64,000 nucleotides of DNA from Gemmatimonadota bacterium (GCA_003221895.1 QHUJ01000118.1:3925-67924); one strand, 5' to 3'; counted from the first letter of the stretch, positions 1-64,000 are shown. Program-made: numbers and translations. Notes: generated from the letters alone by a model not told the origin.

Positions 1-2
1 AC

Positions 3-488
3 ATCACCCCGGCGCGGCAGCTGCGCGCGACCGGCGGGATCTATCGCGCAGTCACGAAGGACCCGAAGAGCCCGATCGCCTACGGCTACGCCGACACGCT
101 CGCGGTCTACTTCAATCAGACGCCGCTCTTCCAGGTGGACACGAGCACGGACATTCCCGAGGACCAGGATCCGGGACTCACCGCCGAGCAGGCGCGCGCG
201 CGACCCCGGGTCGTCATGAGCTTCCATCAGAAGCGCGACTCACTGCGGCTCTCAGGCCTCCTCGTCAGTGGCGAAGAGTTGGCGGGCCGGCCCGCGGTCC
301 TCGATGCGCCGGTGGGTCAGGGTCACGTAGTCCTGTTCGCGATCCGCCCGTTCTGGCGGTGGGAGACGCAAGGCAGCTTCGCGCTCGTGTTCAACGCGAT
401 CATGAATTGGAACGATCTGGGTGTTGCGTGGCCGGCGGCGCCAAAGGCAGACCAGCGGGCAGTGGCGGCGCCAGACGAAGGGCCGTAG
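3..488 (+). CDS. 3' end of a CDS that begins upstream of the window; conserved C-terminal domain of unknown function (resembles C-termini of large secreted peptidase-like proteins, not verifiable here)
   Basis: Frame 3 is open from the window edge to TAG 486-488. The listed ORF 135..488 is only the GTG-initiated tail. The upstream in-frame translation (ITPARQLRATGGIYRAVTKDPKSPIAYGYADTLAVYFNQTPLF...) is protein-like. Confidence 0.55.
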   Translation: MTPARQLRATGGIYRAVTKDPKSPIAYGYADTLAVYFNQTPLFQVDTSTDIPEDQDPGLTAEQARARPRVVMSFHQKRDSLRLSGLLVSGEELAGRPAVLDAPVGQGHVVLFAIRPFWRWETQGSFALVFNAIMNWNDLGVAWPAAPKADQRAVAAPDEGP

Positions 489-494
489 ATTTCA

Positions 495-510
495 TCAACC
501 AAACGGTTGA
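495..510. promoter_or_regulatory. Perfect palindrome TCAACC-AAAC-GGTTGA upstream of the TetR gene; candidate TetR operator overlapping a TTGACG -35-like hexamer
   Basis: Read directly: tcaaccaaacggttga at 495-510, just upstream of the two possible TetR starts (GTG 523, ATG 556). Confidence 0.3.
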
Positions 511-522
511 CGAAATGACCAC

Positions 523-1107
523 GTGCCGCCTAAGCTAAGTAATGACAGGGCTTTGATGATCGGCGCCGCAGCTCGGGAAGAGTTTGCGAAGCGCGGATAC
601 GCCGGCGCGCGGGTCGAGCAGATCGCCCGTCGCGCCGGCGTCAACAAGCAGCTGCTGTTCTACTACTACCACTCGAAGCGCGGCCTCTTTCAGACCGTGC
701 TGACCCAGGCCGCCAGGGAGCTCGAGAACGCTCTGACCGGTCTCGCCTTGCCGGCGGGCGGTCCGCTGGAACGGCTGCGACTGACGCTGCAGGGGCAGTT
801 CGAATTTCTCGCTCGTAACCCGCAAATCGTCGCGTTGCTCGGACAAGGCACACGCTCGAACGCCGCCTTTGCGCCCGCGATCAAGCGCCTCGTCGTGTTG
901 CTCGCGGAGGGGCAGGGACTCGGCCAAGTGCGGGACGATCTCGACCCGCACCTCGCCGCGGCCCAGGCGCTGATCCTGATGGTCGGGTATCTCAGCATGG
1001 AAGGCGTCATCGCCGCCAGCGCGCGCACCCTGGATGAGCCGGCGCTGCGTGAGCGGTGGCGTGAAGCCGCGGTGGATCTGGTGGTCAACGGCGTGCGGGC
1101 CGCCTAG
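523..1107 (+). CDS. TetR/AcrR family transcriptional regulator (start may be ATG 556)
   Basis: N-terminal HTH signature AAREEFAKRGYAGARVEQIARRAGVNKQLLFYYYHSKRGLF is typical of TetR_N. Size is 194 aa. Confidence 0.9.
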   Translation: MPPKLSNDRALMIGAAAREEFAKRGYAGARVEQIARRAGVNKQLLFYYYHSKRGLFQTVLTQAARELENALTGLALPAGGPLERLRLTLQGQFEFLARNPQIVALLGQGTRSNAAFAPAIKRLVVLLAEGQGLGQVRDDLDPHLAAAQALILMVGYLSMEGVIAASARTLDEPALRERWREAAVDLVVNGVRAA

Positions 1108-2957
1108 AAGCTCAATTCCACCCCAAGTCGGACGCGGCGGCCGGGACCGTAGAAGCGGTAGGGAGCATTGGCGAGATCGTACCAGGCTCCGAACGATGTC
1201 GAGTACTCGGAGCGGGTAAACAGGCCATCGGCGTTGCCGAACCGCCGCTCGGCGCGCTGTAACAGAACACAGTCGGCCGGACCTCCGGCGCCGTTTCCCG
1301 TTCGAGAGCTCCAGCCAGTGCAGACACCGGGACTGCGGAGATCCACAGCCGGTTCGCCCGTGCCAGGTAGCGTTACCCGCAATCCGTTTTGACTCGCCTC
1401 AGCCTCCAACTGTGCGACTTGCTCGTCGACCCACCGAGCGCGGTGCAGATCGTTGGTGACTTCTCCCGTTTCGGTGAAGATGTCGGTCAGGTTCGTCCAG
1501 TTGAACAGGTTCGTCGATTCGACAAAGACCGCGCCCCCGACCCGCCCCATCGGGAACGAACGGGTGATACGGATGTCGAGGGTCTTGAAAAGCGCCAACG
1601 TGGAGGAGTTCTCCGACTCGATCGGATCCGCGTCCTGACCGATGGTCAGCCCCGCGCCGCTATTCCGCTGCAGCGTGTAATGCCGATTGGTGGAGAATCG
1701 AAATATCGGGAAGACGTCGGTATTTGCGAGCACGGCACCAAGTGGCGCGCGATTCCCCCACCGGACGCCCACCGATCCCGACGCAAAGGTGCGTGGGCCG
1801 TCGAGCGCGGAGCCGCCCTGATGGCTCACACTCACCGTCCCGGTCACCACATCCGAGAACCGTCGCTCGAGCATGGCGTCGATCCCGCTCACCTTGCCGC
1901 GATCCGCGGTCGTGAACACGCGCCAATACCCGAGCACGCCGCCTGCGCCTGGATCCGCGAACTGTTCCAGACGGATGGCATCGCCTGAAAGACTCTGGGA
2001 ATAGAGTGCGACGTCCGCGAACGTGTTTCGATCCTCCCCCATCGCGATGTGAGCACCGAGCTCGAGCAGATCGGTGTGTCCAAGCGCAATGTCGCGTCCA
2101 TACGCTACGTTCCGACTTGCTTGGGACAGGTCGGTGTTCTTGAACGCGAAGAGACTCTCAAAACCGGGGATGCGGGCCTGCCGCCCAGCCGTGAACCGCA
2201 CGGTCCCGCCTGGCCATGCATCAACACGCATGCGCAGCTGCGGGCTGACGGTCGTGTGCGCGCTCGCCGGTTGAAAGTTGGCGGTCGGATTGGCTGGATC
2301 GAATGGCGCGAGCCGAAAGGTGTCCGTCCCTGACACCGCAATCGGGTCCGTTATAGACGAAATGCGTCCGGGGACGACGGGGTAGGAGGCACGGCTGTCG
2401 AGGCGATCGAGCCGCGCGCCGGCCGTCAGCTCGACGCTTCCAAGCTGCACTTGGTCTTCGATGTAGGCGCCCGTGCGCCGGGGTTGCTCGGCATAGGCAT
2501 TGATGTCAACGGCCGCGATCGATCGGGGGGCGGCATAGCGGCGCGTGTCGAACCTGGCAAAGTCAAAGCCTGCAAAGAGCTGATGCGTTGAAGCGAGCTG
2601 CCAGCCGAAACTAATGCGCGCCTGCCAGCGGCGTTCACGACTCAGGTCGAAGGGGCCATCGAGACCGCTCGTGAAGAACGGCAAGCGCTGATTCTGCTCG
2701 ACCGCGTACGGATTCATGCGATAGGGCTGTGCCGAGATCAATTGGTTCTGGTCGAGGAACGGCACAAGATCTTGGCACGCTGCTTGGCCCGCCTGCAGAC
2801 ACTTGAGCTGTACGTCGTCGAGGTACTTCACCGCGTGGTAGGAGGTCCCGGCGATCGACACGTCGTGAACCGTCGAGAGATCAGTAACGAATTCCAGGGG
2901 CGACAGCAGGAAGCCACCGACCGGCTCGCGCGACTCCGCCTCCGATTCGAGCGACAA
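1104..2957 (-). CDS. TonB-dependent receptor, C-terminal beta-barrel portion (fragment of a frameshift-split gene)
   Basis: Long beta-strand-rich sequence ending in the terminal aromatic ...RLGVELSF typical of TBDR barrels. Its reading frame is open upstream to 3017 with no start codon. Confidence 0.75.
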   Translation of the reverse strand: MSLESEAESREPVGGFLLSPLEFVTDLSTVHDVSIAGTSYHAVKYLDDVQLKCLQAGQAACQDLVPFLDQNQLISAQPYRMNPYAVEQNQRLPFFTSGLDGPFDLSRERRWQARISFGWQLASTHQLFAGFDFARFDTRRYAAPRSIAAVDINAYAEQPRRTGAYIEDQVQLGSVELTAGARLDRLDSRASYPVVPGRISSITDPIAVSGTDTFRLAPFDPANPTANFQPASAHTTVSPQLRMRVDAWPGGTVRFTAGRQARIPGFESLFAFKNTDLSQASRNVAYGRDIALGHTDLLELGAHIAMGEDRNTFADVALYSQSLSGDAIRLEQFADPGAGGVLGYWRVFTTADRGKVSGIDAMLERRFSDVVTGTVSVSHQGGSALDGPRTFASGSVGVRWGNRAPLGAVLANTDVFPIFRFSTNRHYTLQRNSGAGLTIGQDADPIESENSSTLALFKTLDIRITRSFPMGRVGGAVFVESTNLFNWTNLTDIFTETGEVTNDLHRARWVDEQVAQLEAEASQNGLRVTLPGTGEPAVDLRSPGVCTGWSSRTGNGAGGPADCVLLQRAERRFGNADGLFTRSEYSTSFGAWYDLANAPYRFYGPGRRVRLGVELSF

Positions 2958-3001
2958 GACCCCGGACGCGCGCTCGTCGCGCTGGTAGGAAAGATTGACG
3001 T

Positions 3002-4027
3002 TCAGGCTGAGGGCCGTTCAGCGACCCGGGGCAACTGGTGCACCCAATCGAGCACGAACACACGACTTGACGTGCGCGCGGCAATGCGATTCTGGGCATT
3101 GTAGAGCGCCGTGAACGGAAACTCACGCTCCTGCTCGCGCCCCGCGAGCACCGTCAGGCTGACGTGCTCACCCTTGCCGTATAGCCTTTGGATCTTCGCC
3201 TGCAAAGCGTGAGCGCCATGCGTGGCGAACGGAACCTGCAGACCGTGACACGCAGCGCTATTGCTCGATTCGTCGCAGTAGCCCGAGTACTGGGTGAAGC
3301 GCGGTATAGCGAGATCGATGGTGTCGCTCGCCGGATTGCCAAAGTCGACTGGCTGGCGAATCACGGTATCGGTGCCGCTCACGATGTATACCGGCGCCTG
3401 CACATCGCGCAGCTTCTCGGTCTCGAGCGATTGCTGCCCGGTCAGCGAAAACCCCGCGAAGCCGGTGAATCCCAGCGGTAGCGACCCTCCTGCCGTCGCC
3501 TCCAGCCGGTGGAATCCGATGTTACGCCAGAGATCCGGCCCTGCGTCATCCGCACGATAGCGCACGCCGCCCGTCCATGTCCCCTCGGCCGTGGGCGTGA
3601 TGATCTCGAGTACTCCGGGTGACGCATCCCCGAGGTACGCCGGCGCGAGGCCCGTTGAAAGCGCGAGTGACGCCACGCCCCTCAGGGGCGGCAGGAGCTC
3701 GAAGTCTTGGCGCTGGCCGTTACGCACCAGCGCGCCATCCACATACACGCCGACGTCGCCGGTCAGACCGCCGCGCACCGAGAATGCCTGTGGGTCCACG
3801 AGTCCGTAGACGCCCGGAGTCAACACCGGCAGCTGCAAGACGTTACCAACGGGCAGCCGGCGGAGCGTCACTGAATCGAAGACGACCGTCGGTCGATGGC
3901 GCGGAAGCGGCCGCACGCTGTCCGGGGGGATGGAAGGAGGCTTTGACGTCGAGTCCTGGGCAAAAAGCGGCGCCGCGGCAGCCAGGGAAGCAGCTACCGC
4001 GGCGTGGAAATACCGCTGAAGTCGCAT
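3002..4027 (-). CDS. TonB-dependent receptor, N-terminal signal peptide + plug + first barrel strands (fragment of a frameshift-split gene)
   Basis: Signal peptide MRLQRYFHAAVAASLAAAAPLFAQ. Plug-like region ...LPVLTPGVYG...FSVRGG...VYVDGALV...GVLEIITP. Ends at TGA 3002-3004, one frame off from the downstream barrel ORF. Confidence 0.75.
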   Translation of the reverse strand: MRLQRYFHAAVAASLAAAAPLFAQDSTSKPPSIPPDSVRPLPRHRPTVVFDSVTLRRLPVGNVLQLPVLTPGVYGLVDPQAFSVRGGLTGDVGVYVDGALVRNGQRQDFELLPPLRGVASLALSTGLAPAYLGDASPGVLEIITPTAEGTWTGGVRYRADDAGPDLWRNIGFHRLEATAGGSLPLGFTGFAGFSLTGQQSLETEKLRDVQAPVYIVSGTDTVIRQPVDFGNPASDTIDLAIPRFTQYSGYCDESSNSAACHGLQVPFATHGAHALQAKIQRLYGKGEHVSLTVLAGREQEREFPFTALYNAQNRIAARTSSRVFVLDWVHQLPRVAERPSA

Positions 4028-4049
4028 GGCCCTACTACACCTCCGGGCC

Positions 4050-6476
4050 TTAGTGGTGCGCCAGGAAACCCGTGCCGACGGGAGCTTCGGTCTCGAAAAT
4101 CAGGTGGCCGGACTCGAACCGCGCCCCACGGAGTGCCAGGCTCAGGACCTGTCCCAATTCCTCGACCAGGTGAACGACCAGGGTCTTCCTGACTTCGTCC
4201 GGGAGGTCATCGAGATCCCGCTCATTCTCCTTCGGCAGGATCACGGAGGTGATCCCCGCGCGAACGGCGCCGAGGACCTTCTCTTTGACCCCGCCGATCG
4301 GCAGCACCCGGCCCCGCAGCGTGATCTCACCGGTCATCGCGATGTCGTGACGCGCGGGCCGGCGGGACAGCGCCGATACCAACGCGGTCGCCATCGTCAC
4401 GCCTGCCGACGGACCGTCTTTGGGGATCGCGCCCGCCGGAACGTGAACGTGAATGTCGGTGTCCGCAACCGCGCTGGCGGGGATACCCAGCAAGTCGGCG
4501 TGCGACTTCGCATAGGTCAACGCTGCCCGTGCTGACTCTTTCATGACGTCGCCGAGCTGACCAGTGAGCATGAGGTCGCCCTTGCCGCGCATCACGCTCG
4601 CCTCGACGAACATGATGTCGCCGCCGACCGGCGTGTAATACATCCCCGTGGCGACGCCCACCTGGTCCTCTCCAGCCATCCGCTCCGGATGCACCTTCGG
4701 CCGCCCGATGAGATCGGGGATCTCCTCCGGCCCCACTACGACGCGCTCAGCCACGCCGTCGGCGATCTTGCGTGCGACCTTGCGGCCGAGCTTGCCGATC
4801 TCGCGCTCGAGTTGGCGCACTCCCGCCTCGCGGGTGTAGCTCGCGATGATCTCGCTCAGCGCGGCATCCGTGAGCGTGAACTGATCGCTGACCAGGCCGT
4901 TCTCGCGCAGCTGCCGCGGCACGAGATAGCGCTTGGCGATCTCGAGCTTCTCGCGCTCGGTGTATCCCGCAAAGTTCACCGTCTCCAGGCGGTCGAGCAG
5001 CGGCGCCGGAATGTTTTGGATGAAGTTCGCGGTGGCGATGAACAGTACCTCCGACAAATCGAACGGCACACCGAGATAGTGATCGGTGAAGGTGTCGTTC
5101 TGCGCCGGATCGAGCACCTCGAGCAACGCAGCCGCCGGATCACCCTGGAACGAGATGCCGAGCTTGTCCACTTCGTCGAGCAGGAAGATCGGGTTCTTCG
5201 CGCCCGCCTGCTTCATGCCCTGGATGATGCGGCCCGGCATCGCACCGACGTAAGTGCGGCGATGGCCGCGGATGTCGGCCTCGTCGCGCGCGCCGCCCAG
5301 TGAAATCCGGACGTAGGGACGTCCCATGGCCCGCGCGATCGACTTGGCAATCGAGGTCTTGCCCACGCCTGGCGGGCCGACGAACAGCAGGGTCGGCGCG
5401 CGCGCGGCGCGATCGTCCTCGTTCCCCGGCGCCTCCTCCTTGGGCTGGCGCTGGCGCAGCTGCCGCACCGCCAGGAACTCGAGCACCTGATCCTTCACGT
5501 CCTGCAGTCCGTAGTGATCCTCTTCGAGAATGTGAGCCGCACGCTTCAGGTCGAGCGACTCCTCGGCCCGGTTGCTCCACGGCAGCTCCGCCACGGTCTC
5601 GAGATAGGTGCGGATCACCTGTGCCTCCATCGATTCACGGCCGGCACGCTCCAGGCGTGCCAGCTCGCGGTCGACTTCTTTGCGCGCGGCCTCCGGCAAA
5701 TCGAGCGCGTCGAGCCGCTTCTTCAGATCGTCGGCCTCGGCCGCCTCTCCTTCTTCCCCGAGCTCTTTGCGGATGGCCTTCATCTGCTCGCGCAGCAGCA
5801 TTTCGCGCTGCCGCTCGCCGAGCTCTTCCTGGACCTGTGATTTGATGTCCTCCTGAGCGTCGAGCACCGCGATTTGGCGCTGCACGTGCACGAGGACGCG
5901 GCGCAGCCGGTCTTCGACCGCGAACGTCTCGAGCAGCTGCTGGCGCTCGAGGGATTGAATGTCGAGATGCCCCGCAACCAGATCAGACAGAGCGCCCGGA
6001 TCGCTCACGCCTTGAAGGACTTGCTGCACGACTTCGGTCGGCAGGCCGGACTTCTGACCCAGCTCCGCGGCGCGCTCGCGCACCTCGCGATGCAACGCTA
6101 CGAACGCGGCATCCTTCTCATTCAGTGGAGCGAGATCGGGCGTTTCCCGAACGGTCGCTTCGAGATAGCCGTTGGTCTCGGTGTAATGGACCGCGGTGCC
6201 GCGAGTGTCGCCATGCACGACCAGTTGCACGCCCCCCAGATTGCGCTGCACCTGGCTGATACGCGCAATTGTCCCGGTCGTGTAAAGAACACCAGGCGTG
6301 ACCTGATCGATGTTTTCTTTCTGGGCGACCGCGAAGACTTTGCGGTCGGGATTCTTCAGGGCGGCTTCGATGGCACGCAGCGTGGCGGGTCGCCCGGCCC
6401 CAATCGGCGTCGCGACACCCGGAAACAACACGGCGTCGCGCAACGGCAATACGGGAAGTGTCATTCTATCGGACAT
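4050..6476 (-). CDS. lon: ATP-dependent Lon protease (LonA type)
   Basis: N-terminal LON domain ([14 protein letters not shown]), Walker [10 protein letters not shown], protease catalytic motif PKDGPSAG. 808 aa. AAGGAG SD 7 nt upstream of the ATG. Confidence 0.97.
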
Positions 6477-6501
6477 GAATTACTCCTTTGGGGCGTGGCG
6501 A

Positions 6502-6518
6502 ATGCACCGACTGTGCCA
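6502..6518 (-). promoter_or_regulatory. Candidate sigma-54 (-24/-12) promoter upstream of lon: TGGCAC-agtcg-GTGCAT
   Basis: The minus strand reads TGGCACAGTCGGTGCAT with the correct GG-N10-GC spacing. It lies about 26 nt upstream of the lon ATG, ahead of its AAGGAG SD. Confidence 0.3.
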
Positions 6519-6611
6519 TGAAACAACGTCGCGCGCGGCAGGTCCGTTCCGCGAAACGCCGCCAAAGCGGCGGGGGCTGCCAACTCGACGCGCGAAGGCT
6601 AATCTTAGGCC

Positions 6612-8537
6612 GTGATTGATCGGTTGGCGCAGCGGCTGAGTCAGGCCCTTGGCTCGTCATTTACGCTCGAAGGCGAGATCGGCCGCGGCGGCATGGGGGT
6701 CGTCTACCACGCGCGGGACGAGCGACTCAAGCGGAAAGTGGCCGTTAAGGTCCTGCCGCCCGAGCTCGCGTTCCGCGAGGAAATCCGCATCCGGTTTCTG
6801 CGGGAGGCGGAGACTGCCGCACGCCTATCACATCCCCATATCGTCCCAATCCACTCGGTCGGTGAAGGTCCCGACGGACTCGTGTACTTCGTGATGGCCT
6901 ACGTGGATGGTGAATCGCTCGCGGCGCGCCTCAAACGCCGCGAGCGCCTGCCTCCCGAGGAGTCACGCCGCATCATGATGGAAACGGCGGACGCACTCGG
7001 CGCAGGACACGCACTCGGCATCATCCACCGGGACGTCAAACCCGACAACATCCTGCTCGAGGGAAGCCGCGGCCGGACGGTCCTCACGGACTTCGGCATC
7101 GCCAAAGCACTGACGTCGACGACCGGGCCGGGAACCCTGACGGCGACGGGCGTGGCGATCGGCACACCGCATTACATGAGTCCGGAGCAGGCGGCCGGCG
7201 ACCGCGAAATCGACGGCCGCTCCGACATCTACAGTCTCGGCGTCGTCGGTTTTCAGATGCTCGCCGGCGAGCTGCCGTTCTCGGCACCGACGGTGCCCGG
7301 CATTCTGCTCAAGCAGATTACCGAGCAGGCCCCGAGCCTCAAGGAAAAATCCCCGACCTGCCCGGAGGACCTCGCGGCGTGCGTGATGCGCTCGCTCGAG
7401 AAAGAACCCGAGGCCCGATGGCCGACGGCCGACGCGTTGCGCCGCGCGCTGGAATCGCGCAGCGCACCTCCCTACCGGCCGTCTCGCCGTCCGAGCGGCG
7501 GCGCTGCCGGCGCGCTCTCGCGCGCCGTGGAGACGCGCCTCGAACGGGGCGCGCCGCCGGCGCGAATGTCGGGAGGCGGCCGGCCCGAGCGGCGCCGCGC
7601 CACGCGACCGACGCCCAAACGCGACCCCAAGAGCGACCTCACGCCGAGCGGCGAGCCTCGGATGGTGGCGAGGTTCCGAGACTCATTCGTCTCGTGGGCG
7701 TCCGTTTGCGGCGGGCTGATGCTGATCGATTTGATGATGGGGCACGGTCTCGGCTGGTTGTCGCTGTTTCCCACGGCTGTCTGGGGCGGATTCGGATTAT
7801 TGCCTCAGTACATGAAGCTGTGGCAGAACGGCTACTCGTGGCGTGACGTCCTGAACCGGCCGGCGGCACCCGATGCGCAGGAGTCGCTGCTGGCGGGGGC
7901 GCGGCGCGTTCTGCCGGCGCCCCAGGCGAATGAGTTCGGCCGTCAGGTGGACACGATTCGTCTGGCCAGAAACGATCGGGAAGCGATTCTCAAGATCATG
8001 GAGCGAGTGCCCGCGTCGGAACGCAAGCTGCTGCCCGACGTGGTTCAGACGGTCGACGCCCTTCTCAGGCGCGCCGAAGAGCTGGCGCGCATGCTGCACG
8101 GCATGAGCGGCGATGTCGATGACGGCGCGCTGGCCAGAATCGAGATCCGGATCGAGGCGGTGAAGCAGCACGAACAGGGCAGCGAGCGCGACCGGCAGAT
8201 CGACTTACTCGAGCGGCAACGCCAAACGTTGAGAGATCTCCTCGCGCGGCGCCGCCGCGTCGAAGAGCAAATCGAATCGTGCGTGTTGGCGATGCAGAAT
8301 GTCCGGTTCGACTTGTTGCGGCTACGTTCGGCCGGCGTCGCCGCGGTCCTCAGCGATCTCACGCACGCAACACAACAGGCGCGCGCCCTCTCGCGCGATG
8401 TCGATCATGTCATCGCGGCGGCGGGTGAGATCCGCGACGTCCTCAGCGCCTCTCCTCCACCCGCCCCGCAGCGGCCCCAGTCCCCGGTGCCCCCCGCTTC
8501 CCCTCCGCCCCCGGGAGGGGGATCCCGCTTCCCGTAG
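6612..8537 (+). CDS. Ser/Thr protein kinase with central Pro/Arg-rich linker, two TM helices and a C-terminal coiled-coil domain
   Basis: Hanks motifs GRGGMGVVY, VAVKVL, HRDVKPDNILL, DFGIAK, GTPHYMSPEQ. Hydrophobic segments SVCGGLMLIDLMMGHGLGWLSLFPTAVWGGFGLL. Confidence 0.93.
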   Translation: MIDRLAQRLSQALGSSFTLEGEIGRGGMGVVYHARDERLKRKVAVKVLPPELAFREEIRIRFLREAETAARLSHPHIVPIHSVGEGPDGLVYFVMAYVDGESLAARLKRRERLPPEESRRIMMETADALGAGHALGIIHRDVKPDNILLEGSRGRTVLTDFGIAKALTSTTGPGTLTATGVAIGTPHYMSPEQAAGDREIDGRSDIYSLGVVGFQMLAGELPFSAPTVPGILLKQITEQAPSLKEKSPTCPEDLAACVMRSLEKEPEARWPTADALRRALESRSAPPYRPSRRPSGGAAGALSRAVETRLERGAPPARMSGGGRPERRRATRPTPKRDPKSDLTPSGEPRMVARFRDSFVSWASVCGGLMLIDLMMGHGLGWLSLFPTAVWGGFGLLPQYMKLWQNGYSWRDVLNRPAAPDAQESLLAGARRVLPAPQANEFGRQVDTIRLARNDREAILKIMERVPASERKLLPDVVQTVDALLRRAEELARMLHGMSGDVDDGALARIEIRIEAVKQHEQGSERDRQIDLLERQRQTLRDLLARRRRVEEQIESCVLAMQNVRFDLLRLRSAGVAAVLSDLTHATQQARALSRDVDHVIAAAGEIRDVLSASPPPAPQRPQSPVPPASPPPPGGGSRFP

Positions 8538-11500
8538 TAGAGCGCTGCTCCGCCCAGCACTCACGCACGAGTGCCGGGCCGTTTTCCCGCACCAGCGCGA
8601 ATTCCAGCAGCTCGACGAAGCTCGCGGCCGCATCCTCGCACTGGCCCGCGCGCAGCGCCGCAACCGCCGACAGCTCGCGCCAGCGCGCCGAGCCGGGACG
8701 ACGTGCCGCGGCGTAGCTGAGAAGGCTGTCCGCGAGCGGAGCGGGTGCGTCGAGCGCGATCTGACCGAGCGCCTGCGCGAGAAACTCGCCCGGAAACGGA
8801 TGGCGGAATGTTCCCCGGGCGGCGATGAGAGCGCCCCGAGCCTGAGACACCGCTTCGCGCCAGCCCGCGCTCCGGACGGCGATCAATGACAGCGCGGCGC
8901 GGACCTGCGCCGTGTCGGCGCCTGCAGCCAGCGCCTCTCTCAGCGCCACCCCGGCCGACGGCTTGTTCCTGGCGGCCGCGAGCAGCGCGCGCATGAGCAG
9001 CGCGTCCGCGTTCGACCCCCGCGCGATCGCCAGGCCCAGGAGCGAGTCGGCCGTTGCGGTATCGCCCATGGCCAGGCGAACGCCCGCTGTTCGCACAGTC
9101 CACTCCGCGGCATCCGGCTGCGCGCGCCGCGCCGCGTCGAGATATGGAAGCAGCTCTTCATCGCTGCGCCGCGCGGCCAGAATATGGATCAGCGCGAACG
9201 GCGACGTTCCATCTTCGCGGTTGCCGATCCGCACCACCGAGTCGAAAACGGCGTAGACCGCGCTCGTGGGGTCGAGGAAGCGGCGGGCCGCCACGAATTC
9301 GAGGCGCGGGCGATTGTCGGTGTGATCGAAGCGGGCGCGCTCGACGAGCCGCGACACACCGGGCTCGCCCAGCAGGAGCCTGCCAAAATACTGGTCGGGT
9401 GAATCGATACTGAGCCACTCGCGCGTGAGGTCGTGCAAGCGACCACCGGGCCCGATCAGCGCGTCCAGCCACTTCTGGTCATACGCTAGCGGGCGCGACG
9501 AGCCCAACACCACAAGATCGGCGGTTCCACCGAACCAGACGTTCACGTGCGGGAATACCTCACGCAGGCTGCGCACGATTCCGGCGACGATCGGCAACGG
9601 CAGTTGGTACAGCTGGATCCATTGGCAGAAGACGCCGTCATCGGAAAGCCTGGCCTTCGCGATGCGGAAAAACTCCGGGGTGTACAGCGTCGCGATGCCC
9701 GCAATCCACGGGTTGGACGGCTCGGAGACGATGATATCGTAGCGATCGAGATCGAGCTGCAGCGCGCTGCGGGCGTCGTCGATGACGACCCGGACGTTGG
9801 GACGGAAGAGCACCGAGTCGTTGACGCCCCGGAAAAGGGTGTCGGTCCCCATCACGGCGGGCTCGATTTCGACGACCTTGACGCGCGCCATCGCCGGCAC
9901 GGAAGCGAGCACGTGAGCGGTGACGCCAGTTCCGTATCCGATGAGCAGCGCTGATGCCGCACCGGGACGGGCGACGACGGGCGCCAGGCCGATCATGATC
10001 TGGGTGTCCATGTCGCCGCGATCCGACGCGTCGACTTTGCCATTCACCCGCAGCGATCGCCCGGCTTCGCCCTCCCAGACGCTGACCGTGGCGTTCGGCC
10101 CCTCGCGGAATGTCAGCTGGCGCACGCCGCGGTGGGTGAGAAACTGACGCCGGGCCTGCTTGTCCATGCGCTGGCGGGCATAGATCGTCGGCCCGAGGTC
10201 GATCAGCCGCGTGCTCCAGCCGGGGCCCACGAACGCCGCCACGACCGCCAGCATCCCGAGGACGCCCGCGGACATCACGCGGACGCGCAGGCGGCGGTCG
10301 TCCTGCGAGCCCTCGGCGATCCCCCGCGCAGCGAAGCCGGCAAGCGCGAGCGCCGCGAACCCATTGACGACCAGACCGATGCGCAACGTGGTTTGCGTAC
10401 CCAGCACCACGACCAGCACGAAGCCGGTCAGCACGGCGCCAAGGATGCTGCCCAGGGTGTTCAGCGCGTAGGCCGCGCCGACATCGGCGGCGCGCGCGTC
10501 GCGGGGCCGCGCCGTGAGATCGGTGAGCAGGGGAAAGGTCATTCCCATGCCGATCGCCGGGATAAGCACCACGGCACCGACGGCCACACCCATCAAGAGC
10601 AATCGCAACGCCGCGCTGAGATCGGGAATTTGAAACACGGCGATGATGTAGGTCGGCAAGAAGCCAAAGAAGAGGAACAGCAATGCGGCGCCCATGCCTG
10701 TGATGCCCTGGGCAACAGCCGCCGCAGCCGCGGTTTCATCCCGTGCCAGGCTGCGACGCGCGACGATGACGCTCCCGAGTCCAATCCCGAGCAGGAAAAC
10801 CAGGAGGATGAGCGTGAACGCGTACGTGGAGCCTCCGACGATCATCACGAGCACGCGGGTCCACGCGATCTCGTTCAGCAACGAGGCGAAGGCGGTGAGA
10901 CCCAGGAGAACTAAGGCGAGGTTGTGGAGGGCGGTGGAGGGAGAGGGGGAGGGCAAGGGCGGTGGAGGATGGTGGAAGCTCTGCGCTTCCACCACCTGCT
11001 GCTGGTCGCGACCAAGGTGAATCGCCGCGAAGCCTATCGCGACGTTGAGCAGCGCGGTGACCCACAGGGAGGCTCGCACGCCGACAAACTCGATCAAAAA
11101 GAAGCCGGCAAGCGCGGTGCCCATCATTGCGCCGAGTGTGTTGAGGCCATAGAGCCGGCCCAGTGAGGGCTTGAGGAGACCGCGATCGTCGCCCATGAGC
11201 GCACGTGTCAGGACAGGCAACGTCCCGCCCATGAGTGTCGTGGGGATCAGCAGCACGAGCGCCGCCAATCCGAAGCGCAGCGCTACACTGGCTCCGCCCT
11301 GGAGCGCGAGGGCGCCGGCAGTGCCGATGTAGATCCAGTGTGCCAGGCCGAGCACCAGCGGGGAGATGACGCCGAAGGCACCGATCGCGATTTCGAGCCA
11401 CCCATACAGCACGGCGGGCCGCTGCGACCGGTCGGCGATGCGCCCGAACAGCCACGCGCCCAGCCCCAGACCGCCCATGTACGCCGCCACGACGGTCGTG

Positions 11501-11625
11501 ACCGATTGAATGGTCGAGCCGAACGATTGAAACAGCACCCGCACCCACAGCAGCTCGTAGATGAGCCCGGTGGTGCCGGAGAGAAAGAAGAGAACGCTAT
11601 AGGCGAGGGCCGGCTTAGAACGCAT
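8443..11625 (-). CDS. Fused polytopic membrane domain / spermidine-synthase-like methyltransferase-fold domain / C-terminal TPR-like helical domain protein
   Basis: Many TM helices in the N-terminal half. SpeE-like core [14 protein letters not shown]...VVEIEP...[14 protein letters not shown]...LYTPEFF. The probable start is ATG 11625 ([17 protein letters not shown]), overlapping the upstream stop by 11 nt. The ORF-track start at 11703 is an upstream extension. Confidence 0.85.
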
Positions 11626-13744
11626 GGAGCTCGCGCATCGCCTGCGCGAGATCCTCCACCTGGGGCAGGATATAGTCTTCGAGGTCGGGGGCGTACCCGA
11701 CAAAGGTGTCCGTCGACGCGACGCGCTTCACCGGCGCATCGAGCCAGGCAAAGCATTGATCGGCGATCCGCGCGGCGATCTCGGCGCCGTAGCCCCAGGA
11801 CTGGGCATCCTCGTAAGCCACGATCACCTTGTTCGTCTTCCGGATCGAGGTCTCGATGGTCTCCCAGTCAACCGGCGCCAGCGACCGCAGGTCGATGACC
11901 TCCACGCTGACGCCGTCTTTTTCCTCGAGCTCCTTGGCGGCGACCAACGCGCGCTGCACGACCGCACCATAGGCGATCACCGACAGCCCTGTCCCTTCCC
12001 GTACCACCCTCGCCTTTCCGAAGGGGATCATGAAGTTGGGACCGGGATTGGGAGCCTTGTTGTAGGTCTGGCGATACAGATGCTTGTGCTCGAGGAAGAG
12101 GACGGGGTCGTCGCAGCGAATCGCCGTTCGCAGCAGCCCGTTGGCGTCGAGCGCCGTCGCCGGACAAATGACTCGCAGTCCTGGCACGGAGGTGAAAATG
12201 ACCGCGCCGGTCTGTGAGTGATAGACCGAGCCGCCCTTGAGGTAGCCGCCGTATGTGACGCGCACGACGACCGGGGCACTGAATGCATTGCTCGAACGCC
12301 AGCGCATGGTGGCGAGCTCGTTGCGCAGCTGATGATAGGCGGGCCAGATGTAGTCGAAGAACTGAATCTCGACCACGGGCTTCAGCCCCCGGGTCGCCAA
12401 CCCGATGGCCCGGCCGACGATGTTCGCTTCGGCGAGCGGCGAGTTGTAGACGCGATCGCTGCCGAACTGGCGCTGCAGACCCCAAGTGACTTTGAAGACG
12501 CCGCCTTTGCCCTTCACTTCCTTGAGGTATTGCTCGCGACTGACGTCGGCGACGTCCTGGCCGAATACCAGGATCCTGGGGTCGCGCGCCATTTCATCCT
12601 TCATGCAGGCATTGAGCAGATCCACCATGGTGGTCGGCTCGCCCGTGAAATGGGGATCGTCTTCGGTATCGAACTGCTCGGACGTGGGATCGACGTCCGG
12701 CGAGTAGACCCACAGCGTCGCGGTTTCGGGCTTGGGCTGCGGCGACGCCAGCGCCATATCGACGGCGACCTGAATCTCCTCTTCCACTTGCGCCTTAATG
12801 GCCTCGATCTCGCTCTCAGTCGCGACCCCTTCGTCCAAGAGATGCTTTGGGAAGGTCGTCAGCGGGTCACGTTTGGCTTCTTCTTCACGTTCGCGAGGGG
12901 GCTTGTAAAGGATTTCATCGTCGGAGAGAGAGTGCGAGTAGGGCCGAGTGACGTGCGCATGCACGATCGCCGGCCCCTTGCGCTGGCGGCACCATTCCGC
13001 CGCGCGCAGGACCGCCTCATACGATAGAATCGGGTCGCTGCCGTCGACTTCTTCGAGCAACAGATTGGGGAAATTGCGCACCAGCTTGGATACGGAGCCG
13101 CCGGCGGTCTGGACCTCGATCGGCACCGAGATGGCGTACTTGTTGTCTTCGATGAGAAACAGGACCGGCAGCTTGAGATTGCTGGCGCTGTTCAGTGCCT
13201 CCCACCATTCGCCTTCGCTCGTCGTGCCGTCACCCGCCGAGCAATACACGATCTCGTCACCGTGGATCGGCTTTTCCGTTATTCCCTCGTTGCGGCTGTA
13301 GCGCAGCCATGCCTCGGCGCAGCCCACGGCCTGCAGGAACTGGGTGCCTGTGGGACTCGATTGGCTCACGATGTTGAGCTGCTTGTGCCCCCAGTGCGAC
13401 GGCATTTGCCGACCGCCCGAATTGGGATCGTCGGCGGCGCCCACCGCAGCCAGAAACATCTCCGTGGGCGTCATGCCGAGCGTGAGACAGATGGCCCGAT
13501 CGCGGTAATAGGGATAGAACCAGTCGTAGCCGGGACGCAGGACTTTCCCGGCGGCGACCAGCACGGCTTCGTGACCCGCACCGGAGATCTGGAAGAAGAT
13601 CTTGTTTTGCCGCTTGAGCTGGATCTCCTTGTCGTCGATGCGGCGCGACAGGAGCATCAGCCGGTAGATATCGAGAAGATCAGCCTTGGAGAGTGTAGCC
13701 GACGGAGGCGCCACTTTGCGAGTGACGCGCTGACGGGTTGCCAT
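11615..13744 (-). CDS. 2-oxoacid dehydrogenase E1 component, fused alpha/beta subunits (TPP-dependent)
   Basis: Alpha part: [29 protein letters not shown] (TPP motif). Beta part: VFGQDVAD...[29 protein letters not shown]. The probable start is ATG 13744 (MATRQRV...). Confidence 0.9.
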
Positions 13745-13757
13745 GCTGAAAGATAGC

Positions 13758-15419
13758 CTAGTTCGGTCCGGGCTTGGGAGCCGGGGTCGCGGCGGAAGGC
13801 GTGAGCAATTCGCGTAACCGCGGGAACTGCTCGACAGCGACTCGAATCGTCCGGTCATTGCGAATCAGGAATTCCTCGCGTCCCTCAGGCCCCCACCGGA
13901 CTTCAGCCGTGCGCGCCGCGAGGATGCGCGCGAGCCGCCGGTCGAGCAGGCTGTCGGTCGCGGCGGGAACGCCAAGTCGCGTGCGCACGCGCGTGAGAAA
14001 CGGCGGCAGCAGTTTAGCGCGCCAATCGTCCTCGGCCGTCAGCCATGCGGCGCGTGCCGCCGGCGTCGCGGCCAGCGTCTGAGCGACGCTGTCTGATACG
14101 GCATCGTCGAAGCCGGAATCGGCGGCCGCGCTCCACCAAACCGGCAGAGGGGCGGCGAGCGGCACCACGATGTCCGGAGCGATGCCGCCGCCACCGCGGA
14201 CCGCTCGTCCCGCGTCCGTCTTATAGATGGTGGTCGTATCCTGTGCCGCGCCCGACTTGCCGGCGAAGCTCAAGTACTGTTCGTAGCTGATGCCCTGGTA
14301 GCGGCGCTGGATAACGCGGCCGCTCGGCGAAATCACGTGGCCGACGGTGAGATGGATGTAGTCGCCCGAAGGAAGCAGAAAGTCCGTCTGCATCAGCGCC
14401 TTGCCGAAACTGCGCCGGCCGATGAGCAGGGCGCGATCGTGATCCTGAAGCGACGCGGCGACGGCCTCCGCCGCGCTGGCGCTGCGCTCATCGATCAGCA
14501 CCACCAGCGGAATGTCGCGGAAATCGCCGTCATGCCTGGTGATGTAGGTCGTGTCGGTATCGCGTTTGCGGCCGCGCGTGCGGAACACGACGGAGTTCTT
14601 CTGCAGGAACTCGCCTGCGATGTCGACCGCCGAGACCACCTCGCCACCGGGATTGGACCGGAGATCCAGGATGATTCGCTTGGCGTGCCAACCCCGCAGT
14701 TTGCCCAACCCGTCGTGCATCTCGTCGGTGGCCTTGCCCATGAACTCCTCGAGCCGGATGTAGCCGGTGATCGAGTCGACCATCCGCACGATCGAGACGG
14801 AACGGATCTCGAAGGGATTGCGCTTGAGCGTCACGCTGAACGGGTCCGGGTCCAGGCGCGGCCCGCGCTCGACTCCCAGCCGCACTTTCGATCCCTTTTC
14901 GCCCGCAAGGCGCAGCTCAACGGTCGGAATGTCGAGTCCCGCGATAGCCGTGTCGTTCACCAGTACGATGCGGTCGCCGGGGAGGACGCCACCTTTCGCC
15001 GCCGGGCTGCGCGGCGCGACGGTGAGGACCGTGGGGGCACCCTCCACGTCTTCGAGCGCGATGCCGACGGTGTAGAGCTCCCCACGTTCGAGCGCGTTGC
15101 GTTTGGTCTCGTCCGCACGAGACACGTAATAGCTGTGGGGATCGAGCGAGCGCAGCACGCCGCGAATCGCGGCCGCGACGAGCTCAGAGTAGCTGACGGA
15201 GTCGGGATAGTTCGTCCGGATGTGATTCAACACCCCGGAGAACGTCTGCAGCTCCTCGTAGGCGGCGCGCTGCTGTGACCGCGCCGCCGATGGCACGCTG
15301 GCGGTTAGCGCCGCGAGAGCCGCGAAGCTAGTGCAGCGCAGCCAGCCGCTGTTTCGCGTTCTCGAGTTGGCGTGCGTACCGGCTGGGCGCAAGTGCGATA
15401 AAGCGATCGAGCGAAGCAC
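13758..15419 (-). CDS. S41 family C-terminal processing peptidase (secreted); start uncertain (GTG 15419 or TTG 15392)
   Basis: PDZ-like [15 protein letters not shown], catalytic Ser region [17 protein letters not shown] and Lys region [11 protein letters not shown]. Hydrophobic signal [15 protein letters not shown]. Confidence 0.88.
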
Positions 15420-16506
15420 GCGCTTCCTCCTTCTTGTTGAGCTGCTGCTCCACGACGCCGAGGTAATACGGCACGCGCGAGTCGCGCGGGTTTGCGTCCA
15501 TGGCCTGCTTCAGCGTTTCTTCGGCCCCCGCCCAGTCTCCGGACCCGGCGAGCGCTTTGCCCAGATCGAGCAGCAGGCTGGGGTCGTCGGGGTTCGCACT
15601 GACGGCGGCGCGCCGTTCCTGGATCGCGGCGGGCCAATTCAGATTGGTTTCGGCAATCGCGGCGAGCCGGGAGTTGGCCATATAGAGCCCGATGTCGTTT
15701 TCGAGCGCCGCGCGATAGTACCGGACCGCGTCCTCGAGCTTGCCCGCCCGCTGGTACAGCACGCCTAACATGTAGCGATACTGGTTGGGCTCGATGGGGA
15801 TATAGTAGAGCAAGGAATCGGGTGAGTGGCGGTGCTCTGCGTTGTCGAGCAGGCGCGCGAAGTCGCCGATCGCGTCATCCCACCGCTCGATGTGCGCCGC
15901 GGCCAGGCCGCGGAAATAGTAAACAAACTCCGGCAGGGCCTCGCGGTCGGCAGGAGTATTCTGGTCGTTCACGAGGCGATTGAACCGATTGTAGGCGCCT
16001 TGATAATTGCCGCTCTCGATATCGTCGAATCCACCGAAGAGATAATCGTACAGGTTGGTGAGCTCTTCCGTCGCGGTCCAGTAGGCCGACTTCGGGGGCC
16101 GGGCTGCCGCCTCGATCCGCAGATCCACGAGTGGGTTGATGATGAAGGCGCGCTCGTAGTTTCGCCACGCCTCGTCGAGCTTGGGTTGGAACTCAGCGGA
16201 GACGCGATGCTCGGCGATATCGTCCCACAATTTGGTGCGGCGTCCGAACGGCAGACGACTGAGCGCAAGCCATCCTTCGGCAAACTGTGGCTCGATACTC
16301 ACGGCCAGGTGCAACTCGCGGTCGACGTCATCCCACCGTTTCGCGTTCCAGTAGCCGAGCGCCAGGTTGTAGTGCGCGGCCGCGTCGTTCGAGTCCTTGC
16401 GGGCGAGCGTTTCGAGCTCGTCGAGCTTCTTGGGAAGTCGGAATTGCGCGCGTGCGAGGTTTGTTCCTGTCGCGACGGCCACGGCGAGGAGCAACCAGAC
16501 CTTCAT
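15328..16506 (-). CDS. Secreted TPR-repeat protein, paralog 1 of 3
   Basis: Signal peptide MKVWLLLAVAVATGTNLARAQ. TPR-like helices. C-terminal [24 protein letters not shown] is shared with the two paralogs. Confidence 0.85.
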   Translation of the reverse strand: MKVWLLLAVAVATGTNLARAQFRLPKKLDELETLARKDSNDAAAHYNLALGYWNAKRWDDVDRELHLAVSIEPQFAEGWLALSRLPFGRRTKLWDDIAEHRVSAEFQPKLDEAWRNYERAFIINPLVDLRIEAAARPPKSAYWTATEELTNLYDYLFGGFDDIESGNYQGAYNRFNRLVNDQNTPADREALPEFVYYFRGLAAAHIERWDDAIGDFARLLDNAEHRHSPDSLLYYIPIEPNQYRYMLGVLYQRAGKLEDAVRYYRAALENDIGLYMANSRLAAIAETNLNWPAAIQERRAAVSANPDDPSLLLDLGKALAGSGDWAGAEETLKQAMDANPRDSRVPYYLGVVEQQLNKKEEARASLDRFIALAPSRYARQLENAKQRLAALH

Positions 16507-16526
16507 ACGATTCTCCGGTTAGAGCA

Positions 16527-17741
16527 CTAGGGCGACTGGGCCAGACGCCACTTGGCGTCAAAGATTTGCGATTGATAACGGCTGGGCGCGAGTGCGATGA
16601 ACTGCTGGAGGGCTACGCGCGCCTCGGCGCTCCGGCCCAGCGCCAAGTCTGCTACGCCGAGCGCGTAATAGGCGAGCGTCTCCCGCGGATTGAGCTCGAT
16701 CGAGCGACTCAACTCTGGAACGGCTTCCGCGTTGCGGCCCGCCCGCTGCAGGGTCGCACCCAGGTCGAATACCAGACTTGGGTCTTCGGGGTTCGTTGCC
16801 ACCGCGCGCTGGCGTTCCTCCACCGCCAATGGCCAGTCCTGCTGCTGCTCGTGAATTTCCGCAAGGCGAATATGGGCCGTATACACGCCGATGTTGCGCT
16901 CGAGGAGCTCCTGATACGCCTGGATGGCATCCTCGCGATGTCCCGCAATCTGCTGCACAAACGCGACGACGAACGTGTAGTCATCCGCACTGCGCGGGGT
17001 ACGTGCGAACGCCATTTGCAAAGACGCGTTGTGTTCGGCGCGAAGACGCAAGCGGTCCACATCCTTGATGGCGATATCGAACAGCGACAAGTGAGCAGCT
17101 GATAACGCGTGGTACCAGATGAACATCGCGGCGACGGAGTCAGACTTCCCCGAGCTCCGCGCCATCAAATCCGTCAAACGATCGTACGCCTGTTGGAAGC
17201 GCCCCTCGCGGAAGTCGTCCATCGCCTGCGCAGTGCCGCCGGCCCACGCGAGCGGGATTTCCCAGCGCGTGGGTCTGCCGAGATCGAGCATGGGGTTGAG
17301 CAGAAACGCAACGTGCGCCAAGCGACGGGATTCCCGCGCCACACTGTCGTCGCCGATCACCGTGATCGCTACTGGCATGCCTCTCCAGTTGGCCAGGATG
17401 CGGTGTACGGACCGTTTTCGCGGGATGGCGGAGAGATAGAAGTATCCCGGAGCAAACTGCGGATCGATCGCGATCGCTTCATGGAGCGCGGCTTCGCCTT
17501 CGGCGTACTGCTTCTTCTCCAGATAGGCAACCGCCAGTGCGAAGTGTGCGATGGGGTCGTTGGAATCCGCCCGCGCCTTGGCAACCAGCGTGGGGACATC
17601 ATCCGGAGCGGACGCCTGCGCAGTCGCCGCGCCGGGAAGGGCGAGATTCAGCACGAGGGCAACCCAGAGGCAATTGCGACTAATCACACTGTAGAGGGCT
17701 GGTGTTGTCACAACGATGCTCAGGTGTATCGCGAGGGTCAA
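16527..17741 (-). CDS. Secreted TPR-repeat protein, paralog 2 of 3 (likely start GTG 17687)
   Basis: Collinear similarity to paralog 1 ([55 protein letters not shown]). GTG 17687 yields the signal peptide (M)ISRNCLWVALVLNLALPGAATAQA. Confidence 0.85.
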   Translation of the reverse strand: MTLAIHLSIVVTTPALYSVISRNCLWVALVLNLALPGAATAQASAPDDVPTLVAKARADSNDPIAHFALAVAYLEKKQYAEGEAALHEAIAIDPQFAPGYFYLSAIPRKRSVHRILANWRGMPVAITVIGDDSVARESRRLAHVAFLLNPMLDLGRPTRWEIPLAWAGGTAQAMDDFREGRFQQAYDRLTDLMARSSGKSDSVAAMFIWYHALSAAHLSLFDIAIKDVDRLRLRAEHNASLQMAFARTPRSADDYTFVVAFVQQIAGHREDAIQAYQELLERNIGVYTAHIRLAEIHEQQQDWPLAVEERQRAVATNPEDPSLVFDLGATLQRAGRNAEAVPELSRSIELNPRETLAYYALGVADLALGRSAEARVALQQFIALAPSRYQSQIFDAKWRLAQSP

Positions 17742-17764
17742 TATTCCGCCATCTTGAGATAAGC

Positions 17765-18244
17765 ATGGACGAAGCCGCCAAGAAATCGGTCCTCCGCCAC
17801 TTCCCCTACGGCCTGTACGCCGTTACCGTCGCCCACGACGGCGAGGATCACGGTATGACGGCCAATTGGCTCACGCAGGCGGCCTTCGAACCCCCCATGG
17901 TCGTGGTCGCCATCGAGAGCACCTCAAAGACGATCGGGATGATTCGTGATTCCCACCACTTCGCCATCAACCTGTTCCTGACGGGGCAGCGCGAACTCGC
18001 GGGCAAGCTGGGACGCAGCTCGGAGCAGGCGCCGCAGAAGCTCAAAGGCATCAAGACGAGGCCCGCGCCCGTGTCAGGCACGCCGGTCCTCGTCGACGCG
18101 CTCGGTTGGGTCGAATGTCGCGTCGTTGCCACGCTCCCCGCCGGCGATCACACGCTCGTGCTCGGCGAGATCGTCGCCGCGGGTATCGAGCACGACGGTG
18201 ACCCGCTCACGCTGCAGGAGGCCGGCTTCAAGTACTCCGGTTGA
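17765..18244 (+). CDS. Flavin reductase-like (FMN-binding split-barrel) domain protein
   Basis: FPYGLYAVTVAHDGEDHGMTANWLTQAAFEPPMVVVAIE and GDHTLVLGEIV are typical of the flavin reductase-like domain. ATG at 17765. Confidence 0.85.
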   Translation: MDEAAKKSVLRHFPYGLYAVTVAHDGEDHGMTANWLTQAAFEPPMVVVAIESTSKTIGMIRDSHHFAINLFLTGQRELAGKLGRSSEQAPQKLKGIKTRPAPVSGTPVLVDALGWVECRVVATLPAGDHTLVLGEIVAAGIEHDGDPLTLQEAGFKYSG

Positions 18245-18250
18245 AGCCCC

Positions 18251-19435
18251 TCACTTCGGCGCGGGCAGCTTGTCGAGCCGTTGCTGGGCGTCCCCGCGTA
18301 AGTCCGCCATTCGCAGCGGTGCGAGGGAGAGGAACCTGGCGTATTCCTCGCGTGCCATGTCGGACTGACTGAACGCCTCCGCCGCACGACCCAGGAGGTA
18401 GTGCGGCGGCGCGTAATGTGGGTTCAGACTGGCCGCGTGGTAGGATTGCTCCACGCATTCGCGCACCTTTCCCGCATTGAAGAGCGACACGGCCAACTCG
18501 AACAGCGCGGCCGGATCGTCACCGCTCACCTCCGCCGCCCGCTGGCGCTCGACCAGTGCCGCCGAGTCTCGGCCCGACTGCTCGTAAATGCTGGCCAAGT
18601 AGCTGTGTGCCATCACGAGACCAAGATCGTGTTCCAGCGACTCTTGGTACAGCGCGATGGCGCTATCCCTGTTCCCAGCGAGATGGTGCAGCGCCGCGAG
18701 CATGAACCGGTAATCGTTGTCGCCCAACGGAATGCGGATCACCTCGCTCTGCAGCTTCTTCTGGCTCCGCTCGAGCAGGACGCGGAAATCGGGAATGGCG
18801 AGACCGTATTGCCCGCTGTGCGCCGCCGCGAGACCGCGGTACAACAGGATATAATCGGGGACTTGCTCGGGATGCTTCGGCTCATTGAACTCGCGCTGGG
18901 CGAGCTTCGTCAGCCGCTGCTGGGCAGATTGATAACGACCCAGCGCGAGATCGATTGCCCACGCATAGTAGCGCAGATAAACCTGGGTCTCGGGCGCGGT
19001 ATAATCGACAATCTCCGGCTCCTCCACATCGATCCCCATAACCTCGAGACTGACCATCGGATCGGTGCGAAACGCCCGTGCGTAGAATTCGGCTGCTTCC
19101 TTGACCGCCGGCTTCCATGACTCGGGCACGCGATCCCGAGCCTCCTCATCCACCAACTGTGGCCGGCGGGCCTGCGGCAGCAGCGCCAGCGCCAGATACG
19201 CCGCCGCGAAACGGGGCTCCAGCGCAATCGCCGCCCGGAGCAAACTGTCGGTCTGGCGCCACTCGTGTCGTTTCCAGTGCGCCAGAGCGAGGAGGTACTT
19301 GCGTTGTGAATCGTTGGTATCCGCGGTGGCCCACGCCTCGAGATCCTTGAGATCCCGCTTGAGGATCGGCAGTTGGCCTTGCGCCTGGGTCAGCGCGATG
19401 CACAGCCCGACAAGAACCAGCGAGATCCTGCGCAT
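18251..19435 (-). CDS. Secreted TPR-repeat protein, paralog 3 of 3
   Basis: ATG 19435 gives the signal peptide MRRISLVLVGLCIALTQAQG. Collinear with paralogs 1 and 2 (DTNDS, LEPRFAAAYLALALLP, RGLAAAHSGQY, RFLSLAPLRMADLRGDAQQRL). Confidence 0.85.
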   Translation of the reverse strand: MRRISLVLVGLCIALTQAQGQLPILKRDLKDLEAWATADTNDSQRKYLLALAHWKRHEWRQTDSLLRAAIALEPRFAAAYLALALLPQARRPQLVDEEARDRVPESWKPAVKEAAEFYARAFRTDPMVSLEVMGIDVEEPEIVDYTAPETQVYLRYYAWAIDLALGRYQSAQQRLTKLAQREFNEPKHPEQVPDYILLYRGLAAAHSGQYGLAIPDFRVLLERSQKKLQSEVIRIPLGDNDYRFMLAALHHLAGNRDSAIALYQESLEHDLGLVMAHSYLASIYEQSGRDSAALVERQRAAEVSGDDPAALFELAVSLFNAGKVRECVEQSYHAASLNPHYAPPHYLLGRAAEAFSQSDMAREEYARFLSLAPLRMADLRGDAQQRLDKLPAPK

Positions 19436-19507
19436 GCAGTCACCTGTATCCGCGACCCGCTGAGTATGGGGCCAGCGGTCCACCACATCGACTCGAGCGC
19501 CCCAGAG

Positions 19508-21172
19508 TCACGATGCCTTCCGATAGACCACTTTTCCGCCCACCATCGTGTACCGCGGCTTGATCGTGCCCAGAGACTCAGCCGGCACCGTAAATGGATC
19601 GCGGTCCAGGACGACCACATCGGCGAAGCGTCCCGGCGCCAACGTACCCCACTTCTGCTCGTTGAACGTCGCCCAGGCGTTCCCGTACGTGTACGCCCGG
19701 AGCGTTTCACCCAAGGTGATCTTCTGCTCGGGGACCCAGCCGCCCGGATTCTTGCCATCGAGCGTGCGCCGCGTCACGGCCGCGTAGACGCCGAGCATCG
19801 GGTCGAGCGGGGCCACGGTCCAATCGGAGCCGAATGCGAGAGGAGCGTCGGTGTCGTACAGCGTGCGGAACGCATAGGTGGTCTTGATCCGCACCGGACC
19901 GATACGCTTTTCCACCCAGCGACCGTCGTCGATCGCGTGGTAGGGCTGCATCGACGCCACCACGCGCTGCATCCCGAAGCGAGGGATATCCTGGGGTCGG
20001 AGGTGCTGGGCGTGCTCGACGCGGAAGCGGCGATCGCGCGCCCCATGCGCCCGCGCAACGCTGTCGTAGATCGCGAGCAGAATCGCATTGGCCCGGTCGC
20101 CGATGGCGTGCACGGCGATCTGCAGCCCGGCTGAATCCGCCCCGCCGATCCATTTCCGCATGTCCGCTTCGGGGTGCTGCATCAAGCCGCGGTAATTCGC
20201 TGAATCGGAGAACGGCTCGAAGAAGAATGCGGTGCGCGAACCGGCGGAGCCGTCCATGTATCCTTTTACCCCACCGATGCGCACCCAGTCGTCTCCGACA
20301 TTGCGCGCGACGCTCTCAGCGACCGCCTGCCAGCTGTCGAGCGGCAGATACAGCGACACCCGCAGCGTCTGCCGGCCGGCGTGCTCGAGCCGCCGGTAGC
20401 TCGCGAGATCGGCGAAGGACGCCGACATGTGCGCGGTCGCGGTGACGCCGAGGGCCGCCGCATGCGCGAGCGCACGCGCGAGCGCCGAGTCGCGTTGCGC
20501 GGGGGAAGGGTCGGGCGCCGCGTGCCAGATCAGGTCCATCGCCCGATCCTTGAAGATCCCCGTGGGCTCTCCGCGAGCGTCGTGAAGGATTTCGCCGCCC
20601 TGGGGAGTTGGCGTCGCTTTGGTCACGCCAGCCGCGTGCATCGCCGCGGTGTTCGCCAGCGCCTCATGCCCGTCGAGGCGGTTGACGAATACGGGATTGT
20701 TCGGGGTGACGGAGTCGATCCAGCCGTGCTGCGGCAGCGTGGCGCCGGGCCACAGCGTGTGATCCCAGTCGCCGCCGGTGATCCACTCACCGGGCTTGAG
20801 TCGCGCCGCGTACTCTTTCAGCCGGCGAACGAATTCCTGCGGCGTGGCGGCGTCCCGCAGGTCCACCGAGGCGAGCTGAAAGCCGCCGTCGATGAAGTGC
20901 GTGTGACCATCCGCGAACCCCGGCATCACGAGGCCACCGTTGGCCCGGAGCACTTCGGTCTTGGAGCCGACGTAGCGCGCGATTTGAGACGAGTCGCCGA
21001 CCGCGAGGATCTTGCCGTCCGCAATCGCGACGGCTCCCGGCTGGCCCCGCCCGGTCGACAGGCCGGTCCACACGGTGCCACCCTGAACGACGACATCGGC
21101 CTTCCGGCCGCAGCCCCCCCCCCCGATCGCCACCAGCGCGAGTGCAACGAGAACGCACGGCCCAGGACGCAC
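19508..21172 (-). CDS. Amidohydrolase family (YtcJ-like metal-dependent hydrolase), probable lipoprotein
   Basis: HxH metal motif PGFADGHTHFIDGG plus later HAIGD and VEHAQH motifs. GTG 21172 is preceded by AGGGGGG and gives (M)RPGPCVLVALALVAIGGGGC. The ORF-track start at 21238 would overlap the upstream gene. Confidence 0.88.
   Translation of the reverse strand: MRPGPCVLVALALVAIGGGGCGRKADVVVQGGTVWTGLSTGRGQPGAVAIADGKILAVGDSSQIARYVGSKTEVLRANGGLVMPGFADGHTHFIDGGFQLASVDLRDAATPQEFVRRLKEYAARLKPGEWITGGDWDHTLWPGATLPQHGWIDSVTPNNPVFVNRLDGHEALANTAAMHAAGVTKATPTPQGGEILHDARGEPTGIFKDRAMDLIWHAAPDPSPAQRDSALARALAHAAALGVTATAHMSASFADLASYRRLEHAGRQTLRVSLYLPLDSWQAVAESVARNVGDDWVRIGGVKGYMDGSAGSRTAFFFEPFSDSANYRGLMQHPEADMRKWIGGADSAGLQIAVHAIGDRANAILLAIYDSVARAHGARDRRFRVEHAQHLRPQDIPRFGMQRVVASMQPYHAIDDGRWVEKRIGPVRIKTTYAFRTLYDTDAPLAFGSDWTVAPLDPMLGVYAAVTRRTLDGKNPGGWVPEQKITLGETLRAYTYGNAWATFNEQKWGTLAPGRFADVVVLDRDPFTVPAESLGTIKPRYTMVGGKVVYRKAS
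21114..21124 (-). repeat. Homopolymeric G11 tract (C11 on + strand) inside the signal-peptide/lipobox codons of the amidohydrolase
   Basis: Read directly: cag ccccccccccc gatcgc. On the coding strand this is ATC GGG GGG GGG GGC TGC = I G G G G C. Confidence 0.95.
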
Positions 21173-21182
21173 GGCTACCCCC

Positions 21183-21446
21183 CTAGCGCAGACGGGTGAG
21201 GTTACGAATGGTATCGATGGCGGCCATCGGATTTCCACCGGTCGCCGGCTTTGCCGGTGTGTGCTTCGTGCCGGTCAAACTGTCGCGAATATCGAGCAGC
21301 ACTTCCAGCAGCAGCTGCTCGCGCTGATACGCGGCGTCGAGATCCAGCATGCGGCGCTCGTCGCCCGCCTTCTTCGCTCGTTCGTACGCTTCGCGGTACA
21401 CCGTCTCGAGATTGTCGAGGATATGCTGGCGCTGCCGTGGACTCAT
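21183..21446 (-). CDS. Small hypothetical helical protein (87 aa from ATG 21446; TTG 21455 also possible)
   Basis: ORF MSPRQRQHILDNLETVYREAYERAKKAGDERRMLDLDAAYQREQLLLEVLLDIRDSL... has protein-like composition. It sits immediately upstream of, and on the same strand as, the amidohydrolase. Confidence 0.6.
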   Translation of the reverse strand: MSPRQRQHILDNLETVYREAYERAKKAGDERRMLDLDAAYQREQLLLEVLLDIRDSLTGTKHTPAKPATGGNPMAAIDTIRNLTRLR

Positions 21447-21472
21447 GGGGGCCAAAGATATAGGTTCCGCGC

Positions 21473-22003
21473 ATGACCCTCAAAGGGAAGCGAGTACTGA
21501 TCTTTGCGGCCGCGCAATACGAGGATCTGGAGCTGTGGTATCCGAAGATCCGCCTCGAAGAAGAAGGTGCGAGCACGACCGTAGCCGGGATGGGGGAGCG
21601 GACGTACCAGGGTAAGCGCGGCTACCCCGTGACGGTGGACACCAATGTCGAGCAGGTCGAGTCGTCCGATTTCGACGCGCTCGTGATCCCCGGCGGGTTC
21701 GCGCCGGATCAACTGCGGCGCTCGGAGCACGTGCTGCGGCTGACCAAGGAGATTTATCAAGCGGGCAAGCCGGTCGCCTTCATCTGTCACGCCGGTTGGG
21801 TACCCATTTCGGCCAAGATTCTGAAGGGCAAGCGCGCGACGAGTGTTCGCGCAATCAAGGACGATATGGAGAATGCCGGCGTCAGCTGGGAGGACAGCGC
21901 CGTCGTCGTCGATGGGAATCTGATCTCGTCGCGCACGCCCGCCGACCTGCCGCAGTTCTGCAAAGCGCTCATCGCCGCGTTACGACAGGGGCCGCACGAT
22001 TAG
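21473..22003 (+). CDS. DJ-1/PfpI family protein (type-1 glutamine amidotransferase-like intracellular protease/deglycase)
   Basis: KRVLIFAA..YEDLELWYP, DALVIPGG, nucleophile elbow AFICHAGW, VVVDGNLISSR. Confidence 0.92.
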   Translation: MTLKGKRVLIFAAAQYEDLELWYPKIRLEEEGASTTVAGMGERTYQGKRGYPVTVDTNVEQVESSDFDALVIPGGFAPDQLRRSEHVLRLTKEIYQAGKPVAFICHAGWVPISAKILKGKRATSVRAIKDDMENAGVSWEDSAVVVDGNLISSRTPADLPQFCKALIAALRQGPHD

Positions 22004-23215
22004 GCCGCTCGGCACTTTCGGCACGAAGTAGGTCGATTTCGGCGGCATCACATCGCCGGCATCCGCTACGGCGAAGACCTGGTCGACCCTGGTTGGATTG
22101 AGGAGTACGGCGACTGCCGCGCCGCCGTGCTGCACCGTCCGTATCGCTTCCTGTGCGTCCGCCACGTAGCGCACGATCGGTGTCGACGTGCTCGCGCCGA
22201 GGATTTCCTTCACCACGAACGTTTCGATGCGCGCGACATCGAGATCGCGCACCGCCTCGCTCTGCGCGAGGCTCGGCATACGGTCCGGGAGGGCGCCGGG
22301 TCGCAGCAGCAAGGCGATCAGACGCGAGCGATCGGCGAGCAGGCAGGCCGTCCGACCGTGGCCCAGCTCCGCGAGGTGCTTCACGGGATCCACCCCCGCC
22401 GGAACCGGCTGCACCTCGAACCAGTCGCGCAAACGCGGCAGCACGTGCTCGATTTCCCGGCCGGCGCCGAAGATCACGCGATGAGTCGGCAGCACGACGA
22501 GACCGGGGTCCTGAGCCGAGACGATCAACGCCAGGACGCGGTCCGCCCCTCGGTTCTCCTGCGCGTAGGCACTCGCCGTCTCGTAGCGATGGTGCCCATC
22601 GGCGATGTATAACGGACCATCGGGAAACGGGAAACGGGACACGTCGCGCGCGGTCCACAAGCGGATGCCGACGCCGTTGAGCTCCGCTGTCGCGTCGGGC
22701 TTTGCCTGTGTCGTTTCAGCCACCACGTTCGCGAGCGAGCGATCGCGATCGGGCGCGAGCAGAAAGATCGATTCGATGTTGGTCGCCGTGGCCCGGAGCA
22801 ACGCGAGGCGATCGGCTTTCGGTCCGGCATGCGTACGCTCGTGCGGCCGAATGCGGCGCGGCTCGTAGCCTTCGGCTTTGACAGCGGCAAGGACGCCGCG
22901 ACGCGTGCACCGCTCGCCCGTCGGCAACCTGAAATCCTGCGCCAGCACGTACAGCGCGGGCTCGGGATCACGCGTGAGGACACCCTGCGCGCGCCACGAT
23001 GCGAGCAGCTCCGCCGCGATCCGGTAGCGATCGTCGGGTGGTGCAGCCAGCGGTGCTTCCGGCAGCATGACGTGGACGATATTGTGTTCGTCGAGCGCCG
23101 CGTAGCGCCTGCGCTCATCCGCATCGATGACGTCATAGGGCGGCGCGATCAGCCGGCTGAGCTTATCACGAGCGGCGTACCGCTCTCCCCGGAACGGCGA
23201 GACGAGGTCAGACAT
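21980..23215 (-). CDS. DUF1015 domain-containing protein
   Basis: N-terminal PFRGERYA....LIAPPYDVI signature; 411 aa. Confidence 0.85.
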   Translation of the reverse strand: MSDLVSPFRGERYAARDKLSRLIAPPYDVIDADERRRYAALDEHNIVHVMLPEAPLAAPPDDRYRIAAELLASWRAQGVLTRDPEPALYVLAQDFRLPTGERCTRRGVLAAVKAEGYEPRRIRPHERTHAGPKADRLALLRATATNIESIFLLAPDRDRSLANVVAETTQAKPDATAELNGVGIRLWTARDVSRFPFPDGPLYIADGHHRYETASAYAQENRGADRVLALIVSAQDPGLVVLPTHRVIFGAGREIEHVLPRLRDWFEVQPVPAGVDPVKHLAELGHGRTACLLADRSRLIALLLRPGALPDRMPSLAQSEAVRDLDVARIETFVVKEILGASTSTPIVRYVADAQEAIRTVQHGGAAVAVLLNPTRVDQVFAVADAGDVMPPKSTYFVPKVPSGLIVRPLS

Positions 23216-23534
23216 GAGCTTTCACGCGGCGCAGCAGAGCGTGGATGGGTGGATCAGCCAGTTCGAGGAGGGCTACTTCGCGCCGCTCGTGAACGTGGCC
23301 CGGCTCGCCGAGGAAGTGGGTGAGCTGGCGCGGGAGGTCAATCATCGCTTCGGCCCGAAGCGCAAAAAGCCGGATGAGCCGGCGGGCTCGATCGCCATGG
23401 AGCTGGCGGATATTCTCTTCGTCGTCATCTGCATCGCGAATTCGCAGGGCATCGATCTCGATGAGGCCTTCACACAGATGATGGCCAAGGTCACCTCCCG
23501 CGACGCCGGCCGCTGGACCAGGAAGGCTCGCTGA
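23214..23534 (+). CDS. MazG-like nucleotide pyrophosphohydrolase domain protein
   Basis: EEVGELAREV ... ELADILFVVICIANSQGIDLDEAF, the typical MazG EExxE/ExxD helices; 106 aa. Confidence 0.85.
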   Translation: MSFHAAQQSVDGWISQFEEGYFAPLVNVARLAEEVGELAREVNHRFGPKRKKPDEPAGSIAMELADILFVVICIANSQGIDLDEAFTQMMAKVTSRDAGRWTRKAR

Positions 23535-24435
23535 CCTCCTCGTAGATCCGCTCGTACGACAGCAGCCGGTCGGGGTCAATGGCCCCCGGCGGCGCACCGC
23601 GAACGGCGCACCCCGGCTCGGTGAGATGCCGGCAGTTGTCGAAGCGGCAATGATCGAGGTACGGCCGGAATTCGGGGAAGCAGGCACCGAGCGCATTGCG
23701 GTCGATACCCCAGGCGCCAACCTCCCGTAACCCTGGCGTATCGACCACATAGCCCACGCCCGCAACCGGAACGAGTTCCGCCGCAACCGTCGTGTGCTTA
23801 CCGGTGCGCCATTTCTCGCTGATCTCGCCCACGCGCCGCTTGAGCCCCGGCTCGAGCGCATTCAGCAGGCTGGACTTTCCCGCGCCCGACTCTCCGGTGA
23901 ACACGGAATGCCGGCCACGCAGCAGGTCACGGAGCGCGGGCAGACCCTCATTCGCCTTCACGGACGTCGGCAGTACCTGATAGCTCGCGGACCCGAACCG
24001 CCCTGCCAGCACGACTGCCGCAGCGGGATCGAGCTCGGTCTTGTTGACGACGATCGCGGCGGGCAGTTCGTTCGCCTCGGCAATCACAAGGATGCGGTCC
24101 ATGAGACGCGGGTTGGGCTCGGGATCGCGGGCTGAGGTCACCACGATGACTTGATCGACGTTCGCCGCGATGGGCTGCATGCGTCGCGGTCCACCGCCGC
24201 CCGTGCTGCCGCCCTGCGCCGCCTGTCGCCTGAGCACCGATCGGCGCGGCCGGATTGCGGTGATCGTGGTGCCGTCCAGCGTGACGACATCACCGGGCAC
24301 GACGCGATCGTCATCCCGATACTTGAGCTTGCCGCGCAGCGTCACCGTCATCTCGCCCGCATCGGTGTGCACGCGATATCCTCCGGCGACGCGGACCAGC
24401 ACGACTCCGCTCGTCGGCGGGGGTGGGGGCGTCAT
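23491..24435 (-). CDS. rsgA: Ribosome small-subunit-dependent GTPase A
   Basis: Circularly permuted GTPase motifs VNKTELD, GESGAGKSSLLNAL, DTPG, and the zinc knuckle CRFDNCRHLTEPGCAV. ATG 24435 (MTPPPPPTSGVVL...) overlaps the upstream stop as ATGA. Confidence 0.92.
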   Translation of the reverse strand: MTPPPPPTSGVVLVRVAGGYRVHTDAGEMTVTLRGKLKYRDDDRVVPGDVVTLDGTTITAIRPRRSVLRRQAAQGGSTGGGGPRRMQPIAANVDQVIVVTSARDPEPNPRLMDRILVIAEANELPAAIVVNKTELDPAAAVVLAGRFGSASYQVLPTSVKANEGLPALRDLLRGRHSVFTGESGAGKSSLLNALEPGLKRRVGEISEKWRTGKHTTVAAELVPVAGVGYVVDTPGLREVGAWGIDRNALGACFPEFRPYLDHCRFDNCRHLTEPGCAVRGAPPGAIDPDRLLSYERIYEEVSEPSWSSGRRRGR

Positions 24436-24734
24436 GCGCGCTGCCGCTCGACACAGCGGTCGAGATGCGCTTTCACCTGCTCCAAGGTCAGCGCGAGCAC
24501 CGGCGCGAGCGCTTCGTCGGGCGTCGCGCCGAGGGCGAGATAGTCCGTCTCGAGATGGCCGACCGGCCGCGCGGTCTCGTCCCAGCGCACGAACAGCAGC
24601 GCCGCGCCGAACCATCCATCCGCGGCGACGTCATCGGTGAAGGTCGCGACGGAGTACGCCTGGCCGTCGGCCGCGCCGAACGCCGGTGGGCGTCCGTGCA
24701 CCTGCTGGTATCCCCCCAACGTCGTGTCGTCCAT
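24432..24734 (-). CDS. Hypothetical protein (100 aa)
   Basis: ORF with 4-nt ATGA coupling to rsgA, 2 nt downstream of the proline dehydrogenase stop. No recognisable motif. Confidence 0.6.
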   Translation of the reverse strand: MDDTTLGGYQQVHGRPPAFGAADGQAYSVATFTDDVAADGWFGAALLFVRWDETARPVGHLETDYLALGATPDEALAPVLALTLEQVKAHLDRCVERQRA

Positions 24735-24736
24735 TG

Positions 24737-25675
24737 CTAGCGGCGGTGCACCGATTCCTTGAGCACGTTGGCCGTGATGAACGCGATGTTGGCGGGGCGC
24801 TCGGCGAGGCGGCGCATGAGATAAGGATACCAGTGCGTCCCGAAGGGAACGTAGACGCGCATGTTGTAGCCTTCGCGCCGCAGCCTGTTCTGCAGATCCC
24901 GCCGCACGCCGTAGAGCATCTGGAATTCAAACCGGGCCGCTGTAATACCCCTGGTCCGGGCGAACGCCTTCGCGTGCGCAATGATCTTCTCGTCGTGCGT
25001 CGCAATGCCCGGATAGTTGCCGCGCTCGAGCAGCCGTTCCATACAGCTGATGAAATTCGCATCGACGTCTTTCTTGTCCGGGAACGCGACGTCGTCCGGC
25101 TCCTGGTAGGCGCCCTTGCACAGCCGCACTCGAGCGCCGAGCGCAATCATGGCGTCCACGTCGGCCGCCGTACGCCGCAGATACGACTGCAGGACCACGC
25201 CGACCGCGTTGCCACATTCCGGATAGAGAACATCGGTGAACAGCTCCAACGTCCTAGCCGTAAGGCTCGACTGCTCCATATCGATGCGAACGAACGAGTC
25301 GTAGTGCTTCGCCTTACTGATGATGGAGTTCATGTTGCGGATGCACAACGCTTCGTCGATCTCGAGACCCATCTGCGTGAGCTTGACCGACACATTGGCA
25401 TTGACGCGCGCGGCGTGAATCCGATCCAGGAGCTCGAGATAGGTCGCGCAGGCCCGTTGGGCCTCTTCCGCATGGAGGACCGATTCGCCGAGCAGGTCGA
25501 GCGAGACGGACAGTCCGCCGGCGGTGGCATTCAGCTCGCGCGCGGTGGCGATGGCGTCGGCGATGGTCTCACCGGCGACGAACCGCGACGCAAGCTTTCT
25601 CGCAAGCCGGTTTCTCCGGACGAAGCCGAAGATGCGCGGCTGTTCGCTCAACCACAGGAAGACGGCTCGAAGCAT
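24737..25675 (-). CDS. Proline dehydrogenase (monofunctional PutA-like)
   Basis: LSVSLDLLGE, TKMGL-type segment KLTQMGL, C-terminal FEFQMLYGVRRDL and RVYVPFG..WYPYLMRRLAERPAN are typical of the Pro_dh family. Confidence 0.9.
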   Translation of the reverse strand: MLRAVFLWLSEQPRIFGFVRRNRLARKLASRFVAGETIADAIATARELNATAGGLSVSLDLLGESVLHAEEAQRACATYLELLDRIHAARVNANVSVKLTQMGLEIDEALCIRNMNSIISKAKHYDSFVRIDMEQSSLTARTLELFTDVLYPECGNAVGVVLQSYLRRTAADVDAMIALGARVRLCKGAYQEPDDVAFPDKKDVDANFISCMERLLERGNYPGIATHDEKIIAHAKAFARTRGITAARFEFQMLYGVRRDLQNRLRREGYNMRVYVPFGTHWYPYLMRRLAERPANIAFITANVLKESVHRR

Positions 25676-27834
25676 CAGGAATAGAACTTGGTGCCGCGGC
25701 GGGCCTGCTCCTGTAGGACGTCGCTGGGTGCGAAGCGCGTGCCGTAGCGTTCAGCCAACCGCTCGAGGTCGGCGACGACACGCTCGGCGCTCAAGTCGTC
25801 TGCGTAGCGCAGCGGCCCACCCCGGAACGGCGGGAATCCGAAGCCGAAGATGGCGCCGATATCGCCATCGCGTGGGCTCCTCACGACGCTCTCGGCCAAC
25901 GCTCGCGCCGCTTCATTGACGATGCCGAGCACGAGGCGCTGCATGATCTCCGCCGGGCGGGGGCCGCCGTTGGGGTGGATGCCCAGCAAGCCGTAGACGC
26001 TTTCATCCACACCGCGCTTCTTGCCGCCCTTGTAGCTGTAGAATCCGCGCCCCGATTTGCGGCCGAGCCGGCCTGCTTTCACCAGGGCCGCAATTCCTGG
26101 TCCCGGCGGCACTGTCAGCCGGTCGCCGTAGGCCTCCTGCATTACACCGGCAACCTTGAGCGCGACATCCAGGCCGACCTCGTCGAGCAGTGTCACCGGG
26201 CCTACCGGGAATCCGAACCGCACAGCCATGCTGTCGATCTCTTCGATCGACGCCCCTTCGGCGAGGAGGTGGCCGACTTCGTTTGGGTAGGGGGCCAGGA
26301 TGCGGTTCACCCAGAATCCCGGGCTATCGCGCACGACGATCACGGTCTTGCCCATTCGCCTGCCGAATGCGACCGCGGTGCTCACCGTTTGCGCTGACGT
26401 ACGCGCGCCGGGAATCACCTCGAGCAACGGCATCTTGGCGACGGGCGAGAAGAAATGCATCCCGATCACCCGCTCAGGATCGTGGGCGGCTTCGGCAATG
26501 CGCGTGATCGGAATCGTCGAGGTGTTGGAGGCGAACACCCCCGTCGGGGGGAGGACGCCCTCGGCCTCCCGCAACACCTGTTGCTTGACACCGATCTCCT
26601 CGAACACCGCTTCGATCGTCAGTTCGGCGCGGCCGAAGCCTGCGTACGTATCGCCACCGGAGAGCAGCGCGACGAGCCGCTCGTACTCGTACTTGGTGAC
26701 GCGCCGGCGTTTGAGACGATCATCGAGAATCGCGCGCGCGGCGAGGATCCCTCGCGCGACACGGGCCACGTCGGAGTCCTTCATTCGGACGTCGACCTCG
26801 GCCTGAGATACCGCGGTGCCCGCAATGCCCGAACCCATGAAGCCCGAGCCAATGATGCCCAGACGCTTCACGCGCTCGGGAGGGGGGGCGTTCGGAACCC
26901 CCGGATCCTTTTTCAGCTGGTTCGTGGCGAAAAAGATTTGGACGAGCTTGCGGGAGACATCGGTCACCGCGAGTTGGCCGAACAACTGAGCCTCGCGCTT
27001 CAATCCCTCGGCCAGGCCGTGCTTCAAGCCGTGTTCGACGGCCTCGAGCGCGGCGAAGGGAGCGGGGTAATGTCCGCCGGTCCGCTCGAACACCTGTTTG
27101 CGCGCCGCGCGAAAGACGATGCCCCGGCCCAGCGGATTGCCGTCGAGCAGGAATCCCACGAATCCGCCGGGCCGCTTGCGTTTGGGTCGCCAGCCGCTTG
27201 CCATGCGCCGCGCCGCGGCGATCGTGATCTCGGCCAAAATCGGCGGAGGAACCAGCTCATCGACCATCCCCAGCCGGAACGCCTTCGCGGCCCGCTCGCT
27301 CTTGCCCGCCAGAATCATGTCGAGCGCCCCGCGCGCGCCGACCAGCCGGGGAAGTCGCTGGCAACCGCCGGCTGCCGGGAGAATGCCGAGCTGGACCTCA
27401 GGAAGACCGATCTGTGTCTTGGGATGGTCCGTGGCCACGCGGTAGTGGCACGCAAGCGCGAACTCGAACCCGCCGCCGAGACAGGCTCCATGGATTCCGA
27501 CCGCGATCGGCTTGGGGAAGCGCGCGACACGCTCGAGCATCTCCTGGCCATCGGCCGAGAGGCGCTCCGCCTCGGCGGCAGAGCCGAGCGTGACGAATTC
27601 TTCGATGTCGGCACCGGCGATGAAGTTGTCCGGCTTGCCCGAGAAGAATGCGACGGCGCGCACGCGCGCGTCGTCGGCGAGCGCGGCGAAACAGGCGAGA
27701 AACTCGTCCTTCACCGCGCGGGAGATGACGTTGACGGGCTGGCCTTTGAGATCGAGCGCGACGGTCGCGATGCCGTCGTTCACGTCCCACGTCACGGCGG
27801 GCGCGGACAGCGAGGGAGCAGTCGTGGTCGCCAC
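25675..27834 (-). CDS. fadJ: Fatty-acid oxidation multifunctional protein: enoyl-CoA hydratase/3-hydroxyacyl-CoA dehydrogenase (FadJ/FadB-like)
   Basis: Crotonase part FFSGKPDNFIAGADI, Rossmann LGIIGSGFMGSGIA, 3HCDH C-terminal domains. GTG 27834 overlaps the thiolase TAG (TAGTG), giving 719 aa. The ORF-track start at 28110 is an extension into the thiolase gene. Confidence 0.9.
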   Translation of the reverse strand: MATTTAPSLSAPAVTWDVNDGIATVALDLKGQPVNVISRAVKDEFLACFAALADDARVRAVAFFSGKPDNFIAGADIEEFVTLGSAAEAERLSADGQEMLERVARFPKPIAVGIHGACLGGGFEFALACHYRVATDHPKTQIGLPEVQLGILPAAGGCQRLPRLVGARGALDMILAGKSERAAKAFRLGMVDELVPPPILAEITIAAARRMASGWRPKRKRPGGFVGFLLDGNPLGRGIVFRAARKQVFERTGGHYPAPFAALEAVEHGLKHGLAEGLKREAQLFGQLAVTDVSRKLVQIFFATNQLKKDPGVPNAPPPERVKRLGIIGSGFMGSGIAGTAVSQAEVDVRMKDSDVARVARGILAARAILDDRLKRRRVTKYEYERLVALLSGGDTYAGFGRAELTIEAVFEEIGVKQQVLREAEGVLPPTGVFASNTSTIPITRIAEAAHDPERVIGMHFFSPVAKMPLLEVIPGARTSAQTVSTAVAFGRRMGKTVIVVRDSPGFWVNRILAPYPNEVGHLLAEGASIEEIDSMAVRFGFPVGPVTLLDEVGLDVALKVAGVMQEAYGDRLTVPPGPGIAALVKAGRLGRKSGRGFYSYKGGKKRGVDESVYGLLGIHPNGGPRPAEIMQRLVLGIVNEAARALAESVVRSPRDGDIGAIFGFGFPPFRGGPLRYADDLSAERVVADLERLAERYGTRFAPSDVLQEQARRGTKFYS

Positions 27835-29093
27835 TAACGCCGTTCCAGCACCATCGCGAAGCCCATGCCGCCCTGGGCGCACACGGAGATCAGTCCGTAT
27901 TGCACGTCGCGGCGCTTCATCTCGTTGGAGAGCGTCGTGACGAGCCGGCCGCCTGTCGCTCCGAACGGATGCCCGATGGCGATGGATCCACCCATCACAT
28001 TGATGATGTCCTCGTTGATCTCCCACCCTTTCGCGGCAAAGCCCTGGAGGTTGGAGAGGACCTGGGACGCGAACGCCTCGTGCAGCTCGATCAAGCCGAG
28101 GTCCTTCCACTGGATGCCCGCGCGCTCCAGTGCCTTGGGGACAGCGAAGATCGGCGCCTGCAGCAGCTGCCAGCCGGGGTCCACGGCGGCCACGGCGTAG
28201 GAGCGGATGTAGCTGAGCGGCTCGTACCCCAGTGCCTGCGCGGCCTCCGAGCTCATGAGCAGAACCGCGGAAGCGCCGTCAGTCAGCGGGGAGGAGTTTG
28301 CCGCGGTGACGCTGCCGTAGCGACGATCAAAGACGGGCTTCAGCTTTGCCATCTGCTCGAGCGATGTGTCTGTTCTGATGCCGTTGTCCTGCTGCAGGAC
28401 GGGCGCGCCCGGCTTGCTCGAGAGCCAGGGGACGATCTCGGCAGTGAGCCTGCCGTCGGCGGTGCCCTTCGCGGCGAGCGTATGGCTGCGCAGCGCCCAT
28501 CGGTCCTGGTCTTCCCGCGAGATGTGATTCTCCTTCGCCATCTTCTCGGCCGACTGCCCCATCGACTCGCCGGTGGACGGCTCGGCGATGGCGGGCGCGA
28601 CGGGAACCAGGTCGCGTGGTCGGATCTTCGCGAAGGTTTTGACGCGCGCGCCCAACGACCTGGCCTTACTCGCCTCCACCAGGATGTCCGCCAACCGGCG
28701 CGAGGCGAGGATCGGAATGTCCGACAGCGCTTCGGCGCCGCCTGCAATCATGATGTTCGCGTTGCCGAGTGCGATCTGGTCGTGGGCGGAGCTAACTGCT
28801 TGATTGGAGGAGGCGCAGGCGCGATTCAGGGTGTATGCGGGGATTTCCTTGGGAAACTGCGGCAGCAGGCTGACTTCGCGCCCGATGTTCGGTACCAACG
28901 CCGACGGCACGACCTGGCCAAACACGACCTCGTCGACCTCATCCCCGTCCAGGTTGGTGCGCTCCAGCAGCTCGCGCGTCGCATAGCGGGCGAGGTCGAC
29001 GGCACGCACATCCTTGAGCGACGTGCCGGCTTTGCTGAACGGTGTCCGGACGCCGGCGACTACCGCCACGCGCCGACCGTTGAGACCGGGCAT
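27834..29093 (-). CDS. fadI: Acetyl-CoA C-acyltransferase (thiolase, FadI/FadA-like)
   Basis: Active-site Cys NRACASSNQAV, C-terminal VCAQGGMGFAMVLE. ATG 29093 is preceded by GGGAGGGAG. Confidence 0.92.
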   Translation of the reverse strand: MPGLNGRRVAVVAGVRTPFSKAGTSLKDVRAVDLARYATRELLERTNLDGDEVDEVVFGQVVPSALVPNIGREVSLLPQFPKEIPAYTLNRACASSNQAVSSAHDQIALGNANIMIAGGAEALSDIPILASRRLADILVEASKARSLGARVKTFAKIRPRDLVPVAPAIAEPSTGESMGQSAEKMAKENHISREDQDRWALRSHTLAAKGTADGRLTAEIVPWLSSKPGAPVLQQDNGIRTDTSLEQMAKLKPVFDRRYGSVTAANSSPLTDGASAVLLMSSEAAQALGYEPLSYIRSYAVAAVDPGWQLLQAPIFAVPKALERAGIQWKDLGLIELHEAFASQVLSNLQGFAAKGWEINEDIINVMGGSIAIGHPFGATGGRLVTTLSNEMKRRDVQYGLISVCAQGGMGFAMVLERR

Positions 29094-29209
29094 TAGATTC
29101 TCCCTCCCTGAATTCACAGGCTAAAGCCTGCGCTCGGCCGGCAGCGTCCTGAAGGACATGCGTCGCCGAACAGACTCGAAACCTACCACCCCGTGAAAGT
29201 GGAGGGGAG

Positions 29210-30880
29210 TTGGCCGGCGAATCGCCCTTCTCGTATCAATCGCGCGCCAGCGCTCTCGACTCGATGGCCGAAGGCTCGGTCGACGTGCTGGTCATTGGTG
29301 GCGGCATCACGGGCGCGGGTATCGCACGCGACGCGGCGCTGCGCGGCTTTCGGACCGCCCTGGTCGACAAATCGGACTTTGGGGCTGGGACGTCCTCACA
29401 CTCATCGCGCCTCATTCACGGCGGCATCCGCTATCTCGAGCAGGGGGCGCTGCACCTCGTGTTCGAGGCGAGTCACGAGCGCCGGGTGCTGCTGCGCATC
29501 GCCCCGCACCTCGTGCGTCCACTGGCATTCCTCTTTCCTATATACAAAGGCGGCCGGGTTCCCGGTTGGAAGCTCCGCGCGGGCATGTGGCTCTACGACA
29601 TTCTGTCGTCGTTTCGCAACGTGAAACGGCATCGCTGGCTGCGAGCCAAAAACGTGCGTCGCGAGGAGCCGGCGTTGCGCGATAAAGGCCTGGTCGGTGC
29701 GGCGCTGTACTACGACGCCCAGGTGGACGACGCGCGCCTCGTGATCGCGACAATGCGGGCAGCCGCACGAGCCGGCGCGCTCGTCGCCAACTACGCCGAG
29801 ATCACCTCGTTGCTGAAACCCGACGGCCGGGTACGAGGCGCGATCGTCCGCGATGTGCTCACAGGTCAGACGGTCATGATTCGGGCGAACGTCGTGGTGA
29901 ACGCCACCGGTCCGTGGTCGGACGAAGTGCGCCGGCTCGACGATCCTCACGGAGCCTTACTGCTTCGACCCACGAAGGGCGCCCACGCCGCAGTGCCGCG
30001 ACGCCGGATCGCCAATGAACATGCGGTGACGTTGTTCTCGCCGATCGACGGCCGCGTCATGTTCGTGCTGCCGTGGGGCGATCTGTCGTACATCGGAACG
30101 ACCGACACCGATGCCGATTCATCGCCCGATTCACCGGGCGTCACGGCCGCCGACGTCACGTATCTGCTGCGCTCGGCGAATGCCGCGTTCCCCGATGCCC
30201 ATCTCACTGCGAAGGACGTGGTATCCGTGTGGGCCGGACTGCGCCCGCTGCTCCGCCAGGACAAGCAAACCAATCCCTCGGGCGTGTCACGCGAGCACCA
30301 GGTCATCGAGAGTCCGCACGGACTCATCACAATTGCCGGCGGCAAGTTGACGACCTACCGGGTCATGGCGCGCGATGTGGTGGATCGCGTCGCCAAGCGA
30401 CTGCGCGAGTTGGACGGGCGTCCCGTCGCCGGGCGACCTCCGACGGACCGGCTGCCGCTTCCCGGCGGAGAGGCCGCCGAGCTGCAGATCCTGATCGAAG
30501 CAGCCCGCGCCCGAGGAGCAGCGGACGTCACCGCTCAGCATCTCATCGCCTACTACGGCAGCGAGGCCGCCGCGGTCTTGAACCTCGTCGAGCGCGAGCG
30601 TGCGCTCGGTGCACCGATGGTGCGTGGCCGGCCCGAGATCTGGGCGGAGGTCGTGTACGCCGTCGAACGAGAAATGGCGATGCGTGTCCAGGATGTCATG
30701 ATCCGGCGACTGCATCTGTTTTACGAGACGCGCGACCAGGCCCGCGACGTAGTTGCGGCGGTGGCCGCGCGAATGAAACCGCTGCTCGGTTGGGACGACG
30801 TCCGCGAGGCCGAGGAGCTGCGCGACTACTTCGGGCTGGTACAACAGGCGCAGGCCTTCCGGCGCAATTCTAAGGCTTGA
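29210..30880 (+). CDS. glpD: FAD-dependent glycerol-3-phosphate dehydrogenase (start TTG 29210 or ATG 29264)
   Basis: DVLVIGGGITGAGIARDAALRG, SSHSSRLIHGGIRYLEQG; 556 aa with a GlpD-type C-terminal helical domain. Confidence 0.9.
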   Translation: MAGESPFSYQSRASALDSMAEGSVDVLVIGGGITGAGIARDAALRGFRTALVDKSDFGAGTSSHSSRLIHGGIRYLEQGALHLVFEASHERRVLLRIAPHLVRPLAFLFPIYKGGRVPGWKLRAGMWLYDILSSFRNVKRHRWLRAKNVRREEPALRDKGLVGAALYYDAQVDDARLVIATMRAAARAGALVANYAEITSLLKPDGRVRGAIVRDVLTGQTVMIRANVVVNATGPWSDEVRRLDDPHGALLLRPTKGAHAAVPRRRIANEHAVTLFSPIDGRVMFVLPWGDLSYIGTTDTDADSSPDSPGVTAADVTYLLRSANAAFPDAHLTAKDVVSVWAGLRPLLRQDKQTNPSGVSREHQVIESPHGLITIAGGKLTTYRVMARDVVDRVAKRLRELDGRPVAGRPPTDRLPLPGGEAAELQILIEAARARGAADVTAQHLIAYYGSEAAAVLNLVERERALGAPMVRGRPEIWAEVVYAVEREMAMRVQDVMIRRLHLFYETRDQARDVVAAVAARMKPLLGWDDVREAEELRDYFGLVQQAQAFRRNSKA

Positions 30881-32138
30881 CCTTCACGCTCGGCCGCACG
30901 CGGACGCGTGGATGCTCATCCTCATCGTCGTTGATCTGACGTAACGCCCACGTCGCGGCGCGGCGCACGGAGCCCGCCTCGTCCTGCTGGGCCGCCACCA
31001 AACCTTCTCGCGCGCGCGGGCTCTCGATCTCACCCAAGGCCCATGCCGCCGTCGCGCGCACGTCGATGTCACTATCCTTGAGTGCGGCGACCAGCGGCTC
31101 GACCGCGCGGTCGTCCTCGATCTCGCCTAGCGCCCACGCGGCCAGTGCCCGGACGTCGGGATCCGAATCCTTGAGTGCCGCCGCCGCCGGTGTCACGGCG
31201 GCGCCGTCTTCGATTTCTCCGAGGGCCCAGATCGCGGTCTTGCGCACCTCGAGGTTGGGATCGCGCAGCAGCGGCTCGAGCGCGCTGATTCCCTGCGCAC
31301 TCTCGATTTCGCCTAGCGCCCAGGCGGTGGCCTGTCTCACGCGAGGCTCACGATCCTTCGTCGCGGTCGTGAGGACCGAAACGGCGGACGCATCTTCGAT
31401 TTCACCCAGGGCCCAAACCGCGACGATGCGCACGTCCAGGGACTGATCCTTGAGGGCGACGCTGAGCGGTTGGACGGCGCGCTTGTCTTCGATTTCCCCC
31501 AAAGCCCACGCCGCGGTGCGCCGCACGCCGGCGTCGCGATCACTCAGCGCGCGCGCGAGCGCATCGATCGCGACCTTCTCTTCGATTTCCCCAAGCGCCC
31601 AAGCGGCCGTCAACCGCACCGCCGGGCTCTCGTCGCCGCTGAGCGCGTCGCTCAGCGGCGTGATCGACCTGGAGTCCTCGAGCTCGCCGAGTCCGAGTGC
31701 CCCGGTCTCACGCAGATCGGCGCGACTGTCGCGCAGCAGCGAGAGGAAAAGGTCGTAGGTTCCGGACCCGCCTTGCCGTCCCAGAGCTCGAGCGGAGATG
31801 TTGCGGACGCAACGGTTGTCGTCGCGCATGAAACCCCGAAACGCGCGCACCACCGCTGGATCGAGGTCGTGGTTCTTGTGAGGCATGTCCACATGGAAGC
31901 CGACTCCTCCGCCGCCGGGCGTCGGCATCGGGGTCGGCATCGGACGCGGCATGGGCATGCCGGGATCCGATAAGCCCCAGCCCCAAAAGCCGCCGTAATT
32001 GGTCAGCGCCTCGCCCGCGAGCGCGCACACCGTGGAGTCGCTGGTCTTGAGCTGACTCAGCACCCGCGTAACAGTGGCGGAGTCGAGGGGAGGACGGTTT
32101 TGGACGACGAGCAGGACGGCGAGCAACGGTGCGAGCAT
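30870..32138 (-). CDS. HEAT/PBS-lyase-like repeat protein, secreted or membrane-anchored
   Basis: ATG 32138 gives MLAPLLAVLLVVQ. About 9-10 consecutive 31-aa repeats of the form AAWALGEIED..AV.PL..ALKD.D..VR. Confidence 0.88.
   Translation of the reverse strand: MLAPLLAVLLVVQNRPPLDSATVTRVLSQLKTSDSTVCALAGEALTNYGGFWGWGLSDPGMPMPRPMPTPMPTPGGGGVGFHVDMPHKNHDLDPAVVRAFRGFMRDDNRCVRNISARALGRQGGSGTYDLFLSLLRDSRADLRETGALGLGELEDSRSITPLSDALSGDESPAVRLTAAWALGEIEEKVAIDALARALSDRDAGVRRTAAWALGEIEDKRAVQPLSVALKDQSLDVRIVAVWALGEIEDASAVSVLTTATKDREPRVRQATAWALGEIESAQGISALEPLLRDPNLEVRKTAIWALGEIEDGAAVTPAAAALKDSDPDVRALAAWALGEIEDDRAVEPLVAALKDSDIDVRATAAWALGEIESPRAREGLVAAQQDEAGSVRRAATWALRQINDDEDEHPRVRVRPSVKVKP
30960..31610 (-). 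repeat. Seven well-conserved tandem 93-nt (31-codon) HEAT-like repeat units within the coding sequence (weaker copies extend to about 30915-31823)
   Basis: Repeated peptide TAAWALGEIE(D/E/S) at exact 31-residue spacing in the translation. Confidence 0.85.
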
Positions 32139-32179
32139 GGGAATCCCGGGTGGAGGATACGCGGGTTTGGATAGGAAGA

Positions 32180-33049
32180 ATGGGCGAAAGGTTGCCGCCC
32201 CGGGAATTGCCGGTATTATCCCGCCGGGTGCGCCCAAGTTTTTGCCTCCTTCTCGTTTGCGCCGGTGTACACGCCGCCTGCACTCGGGTCGAGCCGCCAC
32301 CTGCGGCGGCGACGACGCGCGGCCCGGCCGACTCCCTCATACCGGCTGGCCCATTTGGGGCAGCCGTGCGACGAGGACGTGCGATTCTCTCGGCCACGCA
32401 CGACAGCCTCCCTGATCACGTCGGCAACAAGCTGCGCTGTACGAGCTGTCATTTGGACGCCGGGCGGCGCGAGAATGGCACGTGGGTCGGCGTTTTCGCG
32501 CGTTATCCGCAGTACCGCCCCCGCAGCGGTGCCGTCGAGACCATCGAGTATCGCGTGAACGACTGCTTTCGCCGCAGCATGAACGGCACGGCGATCGATC
32601 CTGCTGGACACGAGATGCGCGACATCCTCGCGTACTTCGCGTTTCTCTCGCAAGGCACGACGATCGCGGGGCCCGCGGCAGGGAGTAGCTCGCGGCTGCA
32701 GAAGTGGGCGGCGTTCACCGCGGATACCGGCGCCGGCGCGCGCGTGTTTGCCGCGTCCTGCGCCAAGTGCCACGGCGTGTCGGGGGAGGGCACCGCCGTC
32801 GCGCCGCCGGTCTGGGGGCCGCAGTCCTACAATCTCGGGGCGGGCATGACGCGCGTCCGCACCGCTGCCGAGTTCGTCAGCCGCAACATGCCGTTCGATG
32901 CGCCCGGTACGCTCCCCGACAGCCAGGCGTTCAACGTTGCGGCGTACATCAACGGGCATCCCCGTCCCGATTTCCGGGGCAAGGAAAATGATTGGCCGAA
33001 TGGCGATCCACCACCCGATGTGGCTTATCCCACAAAGGCACACCACTGA
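32180..33049 (+). CDS. Dihaem c-type cytochrome, TsdA-like (thiosulfate dehydrogenase family), secreted; start ATG 32180 (ORF track GTG 32129)
   Basis: Two CxxCH motifs (CTSCH, CAKCH). A conserved Cys in RVNDCFRRSMNG lies 38 residues after the first haem His (candidate His/Cys ligation, as in TsdA/SoxA). An NMP Met lies after the second haem. Signal-like SFCLLLVCAGVHAA. Confidence 0.8.
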   Translation: MGERLPPRELPVLSRRVRPSFCLLLVCAGVHAACTRVEPPPAAATTRGPADSLIPAGPFGAAVRRGRAILSATHDSLPDHVGNKLRCTSCHLDAGRRENGTWVGVFARYPQYRPRSGAVETIEYRVNDCFRRSMNGTAIDPAGHEMRDILAYFAFLSQGTTIAGPAAGSSSRLQKWAAFTADTGAGARVFAASCAKCHGVSGEGTAVAPPVWGPQSYNLGAGMTRVRTAAEFVSRNMPFDAPGTLPDSQAFNVAAYINGHPRPDFRGKENDWPNGDPPPDVAYPTKAHH

Positions 33050-33060
33050 GGAGGCATCCG

Positions 33061-33735
33061 ATGTTCGAGTTCGATCACGTTACCACCCACCGTCGTGGGT
33101 TCCTGGGGACACTCGCCGCGACGGTCGCGGCGGGCCTCACGACCATGACGCCGCTGCGCCTCGAGGCCAAGCCGCGCGCGCATTCGAGCACCGGCATGGA
33201 CGCGTCGTTCGAAGCGTGGCTCAACAAGATCACGGGGAAGCACAAGATGTTGTTCGACGCGCCTGAGGCAAACCAGGGGATGCCGGTCGTCTGGCCGCGC
33301 GTCTGGCTCAACGGCAACAACGAGAACTACGGCACCAAGGACGCCGAAAACTCAGCCGTGATCGTGCTGCGGCACGCCGCGATTCCCATCGCAATGAAGG
33401 ACGAGCTGTGGGCGAAGTACAAGCTTGGCGAGGTGTTCGGGATCAAGGAAGGCGAAGCCGCAGCCGCCCGTAACATTTTTGCCAAGCAGATGCCGTTGCC
33501 GCTGCCCGGCACGGGTCTCGAGGCGTTGCTCGCCAGCGGCGCACAGGTCGGTTGCTGCAACGTCGCACTCACCGTGTACAGTGGCATGGTCGCGCAGAAG
33601 ATGAGCATGGATGCAGCCGCGGTGAAAGCGGAATGGGTTGCCGGACTGCTCCCCGGTGTGCAGGTCGTGCCGTCGGGCGTGCTGGCGGTGGCGAGAGCAC
33701 AGGAGAAGGGCTGCGCGTACTGCTTCGCTGGGTGA
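33061..33735 (+). CDS. Tat-exported DsrE/DsrF-like family protein
   Basis: GAGGAGG SD then ATG 33061. Twin-arginine signal THRRGFLGTLAATVAAGL. DsrE-like pattern HKMLFD...VIVLRHAAIP...LASGAQVGCCNVAL...VQVVPSGVLAVARAQEKGCAY. Confidence 0.65.
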   Translation: MFEFDHVTTHRRGFLGTLAATVAAGLTTMTPLRLEAKPRAHSSTGMDASFEAWLNKITGKHKMLFDAPEANQGMPVVWPRVWLNGNNENYGTKDAENSAVIVLRHAAIPIAMKDELWAKYKLGEVFGIKEGEAAAARNIFAKQMPLPLPGTGLEALLASGAQVGCCNVALTVYSGMVAQKMSMDAAAVKAEWVAGLLPGVQVVPSGVLAVARAQEKGCAYCFAG

Positions 33736-33765
33736 GCTGAGGCAGGTCGGTGGAGAATGGTGGAG

Positions 33766-33796
33766 GGTGGTGGAGGTTTCACCATCCTCCACCACC
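33766..33796. terminator. Perfect 11-bp GC-rich hairpin GGTGGTGGAGG-tttcaccat-CCTCCACCACC between convergent genes; candidate bidirectional terminator
   Basis: Read directly. It is followed by TATTTCC on the + strand and sits between the stop at 33735 (+) and the stop at 33796 (-). Confidence 0.55.
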
Positions 33797-34788
33797 TATT
33801 TCCAGCCCCTCAAGCTCCTCACATAGTCGTGAAGCACCAGGAATTTTTCGTACACCCGAACACCCTTCCTCTTCCTCCCAAACTCACTGAACAACTCGCG
33901 CAACCTGCCGCGCCGTGCCACGTAGAACCGGAACGTCTCGGCGAAGTCCTCCTGGGGGTGCGTCGCCGCATAGGCGCTGACGTAGTCGGTCAGGGTCGTC
34001 GCGATGCGGCGGCGCTCGAAATCGACCCAGTGCTCGTCCGCGACGCGATAGGCCTTGCGCACTTCGCCGAACGCGCGCCGGAATCGGCCGCTGCGCGTCC
34101 ACGACCAGTGATGATAGAGGAACGAGTGGCCCAGCTCGTGGAGCAGGAGACCGGTCAGCATGTTCCACGAAATCTCGTCGCGCCGCCGCTTGCCGGTGAC
34201 GTAGCGGCGGTCCAGCTCGATGACTTTCGGCGCCCGAGGGGCGACACCGGAAACGCCGGGCCGCAGTGCCACCCGGTAGTGCCAGTCGCGAATGCGCGAC
34301 ACGATCAACAGGCGGCGGGCGCGGCGCAGCGCCCGCGGGATCAAATCGCGCCCGGTCGCGTCCTCACCGCACCACGGGCACGTCGCCATCCAGTCGTCCA
34401 CCCCGCGGTCGCAGTGGGGGCAGACGTTCTGGAAATCCTCGTACTTCCAGGTTTGCGCGCGGCCGCACCAGGGACAAAACCGCATCGGGTACATGACGCC
34501 GCCGCCGCATCCCCACTCGCAGCGACGGTGGAACTTGAATCCCTTGGGCGCCTTGAGCGGCTCGTCGCTCGAATCCTCGTCCTGGATGTTGCGGCCACAC
34601 CAGGGGCAGAACGACGCTGCGTCGGACACGATCCAACCACAGTATGCGCACTCGGCGTTCGTCTCACGCTGCGTGTCCTTCCACTCGAGGCGCCGGCCGC
34701 AGCTCGGACAGTAGCCCCAGAAGCGTTGCAGCTCGGTGTGGCAGCGGGAGCAGCGCAGCTCGGGCGTGGGGACTTCGCGGCGGCTCAT
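33796..34788 (-). CDS. Four tandem zinc-ribbon modules fused to a putative zinc metallopeptidase (HExxH) domain
   Basis: CSRC..x12..CPSCG; CAYCG..x10..CPWCG; CEWGC..x10..CPWCG; CPHCD..x9..CPWCG; then LLHELGHSF and PQEDFAETFRFY. The start overlaps the ATP-grasp stop by 4 nt. Confidence 0.85.
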   Translation of the reverse strand: MSRREVPTPELRCSRCHTELQRFWGYCPSCGRRLEWKDTQRETNAECAYCGWIVSDAASFCPWCGRNIQDEDSSDEPLKAPKGFKFHRRCEWGCGGGVMYPMRFCPWCGRAQTWKYEDFQNVCPHCDRGVDDWMATCPWCGEDATGRDLIPRALRRARRLLIVSRIRDWHYRVALRPGVSGVAPRAPKVIELDRRYVTGKRRRDEISWNMLTGLLLHELGHSFLYHHWSWTRSGRFRRAFGEVRKAYRVADEHWVDFERRRIATTLTDYVSAYAATHPQEDFAETFRFYVARRGRLRELFSEFGRKRKGVRVYEKFLVLHDYVRSLRGWK

Positions 34789-35783
34789 CGCGCCAACGCC
34801 TCGTCGACGATGCGCTGAACGAAGGCGTTGTACTTGAGCCCGGCCTTCTCCGCCGCCTCCGCCATCTCATGCTCGGCGGCGATGAACGGATTGGGATTCA
34901 CCTCCAGGACGTACACCTCGTCGTCGTGCGCCACGCGCACGTCCACGCGCCCGTAGTCCTGAAGCCAGAGGGCGTGAAACGCGGTGCGGCAGATCTCGCC
35001 GATCCGCTGAGTCAGGTCGTCGGACACTCCCTTGGCGAACACGTTCCTGATCTTCTTGCGCTTGCGATATTCCTCGTCCCATTTCGCCTTGTAGGTCGCA
35101 ATGCGGTGCTCGGTCGTTTCCGGCTCCCCGAATGTCATCTCCGTGAGTGGCAGCACCTCCACGTCGTCGTTGCCGATGAGCCCCACGTACAGTTCGCGAC
35201 CCTCGACCAGCTCCTCCACGATCGCGGCCTGATGGAACTTGTTGTGAATGAACTCGACGCGCTGCGTGAGGCTCTGATCGTCTTCGACCACGGACGCCTG
35301 CGCGATGCCGATCGACGCATCCTCGAGCAGCGGTTTGACGATCAGCGGAAAGCGCAGTTCCGACGGGCGCACGAGCGTGTCACCCTCGTGGAACTCGGCG
35401 AAGGCGGGCACACGAATGCCGTGGTAGGCGAGGACCTTCTTGGTGAGCGACTTGTTGCGCGCGACGAGCAGTGCCGTGGGCGATGAGCCGGTGTAGCGGT
35501 AGCCATACATGTCGAGCAGCGCCGCGATCGCGTACTCGTGCCGGGCGTTCTTGCGGAACCCTTCACAGCCGTTGAAGACGAGTTTTGGCTGGAAGGCCGC
35601 CAGACGCGCGAGCAGCGGAGCGACGTCGTCACCGATACCGATCATGCGCACATCGTGGCCACCCGTCATCAACGCGCGGGCGACGTCGTACTCCGCTTCT
35701 TCGGCCTTTTGCTCGATGGCGCGCTTGTACTCCGCATCCTCCCACTCGGGATGCAGCGAGTCGAAGATGACGGCGATCTTCAC
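34785..35783 (-). CDS. D-alanine--D-alanine ligase-like ATP-grasp enzyme (substrates unknown)
   Basis: MKIAVIFDS..., ARNKSLTKKVLAYHGIRVP, FPLIVKPLLEDASIGI, EELVEGRELYVGLIGN, GRVDVRV..DDEVYVLEVNPNP are the typical Ddl/ATP-grasp blocks. Confidence 0.88.
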   Translation of the reverse strand: MKIAVIFDSLHPEWEDAEYKRAIEQKAEEAEYDVARALMTGGHDVRMIGIGDDVAPLLARLAAFQPKLVFNGCEGFRKNARHEYAIAALLDMYGYRYTGSSPTALLVARNKSLTKKVLAYHGIRVPAFAEFHEGDTLVRPSELRFPLIVKPLLEDASIGIAQASVVEDDQSLTQRVEFIHNKFHQAAIVEELVEGRELYVGLIGNDDVEVLPLTEMTFGEPETTEHRIATYKAKWDEEYRKRKKIRNVFAKGVSDDLTQRIGEICRTAFHALWLQDYGRVDVRVAHDDEVYVLEVNPNPFIAAEHEMAEAAEKAGLKYNAFVQRIVDEALAR

Positions 35784-35792
35784 GCCACCACC

Positions 35793-37247
35793 TCACCGTC
35801 TCCGAGACACATGGAGGTCGAGCGCGCTCATGCGGTGAATGTCGCGTGCCACGGTCGTGAGGCCGATGAGGATGATCACGCCACCGAGCAATCCGACCGC
35901 CGGCAGGAACAACATCGCGCCCTGCAGGCTGCCCGTGCGGTCCGACAAGTAGCCGATGAGCGGCGGTGCCAGCGCGTCGCCCGCGAGATGCGAGAACAAC
36001 ACGAACGCTCCCAGGACGGACGCCTGCACGGTCGCCGGGACGACGTCGAGAATCACGGCGACGAGGGGGCCGTTATACCACGTGTACAGGAAGTATGTGG
36101 CCATAATGAGCGGGCCGAACCAGCGCAGATCCCTGACCAGGATCAAGGCCGCGCAGACTGGCGCCCCGAGGACGAATCCGGCACCGGACACGAGGACGCG
36201 TCCCCCGCTCCACCGCTGCTGGAGCCGATCGGCCATCCGGCCGCCGACGAGCGCCCCCAGGATGCCGCCACCCAGCGCCCACAGCCCGAAGTCGGCGCCC
36301 ACGCGCGCGACGGACAGCCCGTGAGTTCGCTGCATGAACGCGGCCGCCCAGGCCACCAGCCCATTCACCGCGAATGTGATCATCGCGCCGCCGAGAAACA
36401 CCCAGATCAAAGTCGGTGTGCGGAGCACCCTCACCGCAGCGTCCTGAAAGTCGTCGAACGCGCCAACAGCGACGGCACCTGCTTCCGTCGTGCGCCGCAC
36501 AGCCAACGGGACGAGCCGCCAGACGGTCCAGGCGATCCCGACGCTCACGCCCACACCAAAAACGGCTGTGCCGATCAGGGGGGGAATGCCCTCAAAAAGC
36601 GCCAGCACGCCCGCGATCGCCGCGCCGATTCCGGCGCAGACGGCGAGTGGCGCCACATAGTGCGTCACGCCGAGCATTCCGTGCCGCCACCATTGGCGCA
36701 GAATCTCGAGAATGGGCCGGGGCGGCCGCCGATCCAGCTCACGCAAACGCGATGCAAGCAGCGCCAACACCAGACCGGGGAACCCCATCCAGATGAAAGC
36801 CCACCGCCAGCCGTAATTCTCCGCGATGACGCCGCCGAACCAGATCCCGAGCACCCCACCGAGCGCCATCCCGACGGAGTACACGCCGATCGCAAAGGCG
36901 CGCTGCTTGCCCTTGAAGTATTGGGCAATGACCGCCTGAGATGCGGGTCCGTAGCCCGCCTCTCCGAAGCCCACGAGCGCGCGGCAGGTGAACAGCTGCC
37001 AGAAGCGACCCACAAATCCACCCGCCGTCGTCGCCAGGCTCCAGACCGTCACGCCCCAGGTGATCACGCTGCGCCGCGACCGCAGATCGCCAATGACGCC
37101 GAGCGGCAGCGCCGCGAGCGAGAGCACAATGATGTACGCCGAACCGAGCCAGCCAAGCTGCGCGTCGGTGAGATTCAGGTCGCGCTTGATCGGCTCAAAC
37201 ACCGCATACACGACGTTGCGGTCGAGGTAGTTCAGCAAATTGACCAA
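35793..37247 (-). CDS. MFS transporter (Spinster-like); the true N-terminus probably lies upstream of the TTG at 37247
   Basis: LNYLDRNVV motif after TM1 and 12-TM-like hydrophobicity. The upstream in-frame sequence encodes the rest of TM1 (RAYAVYVLGLLAL) but has no ATG/GTG/TTG. Confidence 0.85.
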   Translation of the reverse strand: MVNLLNYLDRNVVYAVFEPIKRDLNLTDAQLGWLGSAYIIVLSLAALPLGVIGDLRSRRSVITWGVTVWSLATTAGGFVGRFWQLFTCRALVGFGEAGYGPASQAVIAQYFKGKQRAFAIGVYSVGMALGGVLGIWFGGVIAENYGWRWAFIWMGFPGLVLALLASRLRELDRRPPRPILEILRQWWRHGMLGVTHYVAPLAVCAGIGAAIAGVLALFEGIPPLIGTAVFGVGVSVGIAWTVWRLVPLAVRRTTEAGAVAVGAFDDFQDAAVRVLRTPTLIWVFLGGAMITFAVNGLVAWAAAFMQRTHGLSVARVGADFGLWALGGGILGALVGGRMADRLQQRWSGGRVLVSGAGFVLGAPVCAALILVRDLRWFGPLIMATYFLYTWYNGPLVAVILDVVPATVQASVLGAFVLFSHLAGDALAPPLIGYLSDRTGSLQGAMLFLPAVGLLGGVIILIGLTTVARDIHRMSALDLHVSRRR

Positions 37248-37308
37248 TGCCAGGAGACCCAGGACGTAGACGGCATACGCCCGGGTTGGACGGTCGGACT
37301 TCGGGGTT

Positions 37309-38451
37309 TCAGCGGGCGCCGCTGCCCCCGCCAGTGGCTGCCTCGGCGCGCGCGTCGCGATCGGACTTCGCTTCCAGATAGGACTCAGTCAGCTCGCGCA
37401 TCATCTCCTCGCGCCGGTCGTAGAGGCGTTTCAGCTGGCGCGGCTTGCGACGGGCGAGCGCGTACGATGCCAGAATGGGGAACGCCACCGTGTTGTCCAG
37501 GTACGCGACCACGGTCCCGGGCAGCTTATCGGGATCGACCTTGCCCCAACTGACGGCCTCCGATGGCGTCGCGCCGGAGAGCCCACCGGTGTCGGGGCGT
37601 GCGTCCGTGACCTGCAGATAGTAGTCGTGCCCCTTCTCGCTGATCCCCAGCACCTCCTGGATCTGTGGCTCGGTCTGCAGCACGAAGTTCTTGGGGCTCC
37701 CGCCGCCGATGATCAGGACGCCGCTCTTCCCGCCACGAATTTTGGCGGAGAACACGATCGACGACGTCTCGTTCACATCGGCGCTGACGTCGAACCGCAG
37801 CTTGCTTCCCGAAAGGGCCTGCTCGGCGACGTTCATCCCGATCGAGGAGTCGCCAGGCGACGAGGTATAAATCGGAACGGCGGCGATATGCGCCGCGCTC
37901 AATACCGACTTGCGGGAGAGGCCGAGCGCCCGCTCGCGCTCCAAAACATAGCCGCCCAGCAGGTAGTGGTATTCGGCGGTGCTCATCGGCCGCTGGAACT
38001 CCTGCCGGGCTGAGACCTCGCGCACGAAGCGGTCAGTGGAGAGCAGCACGTCGTAATCGAAGAAGATGTCGTAGATCCGCACGACGCCTTCTTCCCGCAG
38101 CACGACATCGTCCGCGAACGGCGTGCCGCGATGCATCGCCATGCCGAGGCCGAAGTGCGCATCGTGGTAGAGATTCGCGCCGGTCGATACGATCCAGTCG
38201 ACGAATCCCGCTTCGATCAGCGGAATGATCGTGGACATGCCGAGCCCTGCCGGGGTCATCGCGCCCGTGAGACTCATGCCGACCGTGACATCGTCGGCGA
38301 GCATGCGTTCGGCGAACAGCCGGCAGCCTTCCGCGAGGCGGCCCGCGTTGTAGGCGAGGAACGCGTTGTCGACGAGGTCGGCAACCGTCTCTGTGCCGCT
38401 GACGGGCTTGGGGCTGATGCGCTGGCCGCGCAGGAACTCGTTCTGGGTCAT
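37309..38451 (-). CDS. Deoxyhypusine synthase family protein (bacterial DHS-like / homospermidine-synthase-like)
   Basis: [44 protein letters not shown] 38451 overlaps the LOG stop as ATGA. The ORF-track start at 38820 is an extension. Confidence 0.85.
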
Positions 38452-39224
38452 CGCGTGGACTGGCTGATCGGTTGCATGGCGCGGAAGGCGCGCGTGCGTC
38501 GTTCGCGGGCTTCCACGATCCACCCGAGCGTCTCCTTGGGGTCGTCGGTGACGAGAAACAGATTCAGATCTTCCGGCGAAATCTTCCCCTCGGCGGCCAC
38601 CCGGTCCTTGAGCCAATCGGCGAGGCCGCGCCAGTACTCCCGGCCGAACAGCACGACGGGGAACTGCTTCACTTTGCCCGTCTGCACGAGCGTCAGCGCT
38701 TCGAACAGCTCGTCCATCGTCCCGTAGCCTCCGGGGAAGGCGATGAATGCCGTCGAATATTTCACGAACATGGTCTTCCGCACAAAGAAGTAGCGGAAGT
38801 TGATCGCGCGCTCCACCCATGGGTTCGTGCCCTGTTCGAACGGCAGCTCGATGTTGCAGCCGATCGAGAGCCCGCCACCTTCTTTGGCCCCGCGATTGGC
38901 CGCTGCCATGATTCCTGGCCCACCGCCCGTGATGATCGCGAAGCCTTCCTTGGCGAGCATACGGGAGGTCTCGTAGGCCGCCGTGTAGAACGGATCGTCC
39001 TCGAGCGTGCGGGCCGAGCCGAAGACCGTCACGGCGTTGCGCACGTCAGACAGTGTGTCGAATCCCTCGACGAACTCGCCCATGATGCGCAGCACGCGCC
39101 ACGGGTCCGTGCTCGTGAACGACGCCCGCCGCTCGATCGGAACGACCTGCGGCGGTGTGAGAAGTTGTTCGTCTTCAGTGAGTGGGCTGCGCGGCGAGGC
39201 GCTCGGTTGCTCTGACATTGTCAT
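38448..39224 (-). CDS. LOG family protein (TIGR00730 / 'lysine decarboxylase-like' phosphoribohydrolase fold)
   Basis: [44 protein letters not shown]. The start is ATG 39224 or 39218 and overlaps the aminotransferase 3' end by 44-50 nt. Confidence 0.88.
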
Positions 39225-40344
39225 CCTGCGAGTTATAAAAGAAAGGCGAGAGTCGGACGTGGCCTGGCCGGCTGTCGGCAATGATGCCGCCCGCGGCCAG
39301 GTGTCGGACGGATCCCGCCGGATCCGGCATCGGAATCATGACGATCGCCGAGCGCTGCTGGGGCTCGGCGGCGATCTTCGGGTGGAATCCCGCGGCGCGC
39401 GCCCGCGCGATCAGGTCTTCGGTCAGCGCGGCGGTCGCTTCCCGAATGGTGGAAATGCCGATCTCCTCGATGTACTCGAGCCCGCCCAGCTGCGCGTAGA
39501 CGGCGGCGAGCGACGGCGTGCCGAGCTCGAAACGGCGCGTGTCGTCGTGAAACGTCAACGTGCGGGGGTCGAACGCGAACTGATCGCGCTGCCCGAACCA
39601 GCCCGAGATCGCGGGCTCGAGCCGGCGGGCCACCGCTTCGCGCAGGTAGAGGAACACGATCCCCGGCCCGCCGAGCAGCCACTTGAGGCCGCCGGCGACC
39701 AGCGCGTCGACTCCGGCGTCGCGCACGTCGACGGGGATCTGGCCGACCGACTGGTACGCATCGATCAGGCAGAGCGCGCCGTGCTCGTGGGCCGCCGCGG
39801 CGACGCGCTTGATGTCCTGGATGGCGCCGCTCGTGAAGTACACATGCGAGGTCACGACCAATGCCGTGCGGTCGTCGACGGCTCGCGCGATCGCGTCGAC
39901 GGGTACGCTGACGCGGTCCGGACTCTCGACGATCACGAGCTCCACACCGGCGCGCACTTTGGCGAGCCACTGATACGCGACCGTGGGAAAATCGAGCGAC
40001 GTGATCACCACTTTCGGGCGACGGCGGTAATCGATTGACTCGGCGATCGCGCTGAGGGCGACCGAGATGCTCGGCGCGAGGGCGATTTCCCCCGGCGCCG
40101 CGTTGACGACCCGGCCGTAACGCGCGCGCAGGTCCGTCAGCGCCTCCCACCAGACGTCGTACCACGCGGCGGCGCCGCGACTCTGCCAGATGTCGAGGAA
40201 TTCGGCTACCTTGCGGCGAGACCGCTCGCCCAACGCGCCCAGCGAGCAGGTGTTGAGGTAGACGCTGTCCCTAAAGATGGGAAACTCGCCGCGATACGTG
40301 GCGAGTCCAAGCGCGCGTGGGTGTACGCTGCTTGCGAGCGTCAT
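39175..40344 (-). CDS. Class-V aminotransferase-fold PLP-dependent enzyme (cysteine desulfurase/kynureninase-like)
   Basis: FPIFRDSVYLNTCSLGAL, TSHVYFTSGAIQD, LIDAYQSVGQIPVDV, GGLKWLLGGPG (PLP-Lys region); 389 aa. Confidence 0.85.
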   Translation of the reverse strand: MTLASSVHPRALGLATYRGEFPIFRDSVYLNTCSLGALGERSRRKVAEFLDIWQSRGAAAWYDVWWEALTDLRARYGRVVNAAPGEIALAPSISVALSAIAESIDYRRRPKVVITSLDFPTVAYQWLAKVRAGVELVIVESPDRVSVPVDAIARAVDDRTALVVTSHVYFTSGAIQDIKRVAAAAHEHGALCLIDAYQSVGQIPVDVRDAGVDALVAGGLKWLLGGPGIVFLYLREAVARRLEPAISGWFGQRDQFAFDPRTLTFHDDTRRFELGTPSLAAVYAQLGGLEYIEEIGISTIREATAALTEDLIARARAAGFHPKIAAEPQQRSAIVMIPMPDPAGSVRHLAAGGIIADSRPGHVRLSPFFYNSQDDNVRATERLAAQPTH

Positions 40345-40366
40345 AGGTCGTGAATATACAGAAGGA

Positions 40367-40633
40367 ATGCAGCGTATCGCGAGTTGGTCGGGACTCTACG
40401 TTCGTTTGGCGGCGCGCGCGCTGGTGCGGCCGCGACTCGCCATCGATTTGCTGCGACTCACGTGGAGTTTTCGCGCGCGCAACTGGTGGCGCCGGCCGCC
40501 CTTTCTTCCCATTCCACCCCGCGAGTACATGCAATGGCGGATGTTCACCGCATATGGCGACGAGCAGGCCGTGCCCCCGGTCGATGACGTGGTGAACTTC
40601 GCGCGCTGGCGGCGCGAAACGATGGGGCTCTGA
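40367..40633 (+). CDS. Small hypothetical protein (88 aa), Arg/Trp-rich
   Basis: ATG 40367 preceded by GAAGGA. The ORF is closely followed by queG (10-nt gap). No recognised motif. Confidence 0.55.
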   Translation: MQRIASWSGLYVRLAARALVRPRLAIDLLRLTWSFRARNWWRRPPFLPIPPREYMQWRMFTAYGDEQAVPPVDDVVNFARWRRETMGL

Positions 40634-40643
40634 ACCTCCTCGT

Positions 40644-41576
40644 ATGAACCCCGCCGAGCGAAGCCTCGAGGTCAAGCGTCGAGCCACGGCGTTGGGATTC
40701 ACCCTGACGGGTGTTACGCGGCTGGACCGCAACCCACACGCCGCAGAGCTCGATGCCTGGCTCGCTGCCGGGCATGCCGGCACGATGACGTATCTCCACC
40801 GGCAGGCCGAGAAGCGGAAGGACCCCCGAACGATCATGCCGGGGGCGAAGGCGGCGGTTGTGACACTGACCAGTTATTTCCATGGTTGGCGTGCCCCGGG
40901 GCCACGTTCCGGCGCAGAGGTCGCCCAATACGCCTGGTCCTCGGACTACCACGATGTGCTCGGCGCGCGCCTGGAAGAGCTTGCGGCTGCAATCGGCGAG
41001 CTGATCCCCGGCTCGACGGCCCGCTGCTACGTGGACGCCGGACCGGTGCCCGAGCGCGAGCTGGCACAGCTCGCCGGCCTCGGATGGATCGGTAAGAACA
41101 TGATGCTGATCAACCCGGAGATCGGCTCATTCACATTCATCGGCGTCGTTCTGACGGACGCCGAGCTCGAGCCGGATTTGCCGTTCGAGGCGGATCGCTG
41201 CGGCAGCTGCCGGCGCTGCCTCGACGCATGCCCCACCCAGGCGTTCGTCGGACCACGCAACCTCGATGCGCGCGCGTGTATCTCGTATCTGACGATCGAG
41301 CATCGCGGCGAGTTCACCGCCGCCCAGCGCGAGCAAGTGGGCGAATGGCTGTTTGGATGCGACGTCTGTCAGGACGTTTGTCCCTGGAATGTCAGCTTCG
41401 CGCGCGCCACGAGCGACGCCGCCTTTGCGCCGCGCGGCGATGTTGCGACGCCCGATCCTGATGCGATCCTGGATATGGCCGACGAGGACTTCGTGTCCCA
41501 GTACGCCGATACGCCATTCGCGCGGCCCGGGGCTGCCGGCATGCGCCGCAACGCCGCGGCGGTGCGCGCGCGATGA
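40644..41576 (+). CDS. queG: Epoxyqueuosine reductase
   Basis: GHAGTMTYL, two 4Fe-4S motifs CGSCRRCLDACP and CDVCQDVCPWN, CISYLTIEHRG. Confidence 0.93.
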   Translation: MNPAERSLEVKRRATALGFTLTGVTRLDRNPHAAELDAWLAAGHAGTMTYLHRQAEKRKDPRTIMPGAKAAVVTLTSYFHGWRAPGPRSGAEVAQYAWSSDYHDVLGARLEELAAAIGELIPGSTARCYVDAGPVPERELAQLAGLGWIGKNMMLINPEIGSFTFIGVVLTDAELEPDLPFEADRCGSCRRCLDACPTQAFVGPRNLDARACISYLTIEHRGEFTAAQREQVGEWLFGCDVCQDVCPWNVSFARATSDAAFAPRGDVATPDPDAILDMADEDFVSQYADTPFARPGAAGMRRNAAAVRAR

Positions 41577-41842
41577 CCTCGGCCGAGCGCATATCTGATC
41601 TGCAGCGAAAACTCGCCGATGGCCTGGCGACGATCGATCCGCATCACCGCCTGCTGGGTCGTCCCGTCAGCTACCGGATCATCGACGGACGGACGCTCGA
41701 GATCACGTTTCGCGACGTGGCGGGCATTGCCGACACTGAAGTGCTGGGCGTCAAGCGTGTCATCGGCCAGGAGTGTTTCTGCAGTGTGAGTCCCCAGTCG
41801 GCCGAACGGCTCCTGGTGCGGTTCGTCGTCCCTCTGAAGTAG
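41573..41842 (+). CDS. Hypothetical protein (89 aa), ATGA-coupled to queG
   Basis: The ORF overlaps the queG stop by 4 nt. No recognised motif. Confidence 0.55.
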   Translation: MTSAERISDLQRKLADGLATIDPHHRLLGRPVSYRIIDGRTLEITFRDVAGIADTEVLGVKRVIGQECFCSVSPQSAERLLVRFVVPLK

Positions 41843-41843
41843 C

Positions 41844-43328
41844 CTACTTCCCGGCGACGCGAGACACGACGTCGTAGTAGAACCGCACGCCAAAGCGGAG
41901 TGCGTCCAGGCTCACGCGCTCGTCGTTGCCGTGCACGCCGCGCGAGTCATTGTCCGACAACGGGAATGGGCTCAGACCGTAGCTCTGAATCCCCAGGCGG
42001 CGGAAGTAGTGGCTGTCGGTGAAGCCCGGCAGCATCAGCGTGGTGACGAGCGCGTTGGCCTGGCGCACCCGGGCCACCGCCGTGATCGCGCGAAACATGT
42101 CCGTCTCCGTCGAGCTTTCGGTGGCCGGCCAGTTCGGCCCTTGCGGCTTGAACGTCACCGCCGTGTCACCCACGATGCGCACGAGATCGGTGAGAAAAGC
42201 CGCCGGTTCCTGACCGGGCAGCAGCCGCACGTCGAGCGCCGCGGTCGCGCTCGGCGGAATCACGTTGGTCTTGTCGCTGCCTTGCAGGCCCGTGATCGAG
42301 ATCGTATTGCGGAGCAGCGCGTTGTAGGTGAGGTCCGACGTCAGCGTACGGACGGCCAGCGAATCGCGCAGCGCCGTCTTGATGTCGGCCAGCCAGCGGC
42401 GCACCGTCGTGTCGCGTTCGATTGTGGCGAGGTCGCGAAACGAGCGCTCTACCGTGGGCGTCACGAGCAACGGCGTCTGCCAGTCGGCGATCTTGCTCAG
42501 TGCCCGAACCAGGCGATTGACGGGATTGTCGGGAGTGGGACGCGAGCCGTGTCCGGCGGTGCCCCGGGCCGTGACATCGAGCCAGTACGGTGACTTTTCC
42601 GTCGTGCCGACGCCGAAAAACTGGACGCCGCCGCGGCCGTCGGAGCGCGTCAATCCGCCTTCATTCAGCAGGAACTCGGCGTCGCGCAGCAGATCGCGCT
42701 GGTGCTCGACAAACCATCCGGCGCCCACTCCAGCGCCGATCTCTTCGTCGGCCGTGGCAAGAAAGATGATGTCGCGCTTCAGCGGCACGTGCGCGCGCCT
42801 GAGAATCAGCATGGTCATCAGCTGTGCGACCGCTTCGCCCTTCATATCCAGCGCGCCGCGGCCCCACACGTAGCCGTCCTTGATCACGCCGCTGAACGGA
42901 TCGACGGTCCAGTATTCCGGCGACGCCAGCACAACGTCCATGTGGTTGAGCAGGATCAGCGGTCGAGCGCTGCCGTCCCCGGCGAGCCGGGCGTACAGAT
43001 TGGCCTTGCCAGGCGCGGGTTCGAAGATCCGCGCCTCGATCCCGTCGCGCTGCAGGACCGCCGCCAGCCACCGCGCCGCGACGATCTCATTGCCGGGCGG
43101 ATTGGTCGTATTGATGCGGATGTAGCGCGAGAGCAGGGCCCCCGCTTCATCGCCCAGCGTCTTCCAGTCGGATTCGACCGGCGCCGCAATCAGCGCGACT
43201 CGCTCGGGCGTCTCCAACACGGGCGCGTTCGCTGGGCCAGCGAGCGGCGGCGCGGGATTGCGTGCGCAAGAGGTGAACAGCAGCAGGAACAGGCCTGACC
43301 TCCACCATCCTTTACCAGCCTTCACCAT
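41844..43328 (-). CDS. M20 family metallopeptidase (dipeptidase/carboxypeptidase-like), probable lipoprotein
   Basis: Signal MVKAGKGWWRSGLFLLLFTSC. Metal motifs LLNHMDVV, GRGALDMKG, ADEE. Confidence 0.88.
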   Translation of the reverse strand: MVKAGKGWWRSGLFLLLFTSCARNPAPPLAGPANAPVLETPERVALIAAPVESDWKTLGDEAGALLSRYIRINTTNPPGNEIVAARWLAAVLQRDGIEARIFEPAPGKANLYARLAGDGSARPLILLNHMDVVLASPEYWTVDPFSGVIKDGYVWGRGALDMKGEAVAQLMTMLILRRAHVPLKRDIIFLATADEEIGAGVGAGWFVEHQRDLLRDAEFLLNEGGLTRSDGRGGVQFFGVGTTEKSPYWLDVTARGTAGHGSRPTPDNPVNRLVRALSKIADWQTPLLVTPTVERSFRDLATIERDTTVRRWLADIKTALRDSLAVRTLTSDLTYNALLRNTISITGLQGSDKTNVIPPSATAALDVRLLPGQEPAAFLTDLVRIVGDTAVTFKPQGPNWPATESSTETDMFRAITAVARVRQANALVTTLMLPGFTDSHYFRRLGIQSYGLSPFPLSDNDSRGVHGNDERVSLDALRFGVRFYYDVVSRVAGK

Positions 43329-43343
43329 CCTCCACCGTCCTTC

Positions 43344-44345
43344 CTAAAGGCTCAGCGTCTCGCCGTGCGCGAGCTGGCGGTAGTTCTCTTCCGGCAGGCC
43401 GGCCGCCCGCCAGGCGACGCGCGCGCGCATTGGCGGCTCATCCATCGCTTCGTCGGTCAGCTTGAATGTGCCCCAGTGAATGGGCACCATCACCCGGGCG
43501 TTCAGCGCCGCGAACGCTGCCACCGCTTCCTCGGGGTTCATGTGGACGTAGCGCATGAACCAGCGCGGCTCGTACGCACCGATCGGCAGGAGCGCGAGGT
43601 CGAACGGGCCGTAACGCTCGCCGATGGTGGCGAAGTCCGGATGAAAGCCGGTATCGCCGGCGAAGAATACGCGCCGTCCACTCGCCGCTGTGAGCGTAAA
43701 GCCGCACCACAGTGTGTCGCCGCGATCTCCAATGCTGCGGCTGCTGAAATGCATCGCCGGCGTGGCCGCGATCCGCAGGGAATCCACCGCGTGCTCCTGC
43801 CACCAATCCAGCTCGGCGACCGCGCTCGCGCGAGCGCCGCGCGTGCGCACGAACGCCGCGAGGCCAAGCGGCGTCAGCCAGAAGGCCTGCGGATGGCGCC
43901 GCGCCAGTTGGCGCACGGTGAAGTCGTCGAGATGGTCGTAGTGGTTGTGCGACTGGAGTACGACATCGAGCGGCGGCAGGTCATCGAGTGCGATTCCCGG
44001 CGGCACCCAGCGCCGGGGGCCGATGAACTGTGCCGGTGAAGCGCGCCCGCTCCACATCGGATCGGTGAGAATGTTCAGACCATTGATCTGAATCAGCAGG
44101 CTGGCATGTCCCACCCAGGTGACCGTGAGCTGCGAGGCCGAAGCACGGGGACGTACAAAGGAAGGCTGCACCCGTCTGAACACCGACGGGTCGGGATCTT
44201 TGGGTCGCGGTCGCGTCGCGCGATGCACGAGCATCCATTTGAGCAAACCGCCGAAGCCCGGCACGGCCTGGTCAACCCATGGATTGCGAAAACCGCCCCC
44301 CGGGCGGTGATGTGATGGAAGAGCTGTTAGTGGCACGGCGCGCAA
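43344..44345 (-). CDS. MBL-fold metallo-hydrolase (NAPE-PLD-like)
   Basis: HHRPGGGFRNPW N-terminus and the LQSHNHYDHLD metal-binding motif. Confidence 0.88.
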   Translation of the reverse strand: MRAVPLTALPSHHRPGGGFRNPWVDQAVPGFGGLLKWMLVHRATRPRPKDPDPSVFRRVQPSFVRPRASASQLTVTWVGHASLLIQINGLNILTDPMWSGRASPAQFIGPRRWVPPGIALDDLPPLDVVLQSHNHYDHLDDFTVRQLARRHPQAFWLTPLGLAAFVRTRGARASAVAELDWWQEHAVDSLRIAATPAMHFSSRSIGDRGDTLWCGFTLTAASGRRVFFAGDTGFHPDFATIGERYGPFDLALLPIGAYEPRWFMRYVHMNPEEAVAAFAALNARVMVPIHWGTFKLTDEAMDEPPMRARVAWRAAGLPEENYRQLAHGETLSL

Positions 44346-44372
44346 TATAGCCGCGCCGTGCTACCAACGCGC

Positions 44373-45536
44373 TCACGGTCTGCGCGGAGCGGGTGGTGGA
44401 GTGGAATCGGGGACTACGAGAATCCTCAGCGTATCCGCCAACCCGCCGCTCGACGCGACGATGCGTCCACTACCCACTTGTTTCGCAGTGACGCGCGCGA
44501 CGCGGGCGCTGTCGACGACAAGTCCGAGCACGGTGGTATCGAGATTCTTCCACGCCACGACCGCCGTCGTATCCTGCTGGTGCTGCGCGTTGATGACGAA
44601 CGCCTCGAGCCTGTTGGTGCTGCCCACGAGCATCGAGCTCGCGCCATAGATGTAGACGGAGCCGCGGAACATCGAGAGCACGATGGAGTGCGGTGTATCA
44701 GCGCCCTGGTTTACGAAGACGCTCGAGTCGAGGCTGCTGGCGAGACTGCTGGGCGACGGCGGATCGACCCCGACGATGTAGTTGCCCGAGAGAAGATATG
44801 CGAGCTTGTAGTGCCCAGCCGCATCGGTTGAGCCGGTCGAGTAGACGTACCAGTTGCCCGGCCCGCCACCCCACGCGCTGACTGTGGCGTTGGCCAGGGG
44901 ACCTGGTGTTCCGGCGCTCGTGTCCTGACTCACGATGCCCGAGATCGATCCCGTCGCCGCCTCATTCACGGCGCGAATCCACGGGAAGAAGTCGAAGGCG
45001 CCGTCGCCCAGGTTGTTGTAGGGGAAACTCTTCCCCACGTCAAAGTCGAGCACGATGTCCGCGCCCTCACTCGGCACGTTCACCGCGGCCTCGACGAACG
45101 AGTGGATCGCCTGCCGACCTCCGCGCCACCGCACGACCGCCTGCGAGCCGTCCTTGAACCGAATCGCGGAGGAGTCGGCATCGATGATGACTCGAACCGC
45201 CTTGTACTGATCGGCGGGGATCTCTTTCTCGCCCAGCAGCGAGGTGGTCCCTCGCTGCAGGCTCAGCAGGTTGATCTGGCGATGGGGCTCTACGATGGGG
45301 ACCCACTGCATGCTGTCGGCAGAGCTGCCAGTGTCGGGCTCTGTCGAGGCGGAGATGCTGACTATATAGACGTCTACGCTCTGCACGGTGTCGAACGGAA
45401 ACGGTGCATCCGTGATGAGCACCCTCGTCGCCCGTCGGTTCGCGAAATTCGCGGCCGTGGAATCGTCCTGATAGCAGGCTCCTGCTACGAGGGTGGTTAC
45501 GACGGCAGCGAGTAGCGCAAAACTCGGTCTCGACAT
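44373..45536 (-). CDS. DUF4382-like lipoprotein with C-terminal Ig-like domains
   Basis: ATG 45536 gives MSRPSFALLAAVVTTLVAGAC (lipobox). VLITDAPFPFDTVQSVDVYIVSI and INLLSLQ.G are typical of DUF4382. Confidence 0.75.
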   Translation of the reverse strand: MSRPSFALLAAVVTTLVAGACYQDDSTAANFANRRATRVLITDAPFPFDTVQSVDVYIVSISASTEPDTGSSADSMQWVPIVEPHRQINLLSLQRGTTSLLGEKEIPADQYKAVRVIIDADSSAIRFKDGSQAVVRWRGGRQAIHSFVEAAVNVPSEGADIVLDFDVGKSFPYNNLGDGAFDFFPWIRAVNEAATGSISGIVSQDTSAGTPGPLANATVSAWGGGPGNWYVYSTGSTDAAGHYKLAYLLSGNYIVGVDPPSPSSLASSLDSSVFVNQGADTPHSIVLSMFRGSVYIYGASSMLVGSTNRLEAFVINAQHQQDTTAVVAWKNLDTTVLGLVVDSARVARVTAKQVGSGRIVASSGGLADTLRILVVPDSTPPPAPRRP

Positions 45537-45693
45537 CGTCAGAATCCTCCTTGGGGTGTTGCGCAGACGGCGCTCTCGCATTGAATACCCAATATGGAGC
45601 GGGCAACGTCACAACGCGGTTTACGGTCTTGATTGGTCGCCGGTGGTCGACGCCTTTCGTTCGACGTGGTTTTGTGACGTCTGTAGGGAGCGT

Positions 45694-46251
45694 ATGGGTA
45701 TAGAGATAGTGGAGGCAGGAGATGCAGAGCTGGTGCGCCGGATCCGGGCCGGCGACATCGGCGCGTATGCCGCGCTGGTCGCGCGCTATCGCGTTCGCCT
45801 GGGACGATATGCCCTCCACATGATCGGGGATCGTGAAGATGCGGAGGAAGCGCTGCAGGACGCATTCGTCCGAGCGTACCGCTCGCTCGCGCGCTGCGAC
45901 GACCCGGAGCGATTTGGCGCGTGGCTGTACGGCATCCTGGTCAACCGTTGCCGCACAACCGGCGCGCGAGTGGCGCGCCGCCGGCGCCTGTTCGTCCGCG
46001 ATGAGAACGCGATCAACGGCGCGACACACCCCGATCAGTCGGATCGGGTGGAATGGGCGGACGTCGTGGGCCGCGCGCTCGCCAGGCTGGCGCCCGAGTA
46101 TCGTGAGGCCTTTCTCCTCAAACACGTCGAGGATCTCGAATACGAGGAGATCGCGGACCTCACAGGCACCGGCGTGTCGGCGTTGAAAATGCGCGTCAAG
46201 CGCGCCCGCGAACAATTGCAGCGGTTCTTGAAAGAGGCGGAACATGTTTGA
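45694..46251 (+). CDS. ECF-type RNA polymerase sigma-70 family factor
   Basis: Region 2: YRVRLGRYALHMIGDREDAEEALQDAFVRAY. Region 4: EYEEIADLTGTGVSALKMRVKRAREQL. GGGAG SD before ATG 45694. Confidence 0.9.
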   Translation: MGIEIVEAGDAELVRRIRAGDIGAYAALVARYRVRLGRYALHMIGDREDAEEALQDAFVRAYRSLARCDDPERFGAWLYGILVNRCRTTGARVARRRRLFVRDENAINGATHPDQSDRVEWADVVGRALARLAPEYREAFLLKHVEDLEYEEIADLTGTGVSALKMRVKRAREQLQRFLKEAEHV

Positions 46252-46744
46252 GCGGCAGGACGAGGAAGACATCGTCGAGCGCGTCATTCGCGAGCTGCGC
46301 CGCCCCGCATCCATCGATCGGGCCCTCGACGCGCGCGTGATGAGCGAGATCGCGCGGCCCGAGACCGGGCTGGTCGCGCGCCGCCCGTTTGCCCGCGTCT
46401 GGCCGTGGCTTGCCGCGGCGGCGGTACTCACCGCGGTCGTGATTGCCCGGCCCTGGTCTCGTGGCACGCGGCCGGATGCGTTTCAATTCGTCCTGGTCGC
46501 GCCGCAAGCCGCGTCGGTCGCTCTGGTCGGGGACTTCAACGATTGGGATCCAACGCGCGCGCCGATGCACGCCGCGCGTGGCGGCCTGTGGGCGACGGTG
46601 ATTCCACTCCCTCCTGGACGGTATCGCTATGCGTTTCTCGTGAACGGTGTCGAATGGCGCGCCGACCCCGGAGCGCCGGCCGCGGGAGACGATGAGTTCG
46701 GCACGCCGAGCTCGGTCGTGACCGTCGCAGGACGCGGCTCATGA
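46244..46744 (+). CDS. Single-pass membrane protein with extracytoplasmic CBM48/AMPK-beta glycogen-binding-like (E-set) domain; positional anti-sigma factor
   Basis: Overlaps the sigma stop by 8 nt. TM WPWLAAAAVLTAVVIA. VALVGDFNDWDP....GLWATVIPLPPGRYRYAFLVNG. Confidence 0.75.
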   Translation: MFERQDEEDIVERVIRELRRPASIDRALDARVMSEIARPETGLVARRPFARVWPWLAAAAVLTAVVIARPWSRGTRPDAFQFVLVAPQAASVALVGDFNDWDPTRAPMHAARGGLWATVIPLPPGRYRYAFLVNGVEWRADPGAPAAGDDEFGTPSSVVTVAGRGS

Positions 46745-47340
46745 TCCTGACGGCGCTGTTGCTCGTCATCGCACAAAACCCCGCGCAGGATCCACGTTAT
46801 GAGCGCCTGGATCCCGACACGCGCGCGCGCGTGGTCGCGATCGTCGACTCCGCGCGGGTAGTAGGCCTGCCGAGCGACCCGCTGATTCATCGCGCGCTCG
46901 AGGGCGCGATGAAGAACGCCGCGGGCGAGCGCATCGTCGCCGCCGTGCGACGTCTGGCCGGTGACCTCGGCACTGCACGGGACGCGCTCGGCTCGAACGC
47001 CACGCCGGCGGAGCTCGAGGCCGGCGTCGCCGCGCTGCGCGCCGGCGCAACGCCTGCGACCCTCACCCGCTTGCGGGATCTGCGAAAGCCGCCCATCACG
47101 ATGGCGCTCGCGGTTCTCGCCGATCTCGTCGCGAGCGGTGTGCCGGCCGACAGCGCCGCCGCGGCTGTGCTCGTCCTCGCACCCACGGCTCGCGACGCCG
47201 ACCTCGTAGAGTTTCGCCGCGCTGTCGAGCGCGACATCGCCCTCGGCGCGCCTCCAGACGCCGCTACCTCGGTGCGGCTGGGCGCGACCTCTATGGGGTT
47301 GGATGCGACCGCGCGCAACGCCCGGCCCGGCAAACCCTAA
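46741..47340 (+). CDS. Hypothetical helical protein (199 aa), ATGA-coupled to the anti-sigma gene
   Basis: ORF with N-terminal hydrophobic segment MILTALLLVIAQ. No recognised motif. Confidence 0.6.
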   Translation: MILTALLLVIAQNPAQDPRYERLDPDTRARVVAIVDSARVVGLPSDPLIHRALEGAMKNAAGERIVAAVRRLAGDLGTARDALGSNATPAELEAGVAALRAGATPATLTRLRDLRKPPITMALAVLADLVASGVPADSAAAAVLVLAPTARDADLVEFRRAVERDIALGAPPDAATSVRLGATSMGLDATARNARPGKP

Positions 47341-48385
47341 CCTCGCAGGTTGCGCGCGTTGGGGAGCGGGCGCGTCGCTGCTGGCCGCGACAGCCCTGCT
47401 TGCCGCGCCGCGCGTGATCCTGGCGCAGGCACGGGCCACCATCGATCTGGGTGCGTCGCGCGTGCATTACGACGGCTTCGAGGTGAGTAACGCGGCGACC
47501 ATCACACCGACATTCGACTGGTATGGACACCGCGGAGCGGTGAACGCCCGCGGCACACTGCTGCGATTCGAAAGCGGCAACCGCAGTCTACAGGGCTCGG
47601 TCGTCGGATCGCTGTTCATACGCCCAGGCGGGGTCTGGATCGCCGCGACGGGAGGGCGAACTGCGTTCGGTTCGCCGAGCGACGCGCGGCCGGTCTTCGC
47701 GGCGTCGGTGTCGGCGCTACAACGGCCTAGCTCTTCCTTGTTGCTCCTTCTGACCGCCGGACGGGCCTTCGTCGGAGACACACAGTATAGCGACATCGGC
47801 ATGACAGCACGTGGACAGTACGGCAAAATCGTGCTCGAAACGATCCTCGGTACGCGCGTGTGGAGCCAGGGCGCCGGCCATGGCGTCTACGGAGAAGCGA
47901 GCGGTAGCCTACGCTTTTCCGATCGGTGGGCGTTCGTGCTGTCAGGGGGCCGCTATCCATCGGACCCGATCCGCGGGAGCATCGCGGGGCGTTACGTGTC
48001 CGCCGGGCTGCGGTTCCGCATCCCGCCGCCCATTCGTCCTGCCCCTCGTCTAGCGACACAACACACCGGAGCGAACGGCGGGGACGGGAGCGATCCTCCG
48101 CCGTGGACGACGCTCACCCTCGTCCCGGAATCGCCCGGCAACGTGCGCCTGGTGTTGCGTGCGCCTCCCGCCACGCTCGTAGAGATTGCGGGAGACTTCA
48201 CCGATTGGCAGCCGGTCTCAATGGCGCGGACGGCCGGTGGCAGTTGGGAAGTCGTCCTGCCGATGGCGAAGGGCGTCCATCAGATCAACCTGCGCATCGA
48301 CGGCGGCCCGTGGACGGTGCCGGGCGGTACGACTCGCCACGTCGGCGATTACGGTGACGAGGTGGGGACGTTCATCGTCCCCTAG
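47303..48385 (+). CDS. Secreted beta-rich protein with C-terminal CBM48/E-set domain
   Basis: Signal-like GASLLAATALLAAPRVILAQA. Alternating beta-strand pattern. C-terminal VEIAGDFTDWQPVSM....WEVVLPMAKGVHQINLRIDG. Confidence 0.7.
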   Translation: MRPRATPGPANPNLAGCARWGAGASLLAATALLAAPRVILAQARATIDLGASRVHYDGFEVSNAATITPTFDWYGHRGAVNARGTLLRFESGNRSLQGSVVGSLFIRPGGVWIAATGGRTAFGSPSDARPVFAASVSALQRPSSSLLLLLTAGRAFVGDTQYSDIGMTARGQYGKIVLETILGTRVWSQGAGHGVYGEASGSLRFSDRWAFVLSGGRYPSDPIRGSIAGRYVSAGLRFRIPPPIRPAPRLATQHTGANGGDGSDPPPWTTLTLVPESPGNVRLVLRAPPATLVEIAGDFTDWQPVSMARTAGGSWEVVLPMAKGVHQINLRIDGGPWTVPGGTTRHVGDYGDEVGTFIVP

Positions 48386-49590
48386 CGCTTCCCGCCCGCG
48401 AGTCGCAGCGCCTCGGGTCGATGCCGCAGTGCGAGCATGGCCCACACACCGACCGCCGGCCCGATCGAGAGCACACTCATGCTCCATCGCCACCCGATGG
48501 CGCCAGCGAGCGTCGGCAGCAGATAGATGGTCGCGGCAGTGAGCAGAAAGCCAAGACTCGTCTGGAGCGTGAGAGCCGTGCCGACGTATTCGCGCGGAGC
48601 GAGCTCGCTCACGGCCGCCGAGAACTGCGCGGAATCGGCCACGATGCTTATTCCCCACAGGAGCAGAATGGGCAACAGCGCGATCAACGGCGCGCCGTAG
48701 AACAGCCCGACGTTCAACGCGCAGATTCCCGAAACCAGCATCGAGACGCTCGTGACGAGTGTGCGACCGAACCGGTCCGCGTACTTGCCGCCGAGCCAGC
48801 ATCCGATGGCGCCACTCCCGACCACCGCAAACGTCGTCAGCGCGGCGAGCGCGGTGACGTCCGCATCTCCACCACGCCGCGCGTGCTCGCTCGCGGCGAT
48901 GAAGACGGCGATCCACGTCCACATTGCGTAGAGCTCCCACATGTGTCCGAGGTAGCCGAGGTTGGCGAGTGCGACCGCGCGGTCCTGGAGAATGCGCGGA
49001 GCGGCGGTGAGAGAAAACGGCGGCGATGGAGCGGCGTGCGGCCCGTCGCTCGGTACGAGCAAGACGAGCAGTCCACCGACGAGTGCGCTGAGCGCGGCGA
49101 CGACGAGAACGACGCGCCAAGCATCCTGCGACACCGCCCAGCGCACGAGATGTGGACTCGCAGACCCGAGCGTGAGTGCGCCGACGAGAATCCCGATCGC
49201 CCAGCCGCGCGACTCCTTGAACCACCCGGCTGCGATCTTCATGCCCGGCGGATACACGCCGGCCAGTGCGGCGCCGGTCAGCAAGCGGCAGGCGATTCCA
49301 ACCCCGAGAGCTCCCGCCGCGGCGACACCGAGTGTCGCGAGCGCGGCGACTGTTGCCGAGCCCGCGACGAGCCGCCGAGCCGAGAGTCTGTCGGCGAGAG
49401 TGAGGATCGCGCTCACAAGCGCGCCGGCGACGAACCCGAGCTGTACTGAGATCGTAAGCCACGCCGTGGCAGCGGGCGTCAGGTGCCACACGTGCGCGAG
49501 TGCCGGCGCGACCGCGGACGCGCTGAACCACGGGGCCATCGCCAGGAGCTCCGCGACAGCCAGCACGATCAACACACGACGCGGGCTCAC
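48382..49590 (-). CDS. MFS transporter
   Basis: 12-TM-like hydrophobic profile, 402 aa. The start overlaps the nif3 stop by 4 nt. Confidence 0.85.
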   Translation of the reverse strand: MSPRRVLIVLAVAELLAMAPWFSASAVAPALAHVWHLTPAATAWLTISVQLGFVAGALVSAILTLADRLSARRLVAGSATVAALATLGVAAAGALGVGIACRLLTGAALAGVYPPGMKIAAGWFKESRGWAIGILVGALTLGSASPHLVRWAVSQDAWRVVLVVAALSALVGGLLVLLVPSDGPHAAPSPPFSLTAAPRILQDRAVALANLGYLGHMWELYAMWTWIAVFIAASEHARRGGDADVTALAALTTFAVVGSGAIGCWLGGKYADRFGRTLVTSVSMLVSGICALNVGLFYGAPLIALLPILLLWGISIVADSAQFSAAVSELAPREYVGTALTLQTSLGFLLTAATIYLLPTLAGAIGWRWSMSVLSIGPAVGVWAMLALRHRPEALRLAGGKR

Positions 49591-50342
49591 AACCCCGTGG
49601 GATGATCCAGAAAGACCCAGGGCAGATCGAACTTCTTGGAGATGTGCTCGGCGAGTGCCTTTACGCCAACAGTCTCGGTCGCGTAGTGCCCCGCATAAAA
49701 GACGTTGAGATGCAACTCTTCCGCATCGAAGAAGGTCCAGTGCTGGCCTTCGCCGGTGATGTAGGTATCGAGACCGGCGGCGGCCGCCTGCGGAATCAGT
49801 CCGCCCCCTGCCCCGGTGACGATGCCGACGCGCTGGACAAGCTCGGGGCCAAACGGCAGGACGCGTGGGGCACTGCCGAGTGCCTTGGCCAACGCGCGAC
49901 CCAACTCGTCACGCGTGCCGGTTCGCTCGCCCCATACGCCGACGGGCGCGCCATGATACGAGCCGAACTCCGCACGGATCGTGACCCCGAGTTGTCGCGC
50001 CAGGACGGCATTGTTACCGACGTCCGGATGACGATCTAAAGGAAGGTGCGCAGAGTACAGCGCCATGTTTCCCCGGACGAGCCCGGCGACTCGCTCGTAG
50101 TTGGGGCCCACCAGCGGTCGCAGACCTCCCCAGAACAGCCCGTGGTGAACCAGGAGCAAGTCGGCCCGCTGCTCAGCCGCCAGTCGAATCGTCGCTGCGC
50201 AAAGATCCACCGCGGCCGCGACACGACTGACTTCACCGGAATTGGTGACTTGCAGTCCGTTCAGGGCTTCAGGCGGATCTGCTGCTTCTCCGGCGACACA
50301 CAGGTACTGATCGAGATAGGAGACGATGGTGTCGAGGCGCAT
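49587..50342 (-). CDS. Nif3-like dinuclear metal centre protein (GTP cyclohydrolase 1 type 2 family)
   Basis: NGLQV, DLLLVHHGLFW, AHLPLD, ITGEGQHW/YAGHYATE blocks. Confidence 0.9.
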   Translation of the reverse strand: MRLDTIVSYLDQYLCVAGEAADPPEALNGLQVTNSGEVSRVAAAVDLCAATIRLAAEQRADLLLVHHGLFWGGLRPLVGPNYERVAGLVRGNMALYSAHLPLDRHPDVGNNAVLARQLGVTIRAEFGSYHGAPVGVWGERTGTRDELGRALAKALGSAPRVLPFGPELVQRVGIVTGAGGGLIPQAAAAGLDTYITGEGQHWTFFDAEELHLNVFYAGHYATETVGVKALAEHISKKFDLPWVFLDHPTGL

Positions 50343-50432
50343 TTAAGACACCGTAGGGACAGTATCGTGGCAGCTGCGAGTCTTCCACATAGCACGAGAG
50401 CGTAACGTCTGTATTAACAATGAATTAGAGAA

Positions 50433-50461
50433 TCCACATGGGCGAAGCGCTGCCGTGTGGA
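50433..50461 (-). terminator. Candidate intrinsic terminator after the bactofilin gene
   Basis: Minus strand: TCCACACGG-cagcgcttcgc-CCATGTGGA (8 of 9 bp paired), followed by TTCTCTAATTCATTGTT. It starts 3 nt after the stop at 50465. Confidence 0.45.
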
Positions 50462-50464
50462 TAT

Positions 50465-50887
50465 CTAGGCTCGAGCTAGAGAGGCCTGTCCCGTCCTTGT
50501 GGCAACCTGGGGCGGCTGGCCGGCGTCTTCGCCCATCCGGAGCACGCCGTTCATCTCGCCGCCTTCCTGAATCAGCAACCGCTTGGTGTGCACGTCTCCG
50601 TGGACGACGCTGGTCGACTGCAGCTCCACGCGTTCCTCGGCGTAGATAGCGCCGCGGACTTCGCCGCCGATAATCGCCTCGCGACTGACGACGTCGCCTT
50701 CTACTTCCCCGCCCCGTGCGACGAGTACCTGTTTAGCAGCGCGCACGGTTCCGCTGACCGACCCTTCTATCTTTACGACGCCGTCGGCGGAGATATCGCC
50801 CACCACGCGCATTCCTGCGCCGATAATCGACAGCCCCTGCACGCCTTCCCGGCCGCCGGTAGCACTCTTTTCGCTGAACACCGCCAT
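50465..50887 (-). CDS. Bactofilin (polymer-forming cytoskeletal protein)
   Basis: Beta-helix repeat pattern IIGAGMRVVGDISADGVVKIEGSVSGTVRAAKQVLVARGGEVEGDVVSREAIIGGEVRGAIYAEERVELQSTSVVHGDVH; 140 aa. TGATG-coupled to the upstream M23 gene. Confidence 0.9.
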   Translation of the reverse strand: MAVFSEKSATGGREGVQGLSIIGAGMRVVGDISADGVVKIEGSVSGTVRAAKQVLVARGGEVEGDVVSREAIIGGEVRGAIYAEERVELQSTSVVHGDVHTKRLLIQEGGEMNGVLRMGEDAGQPPQVATRTGQASLARA

Positions 50888-51708
50888 CAGTGCGTCCCCC
50901 CCTCTTTCACGAGGTCGAGTGGATCGACCGATTTGCCGTCGTGACGAATCTCGAAATGCAGGTGCGGCGCCGTCGACCGCCCCGAGTTGCCGGACAAACC
51001 GATCACTTGTCCAGCCTGAACTTCGTCACCTTCAGCGGCGAGTAGCCGTGATGTATGACCATACATCGTCTCATACCCCGACGGATGCCGCAAGAGAACG
51101 AACAAGCCGTAGTCGGGATCGTAACCGGCTGCGGTGACGGTCCCGCCTCCGGATGCCCGAACGGGCGTCCCAATTGGCACCGCGATGTCGATTCCGGGGT
51201 GGGATTCATCGGGAACGCCGGGTCTCACCTGTCCCCGCGTGACGAACCCTCGTACATCGAGCGGCCAATGCGAGGGTGCAGATGGGCCCGTCTCATACTG
51301 CTTGGTACTCCCCGGCCTGGCCGCCTGGATCGGCACGGCGCGCATGGCGGTGCTGAAGTCGGCGTTGCTTGCGACGCTGCTGCCACCGCGCGTGGTCGTG
51401 GGGGGCGCTTTCACGCCCAGCATCTGGCGCAGCTCCTGGTAGTTCGCTTCGGCGCGATTCAGCGCCGACGCGAGCCGCTGTACGCGACTGTTCTCTGTGC
51501 GCAGCCGGGAGACCTCGCGTTCCAGTCCGGGGACGCGGGCGGCGTTTCGGGAGATCGGTCCCGCGAACGCAAAGAACCCCACGACCGACACGGCAACAGC
51601 CCCGGCGCCCCACTTCCCGGCTGCGAGACCCCACCGAGGAATGCGATACTGTTTGGATTCGAGATCGCCGTCAGCGTGGATGACGATCGTGACGCCGCGC
51701 GTGGTCAT
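50887..51708 (-). CDS. Bitopic membrane M23 (LytM-type) metallopeptidase with coiled-coil linker
   Basis: Short cytoplasmic N-terminus, TM WGAGAVAVSVVGFFAFAG, coiled coil LEREVSRLRTENSRVQRL, M23 motifs HPGIDIA and HLHFEI. Confidence 0.9.
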   Translation of the reverse strand: MTTRGVTIVIHADGDLESKQYRIPRWGLAAGKWGAGAVAVSVVGFFAFAGPISRNAARVPGLEREVSRLRTENSRVQRLASALNRAEANYQELRQMLGVKAPPTTTRGGSSVASNADFSTAMRAVPIQAARPGSTKQYETGPSAPSHWPLDVRGFVTRGQVRPGVPDESHPGIDIAVPIGTPVRASGGGTVTAAGYDPDYGLFVLLRHPSGYETMYGHTSRLLAAEGDEVQAGQVIGLSGNSGRSTAPHLHFEIRHDGKSVDPLDLVKEGGTH

Positions 51709-52589
51709 CCGTCGAACGGAGCGCCGAGGATCAGCTCCAGCAGGCGCGCGAGATCTTCGTTCGAGTAGAACGACAGATGAATCTGGCCTTTGCCCTTGGC
51801 TCGCAGGCTGACGCGCACATCGGTGCCCAGCCGCCGGCGCAGCGCGTCTTCCACCCGCCGAACCTCGGGCGCGGCGCCGACGCCCCGTTTCATCCGCGGC
51901 CGCCGTTCCGGCGCGCGACCGCCGCGCGCGCGGTCCTCGACTTCACGCACCGACAGTCCCTGTGCCACCGCCTCGCGCGCCAGGTTCGTGACGATCCGCG
52001 GATCCTCGAGCGCGAGCAGCGCGCGCGCGTGCCCCACCGACAAATGGCCTTCGTGCAGCATCTGAAGGACGACTTCGGGGAGCTTCAAAATCCGGAGTGC
52101 ATTGGCGACGGTCGAGCGATCGCGACCGACCGCGTCGGCCACGTCCTGTTGCGCCAGCTTGAACTCGGCGATCAATCGCTCGTAGCCGCGCGCTTCGTCG
52201 ACGGGCGACAGATCATCGCGCTGCAGGTTTTCGATCAGCGCGAGGGTTAGCAGCGTGCGGTCGTCGGCGTCGCGCTGCACCGCGGGGATGCGCTCCCAGC
52301 CGAGCTGCTGGCAGGCGCGCAGCCGGCGCTCGCCCGCGATCAGCTCATATCCGCCGTTCGCCCGGCGCACGACGACTGGTTGCAGGAGCCCGGCCTGTTT
52401 GATGGACGAGACCAGCTCCTCGAGTGCCGTCGGGTCGACCGTCTGGCGGGGCTGGAACGGGTTCGGCCGGATGTCCTTGATCGGCAGCTCGACCAAACTC
52501 CCTTCTCGTTCCGCCTCCTCTCGAGTCGGTCCGAGGAGCGCCTCGAGGCCACGGCCGAGGCGACGTCTTCCTGCGGCGGTTTCCGTCAT
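51705..52589 (-). CDS. parB: Chromosome partitioning protein ParB
   Basis: RLGRGLEALL, NPFQPR, GERRLRA, LIENLQRDDLSP, HTH QQDVADAVGRDRSTVANALR. Confidence 0.95.
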   Translation of the reverse strand: MTETAAGRRRLGRGLEALLGPTREEAEREGSLVELPIKDIRPNPFQPRQTVDPTALEELVSSIKQAGLLQPVVVRRANGGYELIAGERRLRACQQLGWERIPAVQRDADDRTLLTLALIENLQRDDLSPVDEARGYERLIAEFKLAQQDVADAVGRDRSTVANALRILKLPEVVLQMLHEGHLSVGHARALLALEDPRIVTNLAREAVAQGLSVREVEDRARGGRAPERRPRMKRGVGAAPEVRRVEDALRRRLGTDVRVSLRAKGKGQIHLSFYSNEDLARLLELILGAPFDG

Positions 52590-53419
52590 GCGGGCACCTC
52601 CGGGGGACGCAGCGATTCAATTGCGGGCAGGTTTGGCGAGGGTGGAGTGTCCTGCTCGACCCGGCGAATCAGCTCCTGGGCGACGGCCAGATAGCTCTTT
52701 GCCCCCACCGACTGCACGTCGTACAAGACGATCGGTTTACCGAAGCTCGGCGCCTCCGCGAGCCGCACGTTCCGCGGGACCGTCACGCTGAACATGCGGC
52801 CCCCGAAGTATTCCTTCGCCTCATCCGCAACCTGCCTGGAAAGGTTCAGGCGCGCGTCGTACATCGTCAGCAGGACGCCCTCGATCGCGAGCGCGGGATT
52901 GAAATTGCGCTGCACGAGCTTGATGGTGTTGAGGAGCTGCGAGAGCCCCTCGAGCGCGTAGTACTCGCACTGGATTGGGATGACCACGCTGTCGGCGGCC
53001 GTCAGCATGTTGAGCGTGATAAGCCCGAGTGAGGGCGGGCAGTCGATGATGACGTAGGCGTACTCGTCACGCAGATCCCGCAACGCGTCGCGCATACGCG
53101 TTTCGCGCGAACGCTGATTGACGAGCTCGAGCTCGGCCCCGACCAGGTCCTGTGTCGCCGGGACGACGTCGAGATAGGGGAAGTGGACGTGGGGGAAGCG
53201 TGCCTGCGACAGCGCGGCGCCCTCGATGATCGCGTCGTAGAGCGAATGACGAATGCGATCGCGCTCGATGCCGACGCCACTCGTCGAATTGCCCTGCGGG
53301 TCCGCGTCGATGAGCAGCGTTTTGCGCTCGGCGATCGCGAGAGATGCGGCGAGGTTCACCGCGGTGGTCGTTTTGCCGACACCGCCTTTTTGATTGGCAA
53401 CCGCAATTACACGAGACAT
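52586..53419 (-). CDS. parA: Chromosome partitioning ATPase ParA/Soj
   Basis: ATG 53419 gives MSRVIAVANQKGGVGKTTTAVNLA (deviant Walker A). IDCPPSLG. Confidence 0.95.
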   Translation of the reverse strand: MSRVIAVANQKGGVGKTTTAVNLAASLAIAERKTLLIDADPQGNSTSGVGIERDRIRHSLYDAIIEGAALSQARFPHVHFPYLDVVPATQDLVGAELELVNQRSRETRMRDALRDLRDEYAYVIIDCPPSLGLITLNMLTAADSVVIPIQCEYYALEGLSQLLNTIKLVQRNFNPALAIEGVLLTMYDARLNLSRQVADEAKEYFGGRMFSVTVPRNVRLAEAPSFGKPIVLYDVQSVGAKSYLAVAQELIRRVEQDTPPSPNLPAIESLRPPEVPA

Positions 53420-53484
53420 TCTATAAATTATTGTCTCAAAAGGAGTTATGTAACTACCGCATTGCTGTGCGTCCAATATACGTT

Positions 53485-53500
53485 CGTTTCACGTGAAACG
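53485..53500. other. parS centromere-like site 1 (cGTTTCACGTGAAACg)
   Basis: Perfect 14-bp palindromic core identical to the canonical chromosomal parS core GTTTCACGTGAAAC, upstream of parA. Confidence 0.85.
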
Positions 53501-53510
53501 AAAGAGCGTA

Positions 53511-53526
53511 CGTTTCACGTGAAACT
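53511..53526. other. parS centromere-like site 2 (cGTTTCACGTGAAACt)
   Basis: Second perfect 14-bp parS core, 26 bp centre-to-centre from site 1. Confidence 0.85.
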
Positions 53527-53539
53527 GCAACGTAGTGCC

Positions 53540-55411
53540 CTACGCGACCCTCCGCCGCCACCGCATCGCTTCGACGACGAGGTTGTGCAGGTCGCTCGGT
53601 GTGACTCCCGGGACGCGCGCCGCCTGCGCGAGAGACGCGGGACGCACGCGATCGAGCTTCTGCCGCGCCTCGGTCGCCAGCGTGTGCAGATCGAGGTAGG
53701 GCAGGTCCGTTGGCAGGGAAAACGACGCGAGCTCTGCGAGCCGCGCGGCAGCGTCCCGCTCGCGCGCAAGATAGCCGTCGTACTTGATCTCGATCTCGGC
53801 CGCGAGGACCGCGTCCGTCGTCCCAATAACACCGACGCCTGCCGCCGTCAGCAGGGCAGCAAGCGAGACGCCAGGACGCTTTGCGACCACGGCAATGCGC
53901 TCGCTTCCGCGCAGCGTTGTCCCACTCTCTGCGAGGATGTCGTTGGCCTGTGCCGGCGCGATCGACGTCTCGCGCGCGAGATCCAGAACGACCTCTTCCT
54001 CCTTCAAGCGACGCTCGGCCGCGCGCAGCTCCGCGGCCGTCAACAAGCCGAGTCGCTCGGCGAGCGGCAGGAGCCGGCGCAGGGCGTTGTCCTGGCGGAG
54101 CAGCAACCGGAATTCCGAACGCGATGTAAAGAGCCGGTACGGTTCGTCGACGCCGCGCGTCACGAGATCGTCGACGAGCACGCCGATATACGCGTCGTCG
54201 CGACCGAGGACGACAGGCTCGAGTCCGCGGATCCGGCGCACGGCGTTGATCCCGGCGACCACGCCTTGGCCAGCCGCCTCTTCGTATCCCGTCGTGCCGT
54301 TGATCTGTCCCGCGAAGAACAGATGCTCGACGGCCTTCACCTCGAGCCACGGCGTGAGCTGGGTCGGCGGGTAGTAGTCGTACTCGATCGCGTAACCCGG
54401 CCGCGTCATTCGCGCGTGCTCCAGGCCGGGGACCGCGTGCAGGAACTCGAGCTGCACGGCGACGGGCAGGGAAGTGGACAGACCGTTCACGTACAACTCG
54501 GTCGTGTCGAGTCCTTCCGGCTCGAGAAAGACCTGGTGGCGCTTGGCGGCCGGAAACTTCACGATCTTGTCCTCGACCGACGGGCAGTAGCGCGGTCCGC
54601 GCCCGCTGATCGCTCCACCGTAGAGGGCCGATTCCTTGATGTGGCGCTGGATGATGTCCTTCAGTTGCTCGCCAGCCCACGTGATCCAGCAGGGAACCTG
54701 GCGGGGCCGTTCCACCCGCTCGTGGAAAGAGAAGCGGTAGCCGTCGGCGTCGCCGTCTTGCCGCTCGACTTTGCTCCAGTCGACCGACCGGCCATCGACG
54801 CGCGGGGGCGTGCCGGTCTTGAAGCGAGATACTGTAAGTCCAATATTCTCAATAACTTGCGCCATCTGCACCGATGGGGCGTCGCCGGCGCGGCCCGCCG
54901 GGATTTGGGTGTCAATTCCCAAATGAATTCGACCGCGCAGAAACGTCCCCGCCGTGATGATCACCGCTCGCGCGCCGAACCGCCGACCGTCGGCGGTCTC
55001 GACGCCGGTGATGCAGGTACCCTGGTCGTTGAAGAGCAGATTTGTGACCATGCCCTGTGTCAGCTCGAGAGCCGGGAGCTGCTCGAGCAGATGACGAACA
55101 GCGCGGCGATAGAGCGTGCGATCGGCCTGGGCGCGCGGGGCCCACACGGCCGGCCCCTTCGAGCGATTCAGCATGCGGAACTGGATGGTGGCGCGATCGG
55201 CGGCACGACCCATCAGTCCCCCGAGGGCATCGACCTCGCGAACAACGGTGCCCTTGGCGATGCCGCCGATGGCGGGATTGCAGGACATCTGGCCGATGGT
55301 ATCGAGGACGGATGTGAGCAGCAGGGTCCGGGCGCCGAGGCGAGCAGACATTGTGGCAGCTTCAGTGCCGGCGTGACCGCCACCGACAATTAGGACGTCA
55401 TAGTCGGACAT
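53540..55411 (-). CDS. mnmG: tRNA uridine-5-carboxymethylaminomethyl modification enzyme MnmG (GidA)
   Basis: YDVLIVGGGHAGTEAA, GQMSCNPAIGG, GTTGYEEAAGQG; 623 aa. Confidence 0.96.
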   Translation of the reverse strand: MSDYDVLIVGGGHAGTEAATMSARLGARTLLLTSVLDTIGQMSCNPAIGGIAKGTVVREVDALGGLMGRAADRATIQFRMLNRSKGPAVWAPRAQADRTLYRRAVRHLLEQLPALELTQGMVTNLLFNDQGTCITGVETADGRRFGARAVIITAGTFLRGRIHLGIDTQIPAGRAGDAPSVQMAQVIENIGLTVSRFKTGTPPRVDGRSVDWSKVERQDGDADGYRFSFHERVERPRQVPCWITWAGEQLKDIIQRHIKESALYGGAISGRGPRYCPSVEDKIVKFPAAKRHQVFLEPEGLDTTELYVNGLSTSLPVAVQLEFLHAVPGLEHARMTRPGYAIEYDYYPPTQLTPWLEVKAVEHLFFAGQINGTTGYEEAAGQGVVAGINAVRRIRGLEPVVLGRDDAYIGVLVDDLVTRGVDEPYRLFTSRSEFRLLLRQDNALRRLLPLAERLGLLTAAELRAAERRLKEEEVVLDLARETSIAPAQANDILAESGTTLRGSERIAVVAKRPGVSLAALLTAAGVGVIGTTDAVLAAEIEIKYDGYLARERDAAARLAELASFSLPTDLPYLDLHTLATEARQKLDRVRPASLAQAARVPGVTPSDLHNLVVEAMRWRRRVA

Positions 55412-55454
55412 AGCGCGAAGTATACCGGGCTGGACCGCGAGACGGCGAGGGACC

Positions 55455-56711
55455 CTACGCCCTCACCCAGCGAACAAGCTCCTTCATGGTGGGGCGCTTG
55501 CCGGTCATCAGAATCCCAACTCGGTAAATCCGGGACGCGACCCAGGTGATCGCCACAATGCCGATTAAGAGCATCGCCAGCGACACCGCCAGCTCGCCCA
55601 TTCCCATGCTGCCGGCCGTCCAGCGAACCGGCGTCGCGATCGGCGACGTAAAGGGAACCATTGACAGCGTCCGGGCAAACGTCGAGGCCGGATCGTTCGT
55701 GAGTCCGATGATCGACAAGTACGAGATCATGAGCAGGTAGGTCACCGGCTGCTGCGCCTGGCGCGCTTCCTGTTCGTTGCTGGACATCGCGCCCACGGCC
55801 GCAAACATCGCGGAGTACAGCAGGAACCCCCCCAGGAAGAAGGCCATGAAGACCGCCACGGTTGCGAATGGGATGTGAGGCAGGGTGATGTCCATGGCGG
55901 ACGCGGGATCCGCACCCAGCAGCCGCGCAATTGGAACGCGAAGGGCGACAAGCAACCGCGCCGATACGCCCCAGATCACAAACTGGAAGAACGAAACGGC
56001 ACCCGCGCCTGCGACTTTGCCGAGCATCAGTTGGAAAGGACGCAGCGATGAAACGAGCACTTCAATGATGCGGGTTGTCTTCTCCTCCAGTACCGAGCTC
56101 ATGACGTTCACGCCGTACAACAGGATGGCCATGAACAGGAGAATCGCCATGACATACGCCAGAGCGAACGATTGGCCGGCGTTCTCGGTCGTGATCTCGC
56201 CCCGCGCGATCTTCTTCTGGGCCAGCGTGACTCTGAGGGCCTGAGCCCAATCCACCACGGTCGGGTTCACGCCCTTGCCTTCGAGTCGCACCTTCTCGAC
56301 GACACGATTCAGCGTGCGCTGCAATTCATCGATGATCTGGAGCGACAGATTCGATGCGCGGTATTCCGCCTTACCGTCGCTGGGCAAGGAGTCGTCGAGG
56401 ATGAGAAATCCATTGAGCTGCTTGGCCTCCACCGACCGCTTCAACGAGTCGAGGACGCCCGGTACGAGGTTGACGGCATTCGCGCGAATCGTCTTACTGG
56501 CTCCAAGCGCCTCCACGACCTTCTTGCCATAGCCCAGCGTGCCGCCGTCGACAACGGTGATGTTCCGCACGCCGCCGCCCAGCGACTGTACGATCTGGTA
56601 AACGATTATTCCGGCAAACAGGACAGGACCGAGGATCGCAGAGACCCAAAACCACCTGGTGCGGACGCGCTCCACGAATTCCCGCCGAATGATCGCCCAG
56701 ACCTTATGCAT
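55455..56711 (-). CDS. ABC-2 type transporter permease (NatB-like)
   Basis: ATG 56711 gives MHKVWAIIRREFVERVRTRWFW, one N-terminal TM, a large extracytoplasmic loop, then 5 C-terminal TMs. Overlaps the ATPase stop by 8 nt. Confidence 0.85.
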   Translation of the reverse strand: MHKVWAIIRREFVERVRTRWFWVSAILGPVLFAGIIVYQIVQSLGGGVRNITVVDGGTLGYGKKVVEALGASKTIRANAVNLVPGVLDSLKRSVEAKQLNGFLILDDSLPSDGKAEYRASNLSLQIIDELQRTLNRVVEKVRLEGKGVNPTVVDWAQALRVTLAQKKIARGEITTENAGQSFALAYVMAILLFMAILLYGVNVMSSVLEEKTTRIIEVLVSSLRPFQLMLGKVAGAGAVSFFQFVIWGVSARLLVALRVPIARLLGADPASAMDITLPHIPFATVAVFMAFFLGGFLLYSAMFAAVGAMSSNEQEARQAQQPVTYLLMISYLSIIGLTNDPASTFARTLSMVPFTSPIATPVRWTAGSMGMGELAVSLAMLLIGIVAITWVASRIYRVGILMTGKRPTMKELVRWVRA

Positions 56712-57678
56712 GCGAGGACACCTTGTCAGTTGCTCCGACCGGGACCGCCGCGGCGGTGGCAGCCTCCGGCCCCACGAGGTCCACAAAGATCTTGTGGAGT
56801 GAGGGACTGGCGAGCTCGAAGCGCGACAGCCGGGCGCCGGAATTCACCAGGCCGCGCAGGATCTCCTGCGGATCCGCGCCGTCCGCCAGCTCCAACTCCG
56901 CCTGCTGCCCAAAGTCCTGGACTTTCGCCACCAGCCGCCGGTCCCCGAAGAGCTGCTGCGCGCCGCCCTGGCTGCCGTCGAATACCACGATTACGTGCTT
57001 GCCGCCATGCGTCCGCTTGACCTCGGTGAGCGAATCGTCGATCAGCTTCCGTCCACGGGCAATGATGCAGAGCCGATCGCACAGCTTCTCCGCGTGCTCC
57101 ATGATATGCGTCGAAAAGAGCACGGTCTTGCCGCGGCGCCGGTAGTCGACGATGGTATCCTGCAGCACCTGGGAGTTGACGGGATCGAGACCGGAAAACG
57201 GCTCGTCGAGAATCACGAGGTCCGGATCGTGTAACACCGTCGAGATGAACTGGACCTTCTGCTGCATCCCCTTCGACAACTCCGAGACTTTGCGCAATCG
57301 CCAATCACCCAGCCCCAGTCGGTCCAGCCAGTCGAGGGCTTTGGCACGCGCGCTGCGGCGCGGGACGCCCTTCGCCTCCGCCAAAAACACGAGGACGTCC
57401 AACACTCGCATCTTGGGATAGAGACCGCGCTCTTCAGGCAAATATCCGATCCGCTCGGAATGGGCTCGTCCGCCGGCGCTCGTTCCCAGGACGCGCACCG
57501 ACCCTTCATCGGGCTCGTAGATGTCCATGAGCATCCGAATGGTCGTCGTCTTGCCGGCCCCGTTCGGACCGAGCAAACCGTAGATGATGCCGGACGGGAC
57601 GGTCAAAGAAAGGGAATCGACTGCGGTGTGACCCGCAAAGCGCTTCGTAACGTGATCGACGACGACGGGATCGGACAT
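56704..57678 (-). CDS. ABC transporter ATP-binding protein (NatA-like)
   Basis: Walker A GPNGAGKTT, signature LSKGMQQKV, Walker B LVILDEP. Confidence 0.93.
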   Translation of the reverse strand: MSDPVVVDHVTKRFAGHTAVDSLSLTVPSGIIYGLLGPNGAGKTTTIRMLMDIYEPDEGSVRVLGTSAGGRAHSERIGYLPEERGLYPKMRVLDVLVFLAEAKGVPRRSARAKALDWLDRLGLGDWRLRKVSELSKGMQQKVQFISTVLHDPDLVILDEPFSGLDPVNSQVLQDTIVDYRRRGKTVLFSTHIMEHAEKLCDRLCIIARGRKLIDDSLTEVKRTHGGKHVIVVFDGSQGGAQQLFGDRRLVAKVQDFGQQAELELADGADPQEILRGLVNSGARLSRFELASPSLHKIFVDLVGPEAATAAAVPVGATDKVSSHA

Positions 57679-57700
57679 GCCCCCACAAACTATTGGGGGC
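57679..57700 (-). other. 7-bp GC hairpin GCCCCCA-n8-TGGGGGC abutting the ABC ATPase start codon (suf-operon attenuator/terminator or RBS-masking structure)
   Basis: Read directly: gcccccacaaactattgggggc at 57679-57700, inside the 48-nt sufS-ABC spacer. No U-tract. Confidence 0.3.
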
Positions 57701-57726
57701 GAGTGAAGGGGGAAGGGGGCTACGGA

Positions 57727-58953
57727 TTACGCGGGAACGCCGAACAACTCGCCGGCCTTCCGAACTGCACTGACCAACACATCGACATCATCGACGTCAT
57801 TGTAGATGTAGAACGACGCGCGAGCCGTGGCTGCCACTCCGAGCCGCCGCATCAACGGCTGGGTGCAGTGATGGCCCGCGCGAATGCAGACGCCGTCGCG
57901 ATCCAGGATCGTCGCCAGGTCGTGTGGATGAACGTCGCCGTACGTGAACGGAACGACGCCGGCCCGATGATCACGCGGCCCGTAAATCGTCACGCCCTCG
58001 ATTTGTGAAAGCCGCTCGATGGCGACACGCGCCAGCTCCTGTTCATGCTCGGCGACGCGGTCCATGCCGAGGTGCTCGAGGTAGGCGATTGCCGCCTCCA
58101 GCCCAACGGCGGCTTCGACGTTCGGCGTTCCACCCTCGAATTTGTGTGGCACCTTGTTCCAGGTGGACCGGTCGTCCCAGACCCGCTCGATCATTTCGCC
58201 TCCCCCGTGGTAGGGAGGCATCGCGTCGAGCAGCGCAGGCTTGGCCACCAGCGCGCCGCTACCCATTGGCGCGAGCATCTTGTGGCCCGAGAAAGCGTAG
58301 AAGTCGCAGTCCAGGGCTTGAACGTCCACCCGCAAATGGGGCGTGGATTGGGCCCCGTCGACGACCGTCACCGCCCCCGCGGCATGCGCCAGCTTGCTCA
58401 ACTGGGCGGCCGGGTTCACCGTGCCAAGGGAGTTCGAGACGTAGGGGAAGGCGACAAGCTTCGGCTTCGCGTCGAGCGCCTTGCCGTAGTCCGCCAGGTC
58501 GATCCGGCCATCTGCGGTGATCTCGACCATCCGGAGCTTGGCGCCCTTTTCCTGGCAGAGGATCTGCCAGGGGACGATGTTGGAATGGTGGTCCATCGCG
58601 GTGACCACCACCGAATCACCCCGTTGCACGTTCGCCCGTCCCCACGACCCGGCGACCAGGTTGATGGACTCGGTCGTCCCCCGCGTGAAGACGACCGCCT
58701 CGCGCGTCCACGCATTCACGAAGCGGGCGACGGTCGTGCGCGCCGCCTCATAGGCGTCCGTCGCCTCCACCGCGAGGCCATAGGCCCCGCGGTGCACGTT
58801 GGCATTGTGGCAGCGGTAGTAGTGCTCGATCGCCTCGAGCACCTTGCGGGGCTTCTGCGACGTCGCCGCGTTATCGAGATACACGAGCCGCTTGCCGTTC
58901 TCCTGGCGCTCGAGAATCGGGAAATCGCGGCGGAGCTTCTGCGTCTCCAGCAT
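57727..58953 (-). CDS. sufS: Cysteine desulfurase SufS (group II)
   Basis: ATG 58953 (MLETQKLRRDFPIL...LVYLDNAATSQKP). PLP-Lys FSGHKM. Active-site Cys RAGHHCTQPL. TGATG-coupled to sufU. Confidence 0.93.
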   Translation of the reverse strand: MLETQKLRRDFPILERQENGKRLVYLDNAATSQKPRKVLEAIEHYYRCHNANVHRGAYGLAVEATDAYEAARTTVARFVNAWTREAVVFTRGTTESINLVAGSWGRANVQRGDSVVVTAMDHHSNIVPWQILCQEKGAKLRMVEITADGRIDLADYGKALDAKPKLVAFPYVSNSLGTVNPAAQLSKLAHAAGAVTVVDGAQSTPHLRVDVQALDCDFYAFSGHKMLAPMGSGALVAKPALLDAMPPYHGGGEMIERVWDDRSTWNKVPHKFEGGTPNVEAAVGLEAAIAYLEHLGMDRVAEHEQELARVAIERLSQIEGVTIYGPRDHRAGVVPFTYGDVHPHDLATILDRDGVCIRAGHHCTQPLMRRLGVAATARASFYIYNDVDDVDVLVSAVRKAGELFGVPA

Positions 58954-59411
58954 CAGAAGTCCCCCGCCGATTCGGTCGTCACCGGGGCGGCGCTGTTTTG
59001 CAGGGCGGCGTGCAGCGCGTGCCACGCCAGGTTTGCGCACTTGATGCGGCTGGGAAATGCGCGGACGCCCGAGAAGGCGGCCAGCTTCCCAGGCGCGTTC
59101 GTCCCGCCGGCAAGCATGTCCCGGAACGCCTGAAACATCTCTTCGGCCGCGGCGATCGACTTGCCCTTCACTGCGTCGGTCATCAGCGACGCCGACGCTT
59201 TCGAGATCGCGCAACCGGCACCCTGCGGCATCTGGAAGCCGATGTCCGTGATGGTATCGCCGTCGACGTGCACGAAGAGATGGATCCGGTCGCCACACAG
59301 CGGGTTGCTGCCTTCCGCCGTGCGGTTGGCGGTTTCGAGCCGGCGGAAATTGCGGGGATTGCGGTTGTGATCGAGAATCGTCTGCTGGTAGAGCTCGCCC
59401 AGGTCCACCAT
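58953..59411 (-). CDS. sufU: SUF system sulfur-transfer/scaffold protein SufU (NifU/IscU-like)
   Basis: ATG 59411 (MVDLGELYQQTILDHNRNPRN). NPLCGD, GAGCAISKASASLM, KCANLAW. Confidence 0.9.
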   Translation of the reverse strand: MVDLGELYQQTILDHNRNPRNFRRLETANRTAEGSNPLCGDRIHLFVHVDGDTITDIGFQMPQGAGCAISKASASLMTDAVKGKSIAAAEEMFQAFRDMLAGGTNAPGKLAAFSGVRAFPSRIKCANLAWHALHAALQNSAAPVTTESAGDF

Positions 59412-60702
59412 CACGCCGCCAGGCGATCGCGCACGATGCGATCGAGCTCCGCGCGCAACGCCGCGACGTCCATGCGACCGAGGATCTCCGCCGCGAACCC
59501 GTACGTCATCAGGCGGCGCGCCTCCGCCTCGCCGACGCCGCGGCTGCGCAAATAGAACAGCGCCCGCGGATCGAGCGGCCCCACGGTCGAGCCGTGCGTG
59601 CATTTCACGTCATCGGCGTAGATCTCGAGCTGCGGCTGACTGTCGGCATGCGCATCGGTCGACAGCAGCAGGTTGTTGTTCGTCTGCTTCGAATCGGTCT
59701 TTTGCGCACCAGGCCGCACGATGATACGCCCGGTGAACACCCCACGCGACTTTTCATCGAGCACACCGTTGAAGTATTCGTGACTCTCGCAGTGGTCGGC
59801 CGCGTGATCGATGGTGGTGTGATGGTCGGCGTGCTGCTGGCCGGCAAGCAGATAGAGTCCGTTCAGGATCAATGTGCCGCCCGGACCCGCCATGACCGCC
59901 CCGATGTCGTGGCGCGCGAGCGCCGCGCCGAACGCCACGGTGTGCAGGTGGACGGTGCTGTCGCGCCCCTGATGCGTCTGCGTCGTGGCGACGTGGTAGG
60001 CGCGCTCGCTCTCCCGCTGCACGCGGTGGTAGTCCACCCGCGCGCCCTCTCCCACCACCACTTCCGTCACGCTGTTCGTCCAATACGGCCCCTGACCGAG
60101 CGACGCGTACGTCTCGACGATACTCGCGCGGGCTTCGCGCTCGATCACCACCAGATTGCGCGGATGGCTGACGACCTGCTTGGCCCCGCTCGCCAGGAAC
60201 AACAGCTGGATCGGCTCGGCAATCGTCGCTTTGGCCGGCACGTGAACGAATGCCCCCTCGTGCACGAACGCGGTGTTCAGTGCGGAGAATGGCCGGTCCT
60301 GCGTCGCGGCGTACGTGCCGAGGTGCTGGCGAACGAGGTCCTGCCGATGCGCGACGACGTGCGCCAGACTCTGGATGTCGTCGAAGAAGGGCGTCGACAG
60401 CGAGGGCTGGAAGAACCCATCGAGAAAGACCAGCCGGTAGCCGGTCTCGAAGAGTAGGAACGGTCGGATGTCGTCGAGCTTCGGCGTACGAGCCGGCGGC
60501 TGCGCCAGCTCGAACGAGCCCTCGGCGATCGGCGCGACGCTGGTGAAGCGCCACGCCTCCTGCTTCATGTTCGGAAAACCGAGATCGTGAAAGCGGGCGA
60601 TGCCGCCTTCCCGCAGATCCTTAAGCCAGCTGGGAGCGCCTGATGCGCCGTTCGCAGCCCACGCGCGATACGATCCGACCAGCTGTTCTACATGCGCCAT
60701 CG

Positions 60703-60706
<4 letters not shown>
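59411..60706 (-). CDS. sufD: Fe-S cluster assembly protein SufD
   Basis: C-terminal beta-helix block QTNNNLLLS..A.ADSQPQLEIYADDVKCTHGSTVG.LD..ALFYLRSRG. GTG 60706 overlaps the sufC TGA. Confidence 0.92.
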
Positions 60707-62927
<2,221 letters not shown>

Positions 62928-62989
62928 ACAGCTCCCGGAAGTCGTTACTGGACATAACCTTGGCAATCAAACCGACAGCCAGAATCGGA

Positions 62990-63017
62990 ATCCTAATGGT
63001 TTTGTCGGGATTGTCAA
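62990..63017 (-). promoter_or_regulatory. Candidate sigma-70 promoter of the suf operon: TTGACA-16 nt-TAGGAT, embedded in an inverted repeat (62960-62978 / 63001-63017)
   Basis: The minus strand reads TTGACAATCCCGACAAAACCATTAGGAT, about 60 nt upstream of the sufB ATG. The arm TTGACAATCCCGACA is mirrored by TGTCGGTTTGATTGCCAA downstream. Confidence 0.45.
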
Positions 63018-63093
63018 TGAACTGCCGTGCGTGGTCCATGGTGCGTGGGAAATGCCAGCGCGACGTCCCACGTACCACGCACCACGTACCTGT

Positions 63094-63705
63094 TTAGTAA
63101 ATGTCTCTATTCCACTCCCGTACGAGCCGTTCGTAGTCATCCGGCGTGTTGACCTGATCGATGATCGCTGGATCGTCTACGGGCACGCTGATGACCTCCC
63201 GCTGGTGCGGTTGCAGAATGGCCCTCGCGCCCTCCCGGGTCGCGGCCGGATTCTGGAGCAGCTCCTCGAATAGCTGGGATCCCCAGATAACCGGATGCCC
63301 TCGCCGCTCCCCCAAGGTGGGCACGACGATGTGCCCTTTCGTTCGCCTATGGGCCTCGAGGACTCGCTCGACCGTCGCCACCCGGACATGGGGCAAATCG
63401 ACGGGCCACACGAGGACGGCGGTCGGTTGCAGCGGCTGCAGGGCGCGGAGCGCGCCGCGCAGCGAGGCGATCGGGCCTGTTTCCGGGTCAGGATTCTCCA
63501 CGATCATGCAGTCGTGGCCGGCCAGAACCGGTTGAATGCGGGGCGCATCCGGACCCAGGACAACGACCCGGGTTTTGACTTCGAGGGCCTCGAGCGCTTC
63601 GAGGATGCGAACGACAAAAGGCAGCCCGAGGAAGTCCAACAGGGCCTTGGGAGATCCCATCCGGGCCGACCGGCCAGCCCCCAGGACGATGCCCGCTAAC
63701 GACAT
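63094..63705 (-). CDS. MobA/MocA-like nucleotidyltransferase (molybdenum cofactor cytidylyl/guanylyl-transferase family)
   Basis: ATG 63705 gives MSLAGIVLGAGRSARMGSPKALL. Also ...VWPVDLPHV...; 203 aa. Confidence 0.8.
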   Translation of the reverse strand: MSLAGIVLGAGRSARMGSPKALLDFLGLPFVVRILEALEALEVKTRVVVLGPDAPRIQPVLAGHDCMIVENPDPETGPIASLRGALRALQPLQPTAVLVWPVDLPHVRVATVERVLEAHRRTKGHIVVPTLGERRGHPVIWGSQLFEELLQNPAATREGARAILQPHQREVISVPVDDPAIIDQVNTPDDYERLVREWNRDIY

Positions 63706-63795
63706 ATGGGCTAAGAGACTAAGCGGCTGAGTGGCTATGTGGCTAGAGGGCAGTTGCACGACGGACAGAAAGGGGCAATTTTGGCGCGCGCCCAC

Positions 63796-64000
63796 ATGGC
63801 AGCCCGTCGCATCCGCCAACTTGGCGACCCGATTCTGAGGGTCCGCTGCACCCCGGTTGAAGATCCCAAGTCACCGGCGGTGCGCCTGCTTTCGGACGAC
63901 CTGCGTGACACGCTTCGCGTCGCCAAAAAGAAATACGACATGGGCCGAGCGCTGTCGGCGCCACAAATCGGCGCACCCGTCCGCGTCGTGCTGGTCGAGA
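63796..64000 (+). CDS. def: Peptide deformylase, 5' part (runs off the window; absent from the ORF track because no stop is reached)
   Basis: My own translation from ATG 63796: MAARRIRQLGDPILRVRCTPVEDPKSPAVRLLSDDLRDTLRVAKKKYDMGRALSAPQIGAPVRVVLVE. It contains the Def motif 1 G.(A/S)APQIG and the typical N-terminal I...GDP.LR. Confidence 0.85.
   Translation, partial: MAARRIRQLGDPILRVRCTPVEDPKSPAVRLLSDDLRDTLRVAKKKYDMGRALSAPQIGAPVRVVLVE

Follow-up and report, generated by a model that had tools for sequence, protein, structure and literature searches.

Organization of the six-gene locus

Do six tightly packed genes in the genome of a Gemmatimonadota bacterium encode one pathway, or several systems that share an operon? 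The question arises from a 64,000-nt stretch of this genome (the window), for which an original prediction proposed one undescribed six-gene pathway producing a polyamine-amino-acid conjugate. All six ORFs were confirmed as predicted on the minus strand, from 40344 down to 33796, and Pfam and NCBIfam searches bore out the family assigned to each product. In order of transcription they encode a class-V fold PLP enzyme (AT5), a LOG phosphoribohydrolase, a deoxyhypusine synthase (DHS)-family enzyme, an MFS transporter, an ATP-grasp ligase and a zinc-ribbon metallopeptidase.

The junctions between these genes are overlapping or nearly abutting, and the close packing is seen clade-wide. AT5 and LOG overlap by 44 or 50 nt, depending on whether the LOG start is the ATG at 39218 or at 39224 (AT5 stop codon at 39177-39175). 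LOG and the DHS-family gene share an ATGA overlap (38451-38448), as do the ATP-grasp and peptidase genes (34788-34785), and the MFS and ATP-grasp genes are separated by 9 nt. These four junctions agree with the prediction; the remaining one, predicted as a short gap before the MFS gene, is a 26-nt overlap in which the MFS start codon (CTG, 37334-37332) lies within the upstream gene. Four of the five junctions are overlaps, 4 to 50 nt long, and a ribosome-binding site (RBS) and start codon are nested in the third gene; these features are signatures of translational coupling.

Upstream, sequence and contig gene calls show a conserved 88-aa ORF on the plus strand (40367-40633), which has no Pfam match and runs divergently from the first gene; the two are separated by a 22-nt spacer (40345-40366), as predicted. 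Downstream, a GC-rich hairpin on the minus strand (33751-33804) extends from the peptidase stop codon and spans the predicted one at 33766-33796. The hairpin is real, with a folding energy of -29.5 kcal/mol (z = -4.36) that was reached by 0 of 200 shuffled sequences, but, lacking a U-tract downstream, it does not qualify as a textbook intrinsic terminator. Within the string, terminator-like sites are not above chance frequency (three observed, 4.7 expected), a scan of the locus found no sigma-70 consensus promoter, and an Rfam search gave no matches. With all genes on one strand, no junction gap wider than 9 nt, and internal terminators no commoner than chance, the string is most likely transcribed as a single predicted mRNA.

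SpeY and the MFS transporter

The third gene (37309-38451, minus strand; 380 aa) scores 546.9 bits against the NCBIfam equivalog NF001980 (cutoff 450). It retains the catalytic Lys in the sequence EAVSWGKV, whose SWGK motif aligns with the lysine of archaeal DHS. Judged by its sequence, this "DHS-like" gene is SpeY (CdmS), a member of the characterized agmatine-coupling homospermidine family (NF001980; PMC13625781), which speaks against the undescribed pathway that had been proposed. Enzymes of this family convert agmatine to N1,N9-bis(guanidino)homospermidine, which leads to homospermidine (PMC13625781, PMC10981699). The role of the catalytic lysine in the DHS family has been described (PMC10981699), and earlier work on SpeY activity used enzyme assays or expression in E. 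coli speB- (PMC13625781). In published clusters, speY is accompanied by an arginine decarboxylase together with either an agmatinase or an iminohydrolase, and not by ligases (PMC13625781). No Pfam family corresponding to arginine decarboxylase or to the G44G ureohydrolase/iminohydrolase was found within 10 kb on either side or in other large ORFs of the window.

The MFS transporter (35793-37334, minus strand; 513 aa) belongs to Pfam MFS_1 (E = 2e-50), and its best PDB match is a bacterial Spinster homolog (6e8j; E = 2e-31), with human SPNS1/2 also among the best structural-database matches. The original prediction had flagged a problem with its start, and indeed the first transmembrane helix (TM1) is encoded 5' of the annotated TTG start. 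Inspection of homologous loci resolved this problem. A Shine-Dalgarno-like GAGG (37341-37344, minus strand) lies inside the 3' end of speY, and in 55 of 66 loci (G)GAGG is followed, at a spacing of exactly 6 nt, by an in-frame CTG. The 38 loci lacking an ATG, GTG or TTG start for the MFS gene all carry this motif, and the 11 loci lacking the motif all have a canonical start, so the two kinds of start are perfectly complementary. The T of the CTG is the third position of a speY codon, which is always NCT (ACT, n = 50; TCT, n = 3; CCT, n = 2), and ACT accounts for only 5.8% of Thr codons in the window. Moreover, the linker between the speY stop codon and TM1 ranges from 10 to 73 nt, yet in 62 of 66 loci its length leaves a remainder of 1 when divided by 3, which indicates that the linker is translated. 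Based on these sequence comparisons, the MFS start is predicted to be the conserved CTG.

AT5 and LOG

AT5 (39175-40344, minus strand; 389 aa) matches Pfam Aminotran_5 (E = 3e-36), and its closest solved structure is the kynureninase of P. fluorescens (1qz9; E = 4e-32). Its score of 22.1 bits against Pfam KYNU_C falls below the gathering cutoff of 27. In cysteine desulfurases the catalytic Cys sits in the C-terminal half. Assignment of AT5 to SufS, NifS or IscS was rejected, as the best NCBIfam model reached 103.7 bits (cutoff 475) and no Cys occurs after approximately residue 195.

The LOG gene (38448-39224, minus strand; 258 aa) encodes an ordinary type-II LOG nucleotide phosphoribohydrolase. 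The protein passes TIGR00730 (146.7 bits; cutoff 96.35), contains the PGGxGTxxE motif and matches PDB 5zi9 (E = 2e-80). In 61 loci, the LOG and AT5 genes overlap by 38-50 nt.

ATP-grasp ligase and zinc-ribbon peptidase

The ATP-grasp gene (34785-35783, minus strand; GTG start; 332 aa) matches Pfam Dala_Dala_lig_C (E = 1e-27). Against the Ddl and Van models it scores below every cutoff (best NF002378, 130.1 bits vs 243). In Foldseek comparisons its AF2 model (pLDDT 87) shows the full three-domain fold, with TM scores of 0.72-0.77 and 18-26% identity to Ddl structures. Numbered by E. coli DdlB (sequence identical to PDB 2dln), the ATP-, Mg- and catalysis-related residues K97, K144, E180, E187, R255, D257, E270 and N272 are conserved, and the D-Ala-binding residues E15, S150, Y216, G276, S281 and L282 are replaced. 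For five of them, the window protein and four distant orthologs show a gap or variable residue (E15), Ala (S150), a variable residue (Y216), His (S281) and Glu or Asp (L282). The possibility that this gene is the housekeeping Ddl was rejected on the basis of the scores and the replaced pocket. The RimK Pfam model gave only a weak partial match (E = 7e-5).

The last gene (33796-34788, minus strand; 330 aa) encodes a predicted cytoplasmic metallopeptidase with four zinc ribbons (Pfam DZR; E = 3e-14) followed by a Peptidase_Mx domain (PF15887; 49.2 bits, gathering threshold 27). All 16 ribbon Cys residues and the HELGH and EDFAE motifs are invariant in our peptidase alignment (A1). The protein also shows a weak match to a metallohydrolase structure (PDB 9urd). 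We take the "zinc-binding metallopeptidase family" (PF15887) to be related to the SusCD-associated metallohydrolase lipoproteins represented by that structure. The four-ribbon family is narrow, comprising one full-length cluster at 50% identity and a few remote members at approximately 26% identity, and no characterized member was found in the literature searched.

Conservation and gene loss

Of 80 species-level Gemmatimonadales loci, 54 carry the complete set of six genes. Median junctions across 60-67 loci are -47 nt for AT5/LOG, -4 for LOG/SpeY, +4 for MFS/ATP-grasp and -4 for ATP-grasp/peptidase. Of the 54 complete loci, 51 also preserve the unrelated flanking genes (QueG, the 88-aa ORF, M20, MBL and a cytochrome c) in synteny, with the 88-aa ORF next to QueG. 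Because these flanks are conserved as well, the co-occurrence of the six genes amounts to plain synteny.

Individual genes have been lost from otherwise intact strings. The ATP-grasp gene is missing in 10 loci, in which the MFS gene and the intact peptidase gene have been re-joined by an ATGA overlap. AT5 is absent from L045 and L071 with the remaining genes intact, and only a remnant of the MFS gene is found in L034. Locus L090 retains only LOG, speY and the peptidase gene, the latter 12 nt behind speY; here, as in L045 and L071, AT5 is missing despite the presence of the flanks. The peptidase stands without a neighboring ligase in 11 loci, and L093 has the ligase but not the peptidase. The re-coupling of the peptidase to the MFS gene could reflect a real functional link between the peptidase and speY/MFS in this clade. 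This observation, the retained position behind speY in L090 and the packing maintained in 54 species-level genomes all speak against a division of the locus into independent parts.

Outside the synteny block, eight loci contain only the ATP-grasp and peptidase genes, overlapping or close together among unrelated neighbors. No homologs of AT5, LOG, SpeY or the MFS transporter were detected within 8-10 kb of the pair at these loci, and no conserved third gene adjoins it. The source MAGs include Myxococcota MAGs, and two are labeled Kofleriaceae or Deltaproteobacteria. Where the ligase shows 48-54% identity, the peptidase shows 64-69%.

A modular interpretation of the locus

Collectively, we consider it probable that the locus is a lineage-specific, translationally coupled string in a soil Gemmatimonadales clade that carries at least two, and probably three, separate functional modules. 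In the first module, SpeY would condense two agmatine molecules, via an NAD-dependent enzyme-imine on the conserved Lys, to N1,N9-bis(guanidino)homospermidine, the homospermidine precursor. The Spinster-like MFS transporter would be translated from CTG with its own GGAGG RBS within the final 26 nt of speY, and its synthesis would therefore be tied to that of SpeY. Its cargo may be an amphipathic or polycationic amine, although this is a guess. The second, upstream module would consist of the tightly coupled kynureninase-like PLP enzyme and type-II LOG, with the PLP gene being dispensable. The third would be a self-contained two-gene cassette, in which the ATP-grasp enzyme is predicted to make an amide bond via an acyl phosphate, using substrates other than D-Ala, and the four-ribbon HExxH metallopeptidase presumably hydrolyses the same or a related bond.

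The recurrence of this cassette outside the synteny block supports the ligase/hydrolase pairing that had been suggested from the window, and what remains new at this locus is the role of the pair. Tentatively, it is possible that the ATP-grasp enzyme and the four-ribbon peptidase constitute an undescribed, self-contained ligase-hydrolase system common to Gemmatimonadota and Myxococcota, which places an amide or peptide mark other than D-Ala on a small molecule or macromolecule and takes it off again, and which in this clade has become part of the speY operon. If so, the system would be linked to polyamine status in this clade through the speY operon.

An unlikely alternative for the pair is reversible tagging of macromolecules independent of the polyamine genes: the ligase, acting like RimK, would attach an amino acid or a short peptide to a protein, and the four ribbons would target the peptidase. 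The four invariant ribbons suggest protein or nucleic acid binding, the peptidase is unusually conserved relative to the ligase, and the pair with its overlapping stop and start codons is maintained in MAGs of both phyla. However, the ligase is nearest to the small-molecule ligase Ddl in both sequence and fold, with RimK as a distant match, no neighboring gene provides a candidate substrate, and either partner can occur without the other beside it.

The single pathway originally proposed, in which the ATP-grasp enzyme would join an amino acid to a polyamine supplied by SpeY, and the conjugate would be trimmed or recycled by the peptidase and exported by the MFS transporter, now appears rather improbable. 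The coupled packing kept in 54 loci is consistent with it, as is the position of the peptidase directly behind speY/MFS even after ATP-grasp loss, and the conserved His and acidic residue at Ddl positions 281 and 282 might suit a cationic amine. Against this, the check put forward with the original prediction, whether the six genes are conserved together to a greater extent than general synteny would give, turned out negative: the flanks are equally kept, the ATP-grasp, AT5 and MFS genes are each lost singly, and the ATP-grasp/peptidase pair travels alone in eight unrelated contexts. The gene content of described SpeY clusters, which lack ligases (PMC13625781), likewise argues against it, and the Spinster-like transporter is matched by no known polyamine exporter family. 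Mere adjacency in a compact genome, with internal promoters creating separate units, is very unlikely. The equally syntenic flanks would agree with it, as would approximately 10 related loci in which 88-124 nt separate the ATP-grasp gene from the MFS gene, but the overlaps, the start signals nested in speY and the chance-level frequency of internal terminator-like sites do not.

Comparison with known systems

Under the modular interpretation, each part of the locus resembles a known system and departs from it. The first module shares with the SpeY/CdmS pathway an enzyme that passes the equivalog cutoff and retains the catalytic Lys, but in the window speY is flanked by LOG and a Spinster-like MFS gene, and neither a decarboxylase nor a ureohydrolase was found there. 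The transporter resembles Spinster (Spns) proteins in its best structural matches and differs in its predicted CTG start nested in the upstream gene.

The window peptidase shares the HExxH motif, the downstream EDF(A/V)E motif and a score above the Pfam cutoff with zinc-ribbon proteins carrying Peptidase_Mx (PF15887), but it has four tandem ribbons vs one in those proteins. The ATP-grasp enzyme has the three-domain fold and the ATP, Mg and catalytic residues of Ddl, but falls under all Ddl and Van cutoffs and has a different set of residues at the D-Ala-binding positions.

As a pair, the two resemble glutathionylspermidine synthetase/amidase, cyanophycin synthetase/cyanophycinase and RimK systems, in which an ATP-dependent amide ligase is encoded beside a hydrolase. 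The window pair is not a member of these families by sequence, RimK being the weak partial match, and its pairing is frequent but not obligatory. VanA/VanX combine a Ddl-type ligase with a zinc dipeptidase. The window pair follows a similar logic, joining a Ddl-type ligase to a putative zinc hydrolase, but its partner is an HExxH Peptidase_Mx protein with four zinc ribbons instead of a VanX-type enzyme.

Organization of the six-gene string

The window is part of a Gemmatimonadales scaffold of 87 kb from a soil metagenome. Six minus-strand genes located between 40344 and 33796 were identified by ORF analysis and family matches, including genes encoding a class-V PLP enzyme (AT5; 39175–40344), a LOG protein (38448–39224), a DHS-family protein (SpeY; 37309–38451), an MFS transporter (annotated at 35793–37247), a Ddl-like ATP-grasp ligase (34785–35783), and a protein with four zinc ribbons and a Peptidase_Mx domain (33796–34788). 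The tight junctions proposed in the original prediction were largely confirmed from the junction sequences. AT5 and LOG overlap by 44 or 50 nt, LOG/SpeY and ATP-grasp/peptidase are each joined by an ATGA overlap, and a 9-nt gap separates the MFS gene from the ATP-grasp gene.

The 22-nt divergent spacer expected before the first gene is also present and borders an 88-aa ORF (40367–40633, plus strand). Divergent promoters must sit within coding sequence, because only these 22 nt part the two genes. The 88-aa ORF has no Pfam match, shares 70–99% identity among the related loci, and separates QueG from the operon in almost every one of them. At the other end, a strong hairpin (−29.5 kcal/mol, z = −4.4) begins at the last stop codon as proposed, but no U-tract follows on its 3′ side. 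Consensus scans of the string found no sigma-70 promoter and no excess of internal terminators, and an Rfam scan of the 30–44 kb region gave no match, either to guanidine riboswitches or to any other family.

Conservation of the string and of the ligase-peptidase pair

A peptidase-profile scan was performed on one genome per GTDB species. The best 80 loci share 75–97% peptidase identity, and nearly all are labelled Gemmatimonadales. All six genes occur in the same order in 54 of these 80 loci. Upstream, the unrelated QueG gene and 88-aa ORF accompany the string in 51 of the 54 complete loci, and downstream genes are usually conserved too. Since unrelated flanks are kept in the same loci, the co-occurrence of the six genes reflects ordinary synteny. 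Junction tightness is conserved across loci, whereas gene composition is not. The class-V gene is missing from two loci, and the MFS gene is reduced to a remnant in one. A more distant lineage (L090:7085–10002, 72% peptidase identity) carries only LOG, SpeY, and the peptidase behind the same QueG and 88-aa ORF, having no class-V gene, MFS, or ATP-grasp.

The ATP-grasp gene has been cleanly lost in ten loci of one subclade (L035, L037–L044, and L070). In these loci the MFS stop and peptidase start codons overlap by ATGA, and the peptidase retains HELGH, EDFAE, and all of its ribbons. The peptidase thus stays coupled to speY and MFS in this clade even after ligase loss, and a residual link between them may exist here.

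More distant contexts were gathered by single-protein look-ups beyond the best 80 loci. Eight loci outside the synteny block, including MAGs labelled Kofleriaceae and Deltaproteobacteria (i.e., Myxococcota), share 64–69% identity with the peptidase and 48–54% with the ligase. These eight loci have nothing in common but the ligase-peptidase pair, in which the stop codon of one gene usually overlaps the start codon of the other; the neighbours are unrelated, and no homologs of AT5, LOG, SpeY, or MFS were found within 8–10 kb of the pair. The ligase occurs without the peptidase in one locus, and remote peptidase homologs with the same architecture (~26% identity) have no ligase nearby. One such four-ribbon homolog, in a low-GC locus (L087:129–8987), sits downstream of genes for three dynamin-like GTPases and likewise has no ATP-grasp gene nearby.

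Two entries in the protein database, P0251 and P0253 (470 and 561 aa), result from frameshifted reading that runs on from the C-terminus of the ATP-grasp ligase into the peptidase. Although artefacts of assembly or gene calling, they independently confirm the ligase-peptidase adjacency. The pair is also found, with 89–94% identity to the window, on L012 (DATEHD010000439.1). This 2.4-kb contig was assigned to a Candidatus Krumholzibacteriia bin but is probably a mis-binned Gemmatimonadales contig.

The original prediction assigned all six genes to one undescribed pathway for a polyamine conjugate. This proposal fails by its own standard, because the six genes are not co-conserved: single genes are lost, and the pair alone is found outside the synteny. 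The string is best read as a clade-specific composite operon. Its modules would be speY with the nested-start transporter, the LOG/PLP pair, and an independent ligase-peptidase cassette.

A probable CTG start codon nested in speY

With the annotated TTG start, the MFS gene loses TM1, whose codons lie upstream in the same frame. Of 66 related loci, 38 have no ATG, GTG, or TTG in the stretch that runs from the preceding in-frame stop to TM1, and despite these missing canonical starts TM1 is kept across loci with synonymous changes. The speY stop and TM1 lie 10 to 73 nt apart, a spacing that equals 1 modulo 3 in 62 of the 66 loci, indicating that the linker is translated. A (G)GAGG motif followed at exactly 6 nt by an in-frame CTG (SD-N6-CTG) was found in 55 of the 66 loci, among them all 38 that lack a canonical start, and each of the 11 remaining loci has a canonical ATG or GTG. 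Read in the speY frame, the T of this CTG closes a codon that is always NCT and is ACT in 50 of the 55 loci; ACT accounts for just 5.8% of Thr codons in the window. For the window itself, this signal places the ribosome-binding site at 37344–37341 and the CTG start at 37334–37332 (both minus strand). With this start, the MFS protein would have 513 aa and its gene a 26-nt overlap with speY, replacing the short SpeY/MFS gap proposed before. Collectively, there is strong sequence evidence that MFS is a CTG-initiated gene translationally coupled to speY.

Other solutions to the missing start were also considered. An ATG located 22–24 codons upstream may be an alternative start in ~10 loci; as a general start, ACG/ATG at this position was rejected, with ATG found in only those ~10 loci. 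A programmed +1 frameshift fusing SpeY to MFS was considered in view of the 38 loci (of 66) that lack a canonical start, and because MFS is invariably in the +1 frame relative to speY. It was rejected since the pre-stop speY codon is unconserved (about ten different codons) and the conserved SD-N6-CTG accounts for every locus. An out-of-frame ATG within the Ala-Tyr-Ala codons was rejected as unconserved, since Tyr is encoded by TAC in 46 loci and by TAT in 19. The CTG start nested in speY carries a lesson for the annotation of high-GC MAGs, where gene callers choose the downstream TTG and so lose TM1.

Predicted functions of the encoded proteins

The DHS-like protein scores 547 bits against the cutoff of 450 for the NCBIfam equivalog "homospermidine biosynthesis protein" and retains the catalytic Lys. 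Members of the SpeY/CdmS family couple two agmatines to form N1,N9-bis(guanidino)homospermidine, which is converted to homospermidine by a ureohydrolase or iminohydrolase (PMC10981699, PMC13625781). Because it belongs to a family whose reaction has been demonstrated, it does not count as an uncharacterised aminobutyl transferase. Besides speY, the window contains one more polyamine-related gene, ~26 kb away, which encodes a 1094-aa protein (8443–11727, minus strand) with a spermine/spermidine-synthase domain (Pfam E = 2e-9).

The LOG protein scores above the TIGR00730 cutoff and matches PDB 5zi9 (E = 2e-80), which identifies it by homology as a standard type-II LOG. The MFS transporter is Spinster-like. 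AT5 falls far below all desulfurase cutoffs, lacks the C-terminal catalytic Cys, and has bacterial kynureninase as its closest solved relative. PADLOC defence-system models gave no meaningful match to the ligase, peptidase, LOG, or AT5; AT5 hit only DndA/SspA-like models, a match explained by generic similarity among class-V enzymes. Genes for ParB, ParA, and MnmG/GidA, a set typical of regions near the origin, lie downstream together with SufB/SufD genes (51705–55462 and 59411–62966). Since the SufB/SufD genes sit elsewhere in the window, the class-V enzyme of the operon is not part of the Suf cluster.

The ATP-grasp model shows a complete Ddl fold (pLDDT 87, TM 0.72–0.77), and residues related to ATP, Mg, and catalysis are intact. 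By comparison with a verified reference sequence, the D-Ala-binding residues E15, S150, Y216, G276, S281, and L282 are replaced in this protein and its orthologs, and it scores under all Ddl and Van cutoffs. The protein is thus not itself a Ddl, and the concern that it might be the housekeeping enzyme does not apply; it is predicted to use a Ddl-like mechanism, forming an amide via an acyl-phosphate. The peptidase, assigned to PF15887 (Peptidase_Mx), contains 16 invariant ribbon cysteines together with HELGH and EDFAE. Its AF2 model, built from a 14-sequence alignment, has a mean pLDDT of 49.5, insufficient for a fold search. A literature search found no characterised member of PF15887. Ligase-peptidase predictions of this kind may reportedly go back to the 2009 amidoligase paper of Iyer et al.

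Comparison with known systems

SpeY, LOG, Spinster-like MFS transporters, and Ddl-fold ligases are already known kinds of proteins. A literature search for speY combined with LOG or a transporter retrieved nothing relevant. In place of the six-gene pathway, which was tempting but lacked support, stand three testable pieces. One novelty is the conserved CTG start located inside speY, and another is the uncharacterised pair of ligase and four-ribbon peptidase spanning two phyla, a compact and conserved cassette whose chemistry is open to a simple in vitro substrate screen. The genomic context of speY is also new and bears on how the abundant soil Gemmatimonadota make homospermidine: in contrast to its usual context, speY here is found without decarboxylase and ureohydrolase neighbours.
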